From Ascidiella aspersa (lineage: Eukaryota), in NCBI GenBank assembly GCA_963924565.1, contig OZ004612.1:2728001-2792000 (forward strand): a DNA stretch of 64,000 nt, given 5' to 3'. Below are positions 1 through 64,000 of this stretch, one piece after another. The notes under the pieces were generated by a model. It saw only the letters and a program-made list of their open reading frames with translations, was not told where the DNA came from and did not search any database. The translations under genes were made by a program, and so were the position numbers. How positions within the stretch are numbered: the stretch's first letter is position 1; each line of letters begins with the position of its first letter.

Positions 1-26
1 AAGCGTGTGAGCTATTTGCGGAAAGC

Positions 27-45
27 TGGGGGGGGGGGGGGGGGG
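27..45. repeat. Poly-G homopolymer
   Basis: Run of about 19 G. Confidence 0.9.
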
Positions 46-2610
46 TTAGGGGGCTAAAAATGCACCCCCGGAATCAGGTTACCCTTCTGTTATTATTTCG
101 TTCCTTGACCCCCAATTGACCCGCGAAGAGCTCTCCTAGCTCACCTGGATTTTTCGTTTTTTTTCGCCCCGAAAATCGCTTCGAGCCATTTGCGGATCCG
201 GGGTCGTGACCCCTACTCGTCATGCCCCACTGCGCAGACTGTCGTTATGGAAACGGCGGTTAAAAATAAGTAGCGAAACCGTGAAGTCACATGTTTTAAT
301 CGAGATCATTTTTGCGATGTTTTTGTGATGTTTTGGCCACAGCTTTACGAAATTGAGGAAACGTTCGTCGTTGAAAATGATTTTTGAAAGCAACATTTAA
401 AGCGCAGATCTTTCGTTTTTGCTTACATCTATTTTTTTTTGAATTTCCTTAATATTCTAGTTCTATTTTTAAGTTCGCTATTAGTTTACCCGCATTAACA
501 CACCGAAATACTTCCTAAGCATTCAGGAAACTTCATGAACCCAAAAGGTGAATAGTTTAGCTTGGTCGCCTCAAGGTTGCGAGGCCTTGACCTTATCACA
601 GGTCGGACAATGAGCGCCATTATTCGTCACAAACGACCGCCAAAAGCGGATATGACGCCGAACCTTTGTACTTTGTCCCCGCCATCGGTTGCCTTAGCAA
701 CGGAGAGGAAAAACTTGTCCAAACTTTGCGAAAGTATGCTCTCGTGTTGTGTTTATGCGGTTGTCGTTAGGCCACGAACACATGCGATTCGGGCCGGGTT
801 TAAAGGCCCACTTAAACTGGGCCGGCTCCTATTTTTGGCCTAATTCAAACCCCCAGCAATCATGGAATTGAGACGAAAAAATTGAGTGAAATAAGCGAGT
901 TTAGGAATCAAACACTTTAAAACGTAAGTAAAACTTCGGTAGAATATTATTATTAGGATTAGTTAAATATAATTGAGGCGAAATTGACAGATTTAGAGTG
1001 AAATTAACTAAAAGTTTTTGAAATAAGCATAATTTAGGTTAAATTAAACAGGATTGGAGACAAAATTAACCCAAATCGTAAAGATTACCAGATTTAAAGG
1101 CAAAAACTTCAAGTTTTGAAACCAAGGCTGCAAAAAAGTTGTGCCCCGCTAAAACTCCGCTATCAAAGTGTCCATGTGAAAGCGGGCCAAGTACAGGGGT
1201 GCTTTAAGTCGTACAGAGGCGTCGATAAGTGTCGTGAGAATGTCGGGAATCCATGAGACTCGAGTGGCAAGTTAACTCGTTCAAGCACCAAAAGCCAGGC
1301 TCCGTGTCGCTAATTTCATCCGGACACAACCCGGCCTTACCAGGGCGACGACAAGTTGCACCCGTGCGCCCTAATCACCCTCAAGACCCTGCCAAGGGCA
1401 CTCTCGGCATACGTCACGCGTAATGACGTCATCATTCGGCGGGCGCTGAAATTGAAAAAGTTTTCGAGCGCTTTATGGAAAAAGACCAGAAAATGCGATT
1501 TTTTTTCGGGATTTAAAAAGCGGTCTGCCAATATATAACCACCTATTGCTGACACAAAGCAATTGATTTTCACGAAAAAAGAATATCACAAATATTTCCA
1601 TTTGCAACAGAATTTGTTTTGAGTTATTTTTGTGACTTTACTTTATCTACTACCAGTTTGAAATTTTGAAAGCGACGGCCCTCTTTTCTGAATTGTTAAA
1701 CTTTTGAACACGGTTTTATAACTACTAACTTTTACAGGCGTCCTTCGTTTATATGGGTGGAAAAATGAAAAATCCAATAAAACTTTGCATAAAATATGAA
1801 TTTCAATAAAAGTGATCGAGTGCATGATTGAAATGTTGAAAAAAGAACAAAAAATCAGGCCAACAAACTATCAGCCTGGTCCCTTTTGAAGTAGCATAGG
1901 CGGCGTGTAAACTTTGTCGTCAAGTATTTAGTATAGTGGGGAGAAACAGTGGTGAGTTTGTTTTGTCCTGGCGCCTTCAACAAGCACTTGTTAGGATGAC
2001 GAGGCGCGCCAGACTGTGGGACCGGTGCTGGGATTGCAGATTATCCTGTTTACGTTTGCCCTGGACCTGACTCACAACCTGGGACTATTATTGGCCCGGT
2101 TACACGGCAACCCACCCCCTTGACAAGTTACCATACCCTTTTTTCTATTCCCAGACCACTTTTTTTGTTTAGGTTTTGCATCCCTTCTAAGGAAATCACG
2201 CTATTGTTTATATGTAGATATGCATTCTCAATACTGAAACATACATATGCACAATGTGTGAGCCCCTCCGAAGGCATCTTGTTTGCATTCTGAATATTTT
2301 AACTTCATGTCGCGAACGTTTTTCGCATTGGTTTTTTCGAACTTCAACGTGTTAAAATAAACCGTTTCTGCCTTTTGTGCTTAGTAAGAAAAAAATGAAG
2401 GCAATAAATAATGTCTGTAATATAAACACCTTTTCGGCTAGTTTTCCATCAATTTTGGTTTTATTTTATATAGCGAAAACTTAAACTTGAGATCAATGCA
2501 AATTTTCTTTTTTTAACCTTTGTGGTGCTTTTGGTTGTAATGCGTAATGTGCTTGACCTTTCTTCTTCCACGTGCAAAACTTTTGACCTTGACTTGACCT
2601 TGTCTTGCAG

Positions 2611-2724
2611 ATATCGACGACTGTGCATCAGCACCTTGCGCTCACGGAGGTCGCTGTAGCGATTTGGTGAACGGGTTCTCGTGTGAGTGTCCCAGCCACT
2701 GGGAAGGCGCCACGTGTCAACTCG
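2611..2724 (+). CDS. jag1: Jagged exon, EGF5 ([38 protein letters not shown])
   Basis: ttgcag|AT...CTCG|gtgagt; 114 nt, phase 1-1; 6-Cys EGF. Confidence 0.95.
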
Positions 2725-5700
2725 GTGAGTTAATAACATTTTTACTCTTGTTAGTAATTTTATTTTGAAATTGGATTTTTTGCTGGTTTTGTTTCGCTTT
2801 TTTTGCGGGTGCTGTGGAAGTTTATTCAGATTGTCTTTAAATATCCTGTATATCTTTGAAAATCCCAAAATTACGATTCTTTAGTTGCTTTGTTTGGCAT
2901 TTTAGCTTTTTTTTGTGAAATTAGCCAGTTTTAATGACCACAAGTAAATTAATAGTTTATTTTTATTTTTTGAAGTGTCTTATTTTTACTAAGATTCCTC
3001 AATCGTCTTATAACTTTAGCTTGCTTAATGAATATATGATTATGTTGTGGTTTTGTCACTTTTTGCGATTTGCTGTGAAAATAATGAGTGTTAATAACAA
3101 TGAGAATTGGGATGTTGAACAACTTTAGTTTTTAAAGTGGTATTTTATCAGAATGTTTTTACTGTGTGTGATTACAGCTTGTTTTAAAAATCACCAGTTG
3201 GTCGATTAATTAACGTTTATGTTTGCTGGTTGCCATGGTAGCACGGCGTCTAATGTGTCGCTGGGAAAAATCGAAATTTGAGCAGAATGTTTTCGAGATG
3301 TGATGTTAATCAGACAGCAAAGTGTCTCAAAAGCGCGTCTGCTGTCCCTGGGAATCGCGTCAAGCATGTTCACAATATCTGTGAGAGTTTTCCGGCGTGA
3401 ACTTTAGTCTATTTATAAACACGATAATGCTCAGAGCCCTTCCTAGTTCTCACGTTGCTCATAAAGTGAGCGTGTGTATATATATGTGTATATCTGTGTG
3501 TGTGTGTTTGTCGTCGCCTACAAGGACACCAATAAGGGCCATTTATAGGGAGACATTTGGAAATTTCCTTTCACACATATAAAATCGTCATGTTTAAGCT
3601 ATCGTAAACCTCAGTTAAAAAGTAGTCTTACATTTTTAGTTTTTTGTCCCATTTTTTGTCAAAACTTGCTCATTTTTTACCTCCACGTTTTCCAAATACC
3701 CCTTAAACAAGTCAGGAAAGGATCCCCACGAACAGGTTGACTTTCTCGGGGGGATTATATGAATCGCCCAGATATGACACACGATTGCTGGCCGATGGCG
3801 CCAATCAACGTTACAAGTGTCATTAAAGTGCGCATCTCAAGACTAGACTGGACAGTACTCTGGACAATCCGGCGCATATCAAAGCCCAAAGCTCGCTCCT
3901 TCACCAAAGCGAGAGTTTGCATTTCGGATCGCGCTAGCTCGCTGAAAGGGGGCTTCCCCTCGGCGGCGACCCGTGAGAAAGTAGCCCTACCGGTTTAAGT
4001 CGGATTCGAACCTGAGCTCGGTGAATTAAAAGCGAAACCACCCACGCGGTCGCGAACTTTGGCCGCGCAAGTTAAGCTGGCCACCCCTTGGTCCACTTTA
4101 AGGGTCCGATGGCTGCTTCGGACACCAATTTTGCCTTTTTTTCAGGCTTTTGCAAAAGTTTGCATACCGCCGTCAGGTTATATCGCCCTGACTCTATGGG
4201 CTCAAATTGACCTCATTTTTACGTACGTTTTTAGGTGTTTTAGTAGGCTGGTTTGAATTTTTTTTTTTCAAAATTTATCCTCATCGAGTTTATATTTTTC
4301 ACTGATATTTAGTTCGTGTTTAATATAGTTCGCTTATCGCCTTCTGGTGAATTACAAATGAGAAAATTCTCAGTAGACTCATATTTGCCTATAAAGGCTG
4401 ATTAAAATGAAAGCTGTAAAAGTTATGCCTTCATCTAATCTTTGAGAATTGATAAAAATTTTGCAATTTAAACCAACTGTGATTGATTTGATGCACTAAA
4501 CTAGTGTTTCGTTCTGCTAATTTCCAAATTAAACGTCACCTTTATAAAAAAGTTCGTCGAATAGGATGCTGAAATAAAAGTGTCCATAGTGCCTGCGTAA
4601 AGCCATTAAATCAGTCGATCTATCCCCGTTTTAGTTTCTCCCGACGCTAAAGAGTTAACCCAATGCAAAACCATAGCTTAGTATAACGAGACCGCTAATT
4701 GGTGTGCTGGGGTGTGGTGGGTAATCGATTATAGCTTGCCGTTGATTAGATTTAAGGCTTTCGCTTTTTCGCTTTCGGTTATTGATCTTTTAATTTCGCG
4801 GCTGGTTTGGGTTGTAATTGATTGCGTGGGGTAAACAGTTTTTCGACCCCTTAAAAATCACGCCCCCTTTTTGTTTGGGGATTCCCCATTGCGCATATCC
4901 GAAAGTTTGAAATCCGAGACTCAAGTATGTCGTCTGCCTTTCCGTATCAAAGCAGCGTTTCTATTTTAAAGTTTACATGGAAAAAGTCACAACCTGTATT
5001 CGAAGTTGGTTCTCAAGAAATTAAAAAATATATTGGTCCAATTGTTACTCGGTAGACGGTAGTTATACAAACTTTTAACTGAAAGCAGACAAAAAAGACT
5101 CCTTTTGCTTAAAAACTAGAAAAAAACAGTAAAATATTTACTACAGTGTTCAATACTAAAAACTATTGATTGTACCCACGCATTCTAACACTATACTTAA
5201 AAGATGTTCCGCGGGCCCCACAATTTACCAACCCCGGTTTAAAAACAACTGTTTTCAACTAAACGCATAAATAAAATACGTGGTCGCGTTAACGATTTTA
5301 AACGCTCTTTAAACCTTTGAAGTCCTAATAGTTGTTGTGTAAACGTTCCATCGAAAGCACGGCCAGTTGTTTACATAAGAGCTTGAAAGTGGTGTGGGGG
5401 TCAGCATAAGCATGCCAGCATCCTACAGCACGAGTGCCCTGTATCCTGCCCCCACCATTACCCCCTAACCCCCACCCCCGTGTGTTCGCTTGTCCAGCGC
5501 TAAGGAGTCATTTCCCGTCAGTATTCGAGCGTGGGAACCGTCTAATCGCTGTTGCTCGTGGCCTTGTATCGCCCTTGTGTCGCGCCGCTAATGGTTGTCG
5601 CCCGGGTCAAAACCAACCGCCAAGTGCCCTTAGCAAACGCTTACCTGACACGCTAATGATAACTCTGATTGTTGATTGCTTGTTGATCGAGCCAAGACTC

Positions 5701-8700
5701 CGATTTGCGTGTGTGCTTTTTGGCGCAATGCAAACAACACCAAAAGGCCAGTGTGGCCTATTTTTGTCGTCCTGCTGCAATTTTGGGGGTATTTTGCAGA
5801 ATAGCGAATGTAATATATAAAAAGATTTAAATAAATTTTCTGTAGGAGCTTTGATTCGGTTGACTCTGATACAAAATTTACATTTTGACATTGTTACATA
5901 ATATTGCTGTGTTTTTTTAAGAATGTTGTGTCTTTTTTTAAGAAATTAGACATTAAAACCTTGTTGTAATTAACTCTGAACTAAATATTATCGATCTAAC
6001 ATAAGATTTATATATTTCTTGCGCTTCATCGGGCTTTTGTAGATTAGGACTCAACAAGTTGTTCACAGGAATGTTTTGTGCAGACATTTAGAATGTAATT
6101 GACTCTGACACAAAACGCTCGTTTTTGTTCAAAATTGTGCGTCGGTCGAACTAAGACCCAGAAGTCTTTGTAATTGTGTTTGCATCTTCAACTTTACGCG
6201 AACTTCAGACGAAATTCCACCAGCATAAGATAGTTTCGAAAACAGAGTTAAAGTGTTTTTTTTCGTGGAGCAATTCACGTCCGGATTCCGATTTCACCAG
6301 ATTCCGCCGTCTTTCTATTGTCCCCTCGTCTTCAGCGTAACATCCAATCGATTAGGCTGAAAACACAGACGAGAAGCAACACCGAGTCTTTTTACCAAGG
6401 GGTTAGTTTCCCATGGGGTCCTCGAAAGCCCCCCAAACGTCCCCGTCAAGCAAAGGGGTTTAGATCTCTTAATCTGGGTCTAAAACCACCATTGCCGAAC
6501 AAAATCTACCCCCATTGTCCCAAAATGGGGTCGTCTGTTGTCCCTACGCACTCTCCCTGTATTATATTCCACCCCTGAAGGACTTGGACCGCAAGAAAAA
6601 CGCTGAAAACGTTTTATATGGGGTTTTAATGCAACCGTTTTAATTGCGAATGGGTTGGCGCCAGTTGCAACACAGCATCGCCGCTTCGTGGATCGATTTC
6701 CGTCGCTTTCCAAGCGCCACAGAAACTGCTAAGTAACCCGCTCCACTCTCACAAAAGAAAAGCGAAAAACTCCCACTCTTCCACCACTGGAGATATTACT
6801 CGTTCGAAACTCGAGACCCACCGCGGAATGTTTTTGTGCGGATTGGCGACCGGAAAAAGCGTCGGGCGCGATTTTTGGACGAAAACCGCCGCAAATTGAT
6901 CGACGCTCTCTGGCACGAAATGGCCTTTTGTGCGATCGGGGTTCGTCAATTTGGACGCTAACTGACAGGCCACAATAGGCGGCCAACACTCTCATATCTT
7001 CTTGCACAAATTTGTTGACGCGTTGCTGCAGATTGTACAATGACGACATAATGAAATGCATTTTCGAGCCGATGTTGTGTTACTTACAATAAGTCTATTT
7101 ATTTAAAGTTTAAAATCTGTAACAAAAATGTAATTTCTAACCGATTTTGTATAATTATCTTGTAGTTTGAAATCGGTGTTCGTTAAGCTTAAGTTATTTT
7201 GTATTCAGAGGCGGTGTTTATTACATTACTTAATGTTTAAAATCAGATTCAAATTAGGCAGAAATTTTACGTCAAATCAGATTTCTTTCAACGGTAAAAA
7301 AATCTTACTGAATTCAATCAGAGCAGTACATTTAATTGCCTTGTTAATTGGAAAGCAAATCGATCACAAAGTACGACTTAAAAGAATAGGACACGAGGTC
7401 AAAACATGCGTGGTTGTACACATCACCATACGATCAACTCAACGCATCTAATCAGCGCCAGGCACAACTTTGCTTATTGTCGGTTATTGGCCGCAAATGG
7501 CGGTGTTTCGATGCAAGCGTGCTGATGTAATGGGCGGCTTAGCGCACACGGCTTGTAATTGTCCGTGTGTGCACGCAGTTATTACACAGGCTGGTTATTA
7601 GATACTCGCTATGTACGTTGATGCCAATAGCTTCGCTCTGCTTACCGGAAACCGAGCTATACTTCAAGTGTGCTGGAAACGTCGTCTGACCTCTCGTAAT
7701 ATCACAAACCGCACACGCTTATTTCGTGCGCTTCTGTAACAAGATAGTAATAACGAGAATGAATATTAAATATGCTGTTGCTATTCGACATAGTTTACTA
7801 AAAAGAAGCTCGCCCGGCACTTACTTGTTCTCTTCAAAGTTTCAGCTGCTTATAGTTTTCGGCTACCTATAGAAATTAATAAGTAACAAAATTACGTTTT
7901 TTCGAAAAAAAATCAATGTTTAAAGTCCTTTTTTAATGTATGAAGCATTATTTTTGCAATATTAACCCCAAACGAGTAATTGATTCCGTGCTAAATTAAC
8001 TGATTATGATAGAGTGTTACAAACCAGCCATAAAGCTAAACGATTATAAAAAAAACGACTATAAAAAATATCTCTAGATCCAAGCTTATAAGGTTTACCG
8101 CCTGATGGGTTATTATATGAAACCCCTAAATTAGTTCCTTTCTACCGTGTGAAGATACCCGACTATGTTTATTAGGTGAAAAAACGCACTAATTAAAGCG
8201 GATATAGTGTTTCAATGTGTATCCCCTTAACCATTGCGATGTATTAAACCCACAAACAAACGATTTATTGTCGCCGTTTCAAAAAGCCCGGTTGAACAAC
8301 GACAGCTGCTGTGTTTCCGAATGCCAAGTGACTTTGGGCCACAACAAAACCTTATTTGCGTGTAGCGAGGCGTAGAGCCAAGCACGATGTATGCTTTTAA
8401 GCACAGCCGCAGTTCTTAGCGGACAGAGGCTACACAAACACATTGTTTCGCCAACAATCTAACAACTCGTCTACAAGCGGCCCAGTGTTCCCACCATAGC
8501 AGCCCCGTGAGAAGCGATTGGGCGTCGAATCTCGTTGTTAACTCGTCGTCACAACAATACAAAGCCGGTTCACACCGCCCCATTTCAAAGCAACATGTTT
8601 ACGAAACGTTTAAAGCCATTCTTTTCGCGTCTTTTCGAGATGTAAAATATTTTTTTACGCGTGTTAAAATCGCCCTAAATTCAAAGCGTTTAAGCTGTGT

Positions 8701-11700
8701 CGTTGGTTGTTTTAAATATTTCCCATTTGAACGATTTTTAGCGTTTTTTTTTTCAACTTCGGCCGCCTTTTTCCCATCTAAGTGCGAAATCAGCGAGAAA
8801 CATTGCTCTGAAAAAAGCAGCACGCCTTGCTAAATAGTTCCATCAATGTTGTTACCACCAATTGAGTCGATTTATTTTGTAATTGGCATGTGAACTGGCT
8901 CTAACAAACCATAACAACAAGAGTTACATTAGGATGTTTAGCTACAAACAATATACTCGCTAATTCACAAGCACTTAGCGGTTGATATGTTGTTTCTGCT
9001 TGCATACAAGACACAAGTCAAACCAGTTTGCGTTGCCCAACCACAAACTGATATTCATCAAACAAGTTTAGTATAAAGATAAACTCTTTAGCGATTATAC
9101 AACACCTTGGGAAACTGATCAAGCCTGAGGGTTTGGGTGTTGGACAGATCACACTGCAGCCTGCGGTTTTCCCACAGTTAAAGTCTCACTTAGCGCGATT
9201 TCTTGCCCATCTAAGGCACTTTGCGCTTTCGTATTTATCCAAATCACTCAGTTACGGCGCCGCGTTGCGTGGAATCCAGCAACACGAGCACTTTATCAAG
9301 TGGTTTGGGTCAAGTTTAAGGTTATAGTGCTCAACCTGGCACTGATACACTTCTGCTTGCATATTTCGGTTATAACGGCAAATTTTGCCCAATTTAAAGC
9401 ATCAAAATTCTTATTTCTAAACTCATTTAGTTGCTTTTCCATTTTTTAAAAAGATAGTGTTTTTTTAAACAGTAATTTATTGTGACATTTAAAGCCGTGC
9501 GAATGCCGCCTGGATAGATATTGTGGGACACATTGGTTGAAAAAGAGAGCAGAAGACGTCACAGAAAGCGATGTTAACTTTACGGATAATTAAGCCTTTC
9601 TTCCTTATCTAACCATCACTGAACCTTCGGTTGGGGTTACCACTCTTAGAAGGTCGGATACTTTATCACCATGGGAGTTTGTGCTTTGCTACTTAATCCG
9701 ACGATCGCTGAACTAATGATTTTTCAAGTGGATCTGTAAAATAACCTAAACACTCTGCATTTGACCTGAAATTTAATGCATTAAACGCTTTCTATTGTTA
9801 GTAAAGTTTGAGTTTTCATCTCAATCTGAAATCGAGAGTCGAAACCTGGCCTTAGCCTCTTAAAACGACAAAAAGGATTTTTGCTTGTGTGTGTTCACAT
9901 AACGCAACCTTGATGCGACGCCGCGGCACGAAATACCTCAAACACGTCATAAGCTCTTAATTAGTTGGGAAATTGGAGAATCTGCAAATTCATCAAGAAA
10001 GCGTCTACTTCAATTCAAGTTTGAAATCGCTCGAAATCAGAAAGCGACAAAAAACCTTTCCCAGTGTAAATGACTGTTCTAAATTATCTGAACGTTTACA
10101 TATTGTCTCACCAAGGTACGACAAATGTCCTGAAAAATTATTTTTCTTTCATTTTTATCCATCTGGGAAAAAATAAGTCGGCTACCCTTGAGTTAACTGG
10201 GTATAAGAAATAGCATTAAAATTGGGCTGGACGGTTTTGCTAAGTGGCCATAAAAAATATTTTTCATTTTTGAGTTTATACCCACCAACGTTGAAATCTA
10301 ATGCGTCGATTTAAGTCTAAAACAGCCCAAGGGTTACTTATTCAAGGCCATGACGATAATAGCACAAAATTATCCGCAAACTGGCCTTTCAATTCACCGC
10401 AGACCAACGACAGATATGTTGCTCGTCAAGTTTAACGCCAACCGACATTGGTCGTCAATCTTACGACTGTCAAGCGCCTGTCGCCATAGCAACCAGGCCT
10501 GGCCTGACCCCGGTTCCTTGAAGGCCTGGCTTGTTCCCACGTTCCTTACCACGCTCAAACCCTTCTGGCACCGAACTGCAACAGATGGTTTGCAATGAAG
10601 CACTTAACGTTGCCCTTGCTTTGAATTTTTATTCGGACCTATTGTTAGTTTTGTAGAAAAGCGGTTGTTATTTACGTTTTTACAGTTGTAAAATGTTGAT
10701 CTTCGGTTTTCTTGTTATAACAAAATATTTTTTTTTTGCAAAGTTTATCAGTTGTTAACCATTTGTTTCAGATGAATTCGGCAATAATCCCATAATATCT
10801 GATTTTACCAAGTTTTACGATTTACTTTTTTACAGTTGTTCTTAACCAGTTGTTATAACTTTTACCATCTTTACCAGCCATGTGCATATTTTCAAGCATT
10901 TTCAACAGCCATGTGCTTATTTCTGTCCATTATTTCAGTTCTGCTTCAATTTTCACACACTTTCTTTATTTTCTGCAGACAAGAACGAATGCGAGCAGAG
11001 TCCCTGTGTTCACGCCCGAAACTGTCACAACATGCCGGGAAAATACCACTGTGTGTGCGAACCCGGCTGGGGAGGAACCAACTGCGATATCAGTGAGTTA
11101 TTATTCTTTATCACTTCAAAAAACAGTCTAAAGTTGGTAAAAACTGAAAGAATTAAACGATATGCGTTGCTTTGTTTGTTTCTTCAACTTAGTTCTACAA
11201 TCTGCAGCCATTGTGGCGTTAATAATGCCCATTGTTATAATGGAACGTTCACACAATGTAACTTACTTTTGTATTAGGCTTATGGTAATTCGTTTAACTC
11301 CAAGCTTAAAATCCAGTAAAACCGGTTATTTTTTTGCAGATGTCGACGACTGTGTCGGACAATGCAGGAACGGGGCAACTTGCCTGGTAAGTTTTGCAAA
11401 ATTTAAGCTATTTACATGCTTTAAAAGCTCTTTTTAAAACACTTCTGTGCATTTTTGAATTTCGTGGAGACTGTCGCTTCGTAGAACAGTCGACCTAGCA
11501 TATTTTCAGCCCTATTGTAAAGATGTTTTGCCAACTAAGACATGCTCATTTTTCTTTTGCCTAAAGAATTGACCGTTCGCAAAATAACTGTTTTAAATAC
11601 ACTTCGAGGTAGCAACGAAACTTGCCAGTAACGCGATTTATGACGTCACAAACAGGCACAGGCCAAGCTCATTAGCCGTCAATCGCGTTCCCTAAATCCT

Positions 11701-14700
11701 GTTACGATCGTGGCCCGCTGAGTGGCCAGGCCCGACGGGGTGCTTTCCGGCCTAAACGGCCAATTCACAGGGCCTAAAAACGCAAAAATAAATGGTAAAA
11801 ATGATGTTTAAAAAGCTTAATGCGCTGAAACTGTAAATATCATTACACTTAGGGCAAATTGGGTTGTTTAGAATAAAAGTCGCTAAAATAACGGTAAAAA
11901 GAGTGCCGGCTTTTATGTTGTGGCCGTGTAAATTGGCCCATTACTTTGTCGGTCGCCTTTCTTTTGCCAAGCCGGGCACCCAACGGGTGGTTTCAGGATT
12001 GCTGGGCTTTAAGTGACATCAAAGGTCCGTGGCTCGGCAGCAGCTAGCACAACAAGACGCCGCGTCGGGCTGTGTAACCTTTTCCCTAACACCTTCATCA
12101 ACCAGCAACAGTTGGAGTTGTTACAAGCGCCATTGTGTCAAGGGAAGTCGCTTTTGTCGATCTTTCGCTCGCAACAAACTGCGATGTTGATAAACCGGCT
12201 TTCGCGCTCCTAATCGCGGCGATATTGAAATATCGGCCCTTTCACTAAACTTTACACCGCTGCGTAAAGTGTAAACGGCTTTGAAGGCCTTGTTGCCACA
12301 CCTGTACTGCGCGTCGCGCGGCACCCTCTATTACGTAACAGAACGGCGCTGCTAATGCGTTTCGAGTGGCGGTGTAGGCGCTGTAGCATTTGCAACAATC
12401 CCGGTCAAAAAGCGCTCAAGTGCCGCTTCGATGTCGCTATGGCGCCAAGCAAACTAGAAAACGACAATAAACGACCGCGCGCGCTTTCCATATTCATCCG
12501 CGGCGTCGGAATTGATGGTGGTTTTTCTCGAGTAGCGTCTTAAAAGCACCCGCCGTCATCCTTGTTGTTTCAGAATGATCGGCGTTGCTTTTATCATCCC
12601 ACAAATGGCCGAAGTTTGGATTTAAACGAGCCACTTGCCATTTTTCTGGCATTAAAATCGCTTCTAGGGTCGCCAGTTGCTTGTAATTCACGCCTTGTAA
12701 GTTGGTGAGCGATGTGACACGTTTTAAAGCACCCCTTGGTGGAAGTAAAAGTGACATGTTGTCCTTAATGTCGACCACTCGACTGGTGCCGGTAAAAAGA
12801 CGTTTTAGTATTGAATCGACGATAAGACATCGATTTTGTGCTTTTATTTTTCTTTCGCTTTTTGTTTTGTGTCAGTCATGTTTGTTGTACTCCCGGCCCC
12901 AATATGTTTCACTCTGGCGAGTTGAAATGCTTTGATGGTTGATAAGGGATTGATTTTTTGGCCACTTTCACACTCGCCACACCCCATGTATGTATACCTT
13001 TACTTGTTAGCATTTAGATGGCGGACGTGCTTACGCGATAAATCCCTACTTATTCTATTGCAAGATTGATTTGTATTTTCCTACCATAACACATTTTTCA
13101 ACTTTTAAAACTTGGCACTCCTTTTTTGTGATTTCGGGTGGTAAATATTCAATCAGAATATCCGTTTTGTCTCATGGCCTTTTTTAATATTTCAAATATC
13201 AAACATCTTTCATGCTGTCTGTAAATGTAATGATAAAGTAACATTAGGGTTTAGACAAAATGACATAGTTAACTAAACAATAAAGAAGACTTAAATGCAG
13301 TTTGAAACGCTTTAATCATTTTTGTTGTAATCGACGATACTCTTTCGTCTGGTCATTGAATATATACCCGAGTTCTCCTTCTTCAAACCACGTGACCTTA
13401 CGCTACTTGGTGTTGCAGGACTTGGTCAAAGGATACCAGTGCATTTGCGCTCCTGGCTTCAGCGGCAAGAACTGCACAATCAACATCAACGACTGTGAGG
13501 TGGACTCATGCTTGCACGGAGGCCAGTGCGTTGACCAAGTGAACGGGTTCAACTGCATCTGTCCTGTTGGATTTTCAGGCAGAATATGCGAGGTATGCAG
13601 ATTTTTATTTGTTTCGTCGTGTTTTGCCGAAAGGTAGCATTTTGATTGTTTTATTTGCGAACGAAATCAGCCTTAAAACTAAAACAAAGCAGTTAGTTTG
13701 GTTTTAAACCGAAAAATGGTCGTTTAAAGTAGTCTTGTGTGTTGGCAGTAAAAAAACGAAAATATTGATTATATATCTAAAAATAAAAAAATTAGTTATT
13801 TTCTCTTTCCAACATGGATTTAATGGAGAACACTGGCGATGATGTTAAATTAAATTTAATTTTAAGATATTTTTCTTACTGACTGCGTGGAGTTTTTATG
13901 TTTCTTATGTGTTGGTGGTACACCGAACGTTTTTCGCGTAAGGTTTTTTGGCATAAAATTGTATCGCGCTTTTAGAAAGTGGCAAGCGTTCCCTTTTGCG
14001 TCAATTTCGATTTCAATCGACAAACTTCAGCCAATAGATTCATTTTTAGCGCCAGCAACTAATCGATAAAATGTGGCAACTCACAAATTTTCGCATTTGG
14101 AGTCAAGCGCCCGGTATTTCTTGGCATTCTAGCGCCTAAATTTAGCGCATTGTTAGCGAACAGTGGCCATTGCGCCAAGTTGTGTGCCGCGAGCGTTCCA
14201 AGGCACAGAAAAGTCGACTGGTTCCCACCGGCGAGGCCCGCCCCGAAACAACAGGCTTTTGTTTGGGTCGGCGAGGTTTGGATAAAGCATCAAACGAAGT
14301 CTCGCAACTGCGACGCTTATCACCAATTCTTTCTTCCGCTTTGTTCTGGTCTTGGAAAGCCAAAGCCACTAGCCACGGCGTCGCTGCGACTTTGACGTTC
14401 ACCAGCTTTCCCCCAACATTACCTAACCCCTTTAAAACAGATGAAATTACAATTGCACAGCCAAAAAACGCTGTAAAACTTCGCTTTGTTCATATGTAAA
14501 ATCCCCGTTTTTTAATAACAAAACGCATAACAGCAAGGATTTGAATTTAAAGAATATATTAGAATGATTTTGAACTCTTGAATTTGCACTTGAACTTTCG
14601 TCAGTTCAGCTATTGTGTTGCTAAAATCATAAAGCATACATTTCTTGAATTCTTGTTAAATTCTGGTTAGACGTAAAATCAAAGCTGACACCGACATTAT

Positions 14701-17700
14701 ATCAAAGCTTGTGCAGAATAAGAGCCAACATTATGCTAAAAATTTGGTGAAAAAGCACAGTTAAAAAATTCATAAACGCATTTTTCCATTTCTTCCATGT
14801 TTTAAATGTATTTTTTTAGTTCTTTAATTTAGTTTTCTAGCGCCGTTTTAAAAAGAACGCTATATATGTCGCGATATTAGTTCTTACCCCGAGCGTTATC
14901 ACCCCTCCTCTCACCCACTTAGCCCCAGGGATAATCCTCACCCAAATCCATGTCCCAACTCCACACCCAACCCCCTCCGCATAGCGAAGTCGCAAAGGCG
15001 CGTATTACCGGCTCGTTAGGGCATTGTCAGCCCGATTGTCCTCCCATTGTTACGTCGTGTGTTCGCTAATAATGCCGAGCCTGTGTGGCCGCCATGCATC
15101 GCTGGCCACGCCGTCGGCACTCGACGTAATCGCCACCCCGGGTCTGGAACCGACAACTTTCTTCGCTCAAACCTTAATAATTTATGGAAATTGCATTTTT
15201 TCGACGCCTGTCTTTTCTAGAACGGTCATTGTCAGTTCCAGACAGCTTTTGCTATTTTTTTTGCAATTTCCTTTGCGTAGTGAACTTGGTTTTTAGCTGG
15301 CTTTTTGAAAACTGGTTAAAAATTGATTAAACTTTTACACTAACTGAATAAAATTTAGAAAATCCTGTTGTAGTTTTGTTAATTAAATAGACAACATATT
15401 CTCCGCTGTTTTTAATCAGTTTTACTAACATAGAAGTTTGCGCAAACTATGATTTAGATAAAGGGATTTCTTAATGAAGACAGGCTTTTTGCTTGAATAT
15501 TTAAATTCAAAGGTAATTATTTTTATTGAAAGGTGAACAATTTGGGGTGTTTCAAAATATACGCCCTTTTCATATTGTAGACTTTCGAAATTTTAGTCTA
15601 GGGTTTGTTGCGTAACAGACATGGTAATAATTGGCGTCACGTAACATTGTGACGTCACAGCCTGGAATGCCACGTTCTTATGCGAGTGTGTATCATTATC
15701 TCGAGTCGGCATTTATTATTCATGTCGGCATTTGTGTAGAACTTCAATGGCGAAGTAATGTGTATTTTTTTGACTTATTTTAACAGAAAATTTTGTAGCC
15801 GAAAGTTTAACCTTTTGTGAATTGGCCGCTTCTAGCGTTGCGTGATGTCCTTATATTAGACTTTGTATTTCATCTATACTGTTGTGGATTGTGCCGGCTT
15901 AATAACATCAAATCTGATAATTACACCTGTGGATCAATTTGGTCCCCAAAACAGCTCTTTGCACAATACACAGGAATGTCTTTTGTTAAGGTTAAAAAAG
16001 AGATAACGACATTTTTCAATCGAACTATTCACAGTAGAACGATCAGTATTCGGTATATGGTTAAATATGACGTCCATTCGGAATGTTATCTCGCTCAAGG
16101 CTGGCAAACATAAGGGTAATGTCAGGAATTCTGTGCCGTGTTTGCTCAAATAACCAACCTAAACAGTGTCGTCTTATGTGGCATATGTTCAATCCCTGGT
16201 AGTACACCCCACACAACCCTGTTTACATTTAACAGCGCTCTAAATATACACGAACACGTCAGGGCGTTCGCTTTGGGGGGCAATTTTTTTATCGCGTCTT
16301 AAATTGTTTTGTTTCTGTTTTTTATTTTTTATGTCTGTTTTGTTATCTCCTACAAAAACGAAACTCTAGATGTGATAAATGATTGTTTTGCCCCGTTATA
16401 TTTTAACGTTTTTCATTTATCTTGCAAAAATCGACAGCCACTTGTTGTTTTCCTTGTTACGTTTAATTTACCCTGGGCCGCCTTTATTTAAATCGAATTG
16501 AAGTTGTAGCTAAATTTAAAAAAAAAAAAACACTGATAGTGCTAATTTTTGAGATTTAAACTGAACAGGTTTGTAGTGAAGAGTTAAAAAACAGATGTAC
16601 AATGCTACTATTAAGTATGATTGTCTAAATGCCATTCTCTGACTAAATGAAAAAAATAAGTATCTTTAAAAAGTAAGCAATTTATTCACTTGGTGATTAT
16701 TATTTTATTAAAACCTATCCCTACTGTGCTTTATTACCCTTGTCACCCTTATTTTAGCGTGAGGAAGGTTACTGCGAACCCGACCCGTGTCAGAACGGTG
16801 CTGACTGCTTCAACATGAACGACGATTATTACTGCAACTGCAGCGCAAAGTTCGAAGGCAAGAACTGCTCCAGGTTGAGGAACGAGTGCGAAAGCAAACC
16901 GTGCGAAGGTAACAACAAGTTGAATATTGATACGAAAAGCAGGGATTTTATGTTTTGGGGAATATTGGTTATCTTAATATTGGTTTAATTAAATCGCGTT
17001 TTCTAATATTTTTAGTTTTTGTTGTAAATTGGTTTTGATGAAATAAGTCTTATTTCTCAATAAAGGTTCAACTTTGTATTTTTATCAGTTTTATTTCTCA
17101 AATAAAAGTTTAAAGTTTGTCGAAAGTTTCACTTTTAACAGCCTTTTTTACTTAGTTTTAATGTGTTTTCTCATACGTCAAAAAAACTAAAAAAATACAG
17201 CAATAGCGCCGCCAGCGGCGGATATAATCTGTCCGGAATCTGGAAATAGTCACCTTGAGTCGACCTTCACGGCTCACGCTGCCCGTAATCCAATGAGAGC
17301 GGCGTCTTCTTCCGGTGTTAATTGCACGTCGGATCAGGTGTGCGCTTATAGCCGACTTGATACCGGCTATTAGCCAAAGCGCGAGATTTTTTGCCGACTT
17401 TTGGCGTCCAGAAGCTAAATGGCAGTTTCCAAACTCAAGGCAGACGCTTCAATTAATAACGTGAAGCTTTTTTTTCGTTTTTTTAGTGGATCAGCCTTAA
17501 TTAAGGCGACGGCGCATAACTGGCAATTACCTCGCGAGCGATAAAAAGGTAACGCGGGTCGAAAAAGTTAATCTCGACTGGCAGCGATTTTTAACCAGTT
17601 CGTGATCGTTTAAACTTCTCAGTTTTTCTCTCTTCTGACGCGAAACTGCTTTCCTTGGTTATTTTTAGCGATGACGCGTCAGATTTTGGAGCCCAGTATT

Positions 17701-20700
17701 GTCTGCGATGCGTGGGAGTGTGGGAATGGCCTTTACTGCGCGATTCCGTCGGTCTAGTTTTCTTTGTAGCGCCGTATCGGCAATTAAGTTGTTTGGCCCG
17801 GTATGGAGCTAATATACCCGGCCAATGTATCTGATTGAAATTATCGCGATTACCATTCCGACCCTATTTCTCGATGCCGCAAATTATAGACGTATAACTA
17901 TTAGCTCAACTCTTCAAAATGAGTAGTTAAACTTTGATGGTTATTGCGTGTAAACATCGTTAATGATTTCAACTATTTGAAGTTTAAAAAAACACCTAAT
18001 AACGTGTAGAAGAATAACAATTTGCCGCGAAAGTTTTGTAAAATGTCGCAAGGTAAAAAAAAATCGCGTCATAATCGTGCGGAAAAATGCGATCTTGATA
18101 TCGGCGCCGCTCATTAAAATACCGTAAACACAATCTCGACTGTTTCTCACATTTAACTTGAAGCGCACTTAACCTCTAGGCCTCTAGCGCTTGTAATTTA
18201 GCCTCAGTTAAACGACAAGCCACTTGTGAGTTGGTCAGCTTCAGTACAGCGAAGCTACGATGTTGAAACTTAAATAAACCGCAGGTTAATTCCAACAAGC
18301 ACATCTGCGCCAGACCTGCTTGTAGCACGCTTATTGCACTGTCGTTTAACTCCTAATAACCTGTACTTAGCCACGTGTGTCCTGCTGCAGCCGGCGTGGC
18401 GGTTATTCCACGAAATAAGGAGAAAACGCGGTTCGATGCAAGAGTGTTAAAAGTTAATCCGTATGTGCGAGAAAACCCGGCTTATTTGAAGTGTGTGTGT
18501 GTCATGTAAATCGACCTAAATGCGATAAAAACAGCAAAGTGAAAATACCAAACGAAAGTGGGCGATGGTGTATGTAAAGCACGGCTGTCGTTAAATCATG
18601 TTTATTGTTTCACAAACACCAATCAATAATAAAATCCTGTTTTAAGTTTGAAAGCAAAGCGAAAGCGGTCGACACCAGATGTTAACTTTAAATCAGTTTC
18701 TTCTGGTAACAGCTGCTTTAAACAATATTTGGGGTCGATTTGCAGTTAAATTGACAAGCGAAAGAACAAGAATAACGACATCAACACAGCTGGGCACAAA
18801 AAAGAAAGTGTTTCTAGTTATGTGCTGTTTTTGAAAGCAATTTTATGTAAAAACACACCTCGATTTATTGCATATCAAAGGTCGTTAAACCCTGAAAAAC
18901 ATCACGTTACCAATACTTTCAAAAACATTCTTTAAAACCGACGTATTTCTATTAAAACCAACTGTTTTTAACATTGCATCATTTAAAACTTCCCGTTTTG
19001 TGACGTAACAATTCGTTTTGCAGTGATTGACAGCTGTACGATCCACGTTTCTTCGAACGAGAGCGAGTTGGGTTATGTGGTCCAAGCGTCCGATGTTTGT
19101 GGCAGGAGGGGAACTTGCAAGAGTTTACCCGACAACGAGTACAAATGCGAGTGCGACCCAGGCTACGAAGGAAGGCACTGCCAACTCAGTGAGTACACGG
19201 CCCGATTTTGCATTTTTTTAAAGTAAAACTCGTTTTTAGACAATAGTATGTAGGCAACTCGTTTTTCTTGGTATATATATGTTTTTTGTTCTCTACTCGT
19301 TTTAGAGCGTAAATTCCAGTAAATGTTTTTAACTTTTTTGGATGCATTTAAAATATTAATGTGAATGGCCATAAATAATTGCCGATTGCTAGAATTTGCG
19401 TGTTGCTTTGGCAAGCAAGTTTATTCAGTATTTTCACTTTTAACTCCGGTTCAATGTGACAAAAAAGTTGTACCACAGTGTCTCACAAAGGTCAAGTCTT
19501 TGTGTTAAAAGCACAGGAACATATCCTGTTTCCATTGTGTATTGAAAAAACGTACTTGGTGTAATCGCGTCAAGCAACACAAACCGTGTAGTTCGCTTAT
19601 AGTCAGCAGTTTCACTGTAACGCACAAAAATCCTTTTGTCGCTGACATTTCGAATCCCGCTGCGCTATAAACAGATGTCACACACACTGAAGCAAGCCCC
19701 AACCAATTTGTATCTATTTGCGACCCGCGCGCCGTTACACCTCGCTGAGCACGCACGTCACAATTAGAGTGACGTCACGCGAGTGATGGCCGATCAATTG
19801 TGTGTTTTGTTGTGATCAGTCGAGCGAAACGGGTGGTTAACATTAGTACGGCGAGACGAGTTAAGATTTTATGGAATTGTAGATTGTTGAAAACATACAG
19901 CAACAGGTAAACGTCCACAGATATTGAAACCCCGTTTTTTTATGCGCTTAAAAAATTCTTATACGTCTGACTACAAGCTTTGAGCTGCGAACATTTTTTA
20001 AATGATCCAAGTGATGTAATTATAGTCCATGTGCAACACCATTGTTCCATAGAAAAAAAATATATATATCTTTTACTAGTTAAGAACAGACTTTTTATTG
20101 GTTTGTTGAATGTATTTGACATCTACCGATGCAACCTCTGGACGAAAATTATTCGGTTAAACTCAAGTTCTATATTTTTCAAACACATTCTGTATATTAA
20201 CCGTGTATCGCAATCACTTGTTTGGGCTTCACGCAATCATGAAGAGACTCGAAAAAAAATTGTGTCAATTTCGCGTTGTTTTGTTTACACAGAAGCCACA
20301 GTATAGACCAGCGACCCTGTGTGCCCCATACCACCGTGCCGTGTTGCCTTAGCCGGCATCTCCCCATACTCGGCCCTAATGTTGTCAAGTCCTGGTGTTT
20401 TTTTAGCCGCTGCTCGAGCCACCAAACAAAATGGTCGAACTCCTTCCCTTAGTTTACGATTCACCAACTCTTTGCTGTGTTTGCTCAAAAAAACGCACCT
20501 GCAAGATTTAGGTTTTTCTTCGTTAAGTCAGGAGTGTTTTTTTACCTTTATTTGGTAAAACAGAAAAGGTTATTTTCCCTGAGAAAAAAGGTAATACAGA
20601 TGCTTAAAAAATGGTTTGATTTCGTTGTAAACTGTACGTAGGATAACGCAACTCTGAACGTTTGTAGTGTCCAATTTTTTTGAAATTTTTTTTATTAATT

Positions 20701-23700
20701 TTCAGTAAAACTGCAACAGTGAAAACTTAATATTTTTTAATATTCAAAGTGTTGAAATTTTGCATAAAAAAAAATTCAAAAATTTAAATCGTCTACCGTT
20801 TTTAACCCGCCCACAGCTATATCACCATCAACCGTTGAAAAAGAATTTCACCTTTCCACTTAAAAAGGCGCAAAATCGATTAGACGTAATTTAAGGTTAA
20901 TGGCCGTATGTTGCTTTGATTAGCTCGACAGAGGCCATCGACATCACTTGGTCAGTAATTGGCCGGAGCAGCAATGCCTTAAAGCTTGACCAGCTTAAGT
21001 AAGCAGCCATCAACCCACTAATCCCAGCGCCGGCATTTCGCCGCACATTTGTGTCAAGTAGTCGCGTTTTCAGTCCATTCTCTTCGGCTGCGTGTTGAGG
21101 GGGGAGGGGGGTGAAAACGCAACTGTTGTATTGTGATGTCACAAGAGTCGCCCCACCCCCCTGAAGCCATGCACTGAGCGTCCCTCTCCCATGACTGAGC
21201 GAGCGCTTATCAGCCGGGCGCTGGTGTCGGGTTAGTCGGACTCATGACAGCCGATGCCTCGCTGTAAAACAGCAAAGGGAGACGTTTTTTTATTCTGCCG
21301 CGTTGAATTTACTTCAATTGTTCAGCTGTGCCGAATTTTCGCAAATAATTACTGTTTTTTTTGTTATGTTTTAGCGTAGAATTTTGATGTTAAGCGCGAT
21401 TTTTGAACATAGTAACACTTTGTAAGCGTTTCTAGGATATTTGTTCTTAAATAGACGGTTAACAATTTGACACCAGCACCAACTTACAGCCCTAGGCCTT
21501 TTAAAACGCTTTTCAGCATTTCAACCCTGGCGATCAATCTACATGGCGATTTTTATCAACGTGTTTTTGAGCTGTTGAAAAACCTGTTAAGTCAAAATCG
21601 CTCAAAAAAATACCTTAAACGTTTATTTCGATATAGCACGAAAAAAACATTTTTTACGTGGTTGGAAAACCGTCCAAAAAATAGGCAAAAGCGCCGAAAA
21701 AAAATCTCGTTTTTTCAAACGCCGGCGCAATTTTCGCTCGAGCGTTGCGTGGTTGGGACGGCAGGGGATTAAACCCCTTACCCCATCACCCCCTAACCCC
21801 ATGCAATCTTCCCATCTGCATCAGGCGCAACAATAACATCAGCATGTGTTGACCGACGCCGAGTCAAACTATTCGCTTAATTGCGCCGCCAGCAAAACGG
21901 AAACAAACCTCGCTTGTCAGTAGTTTCTCGCTTCTAGCAACTTACGTTAGCACAAACAATCAAAGTAAGCCCTTTTTTCCTTTCTCTTGTGCCTGTGTGG
22001 TCCCGAGCAGCCCTATAACCACTGCCACCTGATACCAGCAACTAAATGACGCCCTACCCATGTTTGAAAGGCAACGTTAAAATGGATTTTTTACAGGATG
22101 CTCTAGTTTCGATTTCCCTTGTTTTTTGCGTTTTAACAAAGTGTTGAAGTGTTGTTTATTGTCTGTTTTTACAAAAGCGCCATTGTTCCTAATTTTTTGC
22201 TTGTTTGCAACTAACATTTTTACAAGCGGAACAGATAAAGACAAGTAGAATCAAATTTTTTTTAAAGTCACTTTTTTGCATTTTTTTTGCAAGGATTTTT
22301 CGTAAATTCGCTACAATTTCCCCGGCGATTTTATTTCCGCATTGGCGCGGGGGGTAATTGCGCGTCAAAGTGCTTCTTTGCCCCCCTAAAGTGGCTCGGT
22401 GTCCCGTTACATCATGCCTAGGTGGTCAACGGTCGTTTGACCCCGCATTAAATAATTCATCGCCTTAGCGCCAACAGGGGTGCAGGGAATACGTCGCCCT
22501 CCTGACACCTTGTTACGTCACAATACGGCGGACAGATGCCGCGCGCGCACCGGGCTGACACCGGCACGATCAGATTCGACGAAAATTGCGGCGTTTTTAT
22601 TCGCAATGACTTCGTTTGAAGTCGCTATTGTTGTTTCACACTTTGAGGGGTTTTTAGAGTTAAAATAATCACAAAAATCTCTTTGAGAGAAGACATCTGT
22701 CGTTGTCAAATTGAGGGAAAGTTTAAACTAAATAAATCTGGAAAATTGATTTGCTTTATTTGTTCAGTCTATTTATTTCCTAATACCAGGTAAAAATAGA
22801 TAGTGAAGGCTTCGTATGATTGCATCACAAGTTTCAGCAAGATCTTATGTCAATTGTATTGTCCAAATATGGGCAACTGTAGACTGGAAAACACGCGTGG
22901 CATTTCCTTGCAAACACGGCACCCCCCAACTATTACCCGTGCGTCGCGAGACTAAACAGCAATTACTGCAACCGTTTATCCGGTCGTTGTGCGCTGATGC
23001 GTAGAGGCCCCTAAACACCCCCAATTTCACGTCCCCGGGGACAAATTGTCGTCTTCTAAATCCTGCCTCGTTGTAGTTGAATGTTGCGTGGCGAAGTACG
23101 CATGGCGAACGTAGCCAATGATTAGCGATGTTTGAGGGGGGGGAAATAGATGACGTGGATTGTTGGAAACTACAGGCGCCGTTTTATCGTGCCTTCTTGT
23201 AGTTTATCTGAAATTAGTTTTGTGTTATGTGTACAAAAAACGTCTTGGTTTAAAGGGTTTGTCATTCCTTTAACTAACAGGTCAAAACCTTGGCTAATTC
23301 TGAAAATTTAGGGTTAAAACTAACAAAGGTTTGAGCTTTACTACCTTCCAAAATCCATACTTTTTAAACAGTAGTAAAATTTCCCCTTTGTTTTAAAGGT
23401 AACACCGTTTGTTTTTGTTGTTAAGCTATTTACTGTTGTATAATATGCATTGCTGGCTTCAAATAACATTCAATCGTATTAATTGCAGACGTTAACGATT
23501 GCGTATACGCGCGTTGCGAGAACGGAGGTACGTGCGTAGATGGAATGAACTCGTTCACTTGCGTATGTTCGCCAGGATACGCCGGAAGGTTCTGCCAACA
23601 TGGTGAGGATTTGAGCAAACCTTTCATTTATACACTTACAGTGATAACACATTTGCTTTATTTAGCTGTTTGAGAAAAAAATATTTAAATTCAGCGATTT

Positions 23701-26700
23701 TTTTAACAGGGGTTTCTTCTATTGCTTACATTTATAGTTATAACAATATTCGTATTACTTTTTAATTGACCAGTAGAATTAAAATGAATTTCAACGTAAT
23801 TTTTTTTAAACACAATTGTTTTCCACGATTCTAAAATTTCTTCGGTGTAAAGAAGATACTATTTTCTTTTTTGGTGTAATGTTTTACACTTCAGCTAAAA
23901 AAAGTTTGCAAACCTCGAAACAAAAATGATTGCGAACTAATATTTAAAATCTATTACCTCCATTAGTTTCGTTTGGATTTACAAGCTTTTAAATCCACCA
24001 ATGTACTTTACCCCCAGCAACAGCTTTCTGCAATAAAATTAACGACCCCCTGCACCAGTTATGTAATCCATTTTAATGACGTCACACAATAAATCGCGCG
24101 GTTTTGTGGCAGTGTCACTTTGATTGACGTTACTCGTAAAATCCGCACCTGCGAACATAGCGGGCGGGGATTCCCCCATAAGTTGGCAACTATTTTCGTA
24201 TTTCTTGTTTGCATCGAATTTTAAAAGTTCTTTATTACACTTTCATTTCTCTGTAATGTTGTTTGTAGACAGTTAAAAGTGCATTTAAAAGCCTACAGAG
24301 CGTATAGCGAAAGCGGATAATATTTCCTCTCATAAATGCAAAAAGTGTCAAACGATTTATTATTTGACCTGTTTCTCTTGGAGCTTTAGATTAGGTTATT
24401 GGTTAAACTAGGCCGCTAAATTGCCACAATCCACAGAATGTGTTACAAAATAGTTACCATGGAAGGAAGTTTTGGTAAACTTTTGGTTTAAAAGTGATTA
24501 TAACTAAAAATTGGAAATTAATTTAAGCGTTTGACAGTTAAGACATAATATACCACTATAAAAACTAATTTTTTAACTTAGACGGCAAAATTTTGTAGAA
24601 ATTTGTTCCAGAAATTAAATCAATTGTGAGTGGACATTTTAATGGTAGAACTTTGTCGCTTTAAAAGAATGAAAGTAAACAGACGTAAAAAATTAAAAAG
24701 TACCACAGAGTATGTCAAGTTTAATTCAAACACAATAATGATTTTTTTCCTAAAACTGCGACTTTTTATGACAGACGAGAAGAACTGCTCTCCAACAACT
24801 TGCAGAGGTCGAGGAACTTGCACAGATCTCGTCGACAACTTCCTGTGCTCTTGCGCCCTCCCGTGGATGGGAAGGACCTGCAATTCCCGTGAGTCCTTTG
24901 GTCTGGCGGCGCCGCGGGCCACTCAGGGCGCCCAGGGATTCCTGACGCGCTTTTAAACCGCCGGGATTTGTTAGGGATTTGTTTTTTGAGTGGATATGGC
25001 GAAATGGTTAGGATTGCGACACCGGTTGAAATATGGGCGAAAAATCGCGACACAGCTGCGGAAAAAAATCGCGCCCTTTGTTCGGCAATAATCAACGATT
25101 TTCCGCGATTTATGAGAGCGTTTCTTTGACGTCGCTCAAATCTTCGCCAAATCCCGGCCACTACACACGGATTATTCGCCGCCACTTTTTAAAACTGAGC
25201 GTTTTGAGTGGTTTTCACTGCGCGTCGGTATTTTGGTTTGGTGAGCAATTAAAGAGTTTTAAAAAGTCGCCGAAAAATCTCGTCGTTAAACGTCCATCAA
25301 ATCTCAAGCAAAGCTAACTACACAGTCTGTGACGCCGCCTTTTTAAAACCACAGGATCTGAAGTCGCATAAGGATAAGCCATTTTAAAAGCAGTCCACTT
25401 TTATATTTTTTGTTTGCATTTTTTTAAGTTTAAAGCGGTATTTTTTTTTCGGGGCGGGTTCTATTTAATAGACTGTTTAAAATAAAATAGGTAAAAATCA
25501 ACATCGTTATTCAAATTTAATTAAAAAAAACTAACGTTTGTTTCTATAAAGAGCTTTAAACTTACTCCAATTTTTTTTAAGAGATAAAAAAGTTTGAAAA
25601 TCTTGATCAAAAATTACTCCTGGTCTGGTGAACTCAGCCACTGTAAACCACACCGACGTAACACACACAGGTGTGAATTACAACAGGACACCAAATATGA
25701 CGAATTTAAAGCAGCGTCTCAATATCTCATTTCCACGCCTCCGTTGTCACTTGGTGGGAAAAAACAAGAGGTTACGACGCGCCATTAATCCGATACATGA
25801 GGCGTCGGGTTCTGGCGTCTGTAGCGTACCTCGGACACACAGACGCCATATAAGCCCGCCCCACAGCGCGTATTACAAGTGCTGTGATGTGTTGTGCTTA
25901 TGAGTCGTTTCACCGATGTATTTCCAGCCCTATGCGCAAGTATAGAATAGCGTCTCGTGTAAAAGGTGTTGAGAATTGCCCCAATATGCCCACGCTTTGT
26001 GTAAATGCTATTTTTGTGCAATTGTAAACATTAAAAGGCGGAAACCTGTGGAAAGGTTGGCTAATAAGAAGTAATCGACAAATATGGACTAAAGCACTTT
26101 TCTTAATATTTAAGTGAAAAAAGTCAGAACCTATTACATGTAAAAAATGCGCACCTATTATATTTAATTATGTATGCCATTCAACTTTTTTGACGCAGTT
26201 TATAATTCCAAGTAATTTTCAGCAGAGCTTACTAAAACGCCGGGCGAATATTTCACCATGAAGCCAGGTGTAATTTGCGCCCAGAAATTCACACATCCGA
26301 CCAAAGCGACCTCGCAAACCAACTTCCTAAACCACCTGCGCAAATTTGTGGCGCTAATGGCCGCTTTAAGGCGATATTTTAACTCCCGTGTTAATTTGGC
26401 TTTTCTCACACCTAAAATATGCTCTCCAGCTGCTGTAGGTTTCACATTTGAAAGAAATGATTGCGAAAAGGCTTCTTAGGAATATCAAACCCCATATAAA
26501 GGTATAGGTAAGATTTTGAACGTTTCGAATTTCTCTTTGTTCATTTTTGACATGATTTTAAACGACAAATGAAAGATACACTCATATACGTGTATAACAA
26601 CTGTGATCTTAGCTTCTGAAGTCGCTTTTTGACCAAGGATAATGTGTATGATTTCCAACACATGACAAAATAATACCTACTTCTACATGGGTTTTGACAT

Positions 26701-29700
26701 TCTAACTACGCCTAACCAATTCTATAAGCCAGCCATTATGCTCCAATGGCTAATAAATCGTAAAATATAATTTTTAAATGGCCTTGGAAGCTTTTAAGCT
26801 ACGATTTTGAAATTCCTTACGCGAAAAATGCTTCCCAGCTGCTTAAATACCTAAAAGCCCAACAGAGATTAAACACAGCACGCTTAAGTTCCCATCGCGT
26901 GGCCTGGTGTCCCTAGGGGGCCTTTTTGTCCGGCCAAATCGGGCAAGTGTGGGCCTGTCCGCTATCACACCAAGATCCCACGATATCCGATGTCAGGGCG
27001 GCGCTTCAGCGTGCCAACCGACCAATCAGAACCCGTTCCGGGCTCGCTTCATTTTCATTGTAGTTTTGTAAAAAGGGCGCGACTATTGACTAAACACCCG
27101 ATGATATTTTGGCTTCGAGATGCTTTTTTTTACTTGCGCTTACTTTTACAAAGTATATTTTTAACCCGACACCATTGTACGTTTGGAAACAATTAACTTT
27201 TTATTTCGCTGGACTAGGAAAAAATGCTTTTTTTTCTAACATGCATCTCATGTAAATACTCAGTTTTTAAGCTGTTTTGTTGATTTATGTGTTTTTTATA
27301 AGAGCATAGCTAAGATAAAAGTCAAGATTTCCAAAATAATACTTAAAATCATCATTTCTAATCGAACATTTTATGTTAAAATATGTTAGTTTGTGTGGCC
27401 TTGTTGTAATTACCATAAAAAAGCGTTTTAAATACCGCACCAGTCTTCAGCTTAACCCCAACGGTTTTTACCCCCATTTACCCAAATTGCCCCTAAGTTG
27501 ACCCCACTTCCGTCACCCCTAATAAACCCCACACGTGGAATGTTGGAGTTATTACGTAAAGGCAAATCCGCGTCTTCCGCTCTTGTAATAACTCATCCTC
27601 AGCCAGGGAATAACTTTAGGAGGGCACAAGTTTAAAGTGAGGTGGTAAATCGCATATTAACAAAACCACCCTTGTTTTGAATTAACTGAATATGGAGGAA
27701 AACAAATATTAAAAATCACTATTTTTTTGTTTAAATTTATTTTATTAGGAAATTACTTCTAATTTTAATTTCCCTCCTAAACCCCCTCCTCCCTGGTCCA
27801 TAACGTTCGATTAACGATTCCCTGAAACGCGATACTGACAGTTTTTCATGCGAGGATTTCGCGGCATTACCGCCCTCTGTGACGTAGTCAATGGGGCGTG
27901 ACGTCATGCGAGTGACGTAGGTTGCTTGTGGAACAAACTTCGAAGCAATGTTTTATTATTTTTAAAAGCGTTTTGTGCATAATTTTTCAACAGTTTTCTT
28001 AAAGCGATTTTTTTGTTTTTTATCCGTTTTTAAACATCGTTTTGAGGGTTGCGCTTCGTTTAGTGGTATTTGACCTTTTAGTGTTGTACCCTTTTAGAAA
28101 AACTATAAATTCCATTTAACTTTTTTTATAATAAAGTTGTCATCTCGAATAATCAATTAATGACTTAATAACAGTAGAATGTCCTGAATAATTCACACTT
28201 AAGCAGACAAAATAGAATCTTATCCTATTGTTAAACCTACCCCGTAAAACTTTCAATTACCCTTTGGTGGCGAAATACCAACACGAAGTTCAACTATTTG
28301 CAGTTAAATCCTGTTTTAACCGGTTTAAAGTGGTTTAGTCTCACATCGTCGCCAGCTGTTTTGGGGAAACCGAAATATTCACCCAACAAACCCCTGGGGC
28401 ATATTTCAAGCGTTCAGTCAGCCCCCGCTATTGCCCCAACCAGAGCAAACACAGGTGTATGGGGCGACATACGATACCCCAGCCTAGACCCCTTAAACCC
28501 CACAGCAATAGAGCTGCAGTGTGGGTGAAGATTGGAAGGGTGATAATGTGGATGGCCATGCTTCTGCAGTTCAACATTGCTTCGTCTGCCTCCCTTCGCA
28601 TTCCTAGGAGCTTAGGTATTTTGTTTCTTATCGCTTTTTTCATCTTCTGGTGATTAGTGTGATGGAAGCTGCTCCTGAACGCGCATAACCAACCCGGTTG
28701 CTGAGATTTAACCAAGAGCTTAAAGTTATATTTTATTTGTGTGTGAATGGATAACAACTTTAAAACATTCGAATCAAAATTTATTTAAACTCACAAAAAT
28801 TTAATTGTGTTTCTTTCGTTGCCATTTTATTTTTCTAAGCTTGTGTTTTTCTTGTCAAAAACTTAAACAGCACACAGTTTAAACAAAAGAAAAAAAGTTC
28901 CCAAAATGAGTTAGTGCGTAGACAACTTGAACAAATCACCTTGTATCGTTTTTCGTCACAATAGCCGAAAAAAAACTTTTTAAACACGTTTTTAACAAAT
29001 AAATCGTCTGACTCATCCTTAGAGCAACTTCTTCTTCCATTTATGGAAAAAAAACGTTTATATCTACTTAGAATGACGTCAGAACACCACGGATAAACTA
29101 ACGGCTTCAAATATCGCAAAAAAAAACGGGGACTGGCGTCGGCCGGGGGGTCGGGGGAAAGGGGAGACCCTGGCCCACCTGGGGCCCCTGCGACCCCCCG
29201 GCCATCGGAACCCCGTTATGACGTCATAGTTAGCCTTTTGCAAGCTTTGAAGTCCGACCACCGAGATTGCGACATTGTTCGCAGGAATTTGCACGTTTTT
29301 TCTTACAAGAACTTGAATGTTGAATCGCGTGTTAGTTACCTTCGCTCTTTCAGTCGTAGACTCGCCAGTAGCTTTGAAGTCGCGTCGCTTTTTCGTGTTT
29401 TAATCCGCTGTGATGGACTTGTGCCGATCGCGCAGACTTAATCATGATCTTCGCACCTTTTTGTCGCGTCTTTTTGAATTGAAATGACCTCGTGGCGCCC
29501 GGAACACGCAATTTGCGCGACAGACTTTGCTCTGGACATGGCGCTTGTGAAAGTTGAGTTTACCAGGACTTTCACCAAGATTCCAGCCTAATTTTCATCT
29601 TTTTTATGATGTTTATGTCACGCTGAGCAAACAGTGCCCAAAAAAGCTTCAATTGCTTCCGAAAAGGCTAAAGAGATCGAGCCTTTCGCTTTAAAATAAA

Positions 29701-32700
29701 CGGATCCTGTGAAATATTATGTAAAACTTAATTACAATTGCCTTTATCGTTGTATGAAATTGGTTGTAAGCGCTAAAAATGCAGAAAATCAACAAAAAAG
29801 TTCCCAACATTTCTCGTAGCTAAGCTTGCTTCTGGCACGTCACCATTATCGCGCGAATTCTGCATTATGACGTAACACGTCGCAGCGTGCAATTAAGCTT
29901 CGCGTGGTATTCGATAATTGACGCTTCACTGGGACTTATCCGGATGTCTCGCACCTGCTAGCACCAACTTACACCTTAAACCGTAGATTGGTTCAACTTC
30001 GCCAACGGCTACTTAACGGCCAGGTCTTGTGGCCGATTTAAACTGGGCCGGCCTAAAACTTGGCCCTTTTTTATTTTTCCCCGTTTATATTCGCTATAAA
30101 ATTTGTATTATTTAGCTGATAAATATTTAGAATAAAAATTATCAAAATTCTCCAAGACAAAATACCCAACTTATTCTCGTGTTGTTTTTAAAGTTCTTAA
30201 TAAAAGTCAAATTTTTACTTTTTGACATTATTTCTTTTAAAAGCCCCTTAAACCTTTATACATCTGATAGATACAGAAAACTTTAGAAAAAAACTTCAAA
30301 ACTTTAGCCGCATTTTGGCTAGATTGATCACGAAACCTACCTTAAAAGTGTGCTGGCTTAAAATGGGCCGCTGCTTAATCAGGCCTTGGGATTAGCGATT
30401 GAATCGTGTGAAAATCGCTTCGGCGAATAACGAAGGCGGAATAAAAGCGTTTGGTGCAAAATCTTGAGCCAAGTTGCCCCTGGTGACTACAAAGTGCCGG
30501 CTTGTCACCTGCTGAGTGCTGACACAAACACAAGGCAAGGTTGTTAACGATTTTGCCGCCGAATGAACCCGGAACTGAACTGTAGCCTCGAGTTAACACA
30601 CGATTGTGATTTTGCGACGAATTGTGAACTTTAAAGCAAGTTTGCCGGTGAATTAATTGCTGAGTTCCAACAAAATTAAACAACACAGCAATTCAAACTT
30701 TGTGTCATTTTCTTAGACATTTTAACCGTGTATTTGTATCAGAAGACCGATTCATGATGTACATCCAACAAATATTTAGTAATCCACATATTATATGTTG
30801 CCTCCGTTATATACATAAGCTGTATGAACACTCTGTAAAAAACTGTACATTTTTAAACATAAAACTGTACATTTTTAAACATAAAACTGTACATTTTTAA
30901 ACATGACACACTTTTAACGAGTTGTAAGGCAAAAAATCGTGCTAATCCTCGTGTTTTTAAATTGCTTAAACGTACATCAAAACTTCTGTAGCAAATCTTC
31001 TTATTTTTTATTTTTTACCTGTGTCTGCTTTGGTTTATTTCCCATGCACCCGCTTTTAATCCCACCACTCAACACCTTATATTATGTGTCCAGGTGTTAA
31101 TCCTTGTGACGAGAATCCTTGCGACAACGAGGGCGTTTGTACGCCGTCTGGTGGCAGGGGGAGGTACGTTTGCAGATGTAAGGAGCCTTGGAGCGGAAAG
31201 ATCTGCACCGAACGTAAGTACAAAGGGAGGTTGATTGTCGTCATCTTCGCTAATATATTTGAAGTGCTTTAAAACACAGAGCTTAACCATTTAGGTTTTG
31301 AACGAACTAAATCGACCTTTTTATAGTTGCTTTTCCTTAAAATTAAGCATCCTGTCAAGTCTGAAGCGAGTGGCCATAGATTGGTTAAATGTTTTAAAAG
31401 TTTCCAAATAGGCAAAGGTAATAGTTTAACTGCATTTTTATCGACAAATCTCACTTGAAAATAAATGTTCGAAACATGTAAAACCTTTATAAATCAAAAT
31501 AAACCAGAGCCCTAGAGATTAAAAAGGATAGAGATTTAATCGTTTAACCCTATACTAATAACAGTCAGATGTTTTGTTTTCGTTTTCTCAAATACGTAAT
31601 AGTTTGAAAATTCTCAACTTTTGCAATTATACGAAATTTTTCGCCTTTTCACCTGTCAACGTTGCTTCCAAGAAGAAAGTAAAAAGCAAGCACGAAAACC
31701 ATAAAATTTCTTCAATTACCTGTTCATGGCAACCACCTGAATACGCACTCCTTGTAATAATATCCGCCCATAGAATCTCACAAGCAGAACTTCCAGCTTG
31801 TGAGCAAGTTAAGAGCCACCTATGGTTGTCATTATACGACCGCACCCAAACCGGGAAATTTAATAAGGCACACATCGCCTATTCAGCCTCAATTTTGCCT
31901 TTATGGCAGTTTTAAAGACACCAGGGATCAGTTTTTTCGATTTTAACCTTTTTTAAAAATAAACAGATGCGACTTTGAGCATTTACATAATTTCTCCGAA
32001 ATATTAACCATTTTAACTGATTTTTGGCTTTTTAACCCTGCTTTCCGCTACAAAAACCCCCAAAAAAATTTTATCCGGTTTCGGTGTAATTTTTTGGAGA
32101 GTCAGTTGAAAAAATCAAAAAAATCTAATAAGGCTCAAAATCGTATCTGTTTAAAGAAGCGTTTTAAACCACATAAATGCGGTCTGATAGCGCGACATTG
32201 TAACTCGTAATAAACTTATGGTGAGTCACGCTATGGTTAAGACGTGATCAGTAATATGACGTTTGCTAGCTTTTCATTAAGTAAGTGTCCCCGGCCTTTC
32301 GTGGGAACATGTCAGGTCGGCCTTGATTAATTAACAGTTAAACAGGAGCCAGCTCCAAATCACCGCGCTTTCGACGAACTGTTTAATTTCAAGCTGACAA
32401 ATATTCGGGTAGCAAGTCCAACATTCTACTGTTTGTTTGGTAGAATGTCTGTTGAAAATGTGTGTTGTTATACAAAGACAGATGCCAGTTGGGTAATTGA
32501 AAGAAATTAGGTTACACTTGGTCGTAAAACTGCCGTTACTATACTATTTGTTACCTAAAAATAGGATTCTATTTTTAAATACAAAAGTCTGATAAAGCTG
32601 TCTTTTGGAAAAATAATTGGTTGCTTTTTACTAACATTTAAGCAGAACAAAACACAATTTACTACAACATAGTACAGCTAGAAGGATGAAGTAAAAAAAA

Positions 32701-35700
32701 ATGTTTGTTTTTCATGCAATACAATCCATTTAGCTCTGTTTACGTAAAAATACACTTTACTAAACAAACCAATCGTTTTTACTTCCACCTTCAACCGAGT
32801 CTTGTTGTTTCTGTGCAGGCAAGACTTCAGTGTGTAGTGACCAGCCGTGTCTAAACAACGGAACATGTGTCGGGGATGGAAACACGTTCAGCTGTTATTG
32901 CAAGGACGGCTTCACAGGAGATCGCTGCCAGGACGGTGAGTTGGCATTAAATAACCTAAAGACACCGGAAAATTATATAGTATCATGATGGGCCGGTAAA
33001 TCTGATCGCAGAAAGGCCTAATCCTTGTACTAATTCAACAGAAGTTTTTTTTTGTTGAATTATAACGGGAAAGGTGGTATAGCAACTTGCAATAGAAGCC
33101 CCCGGAAACATATCGTGTCTGAGCAGTTATAACCTCTGCTGCAATTTTTTTCACTTTGTTTACTGGATAAATGCGCAAAACCAAACCCACACTTTAAGTA
33201 TGCCAAGCCACAAAAAAAATTAATAGTAGGACTTTCGTTCTTTTTTCAAATTGCTAGCCTCAAGCAAAAACGATGAATATTCGTATGTTGTGGGTAGGCT
33301 TAATGAACTTTACAGCGATCAATTTTATGTGTTTGTGTGGAAAAAAATGCTTTATAAAACATTCAAGTAATGTCGTTTATATAAGTTATAAAATTATAAT
33401 GTGAGGTTGGGCACGTGATTAATGAACTCACATCACCCGCTCATCAAATATAAATGCCAAAAACTTCATTACGTCATAACGATTGTTTGCTCATAATGAA
33501 AAAAGCCGCAGCTCGATTAACATTGACCGCCCAATTCTTATGAATTGCTATAACCACCAAAAAGATGGCAAAAAATACAAAATATAGTGATACATTGCCT
33601 GCAACAATATGGTTAATTTTGAAGGTTGGGTTGATTGATAAATGAATAGTTTTTTTTTCCTAGTGATAATTGAAAAAAAATTTATATTTTTCTCCATAAA
33701 AACGAAAAATGGCGCAATAACCGTCAGTAAGTAATAAGAGTCTCTTTATCTTTCATTTGTATTAAAATTTTGCGGCTCTTAGTTCGACATTAAGTTTATT
33801 GCGACATTAATAATGTAAGCTCGCAATTTCAATATGGTTTGCCACTAAATTGTAGCGCGGGCAACATAACGAGGGTTGGCCGAAAAGTGATCATCAACGA
33901 TCAAAATACACGATGACAAATCGCTTATATCGGATCAAACTGTCTGGAGGTTTAGTAAGACGTTGTAAGAATATCAAAGCCCATACAGAAGTATATATCA
34001 TTTTAACGTTTCGCATAACTCTTTATTCATTTTCAACCCTAAAGAGTTTTTTAAACGGTCAAAATGCTTCCTACTTCTTTGATAACATTTGTTTCGTTCC
34101 GCTTTGAAACGAAACTCTTTTATGTGCACAAAAGATGAAACAAGCCGCAAAGCGCCCATTCGTAGTAACCTAAACTTTCCCGGCGCAAAACAGCCCAAAA
34201 AATACTTGCAATTGTGGTTGCTTCTCAGTTCAAAAGGCCAGGCGAAAAAATCTTTTCAAAGGCCCGTAGAACGTCGAGTTTGTGCGGCGGAACGCGGGGA
34301 AACGACACCTGATCCCGCTTTAATTGCGCCACGAGCCGCAAAAAGAGAATTCCTCTCGCCCTTGCAATGTTTACCGTTTGTCATCCATTAGCTGATGCTC
34401 CCTAACCGGCCCGTGGGTCGTTAGTCGCTTCGGCCCCCGCATTTTAGGGGCTTTTTGGGGGGTGGAGGGCTTTGAGGGGCGCGGGGCTAAGTGTTGAATA
34501 AACGACGGTCGCCTAGCTGCGCGCCAGACGTTTTATCGTCATTAAGGCGCGTAACGTGATATCGTGTGCAACAGAGCGTGACGAGCACTGGAGCGAAACC
34601 GACGCGCGTTTTTATGACGTCACTAAGAGGGTTTTGTCTTTTTTTGCGTAAATGTTAGATTGAACTGAAAATCGACTTTGAAGTGTGAAAAATAGAATCC
34701 GGGTTATTTTTTATAGTTTTGTTGTTTAAACGTAAAAGAAAAAGGGCGTTTCGAAATTAAAAAAATATTTTATAATAGTGAATAATTTTTTTTTTCTCCC
34801 GACGTCTTTAACTAAACATAAAATAAAAACGAAATTGAAACTAATTTTTAAAAGAAGAAAGCAGCTGGAAATATTGACTTTTAAGTTTGTTTTGAACCCA
34901 GATAAATATCGGACTTTTATCATAAAAACAGTTTTTATTGCGATGTAAAACTAACAACTAAACTGCTACAATAAAAGCTTAACAAACGCCCGAAATGGGT
35001 ACGAGTCATTTTAAGATGAAAGAGCTTGTAAAACTGATCACAGCGTTTCGTCGCTTTTAACAACCAAATAAATTTCCCCATCGTTGCAGATGACCTGTTA
35101 CTGTTTCACAGCGCGACAAAAAACGTAACAATCGACGACTGGCGCTGCTAAAAACTACTAAAAATAATCGCGCGTATTTTAAAAGCAGTTTTCTGTTTCG
35201 GGTAGGATCAAAAAAAGCCGTAAGAAATTCTCCTTTTTGTCACCTCGGGTTAATGATTAGCTTTAGTGAGTGTTGGGTTTCTAGCGAACTGCACAAACGT
35301 GGAAGTGTGGTCAGCAATGCGTCTCATAGCCACTTAAATCTGCGCATCGCAACCAAGTAACCCAACACCTCCTGTTTAATGCGGCGCATAACTGCAAATC
35401 CCGCTGGCAATTTGGCGCTTTTTTCGAGTTTTTTATTAAATAATTCTGTCTAAAAGCACTTTTATATTTTTTAAATTTTTATCAGCTTCGGTACAATTTT
35501 TTTTTAAATTCCCTAATTTTATATTTTTAAACTTAAATTATAACAAAAATGGTACAATTTTTTTTTAAATCCCCAATAAATATTTTACAAACTTAGTTTT
35601 AAGAACTTTAGTTCATTTTTTGCTTTAAATCCCTAATATATTTTTAAAATTTTAATTTCGGCAAAAATATAAATGTCTGTAAAAACTTTTCAAATACGAA

Positions 35701-38700
35701 GAATAAAAATCCGAAGGTTTTTTTACCGGGTTATTTCTTCTGTATGTTGCTAACGCTCAGCCACAGATAAATTCAAACCCCTTCTACGCTTAGTTAAAAG
35801 GGGCTTGAGTTATTTGCGATCAGATGCCGAGATAAGAAGGCGTTTGTTCAGTTCATCGCCGTTACGCTTAATAGGGCGCCAAGTAAACCTTCCTAAAGCT
35901 TGTTCGCACATGTGTCTCAATAAGTGTGTGTGTGTTTGCGCGATTGTGAGTGCGCATGTGCATGTGCGCGTTACCCTTAAAAGAGTAATGCGTCATTTTT
36001 TAGGCAAAAAGATGATTTCTTTTGCCAGTGGGGTCACTAATAAAATAGTCTAAACAAATCCCTTATAATCAGATTAATATGCTGGCCTCGAAAACGGCCA
36101 AGAATCAACGAAACATGTCTTGACATAAAAGAAAGTCAAAAATTATTGACTTATAACGATAAATTGTCCAGTATCAATTATCGACACACGGTAAAATATA
36201 TAAACCGCTAAAGATTCTTTCTCACATACGGTGCTTCCCCTTAATTTAACTTAATTTTATGTTGAAAACTAGACAATGTTGTAAATGAATAGAGAGTTAT
36301 TTGAAACGTTCAAAATGCTACATACTTCTGTATGGGTTTTGATATTCTTTCTACGTCCAACTACAACCTCCAACCATTATGCTCCAAAGTTTAATTATAT
36401 TTCCTCACCCTTGTACATTATTCCCACGTTACAACGCCTTGAACGACCAGCTATGTTTAGCTTCCTTTGTGTCGTCACAGTAGCGCACTCGAGTGCAAGC
36501 TTTTATGACGTCACTTGGTGTTCGAATCGTGACTTTAACAGATGTTTTATTTTGGGGGCGCCTTCAAGGATTGTAATTACGCGTGAAATCCAAAACGTGT
36601 CTGATTTGTTCTCCTTTAAAATACACGTTTTTATGAGAACTCCGCTTTTCATAAAGCACCTGCCTTTCCCCAAAAAAATGTTATTCAACGCACGATTTAA
36701 CTTTTTCTTCTTCAAAATTTAAATTTTGTGGCAATCTTCTGGCGGCGCTTTGTCCGATGGCATTAAAAAAAAAATTAAATTATCTATTTTTAACATTTAA
36801 ATTATCGAAATCGCATTTCCTAAAAGTCTATTGTTTCGCCTTCTAAGATTAACTGTAATACTTTTAACCCTTCTATATGTAACCCCACTCTAATGTGTTT
36901 TATTATTTCTAATAATGTTTTTCTTGTTTCCAGATGAGGACGACTGTAATCCCCATCCCTGGTGAGTTTTGTGATTGTAATTTCTGTTTTTTTTAAATAT
37001 TGTGTGTTTATTTTTAACTACATATAAAAAGCCCAAGTCGTACTTTATACCTAATGTAGAATCTTGAAAATGCTGATACTTTTAAAAAGGGTAATCATTT
37101 TTTTTAAACGCAAATAAAATACTCGCCAAATCTTTGCATTTTTGAACAGTTTAACTTTTAACAACATACTTTAAGTACAAGTTAAAAGTGTGTTGCGGCC
37201 ACTTACCCGTGTATTGTTGCGTTGCAGTTACAACAGTGGGAAATGCGTGGATGGAATCAACCACTACACGTGCATATGTCTGCCAGGCTTCGCTGGACCT
37301 GACTGCAGGATAAGTAAGTTCATAGATAAAGTTGTACTATATTTTTAAATATAGAGAAAAGTTCTAAACTTTGAGTGTTTGTTATTGTTTTCCTTTAGCG
37401 GCGCTTTTTTATTTTTGTAAGATTTTTACGAGACACTGTCATACAAATAGCTCACTTTTTGCACTTTAACAATGATAGTATGACACAAAACCTTGAAAGA
37501 AAGAGCCAATTTTTAGGCTATAAAAATGTTCAAGTAGTGAAATATATAAAAAAACAATTACCGGCAGTAAACAAAAAAGCTTTTTTTTCAAAATTAATTT
37601 TTTACTCCTACATAAGGCACGAAGTTAAAATGCCCGGAGATTTAAAAGGATTTTAAAGTAAGGTTGAAAAACAGAGCAGGGTTGTTGTAGAAGTTTTGCC
37701 AAAAGAGGAAAAAAACGCTCAGAAGTCAAGCGAAAAAAGTTCCGACTATTTGTCGGGTCGCGTAAACTTGCTTTTGGCGTTTAAATTTTTTTCGCCACTT
37801 TTCGTTTTGCTTGCCTGAGAACAAGGAAGTTGTCCAGACCCACCGTCGCAAACCTGGGGTTTGGGGGGCTTTTAGGGGGCGCACACGGTAGCCTGAGACC
37901 TTAGGGCACCTGGCCCCATTCGGACCCACCGGGGGCCACTCGGGTTACGTCGTTTACCCCCTAAGTCGCATGCCAGGAACCCCTAGGGGGTCGATGGTAG
38001 ATTGTGGGATAAAGCGGTTGAATTTTGAACGCGCCGAGGTAAATATAAGATTGTTTGCGTGGAACATTATCACCACTGGTTTAAATCGATTTTCATTCTT
38101 TTTTTCATTTTGCGCGTCTTATTTGATCATATCAGTCTTTTTTTGCGATTTCAGCAGCATTTTTATGGCGTTTTTAAACATGACAGGTTTAACTGCTTTG
38201 GTAAAAAGCCATTCTAGGTCCAATAAATCATCTTTATTTGGTCAATATTTGTCTGAAGCAAATACAGATGTTAAACATTATTTAAACTGTCAATGGCCTT
38301 CATGGTTTATAGTGCTTAATAAAGGCTTTCTAAATTATCGACATTTTTCTTGAAAAAAACTCGTTTCGTTCGCCATAAAAGCGATGTACACAAATAACTG
38401 AAACAAATGAGTAATTTCAGAACTGTAAGATGTGTAGAATTCTATAGCGCTTTATTTACCAGAAAAGCTTCTAAAAACCTTTCATCTCATTTGTCCATTT
38501 TTGTCCCGATTTTACGAACATCCTTGTTTTGTCCAGATATTGACGAGTGCTTGTCTAACCCTTGCGCCCATGGAAGCACTTGTATGGATTTGGTGGATGG
38601 ATACAAGTGTGTGTGCCAAGCAGGCATGAGCGGGCCCAAGTGCGACAGAGGTAAGGCAATACGTGGATTTAAAACTAAGGAATTATGGAAAAATATGTTT

Positions 38701-41700
38701 TAAATGGGGTGAATCGAAACAAAATGTAGACCTTGTTAGTTTTCGATAAACTTCAGTTGTGACAATGGATTATGTGAGGTTAAGCTGAAGTCGTGGAAAA
38801 TATCGACACATTTTGGAAATGTACAAACCGAAAAATTCCAATTCCAATTATACAGGCTTTAAATAACCATGACAATTGAAAATGTTTAAAGCTAAGGATA
38901 CCTAAAAAAATGCCATGTTTGTTTAAATACGAAAAACATAAATAAATTTGTAGTCTTTATTAAGCTGTAATTTGTAGCTCAAACCAACAAGTAAAGATCA
39001 AACGGTAAACATCAGTATTTAACCAGAACTTGTGTATTTTCAGTTGATGGTCCACAACTTGCCTGCGTATCAAAGGGCATCTCGTATCCACACGGAACAC
39101 AGTGGAACGAAGTTTGCAATTCGTGCAAATGCCACTCTGGGAAGACCGAATGCAGCAAGGTAAGTGACAGTCTATCTTGCTTTCAATAAGTACTTTGATT
39201 ACTGCTCCTGGGTGCAGCTTCTATATACTGTAAACATGTACAATTTTTCGAACATTGAGTTTATGTCGTCAATTACTTTAGGGGTCATATTTTTTAACTT
39301 TAATGACGTTTAAATCCTCACCCTTGTAGTTGAAATGCAATTGAACAATTATTACCAAACGAAACCATTTTACTCTTTGATCTCCTATGCAAAAATATAC
39401 CATTTAAACAACATTAATCAAACTTTCTAGGCAATATTTTAACATAGTCCAGTCTTAACCCCTGACAAATTTAACCCCAACCCCCATTTTTACCCCAGGT
39501 CTGGTGCGGTCCCCCAGTCTGTTACAACCACAAGATGGACAACATGTTGCGCTGCCCCTCTCGACAGACCTGCAAGCTTCTGACTCCCCCAGAGTGCTTC
39601 ACCCCCCACTGCAAGGCCAAGGGGGTGTGTCAGGGGCCGGACCCCGAGTCCCCCTTTGACCCCAAGCTGCGTTTCGTCGCTTCGGTGAAGGAATGCCGGC
39701 CAAACCACGCGATGCCGAGTCACAACTGCGCTCGTGTCACTTGTATGTTCAACAAGGACGAAGTCACCAAGGTGAGCGATTTTTTGATGAGAGACTAAGA
39801 TTTTAAAGCTGTGGTTCTCAACCAGTACACCAAAAGCCATCGCAGTCTCACCCAATATGTGGACCAATGATGCAAGTAGGGCAGGCTAGAAAAACAACTA
39901 TCCTGCTGTGGGGTTCGAACTCACGACCCCCAATCATACCGGGACTGTCGCTCTATTAACTGAGCTACGCAAGTTTAAAAGGGAGCTAGTCGAGAAATAA
40001 CCATACGCCAATGCTTGTTACATTCTGTTAGTACAAGCAACTTCATATTGAATGGGATCTACAGTACCATGCTTTTGTATCTCAACCATTTATAGTTCAC
40101 GTCGTTTAGTTTAAAGTCATTTAGTTTAAAGGTCTTTTCGTCCTTAAGTCATTTAGTTCCAAAACCAACGTCCAAAACTCGTGACGTTTAATTTTTCTGC
40201 AGCGCTTAGATACTGAAGTTTAAAACCACCAGGCCTTCTATTTATTTGGGCCAAGCAAGTTGCCAGTAAAGAGCTGATACATTCTTCACTTGTGAGCATT
40301 TGCTTTAAAGTTCGCGTTCGGGTTGTGGAATTCCATAGGCACGCGCATAATGGCACTTGCCCTTATCATCTGCAAAGCTTATTGGTCTTTCTCGACCGCG
40401 AGTGCGAATAAAGTGCGACGCTGGCTCGTGCTTTGGTAACACTGGAATAAACACACAGAGCTCAAAGTTGCCAAGGACTTGAGACGGAATAAGCTTTCAT
40501 GTTTAAAAAACTTGCGCCTGCCTGATACTCTACCGAAATCACAGTGATATAAATAGGTTAAAATGGTGAAATGTTTCATGGATGATTCAAAACAGTTTCG
40601 ATTGTTTTGCATAAGTTAAACCCAGCTTTGCATATTATGTCCAAATTGAGAAATAGGTCTAACAAAAAAAAATAACATTTCTAATAAAATTGTTTTCTTC
40701 AATGTTCCATTTTTTTCTTCATCTGATCACAACTAGTTCAGTTATTACAAAAAAAAATTGATCATATTATAATAAACTAAATAAGTTCAGTTATTACCAT
40801 ATTTTTTTAATACAGTTATATGTACTGGTTTAACAAAAAAATGTGCTTCATCTCCAAATTTGTTTGATAATGAATATTAAAGTCAAAAGGGTCGAGTAGA
40901 TCGACATTACCTTAATTAAGACGTTTCAAGACGAACTTGTATTATCTTCAATTAATGTGACAAGCTACATTACCGATACGTGAATAATTGGTCTGTATGC
41001 TATTTTTTTTTTTATTTCACTAACGCTGTTTTATTCCTCGCAGGGAATGTATGTCCACGACCTCTGTCTTGTTGTTCGATCCCTCCCACTATTCAGACCT
41101 TACGCATTACGTCATACACTCGTCATACAATGTGACGTAGCAAACAACGATACCGACGCCATTCAGATCACAATCGTAAGTTGTCTTGCAAAATTAAAAA
41201 AGTCGATTATTTGCTTTATAGTGCAAGAGATTTTGGCATTTAAGGTTGAACTTTTATTAAGTCCCTTATATGTGTGTCAATATACTTGACATTTTGAGTG
41301 AAATGTCAACGTTTTCCTATAAGCCAAAAAATATTAACTGATAAAAAATATAGGAAGGATTTATGTTGTGAGTCTATGCTGCTGTAATTTCACATTGTTA
41401 TGCATATATTATGCAATAGCAATCAAAAAGTTTTCGCCAATATATCGAGGTAATTCTTTATCCCTTGTAAAAAGCTGCTTTAACTTTTTGCATCTACTTT
41501 GTTTTGTCTACCAATAAACCCGGCAGACACAATCTACCAAATCACAGATATGACATTTCGAAAATGAAGACCCCGAATCTTAACGAATTGTTTCATACCC
41601 AATTTAACAGGGGTTAAAGCTTAAATATGATCACCGTGCTTAAAACATCCATGTTCCTTGCAGGCGTCCAACACCACCGACCCTGAGGACAACACGGCTA

Positions 41701-44700
41701 CCGAAGCGAGTTCAGAACTCGCCACTTATCTTCCGAGTGCGACTCGAAACTCAGCTCTTGCTGCACTCACCGAAGTAAGACTTGAGACAACCATTTTAAA
41801 GGGAGGCCATGAAGGTGAGATGAAAGTTACACTAGATTTTCCCGTTAAAATCTTGCACCCACTACATGATAATCAAAATATCATTATTAATTGACACTAT
41901 ATATTCATTAAGAGCTTCATTTCGTTTTTTACAAACGCAACTAGTATTTTTGACACTATATTGTCCAGCCAAACCCATAAATTAAACTAGCTTTCTAGTA
42001 TACATTGAACCAGTTAAAGCTAAAAATCTAAAGGCAACATTTTATAATGTCCCTAAAAATCAATCAAAACTGAGTTTCTGGTTGAAAGATTACTATTAGA
42101 TCTTGTAGCGAAATACTAAAAACGCCGATAGAGTTTTTTTTAATCGAACAAAAACATGACTTTGTGAATCTTATGAGCTGCTAACCCTTGGCAACAGCAG
42201 CAGCTGTCCAAATCAGCAGGAAACACGTTAGTTTCGCTCGTATAAACCACAAAAGACTCTGCTTTATTTGGGATCTCTTGGCTCTATCAACTAAATAAAG
42301 CGACGCTTAATCAAATTGGAACTTCAGCGAATAAAGAACCATCCTTTTCAGGGTTAAAATCATTGCCGCTTATTGTTTGTAAGGGTATCAGTGATTTTTT
42401 GGAAAACTTCTCTGTAGTCGTACCACCCACAAATTTGTTACCATTGTTAAATATCCGATACCCGATTTTACAAAAAAAAATATTTCTTCCGTAACTCAGT
42501 GTTAGTTACCTTATTTCTATATTTAACCCCTTTAATAAAAAAAAACAGTTGTGCAGTTCTCCAAATGAAAAACTCAATGGTCAGCAAAGTGTTTTTTAAA
42601 AATTTCCTAAATAAAAAAAGTTCCATAAACTGCAACAAAACTTCATGCAGATTTACACCAAATTTTACCCGATAAAAAATTCTAAAAAGTATATATTACC
42701 CAAAGGTGAAATAATTAATCATTGGAATGCGTTTTAAAAATTGCCCCCAAAAATAAAATGCTTCGTTTATGTCGGCGTCACAATTTCATTGTTATGCAAC
42801 AACGATCTACAGAGCTGGAATATGGATATTTCCGGCCGCCCCGCCCCCGTATAAACGCCATTAAGCGTCACAAACGCTTCATTGTTATTATCTTCCGCGC
42901 TATTCGTGCTTTGAAGGCGTCTCGCCCAAAACCATCCACAACCGACGAATCTCCACGCTTTTGCGAATAATTGCGCCGAAATTCGCGAGATTTTCGCAAT
43001 TCTAGAAAGGCTCTACCAGCTGTTGTTTGCTTGTATCATTTTCGCGCCATTTTGCTGCGAAAATTCGCCCTTGCTTCGCTTCCGTTCCATATTGAGGTTA
43101 AACCGAGCGCATCTGGACCTAGGTATGACTATGGGCGGTAGCTGATTCGGCTCGTGTTATAAACGCCTTAATGTTCGTCAAATGGCAGATGTTGTCGGCA
43201 CAATAAGGCCTTGGCGTTGTGTGATAATTGAAGGTATGCAAACCACAATACAAGATCCTGCACAGTGCGACGTAAATTGCCCAGCGCGTGCTAAAGGTCC
43301 TTCAAACAGTTATTCGTTAGAACTTGGTATTTCCCTGTGTCTAGCCCACAAAACAAATAAATGTGTTACCACCTACAACACTCATTATTTATTTACTCTA
43401 TCTTTCTTCGGAATGTCGTTCAATGTATAAAAAAAGTAGCTAGTTAATTTTTTTTCTGTGAAATATTAAACCAAGTGCTTCTTTGTAGAAATTGTTTTAA
43501 GCCAGGCTTGTAAAAATATGCGACCGCACACCTAAAAATGTCACGTCATTGCACCTTGTGCGTTATGACTCAGCAATATTTCAGGACTTTATCGTAGACA
43601 TTGAACTGTTAAACTATTGTATGTTTTACTAGCTGGATTTCAATAAAACATGACCCCTAAAAGTAAAAAACAAGTTGAGATTTAGTTTATTCTCTTAACA
43701 CAGTGTAACTTGTGACTTTAAAATAAAGTCAATGGTTAAAAGTACAAAATGAAACCTATTTTTTAGGCAAAATAGTAAAAACATGTTGCTTGAACGTTAA
43801 ACACAATTTTTTTACAATAACACAATATATTTTATGACTTAGACATAAATTTTCGCCAAAAATAACCACATTAGGTTAACCTTACGCTTTGTTGCAAATA
43901 CTGTTATTTAACAAGTTGTTTCTCCCCCAGATTACCTGATCCCTCTCCTAACCTCGCTGGCTGCAGTTCTTATCGCCATCACTGCAGTTGCAATCCTGGT
44001 GTGCATCTGCATCTGCAGGAGGAGCGAGCAAAGAGGGAGGAAAGATGAGGAGAAGATTTCATCCCGGAGGTCGGACTCCATTGACCGCGTCGACAACAAC
44101 AACAAGAGGTTGGAAGAAGAAGCGGCATCCTCCGAGCTGAAGAGCCTCAAAGTTATCGGAAACAAGATAAACAACGTCGAGCTCAGGGACCGTAACCTTG
44201 GCAACCTGGCTCCGGACCTCAACCGTCTCCCTGGCAACAAAGAGTCCAGCCAGGGCGACTTCCGGCACGTCTACAAGAAGATCTCTACCATCGACCTTGC
44301 GGTGTCGGCGGCAGCTGCTGAAAAGCTCACAGTCGCTCTCAACGAGCCCAAGAACGTCAAAAACGCTTCAGCGCAGCAGCACGCCGCGGGGAAGCACCCG
44401 AAGCGATACTCCCAAGCGCACAACAGCGCCTCTAGCGGCGCTTTCGCACCGGTTTCAAGCAGTGTGATCGTGTCGGACGGGATGGACGTCATAGACGGTC
44501 ACGTGGTTGCCCCCCACAACCCCCAAAATCAAGGGGGATGCCCCTACAACAACCGCCGCGACGATGTATCGGATGAGGACGAAGTTTTCGAGTCCCCAGG
44601 TCGTCGCTTGCTTCAGGGGGGTTGCGGGTGCCATGACGTCAGGTGCCCCCACGCCGCCCCCGACGAGTACTCAGAGTCCGAGGAGGTCGCCATGCTAATG

Positions 44701-45336
44701 TCCGGACCCCGTCGCCATAGCAACCACCAGCAGCCGGCCCCGTCCCGCCAACAGCACAGATGCCGACATCACCGCATCGACGTCCACGCGCCCCGGCACC
44801 GCCGCAGGACGCCCCAGTCGGCCCCCCTCTACCCGGACCCCGACTCCGATTGCGTCATCGCCGATGACGTGCACGTGACGTCATCGCAAGCGGCGGGGAT
44901 GAGCGACTCTATGCTGCCACCTTATGAGAGCGTGGTGGGCGGCGAATCGCGCAGTGCGACACCTTGTGACTGCCCGCACGCGCGCCAAGCGTCCCTGGCG
45001 GCGTCGTCGGGCGCGCGGGAACACGTGGCCCCTTCCCCAGCGGCGCCGGGCTACCACCAGTCCCCCCCGCCCTGCTATTCCCGCCATTACCACACCCCGA
45101 CACAAACTTACCGAAGCACTTCGGCCCTCAGCCCGCTCGCTAGCCCTAACGAGCGGCGACACTTTATTTCACCGACTTACGCCAATGTGCCCGGACCCCG
45201 GCCCGGTTCCAGGGCGCGCCCGGGGGCCCGGGAATCCCAGGGGGAAGTCCCCAGGCGTTCGACGTCCCCGTGTGACGATCCCACGAGCGATTTGTTATCG
45301 TCCGATAAAGTATCGTCCCATGAGTTGTCGGTATAG
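2611..45336 (+). CDS. jag1: Serrate/Jagged-family Notch ligand, 5'-partial, 18 coding exons (EGF5-16, vWF-C/cysteine-rich domain, TM, long intracellular domain)
   Basis: Exons 2611-2724, 10979-11092, 11340-11386, 13419-13592, 16758-16908, 19024-19188, 23489-23602, 24775-24888, 31094-31213, 32819-32935, 36934-36961, 37228-37313, 38537-38650, 39044-39159, 39499-39771, 41044-41175, 41664-41814, 43931-45336. All are GT-AG bounded and join in one open frame (3536 nt, about 1178 aa). The interrupted EGF10 (VIDSCT...VCG) and the post-EGF cysteine-rich domain (W...CNSCKC...CSKVWCG) identify Serrate/Jagged rather than Delta. Probably a pro-orthologue of JAG1/JAG2. Confidence 0.95.
10979..11092 (+). 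CDS. jag1: Jagged exon, EGF6 ([38 protein letters not shown])
   Basis: ctgcag|AC...ATCA|gtgagt; 114 nt. Confidence 0.95.
11340..11386 (+). CDS. jag1: Jagged exon, first half of EGF7 ([16 protein letters not shown])
   Basis: ttgcag|AT...CTG|gtaagt; 47 nt, phase 1-0. Confidence 0.93.
13419..13592 (+). CDS. jag1: Jagged exon, EGF7 second half plus EGF8
   Basis: ttgcag|GAC...GAG|gtatgc; 174 nt; [37 protein letters not shown]...RICE. Confidence 0.95.
16758..16908 (+). CDS. jag1: Jagged exon, EGF9 plus start of EGF10
   Basis: ttttag|CGT...GAAG|gtaac; 151 nt; [50 protein letters not shown]; absent from the ORF track. Confidence 0.94.
19024..19188 (+). CDS. jag1: Jagged exon, interrupted EGF10
   Basis: ttgcag|TG...CTCA|gtgagt; 165 nt; [55 protein letters not shown]. 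Confidence 0.95.
23489..23602 (+). CDS. jag1: Jagged exon, EGF11
   Basis: ttgcag|AC...CATG|gtgagg; 114 nt; [38 protein letters not shown]. Confidence 0.95.
24775..24888 (+). CDS. jag1: Jagged exon, EGF12
   Basis: gacag|AC...TCCC|gtgagt; 114 nt; [38 protein letters not shown]. Confidence 0.94.
30839..30904. repeat. Perfect tandem repeat, 22 bp x 3 (AAAACTGTACATTTTTAAACAT)
   Basis: Three exact adjacent copies. Confidence 0.95.
31094..31213 (+). CDS. jag1: Jagged exon, EGF13
   Basis: tccag|GT...GAAC|gtaagt; 120 nt; [40 protein letters not shown]. Confidence 0.94.
32819..32935 (+). CDS. jag1: Jagged exon, EGF14
   Basis: gtgcag|GC...GACG|gtgagt; 117 nt; [39 protein letters not shown]. Confidence 0.95.
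36285..36370 (+). mobile_element. Dispersed repeat, probable relic of a LINE (CR1/L2-like) ORF2 3' end, copy 1
   Basis: Aligns with 47943-48027; translates as [28 protein letters not shown], resembling the L(I/F)ETFK(I/M)L C-terminus of CR1/L2-type ORF2. Confidence 0.5.
36934..36961 (+). CDS. jag1: Jagged 28-nt micro-exon, start of EGF15 ([10 protein letters not shown])
   Basis: tttccag|AT...CCTG|gtgagt; phase 1-2, needed to complete EGF15. Confidence 0.92.
37228..37313 (+). CDS. jag1: Jagged exon, rest of EGF15 ([28 protein letters not shown])
   Basis: ttgcag|T...ATAA|gtaagt; 86 nt, phase 2-1. Confidence 0.95.
38537..38650 (+). CDS. jag1: Jagged exon, EGF16
   Basis: gtccag|AT...AGAG|gtaagg; 114 nt; [38 protein letters not shown]. 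Confidence 0.95.
39044..39159 (+). CDS. jag1: Jagged exon, vWF-C/cysteine-rich domain part 1
   Basis: tttcag|TT...AAG|gtaagt; 116 nt; [39 protein letters not shown]. Confidence 0.94.
39499..39771 (+). CDS. jag1: Jagged exon, cysteine-rich domain part 2
   Basis: ccccag|GTC...AAG|gtgagc; 273 nt; [12 protein letters not shown]...[16 protein letters not shown]. Confidence 0.94.
39901..39974 (-). pseudogene. tRNA-like element (tRNA pseudogene or tRNA-derived SINE head), GGT at the anticodon position
   Basis: Minus strand reads ACTTGCG TAGCTCAGTTAATAGAGCG A CAGTC-CCGGTAT-GATTG GGGGTC GTGAG-TTCGAAC-CCCAC AGCAGGA. It has A and B boxes and a cloverleaf layout, but a mismatched acceptor stem and C33 instead of U33. 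A T5 run follows about 6 nt downstream. Confidence 0.7.
41044..41175 (+). CDS. jag1: Jagged exon, membrane-proximal domain part 1
   Basis: tcgcag|GGA...ATC|gtaagt; 132 nt; [44 protein letters not shown]. Confidence 0.92.
41664..41814 (+). CDS. jag1: Jagged exon, membrane-proximal domain part 2
   Basis: ttgcag|GCG...GAAG|gtgaga; 151 nt; contains [13 protein letters not shown], resembling Jagged NSSLIAAVAEVRV. Confidence 0.92.
43931..45336 (+). CDS. jag1: Jagged terminal coding exon: TM helix plus about 440-aa intracellular domain
   Basis: ccccag|AT TAC CTG...; [31 protein letters not shown] followed by an uninterrupted GC-rich ORF ending HELSV-stop at 45336. Confidence 0.92.
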
Positions 45337-47637
45337 CGGCTGATGAAACTAGTTCACGCTTGTTGCGTTTTATTCCTATTCTCTTATTTAATTGGTAGTC
45401 GCTGTTTTATTCGTTTAGCTTCAGTGTATCTTACCTATCCGTGCCCCCCTAAATGCTCGCTTAATGACCCCCCAAAACACACAAATACCCCCCTGAAAAT
45501 TTACAACTCGCCGAGTAACGAGTAAATGCTTTGGACTGTCGTTTGCTTTTTACAGCGACCGACTTCGACGTTTTTCTTCGGATTTTCGACTAACCTTACG
45601 GAGATGCACTTCCGCGCGCTATGACGTCACGATTTATGACGTCACACGCTTCTGCGTCGTTCTTTTTTCGTTCATTTTTCGTTGTTGTTGTTTCGAACCC
45701 GATCCTGTGCTACGATTCAGTTGTTTTTTCTTCGCATTGAACCGTTTTTTTTCTCATTCGTTTTATTTCTTGTTTTTTCTCTCCAAGGCCGCTTCGTTTC
45801 GTTTTGACGCCGTCTGCCGCGCGTGTTGGGGTGGTTTTGTCCCCCTAAAATAACCCCCCCGCTTTCAAACCTTGTTTCGCCTCTACGCGACGCCAGAGAG
45901 CTTTAAATATTTGACCTTGACACCCGGGTTTGATGACCTTCACCCAGAAGCCCACTGCCCTCTTTGTTTTCTTAAATTTTCGTAAATGAATTTTCTGACT
46001 TGCTAATCGATGCCCGAGCCCCGCTATAACACATACACGGTAACGTGTGCTCAGCAACCCATTTAACGGTAAACAAATAAAAAGTTAATGTAAATAAATT
46101 AAGAAGTGAACTTAATTGGAAAGCTGTCGTGCGGTTCAAGGTTTTCTCTTTCTTTCTGAATTATTTTCGTTTTTTTTTTCTTATTCTATTATGATATCTC
46201 TTTATTTACTATTATTCTTATTATTATCTTATTATTCTTATTCTTATTATTATTCAACAATTGTGAAATTTGAAATTTGCAGCGTGGCTTTTTGCGTGTA
46301 AATAAAGGCCCCAAACACAGCGGCAGACGAAATAAACCATGAGTGTTCACTTGGTAGTAAACATATTGCACTTGAAACAGCTTAGGCAAACTGTGTAAAG
46401 AGGAAATTATATATATGTACCTTTCTTTAGGCCAGAGATCAACAAACGTTTTTCATAAAGGACCGGGTAACTGTAAGGATTGACAGCTTCAGACCGGATA
46501 TAACACTTTGTGTCGAACTTTATTAACTTGATAAAAGTCAAACACTGACTTGTTTTTACCAGCTAGAGTTTAAGATGAACTTAAAAAAAGCAAAGCAAGC
46601 AGACGGCAAACCATGAAAAAGTGCGCTGTGAAAATCCGCGTCAGCTAGCAACTTTTAAAGTTCTTGCCCAGCTTTATCCGCCTGCATTTTTCTGGCTCAA
46701 ATGTGCATTTCGAACTTCTTACAAAAACAAAAGATACAAAACAAATTGCTAATTGTATAATTGTTTTTGCGAAAATTAGTTTTCCATAGCAAACTTTTCA
46801 GAAACTGTCGCAAGAAAACCAATTGTTTTCAGAAATAGCCTATGCAAAGGCACCCAGTCTGTTAATATTCAAACTAATAATTCTGTATATCTATATATTA
46901 TATATCGTTCATCCTGCAGATGAAAAACAGCTAGAAAATGATATTACAAAATTAGACAAAACAAAAGTAGAAGTAAGATATATAAGGGTTGGTAATACAA
47001 ATGATGCTTTGCCGAGATTAAGAAGAGTTTTAACCGCTGTAATACATATATACATATATATTTTTAAATGTTATTTATGTTTTAACCACAGCGCAGTTGT
47101 ATTATACTTGCGAGGCGGTTGGATCTCCTCTCGGCTACAGTAGGGGGCTATAGGGGTGAAAATAAGAGGGCTATGGTGAAAGCGGTAATTTGGATTACAA
47201 AAGCGATCATTGTGTATTGCGAATAGCTATTGCATTATAATATTTAGGCAACTATGTACGGACCTGTCATATATATTCTCCCTAAATGTAACCTGTGTAT
47301 ATGAAAATATACAAAATATATTGATAGTAGTCCCTTTATTTTGATTTCCTTGATCAGGATTTAGCCGAAGTCCGCAAGTATCATGTGGGGATTATGAAAA
47401 ATATCCTTTTATTCAAAATGTAACGTTGGTATGTTAAAGTATAGTGTTAAAGTGTCACGCACATGTTACGCTTTTGTCGCGATGTTATGTTCTGTGCCAA
47501 ATTCCAGGCGATATTTGGCTTTAAATAGAGAAGATATGGCGACACACAAAAGTAAATGGTCGTTACCTGCATGAGAGCTTTTCTATTATAAATAGTTTTC
47601 CTTGTGCATTTTTCGCTATTTTTTTTAAATAACATAA

Positions 47638-47643
47638 AATAAA
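47638..47643 (+). terminator. Candidate distal polyadenylation signal of Jagged (AATAAA); other AATAAA hexamers occur near 46077, 46093 and 46301
   Basis: Hexamer at the end of an AT-rich, UTR-like stretch; actual usage unknown. Confidence 0.35.
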
Positions 47644-47751
47644 GAAAAGCATATTTAGGTAATCCGTCTAACTATCTTATTGTTAAATATATGTTGTTCT
47701 TAGGCTTAGAATTGTTCTCATACTGCCTTTTTTAATCAACAAACAACTCCA

Positions 47752-47885
47752 ATGAGTAGCAACTCAGAATCGGTATAGCGAATTCTGCTGATTCAGTTCT
47801 TTGCTTTTATTTTTGGAGTAGCAGTTAGGATCGTATCTCAGCTTGGTATTTTTCCAGCCAAGCTTCCATATAGAAAGCGGTGTTG
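47752..47885 (+). pseudogene. Decayed duplicate of UNC-93-like exon 1
   Basis: Colinear with 50500-50638, including the G|gtaag donor and the upstream gttcttag; has an in-frame TAG at codon 9 and a small deletion after GGAGTAGCAG. Confidence 0.88.
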
Positions 47886-47942
47886 GTAAGAAACAGTCTA
47901 AATTTTACAACAACTGTTATTCTTCTTTATATAATTTTTAAA

Positions 47943-48027
47943 ATGAATATAGAGTTATTCGATACGTTCAAGATGCTATCTACAACTCTATGGGATTTGA
48001 TATTCTTAGCACGCCCTACTACAACAA
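47943..48027 (+). mobile_element. Dispersed repeat, probable LINE relic, copy 2
   Basis: MNIELFDTFKMLSTTLWDLIFLARPTTT; nucleotide similarity to 36285-36370. Confidence 0.5.
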
Positions 48028-48801
48028 CTTTATGTTCAGCACAGGAATGTCGCTTTTTATGTACCATACACGAAATACGTCTAAGCTTTGTGATTTTATT
48101 TACTTTGTGTTTTGTGGTCGAGTTGTGATTTTCTTTGTGCTTTATTAGACAGATGTTTATAATGTAGTTGTAGGTTAAAAAGCACTCATCCCTGTAGTGT
48201 TTTTTATTTGCCTGTTCAGTTACAGAGGACTTGGAATTATGTTTTCTCTAAAATAAATCGCACATTACAATCCTAGGTATGTTTATATATTATGTGATTT
48301 GATTTTAAAGTATGACATAGTAAATCATGCAAACATACCGGTTTGACCGAAAATATTATTTTGTCATTATCTAACTTTAATAGATTTTTGAGCATTTACA
48401 ATCGGAAGCTATAATTTCCAAGAAAAAAAGAAAAAATATATTTTAAAAAAGCAAATTTATAACCTTATTGTCACAATCATCATAACAAAATTAGTGAATA
48501 ACTTAAAGAAATTATTTAGCCCCCTTTTGACTTGAATCAGTTCGTAATGTGAAATCTCTGCGAATTCTTTGATGTAATTGACTTGTTAATTGCGAATTAA
48601 CCTTCTTTTATTGGGTTGTTTAGTTGAACATAGGTGTCATCAACTATCTCTGCAAGATAAATGTCGGCCTCAATCCTAACAGTAACAATTCAAGCCAAAC
48701 ACTTCTATATCTTTAAGCATCTATATTTTTTTAGCTGTGTTAAGTATTTTCAGCTGTCAGTCTGTTAAACTTTTACAAGGCATCTACATGCAATGAATTT
48801 C

Positions 48802-49264
48802 GGGAACCGTTTTTGTAAAATTATAAGGAACTGAACAAGAACCTAAACTTTTACCGAACCTGAACCTGTCGAAAAGGGTTTTCACTCTAGCATGACGTCA
48901 CAAGTTGTATTTTACATAGTCGAGTTATGCCATGTTCACAATTTTATAAAAAAAAAGTGAATATTCGGGGATTTTTAGGTATTTTAATAGTGAGCTGCTT
49001 GCTTTTTAATACGCCAGGAGACTTAGATTCATATGAGTTACAATTCAATTATCCACATTTAATGACCCACATTTTTAGATTTAACGCAACTAATATTGTA
49101 TCCGAACCGGAACTTTGTAAACCGGTTTTGGAATAACGATGGTCGAACCGGAGCCGAACCGGAACTTTTACATTGCTAGAAACCGAAACCGGAACTGAAC
49201 TGGATTCCGAAAAACTCCTTGAACCCAGACCTTAACCGGAAAAGTCAAACGGTTGGATTCCCTG
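48802..49264. mobile_element. Partial MITE-like element with GAACCG/AACCGG repeats
   Basis: Dense GAACC(G) repeats ending in the TIR-like GGTTGGATTCCCTG; no left TIR or TSD identified, although a matching AGGGAATCCAACC occurs at 50999-51011. Confidence 0.55.
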
Positions 49265-50164
49265 GTTAAAATTAACTAAATAGAATGTTTTTTTATACAG
49301 AATGTTTTTCAACCTTGTGTACAGCTGATTTGTTGTGTTTCAAGTAAGCTTACTGTGAATTACAGTTAACCACTTGATGAAATTGCAAGTAAGTGTCTAC
49401 TGTAGGGCCTGTAATTGTATATAGCCGACTAAAAATGTGGTGTTAGCTTGTTTATTTATTCCATCACAGAAGGTAGAGTAGAGAGGAATCAAGGAAGACC
49501 AGACAAAGTTAGGTGTGGTCTCAGACGAAAGACAAATAGGTCTCTTACAAAAGAGAGTGGATACAGAGCATAAGCAGACACAAGAAGAAGGTGATTGATG
49601 CGACATAGCAGGCATGTCTGCCGTTATAAACGGACCTACAGAGTCACTACAAGGGTGCCGCGGACAATTTATACTTTAACTAGAGTGCAGCGAGCCAAAA
49701 AGGTTAGGTACCAGTGGTATAGGCCACACCAACAAACCCTACGCCTTCTCCCGTGAAAAACAACTGCAGTAAGGAACAGATCACGAAGCGTGACAAATAA
49801 CGCTGTCACGTTCCGTCGATTCTAATTTTAGGCAAAACAATTTTTTCGGCCGTAACCTGTGGCAGGCAGAGCGTAAAATCCAAAGGCCGAAGCAGTAGGC
49901 AAGAAATGTACATTAAAGTACAAACTCTAGTGTTGTTTGTAGCAAAAAGGGAAATATTATAGCATAGATCTACTTTAAAAAGCAATAATTAGGCAGCAAA
50001 GTAGTTATAAAGATATAAACATATATTTATCTGAATGTTTGATTGCCCATTACCATAAAGTACGTTCGGACATAATGCTATCAGCGTTCGCTTTGAGTAG
50101 GCCTAAGCTTTATTGGTTACACAGATCTTAAAAACCACTTGCCCCTGTAAGCCGGCTTTGCACG

Positions 50165-50432
50165 ATTATTTGTCACGTTATATGATGATATGTAAAATAT
50201 AATAATAGGGAATATATTAATAAGAGGAATGCTTCCAATTTAACAACCTACTACTTTTCTCCAATATACAAGTAAATATAGTTTTGTAGCCTAGATTTAC
50301 CTTAATTTTTTCATCTGTCTTTTATTTGTCACGTTGAATAATGATACCGGTATGTAAAATATATTAGTAGGTAGGCCTAATGTCATAATAAGAGGAATGC
50401 TCGCAATTTAATAATTACTTTTCTCAAGTATC
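50165..50432. repeat. Degenerate tandem duplication of about 160 bp just upstream of the UNC-93-like gene
   Basis: TATTTGTCACGTT...ATGATA...TATGTAAAATAT...ATAAGAGGAATGCT...CAATTTAA...TACTTTTCTC occurs twice. Confidence 0.8.
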
Positions 50433-50499
50433 GAAGTTAAGTTCTTAGGGGTGCAGAATAATTGTTTTGTCAACTTCTTATCGACAACAAACCACGCCA

Positions 50500-53400
50500 A
50501 TGAGCGAAAACTTAGAATCTGAAAAGCGAAGGCTGCTAATTCGGTTCTTTGCATTCATTTTTGGAGTCGCAGCTACTCTAGGATCGTATGCCAGTTTCAT
50601 ATTTTTCCAGTCAAGCTTCCACATAGAAAGCGGAGTTGGTAAGTATTAATTTTAATGTTACGCACCCTACAGTCCCGTGGGCATGTATTTATGTCTTTAA
50701 ATCGTATTTAAATCGTAAATGTTAAGCAGGGTTAGATTACCCATTAATCAAATAAGCACCTTAGAGCACCAATGAAAGAGGGGCACCACAGGATTTTTAA
50801 AGCTGAACTTCTAATGGTGCCTCCGTGTTTAATGAAATATTTCGAGTTAAAATAGTTCCCACAATACATGTTTGGGAAATATTTCAGTATATGCTATTCC
50901 ACCTTTACAATTAACAGTTTTCGGCCTCATCAGTTTTTGGTAATGCGCATGCGCACGTCGGACATATTTTCCTTAACCCCTGGTCCGATTTGATTTAAAG
51001 GGAATCCAACCAAACACTATTGTATAGCCTATATACTTTATCATGGCGGACTGGCGGTAATGCTAAAATTGGGTCAATTTTTAATTTGTACAGTGAATTG
51101 TTTAGGTCTTTTGAGGACTGAAATAATCGTTTAAAACAATCTCCTGTTTTAACAATTATTGAGGGTAACTGTATTTACACTTTACTCTTTCTTTTCTTTT
51201 TTTTTTATTGTCTACCTGTTACTTTTCAATTTTAGGTGGTGCACAACCAAATCCCGATTACGAACTGCTAATACAATAATTGCATCGCAGGAATTACAGC
51301 GACTACCATTGTTTACGCGGTTGGTGGATTATTTTCTCTCGTTGGAACTCCAGTTGTTATTCAAGAAGTTGGAGCGAAAACTGCGATGGTCGCTTGTCAC
51401 TTTGGTTTTATAGCTTACGCCATCGCTAAGTTTCATCCAAGTGCGTATTTCTAATTCTTGAACATATCCAGTGACAATTTTATGCCGTTTTTGTGACTTG
51501 AATTGTGGTTTCAAACAATCTTCATTTAAAAATACACTTCTTTGTCTAGAAGGCCGTTTTTCCAAAGTGAAAATTTAAAACAAACAAAAAAAACTGTTGT
51601 GTTTCACCGATCTACTTGACTAAAAAATTGCGGGTTTACAGTACAAACATATATTACACCACATGACATTCCATCCAGTCAATTTACAGTTTGCGGCCTT
51701 ATCAGTTTCGAAATTTGGTATTGCGCATGCTCATTCGGACTCGGGTCTCGAGTAGTTTTACATGGTCTTACTCGAGTTCCGAGTCCGACTCCAGTAAACT
51801 AAACCGACACAGTCGAGTCCAGAGTGCATTTCCGCAGACCTGGACGATAAACGTCGGTACGTAAATCAAGTTTAGAAATCGTTCTATTTTTATTCATTCT
51901 CGTTTCAGGATTTTACATAATAATTTTTCAATTTTTACAGGATTTTACACAATGGTTCCAGGAGCTATATTGGCTGGTTTGGGAGAAGCAACGATTAACC
52001 CGCTCATGTTACTTTTCAGCGTTCACTTCGCAAGATGTTACTCACAATTTCAAAACAAACATCGAGATTTCTACCAGGCAAAGTTCTTGGGCTGTCAATG
52101 GTTCGCCGTCAAAGTGACTCTGGTAAAAAATAAACCCGTTCTTTATTTTATATGATTTTATGGACATAAAGGCACTAATCCTGCCATGCCCTATATTTTT
52201 TCGAATAATCGTTGCATGTCTTGAGTACAAAGAATTTTATTTCCAGGTTTTGTGTAGCCTTACAAACTATGGAATCCTGTACGCCGGGAAAGCCCCCGAT
52301 GCGAGCGTGGGGCTCAACGGCACTCGGTCGCAGCGTTTACTGCGCGTCTGCGGTATCAACGACTGCCAGGATTCGAACCTTACCGCCCTAAACATCGACC
52401 AGTACGCACCTGACCCGCGCACCACTTACATCGTTATCGGCGTCATTGTGGCTCTGATACTAGGTGGCGCCATTGATCATGGATTGGTTTTGAAAAAATT
52501 GGATCGAAGTTTGGAAGCAAAGACATATCCACGAAAAGGTAATTTGTATAACACTAACTTGAATTGACATTGATATGTGTGATAAATTAATTATTTAACT
52601 GGAGCCTTTGGGAAGAACCGACCAATAATAATAGGTGCTTATCGGCTCCGCATCATAGAATTAGCCTGAGTAGGTTCAATGCGATGAAATATACATCGGT
52701 GATGGTTGGTTGACCAAACCGCAATTTACTAAATTTAGGCGAAATATTTGTTACTTTTCAGGATCGCAATCCTTAAGCGTGATTTCTTTGGGAGAACAAC
52801 CTACCACCTTTCCTTGCGAAGAAAATGGAGACGGTTGCAGATTGGTACAAAATAAAACGGTAATAATTTCTTAGAGAGCGCAATCTTCGCCCACGCTCGA
52901 TAGAGATGTATTACAGATAAAATTCCTGTGGATTTGGTAACATATTTTCACAAATGTTTTACCGGATATAGCTGGATGAAAAAAGTTTCTCCGAATACCT
53001 AAATGGCAATCACTTAAAATAATCCGAAAATACTAATACAGTCCTATTTGCAAACGGATTTAAAACATGCATAAATCTAACCTAATAAAACTTGGATTTC
53101 AGAAAAGAGATTTGGCGCCGAACGTGTTTCGCATTATGCGGGTGTTTTTGAAAACTTCCAAATCTACTTTTTCTCACATGATCAAACCTCGTCAGTTGCT
53201 CATCATACCCTTGACCATCTTAAGCGGTTTGCAACCAGGTTTTGTGTTTTCTGAGCTTTCCAGAGCTTTTGCATCTTGCTTTCTTGGAGTAGACAAGGTA
53301 AATAAGTATTATTTTAGTTAGTTTACCGCTAGGATGAAAAAGCGTTAGCCGGTTTATCTAGCTAGGCTGATCGAAGACCAGAGTAATTGGTCAGCTTTAA

Positions 53401-54268
53401 ATGAAAATGCTGCTTTACCGCGCAAATATGTTTTTAATAGGTCGGACTATGCGCTGCCTTATACAACCTGGTGGTTGCACTGGGCTGCCTTCTAACGGGC
53501 AAACTCATATCAAGTTTTGGGCGAATCAAACCCCAGATGTTCGCCGTCCTTCTGTGCCTCACAAACTACTCTTTAATGTTGACATGGACGCCGACTGCTG
53601 GCAGCATTTGGATGGTTTATTGCCTCTTTGCTTTGTTTGGAGTGGTTGATTCGATTTGGAACGTTTTCACTACAGGTTTTTATCATTTTTTCAAGTTTTT
53701 TCTCCTAAAAGGTTGCCAGATTATGTGGAATTTCGCAAAAAAAAAAACGAAAAAAAACTTATAATCGCAAACATCACATCAAAACTGGTTAACAAATATC
53801 AACATAATAGTTTTTTTCTAATTTCGTTATATGATACATAGGAATATTGACCAATAGAAAAATAAACCGTAATAATATTTTTTTACTTGAATTTGTGTTT
53901 TAAGAAAGTGTAATTTTCTATCACTCTCTTTCTATATATGTTTTCATAAATACTTCATTATTTAAGATCTATACGCCGCCTACTTTCCCAATGACCAGGA
54001 CACAGCTTACTCTCTGTGGTCGTTTTGGCATTTTTGTGGATTTGCAATCCAGTTTGCTTGGAGCACCAGCATTTGTGTGCGCGAAAAGATATACATTCAA
54101 ATCGGCTTTCTACTATTTGCAACTCTTTGCTATTGTAAGTGTCTTAGAAAATACAACTTACAACAAATTCCAAAAAACAGCTCATTTTTGCTTTTTGCAG
54201 TGTTTGCTGAATATTGGGAGCAAAGAAACAAAGGCAAGCAATTGCCATCACAAAATCTGGAAATGTAG
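50500..54268 (+). CDS. unc93a: UNC-93-like (UNC93A-related) MFS-fold membrane protein, 9 exons, about 508 aa
   Basis: Exons 50500-50638, 51291-51440, 51941-52122, 52247-52538, 52762-52859, 53103-53297, 53441-53675, 53967-54134, 54201-54268 join in frame (1527 nt). Family-like motifs: QSSFHIESGVG, PVVIQEVGAK, FYTMVPGAILAGLG, CGINDC, QLLIIPLTILSGLQPGF, AFASCFLGV, LFGVVDSIW, LYAAYF...AYSLWSFW...GFAIQFAWSTSIC...KIYI. Confidence 0.88.
51685..51842 (-). mobile_element. Truncated inverted copy of the 58995-59394 MITE family in UNC-93-like intron 2; a smaller fragment lies at about 50905-50963
   Basis: Reverse complement aligns with 58995-59110 (CAGGTCTGCGGA...CTCGAGTAAGACC...AAAACTA...GAGCATGCGCA). 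Confidence 0.72.
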
Positions 54269-54338
54269 TGCATATTCAAACGCGTTGCTTTACTGAAATT
54301 ATTCGTTTTGTCAACTTTTGGATTTCAAATAATTATAA

Positions 54339-54599
54339 AGGCCCGTTTGCACTACAGCTGCACTGAGCGGAGCTGAGCTGAGCTGAGCTGCACTGGGCGT
54401 GAAATTATTTTCAAACGTAAACGTAACGATTTTCTGTAGTTGCATTAAGTTTAGCAAAGCGTGAAAGTCGCTCCAAAGCGTATTTTTTTCCAGCTGCACG
54501 GGGCTTGAGTTTAGCAAAGCTTGAAACGCTCGCCACAATAGAATTTAAATGCAAATTACGCTTTGCTCAGCTCAGTGCAGCTGTAGTGTAAACGGGCCT
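54339..54599. mobile_element. PIF/Harbinger-type MITE, 261 bp
   Basis: TIRs of about 30 bp, AGGCCCGTTT(G/A)CACTACAGCTGCACTGAGC, with 1 mismatch; TAA on both flanks (54336-54338, 54600-54602); internal GCTGA repeats. Confidence 0.88.
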
Positions 54600-56193
54600 T
54601 AAATCAACATTTGGCTGCATTGCCTATTCAGCTCAAATCAAATTTACATGAAACGCTACTGTTTCTACCTGTTTATTTGAAATGTACTCTTTCATTTTGC
54701 TTTTCTTGCTCAGCACTCGATACAGCCGCTTCTGTGAGCTTGCCAGCAATCGCCTTTCTTCAGCTATAGAATGTTGCAGCTTCTGTGTAAAAAGTCACAA
54801 AAGTCACATTCCGTAAAAAGTCACATACTACGTTGGTCCATTTGGGAATAACTTTAAGGTTTCTCTGTTAAATATAACTCAGCAACAAAATTGTTGCCGC
54901 TTAAACACAGTTTACATTAGGAAGGTGACAAGCGAGAAAAAAAAAAGACAACTTTTTTGGCAAAATCTAGTTTTTTTTATTGTGCAATAGGTTTTTCTAT
55001 CAATTTTCGCTGGCAATTCTACTTACAGCCGCCAATACTTATGTTTTCTAAACACGTGTACGGCCGCAGGTTGTGAATTCAAACTGCAGTTTGTGCATGT
55101 GCAGTTAAACAAATAACTTCAACCACCGTCAGTTTGACAAACGGATTCTACCTACTGTAAATTAGAGCTTAAAACCACAAAGTGAAATTATAAGAGAAGT
55201 CTGCAATTTAATGGAGTTGTGCAATTAGTTTAGAAGTTTTTACCGGATCAGTTCAGCTACACATAAAATTATATTACAAAGTTATGTATCTACAAATTAA
55301 CTTAAAAAAAATTACAAAATAATTGAAGTTCAATTAGTATGGTTTTCTACGTATTTAGTCCAGGAATACAATAAATTATAGCTAAAAAATGTAAAATTCA
55401 TTACCCGTAAATAACTTCGAATCGGAGCCAATAATCTTTAAACTTTCTGGTCTTGATCAAATTCAGTCTTCATAAGTTCTAGTCATTTAATTAGACTTTT
55501 GTTGTCTTTTGCGAATAAGTAGGATTTCTACGTACATAAAAACTCGGAAGAAATCTTTTTGTGCAGCCGCCTTTTTGTATTTGTGTTGAAGAACTAGTAA
55601 CTTTGTCACAAGCTACAATAAAACTTAAAATAAGCAATAAACAGCTAATTGATCACGTGATTTTTGTAAACAATAGTCTCAACGCAGCCGTAGTACAAAA
55701 CGCCCAGCTCAGCTCTCTACTATAAACTTGAAATCTTGGCGGATTTTTGATTAAATTAAGTTGTTGATTACTAGTTAGCCTTCCTACATTAGGCTTTTTG
55801 ACTTATCGTCTACTAAATCTTAGCTTTAACACTTACAGGAATTTTAAGTACTAAAATCGCCCAATTTTTTCCTATTGAATTAAAATTAGACCACTATTCC
55901 TCATTTTTCAATTTTCCTTGACATTTTTTATTTTAAATAGGAAAAGTTGAAGGGGTAATTATAAACATTGTGTTAAAACACTTTCAACGGATATTTTAAA
56001 AAAGAAAACTTTGTGTTTCTCGCAAATCTATTGTTTCATTAACAACTTCCCTTTTGAAAGAACTATTTACGTGGCAGAAAATATTTTTAATTTACTATTT
56101 TAATATTCAAAATATGATAGCATATAGGTCAAAAGTTGGTCGTTTTTGCCCCAATTTTGTTCGTCATCACTACATAATTTTTAACCTATCTGT

Positions 56194-59100
56194 TCACCAG
56201 TCGAGCTTGTACCCAAGCAGGCGAAAAAGTTGGTCATTATACGGTTTGTAGAAGCTTTCAAGGCTCTTCATAGTGTTTGGATCGGGCACCGGCTTTCCAG
56301 GACCTGTAGTTTTGCTTTTACTTGAGCTCAAGCAAAACGTGGTGCTTAACTTCAAGCAGTAAAACCCTGTTTTGTTGTTCTTCACGAAAGAATCGACTTG
56401 AAACACGGGTCTGACCCCCAAGTGCTCTTCAAGGTCAAATATCACGTGGCCAGTGTCGCCGATCAGCTGTTTCCCGGTCCGGACCAGCACGTCCTCTCTC
56501 GCGTAGCGCGCGAAAAAGGCGGCTACGTCATAAAAGTAAACGCCGCGTGACACCAGGGTCTGGAGCCTGTTCTCGGTAGAGTTGGCCAGCGAATCGAGGT
56601 ACATGCCGTAAGTGACGTCACTGCTGGAGGGGAGGGACCGCTTGACGTCATCAAGAATGGCGATCGATTCTTTGATGGCGCCCGGGAACTTGTGACCCTT
56701 CAGATCGTCGAACTGAAAATTAAGAGGTTTTGAAATTTAGGTGAGAGTTTTTAAACTTTTTTCGCGGCCACCCAATTACTAAGCGTAAGTGTAACAGAAA
56801 AGCGTTGGCGAACAATTCCCTTCACCGAACTTTTTGTGCCGTAAGTGAACATAACACAAGACAATAGCATAAAAAAGATCATATTTAATTATTGTTAGCC
56901 ATGTTCTGAATTTAATAAAGAATAAAACGTTTTAAAATTTAGGTGAGATGTTGCTTATAATTATGATTTACCGATAATATTGTGTCGGAGCCGAGTATAG
57001 GGATTTATGCATGTTTTGTGTGACATATATTTTTGTGTTGTGTTGTCTGCAGTCCTTATTATTTTATCTTACCGCCGTTCCAGGCGGTTTCGGCTTAATT
57101 TAAACACTATAAAGGGCAGTGCTGCAGACAAGTCATTTTGAAATGACTTAAGAAGTCCCAGTCAAGTCATTTAAGAAATAACTAAAGTCCAAGTCAAGTC
57201 ATTTAAGAAATAACTAAAGTCCAAGTCAAGTCATTTCGCAACTATAGCAAGTCGAGTCCAATACATCGGTTGTCCAAGTCAAGTCCCAGATAAAAAGTAA
57301 ATTGAAATAAATTTAAAGCATTAAACTTTCTAAATTGCTTAACTCATCACAATATGAGAAACAATTCAACTAAAAACGAAACATATGCAATATACAGCAA
57401 ATCAAATTGCTAACATACAAAACTTGATATAAATCTTAATGACAAACACTTGATATAATCCCAAGATATTTGACAAAATGACGTAAGTCCAAGTCAAGTC
57501 ATTTGTACAAAATACTTAATTAAAGTCAAGTCGTTTAAAACACTTAAGTGCACTCAAGTCAAGTCAAAGTCATTACAACACTGATACAGGGTTCAGTAAA
57601 CCAAAAACTACTGACTCACCCATTTGTGTAGGATGTAGTTTTTGTAATCGGAGAAGGCTCTATGGCTGGGTTCACAAAGCAGCAACATTATCCTGCCGGG
57701 TCGTTCTTCACCCATCCTATCAAAAGCCGCTGCGTTTGTTGTGCAACTGTGGTGGGAAAATCCGATAGATTTGTTCGGATTTAGACGCTTTGCGTTCTTG
57801 ATTGCTTTTCTGCCAAAAAAACAAATTTTGGACGGTTTCTACAGCCAAGATATTCGCAATGCATTCAGTGCCTAATTTTGTGGTTTTTTTTAATTTTTTT
57901 AGGGATTTCTACGTACGTTAAACCCTACTAAGATATTTATATGATGTAAATAATACTTTAAGTCAGTGCTTGCCAACCAGCGGGTCGCAAAGCATTTCTA
58001 AATGTCACAGTTTTTCATTAGATCGGAAAATTATTGCATTATCACTGCTTAACATTTATGCAAGAATGGAACAAATACGTAACAATTAGATGTGTTGTGT
58101 CGCATTAACTATTTCACTACATACGCCAGTAGTAAAGATATGCAGAATTTGTGTAATAGTCATATCTCATTCAGTGGCGTAGCCAGCCGAAAATTTTTGG
58201 GGGGCAAAAAAGTTTAAACTTTTTGGTTTAGCTTTTGTCATTGTATTAATTGCCGTAACGAACACTATACCAATGTTAGCAAACCGTTTCGAGCAGCAAC
58301 TGACTAAATGTTAACGCAATACTCAAAAAAACATTCAAAAAGAAAAAAAATGACTTAAAGTAGTAAAACTACATTAATGTATAGCAAACGTAATATTAAC
58401 TACATCGTTTGTGACGTAACAATAACTGACAATTGAAGGTGTGGCATGCCTGTGTTCGACTGTTGTGGTACTGCTCATAAATGCTAAAAAAACAGATTAT
58501 TGAGTAAAATATTTATAAATTTTGGGGGGGCATGGCCACTCAGGCCCCCCTGGCTACGCCTATGATCTCATTGTGGGTCGCACAATCAAACTTGTATTGA
58601 GAGTGGGTTGCGAAACGAAAAAGGTTCGAAAGTACTACTTTAATTAATTAGATATTCTTTACTGAGGTGCAGGTCCTCTTCTTGCAACAAACACGTTGCA
58701 AAAAGTTTAAACAATCATTTAGTCCTGTTTTTACATACGGCATCTAAGATATCCCATATGTTAAAAAGTGCGTGTTGAGTTTAATTTGGCAAACCCATTA
58801 ATATAGAAGGGGACGTGAAGAATCAAACATTATTGATACTCTTGTTTAATGTTTTGCATAAACAATGGAATGCGAAGAAAGTTAGCTAAAGTTTAAACAT
58901 AAGTATTAAACCATGCCTCAAATAATTTTTACTTAATAAGTTTCCACTCTTCGCGCGGAGTGCGAAAGTTTTTGCATTTACCTATAGTTAAAACCAGGTC
59001 TGCGGAGCCGGACTCGGGACTCGGGACTCGAGTAAGACCGCGTAAAACTATCCGAGTCCCGAGTCCGACGTGAGCATGCGCAGTATCAAATTTTAAAACT

Positions 59101-60861
59101 GTTAAGGCGGAAAAATGTAAGTTGTAAAAGTGTAATAGCAAATGTGAAATATTTTTAAACCATGTAATGCGGGTGGATCAATTATGACACCAATATGAGT
59201 GGATTGCAGAAAATCCACCTTAATTTAGTTGCGTAAATGGGTAAAATACAGGCTGTAGAGTCAGAGCTGGACTCGGGACTCGACAAATTCTTACATTTGG
59301 CCGGAGTCGGACTCGGGACTCGGAAGTTGGACTCGGGTGTATTTTTTTGGCCGGAGTCGGACTCGGGTTGTTTTTAACCGACTCCGCAGCCCCGGTTAAA
59401 ATTGCCAAAATAGATGTGGATTGGTCGCATGTATAATTTGCAAAACTCGCGCGCCTAATGTATTACACAGGCTATTATTTTATATGCTACCTCAAAAGTT
59501 CGACGTCCCGACAACCGAAAGGAATAACCCCGTTTGGAATGAGATGAATGGAAGGATGTTTGCCAACGAAGAACTTTAGAGCTCCTGAGCCACATTTCTT
59601 CACTGAAACCAGACAAAACTGCGAACATTGGATATATTTTAGGGCTGTGTTTCTCAACACACGGGTATAGCGACCTCAAATTGTGCCGCTGTTTAATTTG
59701 GTTGGGTCGCCGACTGTTGTAGTATACATGGTTAGATTTATAATTTAATTGGAATTTAAGTGCTCTCTTGGAAAAAGGTCAGGGGACAGGTGTTCAACTG
59801 GGCATGACAAAATTGTGCCGCCGTTTGAGTTGGCTGGGTCGCATGGTATGTTTATTAAGATGGGTTCTGAGCAAGATATCTCCGGAATTTAAGGAAATTG
59901 CGGGAGCATTACCAATAAATTGCTCGTGTTAATTAAATTGCTCGTGTTAATTAAATTGGAATATAGTGTTCTCTTACCAAAGGTTCAGGGGACATGCGAC
60001 CATGACCTGGATATAATCATTTTTATCTTCAAAATGACTAACATTGACCAAAGTCTTTCGGCCAAAATACTTTTATTGAAAAACTGTTTTTTTATGTGAA
60101 TTTTTGCACATAAAACAATTAGCTTGTAATATTATGCTTTATTGTGTTTTTTCAGTTGATTATCTACTCATATTTGGACGAGTTTGTCAATTCTAATGTT
60201 TAACGTTACTTTTATATCAATTGATTTACCTGGAGTTGACAAACTTTAATAAAGACCATTTTTTTTACAAAAGACTTCTATCTTTAAGTTATTTTTCAAA
60301 TGAGGGAGATGCAAGATTATAGTTTATTGCCCAAATCCACATTTTGTTTCGCTTTTACAAAGTCGTTTGCATAACATCTATATTAACTTGTTGGTTACAC
60401 ATTTTAACATAATCTATGTAAACAAAATTCCAAACAGGCAACCATTAAATAAAACTGGAGCAACTTACAACTTTCGATCTCTTTCTCGGAGTTCTTTCCA
60501 TATTTTCTTCGCTTGAAATCACTTTCAATTTTTCCACCCCTTCTCCCTTAACCATGGACACTTTAGAGGGGACCACCACATTTGAATCTTTCCTCTTTTT
60601 GTCTTCCTGCTTCTCAAAGACCCGGGGATCTATTTCAACTCTTCTACTTTTGCTTTCAAACTGCTCACTTACGGGACTAAAAGCTGATTGTAAGTCTTCC
60701 TTTGGCTTAACTGCTGTCAAGCCGCGGTGCTTGTAGTGTTGTTGCTGTTGTTGTGGCTCGCTGGTGTAGATAACTTGCTCCAGTACAAAGCGGAGAAGAA
60801 GTGTTGAGACGATGAGAGTGGCACAGAACCGTGCACTTGGCAAACGAAGCTTCACCGCCAT
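56194..60861 (-). CDS. Divergent heparan sulfate 3-O-sulfotransferase-like (Sulfotransfer_1 family) type II Golgi protein, 4 coding exons, about 409 aa
   Basis: Minus-strand exons 60861-60469, 59618-59491, 57809-57620, 56712-56194 join with phases 0,2,0 (1230 nt). It has an N-terminal TM plus stem, a 5'-PSB-like SVKKCGSGAL..HP, a 3'-PB-like LLLCEPSHRAFSDY, and a C-terminus NNKTGFYCL...CLSSSK...LESFYKPYNDQLFRLLG...W typical of the HS3ST/NDST fold. Confidence 0.85.
57117..57583. mobile_element. hAT-type MITE with AAGTC subterminal repeats, 467 bp
   Basis: Ends CAGTGCTGCA / TACAACACTG; flanks ATAAAGGG / ATACAGGG (8-bp TSD, 1 mismatch); internal tandem duplication of about 32 bp. Confidence 0.78.
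57964..58637. mobile_element. Older hAT (Charlie-like) MITE hosting a nested insertion
   Basis: Degenerate TIRs CAGTGCTTGCCAACC / GGTTCGAAAGTACTA; flanks CTTTAAGT / CTTTAATT. Confidence 0.65.
58172..58564. mobile_element. hAT-type MITE, 393 bp, nested
   Basis: TIRs CAGTGGCGTAGCCAG / CTGGCTACGCCTATG; perfect 8-bp TSD ATCTCATT (58164-58171, 58565-58572). Confidence 0.88.
58995..59394. mobile_element. hAT-type MITE with GGACTC/GAGTCC subterminal repeats, 400 bp
   Basis: Ends CAGGTCTGCGGAG / CTCCGCAGCCCCG; flanks GTTAAAAC / GTTAAAAT. Confidence 0.82.
59678..59994. repeat. Degenerate tandem duplication in sulfotransferase intron 1, with an internal 18-bp x 2 repeat (59916-59958)
   Basis: AAATTGTGCCGC...TGGGTCGC...ATTGGAAT...TCTCTT...CAGGGGACA occurs twice. 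Confidence 0.75.
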
Positions 60862-62462
60862 GTTGTTGAATGCAATTAATCTTAAGCTAACTTTAAAGCT
60901 TGTTAATCTGAGAATAAAATAGTTAGTTGTTGTTAGCCTTAACTGTGTGGGTTTCGACCACAATGAAATAATCTTTATTGCAACAACGGTTAAACAGTAC
61001 TTACAGCAGGCACTTACGATGTACAATTTACCTCAGTACGTTCGCGATCTAGACTCCTCAATTGAACAGTAAGAATACTAGTTTTGGCACAAATTAAAAT
61101 CACCTAAATACAGCTCTTCAGCTGGCGGTAATTAAATATCGTGACAACATGCTTCAATGCCAATAATGAAAAACAGGAAATTTTAGACAATTGACGAAAC
61201 GCTTCTAGCAATCTGCTGGCAGTTTTGTATAACACGCACAGACAGGCGTTGGATGACGTCACACCGGCCAGACGGTTTTAATTGAATGACCTAGGTTTCC
61301 AACGGGTAACAATATGTAGCAAGATGCTACAACTGCCTGCGTACCACCTTGTTTGAAAAGAAACAATTTTTCCCATTTTATGTAAGTTTGATAAGGTCTT
61401 AAAACACTGGTTATAAGAATTAGGAACACAGCTTATCAAATTCATATGATCACGGCTTCTGTGATGAATCCAGACCCCTATAAAACATTACGAAAGCTAA
61501 ATAAGTAAATAAAGTCAATTTAATTTACATAAACATTGTAACGGTGATATACATGATTCAAGTCATAAAAAATACAACTGATCATATGAACAGCATCACG
61601 ACTAATGATTTGAATGTCTGTAAAACTTGGCATCTACATCATGCCACGACTATTTTTCACAATGATTCCATCAAAACTAATCAGGTGAACGTGATAAAAA
61701 TTAATCATTTGAACACAATTGACCATATCATATAAATTTTAGCCGTTTAACGCGAGTTTGTCTTCAACTAATTTAACATATATTGGTTCTTTTTTTATAT
61801 TTGACGTATATTGGTCCCAACCTGCAACTTTATACAGTTGTAATAATATTGTATCCTTTACTTGCCCTTAAACTCCGCTTAAGTTTCTAAAGCTGTTGAT
61901 TAAATAGGTCATTTATGTTGAACGAGAATATATAACTTACGGTAGCGGCAATGATATTACATTTGCCTTAACTTTCCTTAACTCCAGAAGACCTCGAGAA
62001 CCTTGCCGGTGCACACATTAAGAATTAAAGAGTTTAGAATTTCGATGGAAAACAAATGTTTTCTCATAATTCGTACTTTGGTCAATTTGCTAATTCAAAA
62101 AGTTGGCAATTCATTCTCCTGAAATATTTATGCTCGCCAAACAAGCATTTGCTAAGAATAAAAATGTCGAAGGAATTAACTAATTCGTCCCTTAACTCAT
62201 CGGGAGAACAATATTATTTTGTTGCATCGGTCAAGGATAACATCTTACTTTCTGCAAAAATTACCCTAGAAGAAAAAGTCAGTTTATAGTCCTGGGTTTG
62301 GGTTGTTTTTTAAAGAAACTAAAAGCTTTTCTTATACAAAGTTCGCTAAGAAACTAACTTTCTGAAGTTGCGTGATAGCTAGGTTTTATGATATCCAGCT
62401 TATATATCTTATCTTGCTTATCTGCTAACTCTTTATATATTTTCATAAATAATACTCTAGTT

Positions 62463-63252
62463 CAGGGACAGATTAAGGGTACTATAGGCCTAAGGCTGTT
62501 CACTTGAGAAAGGCCTAATTTACTAGAGAAGGGCGTAATTACCATAACTTCCATAAGCCTAGAGCCCTAGACCTCATTTAAAAAAACACTCTAACTTAGT
62601 GGTTCTCAACGGCCGGTCCGCGTCAACTTTCCTGTCGGTCCGCCAAATATATTACAATTTTATATCTCAATTGCAAAACGCAAGATGTTAAAAGTGTGAC
62701 TTTATCAGTTTATCGTAAGTCACAATGCTGCAAGTGTTCTGCCCAACTGTTTAAAAGTAGGCTACAACTCGTTTCTGTCTTAAACTTTAACAGCAGTTTT
62801 ATGTGAAAAACTTAATAGAACCACGTATAATACGTATGATATCAAAAAGACAGCAGCAAATCTCTCATTAAATTGAAGTTTCAATTATTTGCTTTAAAGT
62901 TGCATACTTTTGTCGTAATTAAATTTTGGGTGAATTTTGATTTTTGAAGGACCGCCGGTGCGCAAAACGTGTTTTAAAATTTTACCGGACCGTAAGCTAA
63001 AAAGGTTGAGAACCACTGCCCTAACTGACCTGGCAGCTAATACACAACAAACGATTGTCAAATTTGATCTTAATGCAGCAATGTGCCACGTCGCCAAACC
63101 TAGTTCGCAGAAATTGCTTAATAATGGTGACAATAGACGCCAGTCATGCAGCGACGCTATTGAATTCCAACTATTGAATAAAACAAAACTAACTGAAGGT
63201 CGAATTTTTCCAGGGCTTAAGGCCTTATTAGCCTAATGGTTAATCCGGCCTG
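62463..63252. mobile_element. hAT-type MITE hosting a nested insertion
   Basis: Ends CAGGGACAGATTAA / TTAATCCGGCCTG; flanks CTCTAGTT / CTATAGTT. Confidence 0.7.
62597..63018. mobile_element. hAT Charlie/MER5-like MITE, 422 bp, nested
   Basis: TIRs TAGTGGTTCTCAAC / GTTGAGAACCACTG; flanks CTCTAACT / CCCTAACT. Confidence 0.85.
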
Positions 63253-63466
63253 CTATAGTTTAGCGACAATTGTGTGAAACGATTTTTTACTCGCAGTAGT
63301 TTGCCCTGATTTTTCGAACCGGATTCATTTGAGAGGAAGTGTTACGATTGCGTCATGTAAATCGCACCGGAAACGAATTACTGTGAATTGGGTTCATAAC
63401 ACGATTCTACAGTCGATTATAACGCTAATAAAAAGCGGCATACACTTAGATTACTGCCATTGCAAC

Positions 63467-63865
63467 CAGGGCTTTGGAGCCGGAGCCGGAGCGTGAAGCC
63501 GGAGCCCTGAAGCCGTACATTTTTAACGAAGCCGGAGCTCTACGTGAAATTTAAATGGAGCTGGAGCCAGTTGTTTAAAAAGTAGCTCCGGCTCCGATGT
63601 ATTTCATAAGATGCAATGCTTCCAGCCTTCCACTAAAAGCTGAATTCACATAATTTAACAGCAACTCTTCACAAAATTAGGAATTGTTGCCTCTTTGGCG
63701 CACCTTTTCTAACTAACCATTGTGGTGTTTCGTTTGTAAATATTTTTAAACGCTAGATATTGCAAATTAAGCGTCCAGCCTTAAACCTCAGTTTTTGACG
63801 TAATGGAGCTGGAGCTGGAGCTGGAGCCGGAGCCGTTTAACATTTACGACCGCTCCAAAGCCCTG
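63467..63865. mobile_element. Young hAT-type MITE with GGAGCC/GGAGCT subterminal repeats, 399 bp
   Basis: Perfect 14-bp TIR CAGGGCTTTGGAGC and perfect 8-bp TSD ATTGCAAC (63459-63466, 63866-63873). Confidence 0.92.
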
Positions 63866-64000
63866 ATTGCAACCCAATTCAAAAATGCGGCACATTTCTT
63901 GCATTATTTAGCCAATTCAGATACTAAATATTTAATCCCGGATATTTGATATTTAATTCCGATACTTAAAATTTTGGACCACGATTATCGCAATCCGATA

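What the first reader, a model, noticed from the sequence alone, without database searches (positions are those of the whole stretch)
44015..45336. Jagged with a greatly extended (~440 aa) intracellular tail carrying PY motifs and a PDZ-like end
Seen: a single uninterrupted ORF of 439 aa after the TM helix. It is rich in Pro/Ser/His/Arg and contains LPPY (44914-44925), PPCY (45067-45078), several NxxN motifs (NKIN, NLGN, NPQN), YxxPhi motifs (YKKI, YESV, YANV), small Cys/His clusters ([19 protein letters not shown]), a juxtamembrane CICIC and a C-terminal ELSV. Known: vertebrate JAG1/JAG2 tails are only about 125-135 aa, are ubiquitylated by Mind bomb/Neuralized (NxxN is the Neuralized-binding motif), and JAG1 ends in a PDZ ligand. 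L/PPxY motifs bind WW domains of Nedd4-family E3 ligases, which are mainly described as acting on the Notch receptor. Inference: this ligand may have gained direct Nedd4/Itch or YAP-type WW-domain control or reverse-signalling capacity. This is the best candidate for new biology in the window.
Basis: partly seen in the sequence, partly recalled or inferred. Interest (0 to 1): 0.7.

Follow-up and report, generated by a model that had tools for sequence, protein, structure and literature searches.

The report
Sea-squirt Jagged with long PY-motif tail
This sea-squirt Notch ligand (Jagged) has an inside-the-cell tail about three times the usual length, and its two proline-tyrosine (PY) motifs, kept in all three sea-squirt orders, likely dock Nedd4-type ubiquitin ligases that would pull the ligand off the cell surface, a control other animals' Jagged tails mostly lack.

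Summary
Real and conserved; the mechanism is inferred. The ORF is the last exon (43931-45336) of an ascidian Jagged that groups with Phallusia in a tree, and it encodes the TM helix plus a 439-aa tail predicted to be disordered. Orthologue tails are also long: Phallusia 507, Clavelina 511, Ciona 438, Styela 347 aa. The 110 non-ascidian Jagged tails examined are 70-249 aa. LPPY[ED]S and SPPPxY are invariant in 7 of 7 ascidian-type tails and hold 11 of the 18 invariant columns; 0 of 110 other tails carry two PY motifs. A contig behaving like cDNA spans the whole tail without gaps. The genome keeps Mind bomb, Neuralized-domain and 4-WW HECT ligase genes, and a Delta-type ligand ends in an extended PY motif too (one species only). 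Most likely the PY pair recruits a Nedd4/Itch-family ligase for endocytosis and lysosomal turnover; binding is untested. ITCH-JAG1 regulation has been reported once in mammals, so this is a new variant, not a new principle.

The parts
2611..38650 (+). 13 EGF-repeat exons of Jagged (C2/MNNL, DSL and first EGF exons lie about 3-28 kb upstream of the window)
   Evidence: tblastn with Phallusia Jagged; splice-aware model; DSL 72.4 bits at G000:C6:2708915
39044..39771 (+). two exons (39044-39159, 39499-39771): VWC / cysteine-rich region
   Evidence: Pfam VWC E 6.2e-5, 23.6 bits, under the cut-off 27.6 on the exon fragment; 60% and 46% identity to P0001
41044..41814 (+). two exons (41044-41175, 41664-41814): juxtamembrane ferredoxin-like (PF23575-type) region
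   Evidence: first exon 54% to P0001 988-1035; PF23575 over cut-off in P0001 971-1074; frame continuous
43931..45336 (+). last coding exon: TM helix plus 439-aa intracellular tail and stop
   Evidence: 38% identity over its whole length to Phallusia Jagged; contig X3/14 laid 43929-45344 with 0 gaps
43936..44016 (+). transmembrane helix ending in CICIC
   Evidence: AlphaFold2 pLDDT 85-97 over residues 1-40 of the exon; coordinates
44161..44178 (+). NKINNV: NxxN (species-specific) overlapping a K-x-N-N-hydrophobic stretch; by eye like the JAG1 NTTNNV site
   Evidence: the first N is not conserved in the other tails
44017..44406 (+). membrane-proximal 130 aa holding 14 of the tail's 15 lysines (likely ubiquitin acceptors)
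44569..44592 (+). acidic cluster SDEDEVFE
   Evidence: conserved block in the 7-row alignment
44671..44700 (+). [10 protein letters not shown]: candidate acidic dileucine ([DE]xxxL[LM]) sorting signal
   Evidence: pattern kept at this site in 5 of 7 tails; S248 and E252 invariant; the pattern is also in 73 of 110 other tails
44914..44937 (+). PY1, LPPYESVV: extended L/PPxY motif overlapping a YxxPhi
   Evidence: best-conserved 6-mer of the tail, 0.97 against a mean of 0.30; L, P, P, Y, S invariant in 7 of 7
45055..45087 (+). PY2, [11 protein letters not shown] (PPCY at 45067-45078)
   Evidence: S, P, P, P, Y, H invariant in 7 of 7; PPSY in five, PPAY in one, PPCY here
45319..45333 (+). C-terminal HELSV, class II-type PDZ ligand (hydrophobic at -2, V at 0)
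   Evidence: ends ELSV, EVSV, HVTV, EVTV, EVTV, EAAV, HAVV; H464 and V468 invariant
45337..46336 (+). probable 3' UTR with AATAAA at 46076, 46093, 46301, 46331
   Evidence: X3 and X5 depth continues past the stop

Best explanation
This is the ascidian Jagged/Serrate orthologue with a 439-aa, predicted-disordered tail whose two conserved PY motifs likely bind the WW domains of a Nedd4/Itch-family HECT ubiquitin ligase, which would ubiquitylate the lysines clustered near the membrane and send the ligand into endocytosis and lysosomal breakdown. Shown: gene identity, tail length, conservation of PY1, PY2 and the C-terminus across three ascidian orders, lysine layout, and 4-WW HECT ligase genes in the genome. 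Inferred: the binding, the ubiquitylation and its outcome (a brake on surface ligand and so on signal strength or duration); help from the YESV and acidic-dileucine sorting signals; tethering by a PDZ protein at the end. Mind bomb and Neuralized probably still activate the ligand through diverged sites in the first 100 residues.
For: PY1 and PY2 hold 11 of 18 invariant columns among 7 tails that average about 30% column identity, and survive in Styela, where most of the Cys/His middle is lost. 0 of 110 non-ascidian tails have two PY motifs; 2 of 110 have one. PPxY and LPxY are the known WW ligands of Nedd4-family ligases; Commissureless uses PPCY plus an extended LPSY additively for endosomal and lysosomal routing (PMC12101832, PMC5578492, passages). 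The genome encodes a 4-WW HECT ligase at C3:30.05-30.07 Mb and another at C1:7.16-7.18 Mb. 14 of 15 lysines lie in the first 130 aa; 6 of 7 to 13 of 15 in the others. ITCH is reported to bind JAG1 and degrade it by K48 chains (reviews PMC10288844, PMC12822221, passages; primary paper not held). A Delta-type ligand of the same genome ends in an LPTYEEA motif.
Against: No binding or functional data for any ascidian ligand were found. PY motifs also bind non-ligase WW proteins (YAP-like, KIBRA-like and Salvador-like WW exons are in this genome, names recalled from motifs). The two motifs are 25-51 aa apart, far wider than the 9 residues between the starts of the two Commissureless motifs. In the fly wing disc no ligase besides Mib1 and Neur appears to act on Delta (PMC5675594, passage). 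Raw RNA reads of run X5 are thin and drop to 0-0.09 over 44348-45015; the tool warns that such dips are no finding, but these reads do not confirm the middle of the tail. The Delta-type PY motif was seen in one species only.
Confidence: 0.6

Rival explanations
1. The PY pair and the PDZ end form a scaffold for non-ligase WW proteins (YAP/Yorkie, KIBRA, or a WW-plus-PDZ protein such as MAGI), tying Jagged to junctions or Hippo signalling, possibly as a released tail fragment (reverse signalling).
For: Two PY motifs plus a PDZ ligand on one disordered chain suit multivalent scaffolds; PRRG4 PY motifs also bind MAGI (PMC5578492, passage); mammalian ligand tails are cleaved and reach the nucleus (PMC1965462); a YAP-like WW exon is in the genome (name recalled).
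Against: No MAGI-type WW was recognised among the 29 WW matches (a lower bound, judged by eye). PY1 has the extended acidic-hydrophobic form seen in Nedd4 adaptors, and it sits with candidate sorting signals.
Confidence: 0.18
2. Jagged acts like Commissureless or Ndfip: it brings the HECT ligase to a partner in the same membrane, most plausibly cis-bound Notch, and so destroys the receptor (active cis-inhibition).
For: Same motif pair type as Commissureless. The distal 300 aa hold one lysine. No in-frame PY motif was found in the Notch tail region scanned (C9:26.40-26.42 Mb; the only match lies in non-exonic sequence). The ligand tail tunes cis-inhibition in flies.
Against: The ligand has its own lysine cluster as a nearer substrate. 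The Notch scan would miss a motif split by an intron, and many Notch receptors lack a canonical PY anyway (recalled).
Confidence: 0.13
3. HECT ubiquitylation has taken over the activating role of Mind bomb: the PY motifs make the ligand competent to pull on Notch.
For: The tail has no profile-level similarity to other Jagged tails (best E 0.13-0.45). The DNR core of the C-box is in 96 of 110 other tails but in 1 of 7 ascidian-type tails. The N-box-like asparagine site reads FRHVY in this species.
Against: An intact-looking Mind bomb gene (MZM, ZZ, REP, ankyrin exons) and a Neuralized-domain gene are present. An N-box-like [IL]NN[LIV] is kept in 4 of 7 tails.
Confidence: 0.07
4. The long frame is an artefact (read-through, spliced out) or neutral filler.
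For: The middle of the tail is low-complexity and length-variable; X5 reads do not cover 44682-45015.
Against: Collinear conserved blocks down to the last residue in 7 tails from three orders; four annotated full-length proteins carry it; a gap-free contig spans it.
Confidence: 0.02

Closest known systems
Vertebrate JAG1/JAG2 and arthropod Serrate
   Same: Same extracellular layout (C2/MNNL, DSL, EGF repeats, VWC, PF23575 region, TM); similar start of the TM helix; hydrophobic-x-V end as in JAG1 EYIV; JAG1-type tails carry a near-PY xPxYxLV stretch in 28 of 29.
   Different: Tail 347-511 aa against 70-249 aa (median 142.5); two canonical PY motifs against none or one; no profile similarity between the tails; C-box core mostly absent.
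Ascidian Jagged records (Phallusia A0A6F9DGC2/CAB3257643.1, Ciona XP_078492109.1 and XP_009860298.2, Clavelina P0012, Styela P0013)
   Same: Orthologues with the same long tail, PY1, PY2 and end motif; the window gene is sister to Phallusia (100/100).
   Different: Only annotated, by name; this species has PPCY instead of PPSY, an intact NxxN near the membrane, and has lost the N-box-like asparagine.
Commissureless, PRRG4, Ndfip, Shisa-like PY adaptors
   Same: Single-pass membrane protein with a disordered tail carrying an extended LPxY and a PPxY (LPxY first, as in PRRG proteins; PMC5578492); cysteines at the end of the TM.
   Different: Those are short adaptors with small outer parts; this is a full Notch ligand. 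No homology: the Pfam TMEM51 and WBP-1 hits cover only the TM region.
ITCH-mediated degradation of mammalian JAG1 (Qi et al. 2022, PMID 35385713)
   Same: Nedd4-family ligase acting on a Jagged ligand to lower Notch signalling.
   Different: Seen only through two reviews; one study; canonical PPxY is absent from 28 of 29 JAG1-type tails examined here (no human sequence among them), while ascidians have two.

Membership tests
Jagged/Serrate (DSL ligand) | N-terminal C2/MNNL and DSL domains | tested here: met
   DSL 72.4 bits, over cut-off, 19 kb upstream of the window; C2 exons 61-67% identical to P0001, whose MNNL and DSL pass Pfam
Jagged/Serrate (DSL ligand) | long EGF-repeat array | tested here: met
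   13 EGF exons in the window and more upstream; the 1517-aa model aligns along P0001 with 881 identities
Jagged/Serrate (DSL ligand) | VWC / cysteine-rich region, which separates Jagged from Delta (PMC2770060) | tested here: met
   Pfam VWC E 6.2e-5 on the exon fragment, 23.6 bits, below the 27.6 cut-off; 60% identity to P0001 862-901
Jagged/Serrate (DSL ligand) | groups with Jagged orthologues in a tree | tested here: met
   inside the ascidian clade, sister to Phallusia, 100/100; 16 rows, no Delta outgroup, midpoint root, tail columns included
Jagged/Serrate (DSL ligand) | short tail of about 100-150 aa (typical, not defining; PMC1965462) | tested here: not met
   439 aa; 347-511 aa in the four named orthologues
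Jagged/Serrate (DSL ligand) | Mind bomb N-box and C-box, Neuralized NxxN in the tail | tested here: inconclusive
   N-box-like [IL]NN[LIV] in 4 of 7 tails but not this one; DNR in 1 of 7; NxxN not conserved; judged by pattern and by eye
Jagged/Serrate (DSL ligand) | binds and activates Notch | not testable with these tools
   needs a cell or embryo assay
Commissureless/PRRG/Ndfip-type PY adaptors (works-like comparison) | cytoplasmic LPxY plus PPxY pair | tested here: met
   LPPY and PPCY, invariant cores in 7 of 7
Commissureless/PRRG/Ndfip-type PY adaptors (works-like comparison) | short membrane adaptor architecture and sequence homology | tested here: not met
   full Jagged ectodomain; Pfam hits to TMEM51 and WBP-1 confined to residues 9-67 and 14-46 of the exon; no Pfam family on P0003 or P0005
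Commissureless/PRRG/Ndfip-type PY adaptors (works-like comparison) | PY-dependent recruitment of a Nedd4-family ligase | not testable with these tools
   needs pull-down and ubiquitylation assays

The most novel reading that the evidence does not exclude
Ascidians rewired Notch ligand control around Nedd4-family ligases: both Jagged and a Delta-type ligand carry Commissureless-like extended PY motifs, and Jagged uses its pair to deliver a HECT ligase to cis-bound Notch (or to replace Mind bomb), making the ligand its own receptor-degradation adaptor.
Probability: 0.2. Interest if true: 0.8.

Novelty: new variant of a known kind. Interest (0 to 1): 0.5.

Why it matters
Notch ligand tails are regarded as short docking sites for Mind bomb, Neuralized and PDZ proteins. 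In the sister group of vertebrates the Jagged tail tripled, and a pair of WW-binding motifs became its most conserved element across three orders. If they recruit a HECT ligase, ascidians offer a natural case of a third ligase class built into a ligand, testable in Ciona by electroporating PY mutants. It would bear on how ligand turnover and cis-inhibition are set, and on the single report of ITCH acting on JAG1, whose tail has only a near-PY sequence. The parts themselves (PY-WW, PDZ end) are textbook.

Tried and rejected
Complex prediction of a WW domain from the genome's C1 HECT ligase with the PY1 peptide: no verdict (0.28, mark 0.34, controls not folded); not used as evidence. No RNA holder listed in the run search. 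X5 raw reads (about 6% of the run read) are too thin to test internal splicing; no joint inside the tail was listed, with 14 further joints not shown. Zinc-binding fold from the Cys/His clusters: AlphaFold2 on a 7-row alignment gave 380 of 468 residues under pLDDT 50 and only the TM helix, and Styela lacks most clusters; not supported, though the alignment is shallow. Origin of the extension: the tail matches only its own locus in the genome (1 match of 2 candidates); 0 PDB sequences at E up to 10; Atlas search with homologue P0003 gave a best score of 0.85, lead level only; no long internal repeat in the tail DNA. A profile search of the own genome was not available, so distant paralogous sources are not excluded. 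P0004 rejected as a chance hit: a repetitive prokaryote-like protein. Metagenome scans: no Jagged-tail relative among 542 candidate stretches; 16 of 193 for the Delta-type exon, all in its EGF part. Polymorphism: X2 differs at 4 of 1569 letters over the last exon against 74 of about 3450 upstream, but the 3' UTR contig is as low (1 of 495), so this is not tail-specific. Three look-ups of earlier scan findings returned nothing. Three papers were not held.
Full report
1. Observation. The + strand holds an open frame 43912-45336 in a GC-rich island (0.62 against 0.33-0.37 on either side). An acceptor AG at 43929-43930 opens the exon, which encodes a TM helix ending in CICIC and a 439-aa tail (44017-45333). 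All 13 listed motifs are present. In 20,000 shuffles of the tail, two [LP]PxY motifs have P=0.0085, four NxxN P=0.011 and three YxxPhi P=0.25.

2. The gene. The first homologue search gave 1 hit among 7984 scored candidates: Phallusia mammillata Jagged (P0001, 1622 aa), 38% identical over the whole exon down to the last residue. tblastn with P0001 over the window and 80 kb upstream found signal-peptide, C2, DSL, EGF, VWC and juxtamembrane exons in order. A splice-aware model of 25 exons (the first exon left out) gives 1517 aa with one terminal stop and 881 identities to P0001. In a 16-row tree it is sister to Phallusia within an ascidian clade, both 100/100 (no Delta outgroup, tail columns included). 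The organism is therefore most likely a phlebobranch ascidian (inference).

3. Is the tail transcribed whole? Four runs were laid on 37000-47000. Run X3, whose kind is not on record, has depth mainly on exons and the 3' UTR. The same depth value, 26.5, appears on exons 41044-41175 and 41664-41814, and the exon lengths fit (151 + 132 + 153 nt). I read this as a spliced cDNA contig; the joint itself was not among the rows shown, so this is inference, and contigs drop rare isoforms. Raw reads of RNA run X5 are thin (0-2.1 over the last exon and UTR, first mate on minus) and fall to 0-0.09 over 44348-45015, which neither confirms nor refutes. The exon has no GT[AG]AG donor.

4. Conservation. A search with the N-terminal region found 375 proteins and listed 120: 4 ascidian and 116 others. 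Six of the 116 were dropped for lack of a clear TM or tail. The other 110 (105 vertebrate, 5 protostome-type) have tails of 70-249 aa, median 142.5; 0 of 110 exceed 300 aa, 0 of 110 have two PY motifs, 2 of 110 have one. Ascidian tails are 507 (Phallusia), 438 (Ciona), 511 (Clavelina) and 347 aa (Styela), covering Phlebobranchia, Aplousobranchia and Stolidobranchia. Two unnamed tail-only proteins, P0003 and P0005, came from the representative search (2 of 3 hits; P0004 rejected). Among the 7 tails 18 columns are invariant, 11 of them in LPPY[ED]S and SPPPxYxxH. LPPYES is the best 6-mer (0.97 against a mean of 0.30). Other kept blocks: an acidic cluster, S-x-S-[ED]-E-V-A with a [DE]xxxL[LM] in 5 of 7 (a common pattern, 73 of 110 other tails), and the end H-x-hydrophobic-x-V, which is class II-like as in JAG1 EYIV because S/T sits at -1 (class definitions recalled). 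Not kept: the NxxN motifs (none in 4 of 6 other tails), YKKI, YANV, CICIC, and in Styela most Cys/His clusters. No amphioxus, appendicularian, salp or echinoderm sequence was among those listed, so the age of the extension is bounded only by the ascidian ancestor.

5. Relation to ordinary Jagged tails. Profiles of ascidian, JAG1-type and protostome tails do not detect each other (best E 0.13-0.45). By eye the first 100 residues keep the order NN-hydrophobic, QL, [IL]NN[LIV], like JAG1 around NTTN and its N-box (PMC12678834 and PMC11887331, passages). The N-box-like asparagine is present in 4 of 7 tails and replaced in this species, where NKIN restores an NxxN. The DNR core of the C-box is in 96 of 110 other tails and 1 of 7 here. 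28 of 29 JAG1-type tails carry xPxYxLV, mostly QPAYTLV, a near-PY sequence; whether it is related to PY1 is unknown. AlphaFold2 finds only the TM helix.

6. Partners in the genome. Of 3 DSL matches, one is this gene. One (C8) is a Delta-type ligand whose last exon has IKNP and ends with an LPTYEEA motif shortly before the stop; no strong donor precedes it and AATAAA follows 43 nt later. That matches the extended Commissureless motif type (PMC5578492, passages), but I could not test it in other species. Mind bomb exons, a Neuralized-domain gene and 29 WW matches are present, including two 4-WW HECT genes; the names Nedd4-like, Itch/WWP-like, Smurf-like and YAP-like are recalled from motifs, not from a call.

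7. Mechanism. Shown: layout and conservation. From established knowledge: LPxY and PPxY bind WW domains of Nedd4-family ligases, and PPCY itself works in Commissureless (PMC12101832, passages; PMC6826584, passages). Inferred: the ligase docks on the distal pair and ubiquitylates the proximal lysines (14 of 15 in the first 130 aa), with YESV and the acidic dileucine as sorting signals, lowering surface ligand. I put this at 0.6, against scaffold binding 0.18, an adaptor for cis-Notch 0.13, activation in place of Mind bomb 0.07, artefact 0.02.

8. What is in print. PMC1965462 (parts 1-2 of 4 read) describes ligand tails as about 100-150 aa with Mib, Neur and PDZ partners. Two reviews (passages) report that ITCH binds JAG1 through a WW-PPxY contact and degrades it; I could not read the primary paper. 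Seven searches (listings and abstract starts) and passages of PMC2770060, PMC10970066, PMC5356439, PMC12577249 and PMC5675594 showed no description of the long ascidian tail or its PY pair. The library lacks most subscription journals and I read no supplements. PMC10970066 notes Jagged is upregulated in Ciona siphon regeneration.

9. Verdict. A real, ascidian-wide variant of Jagged with a conserved PY pair and PDZ-type end, present in public records but apparently not remarked on. The module is textbook and has a mammalian precedent; its function here is untested. New variant of a known kind; interest 0.5.

Noticed in passing
L014:5707-6855 (G000:C8:17945707-17946855, +): Last exon of a Delta-type ligand: tail with an N-box-like IKNP and an extended PY motif LPTYEEA near the end; no ATEV end found. 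A second ligand with a WW-type motif in this genome.
   Followed up: partly
L024 and L012 (G000:C3:21.208-21.226 Mb, -): A weak DSL match (29.3 bits) lies 3.3 kb upstream of an exon that looks like a propeptide plus Gla domain (recognised from memory, not scanned), followed by EGF exons, a TM helix and a tyrosine-rich tail; possibly a Gla-EGF membrane protein related to Notch ligands.
   Followed up: no
P0014-P0114 (JAG1-type tails): 28 of 29 carry xPxYxLV, mostly QPAYTLV, and one fish has PPAYSLV; a candidate site for the reported ITCH contact.
   Followed up: partly
window 39820-40070 and 40880-40960: High-copy repeats in Jagged introns (depth up to about 159,000 in X2); the first looks tRNA-derived (SINE-like) by eye, ARAGORN finds 0 genes in the window.
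   Followed up: partly
window 44634, 44876, 45622, 45637: Four TGACGTCA (CRE-type) palindromes in the last exon and UTR; 18 occur in the whole window, so the 8-mer is common in this genome.
   Followed up: partly
window 42496-43807: One X2 contig skips 1310 nt of the last intron with 36 other letters between: a probable insertion polymorphism.
   Followed up: no
L063-L064 (G000:C9:26.40-26.42 Mb): No in-frame L/PPxY motif found in the Notch tail region; exons are fragmented, so a split motif could be missed.
   Followed up: partly
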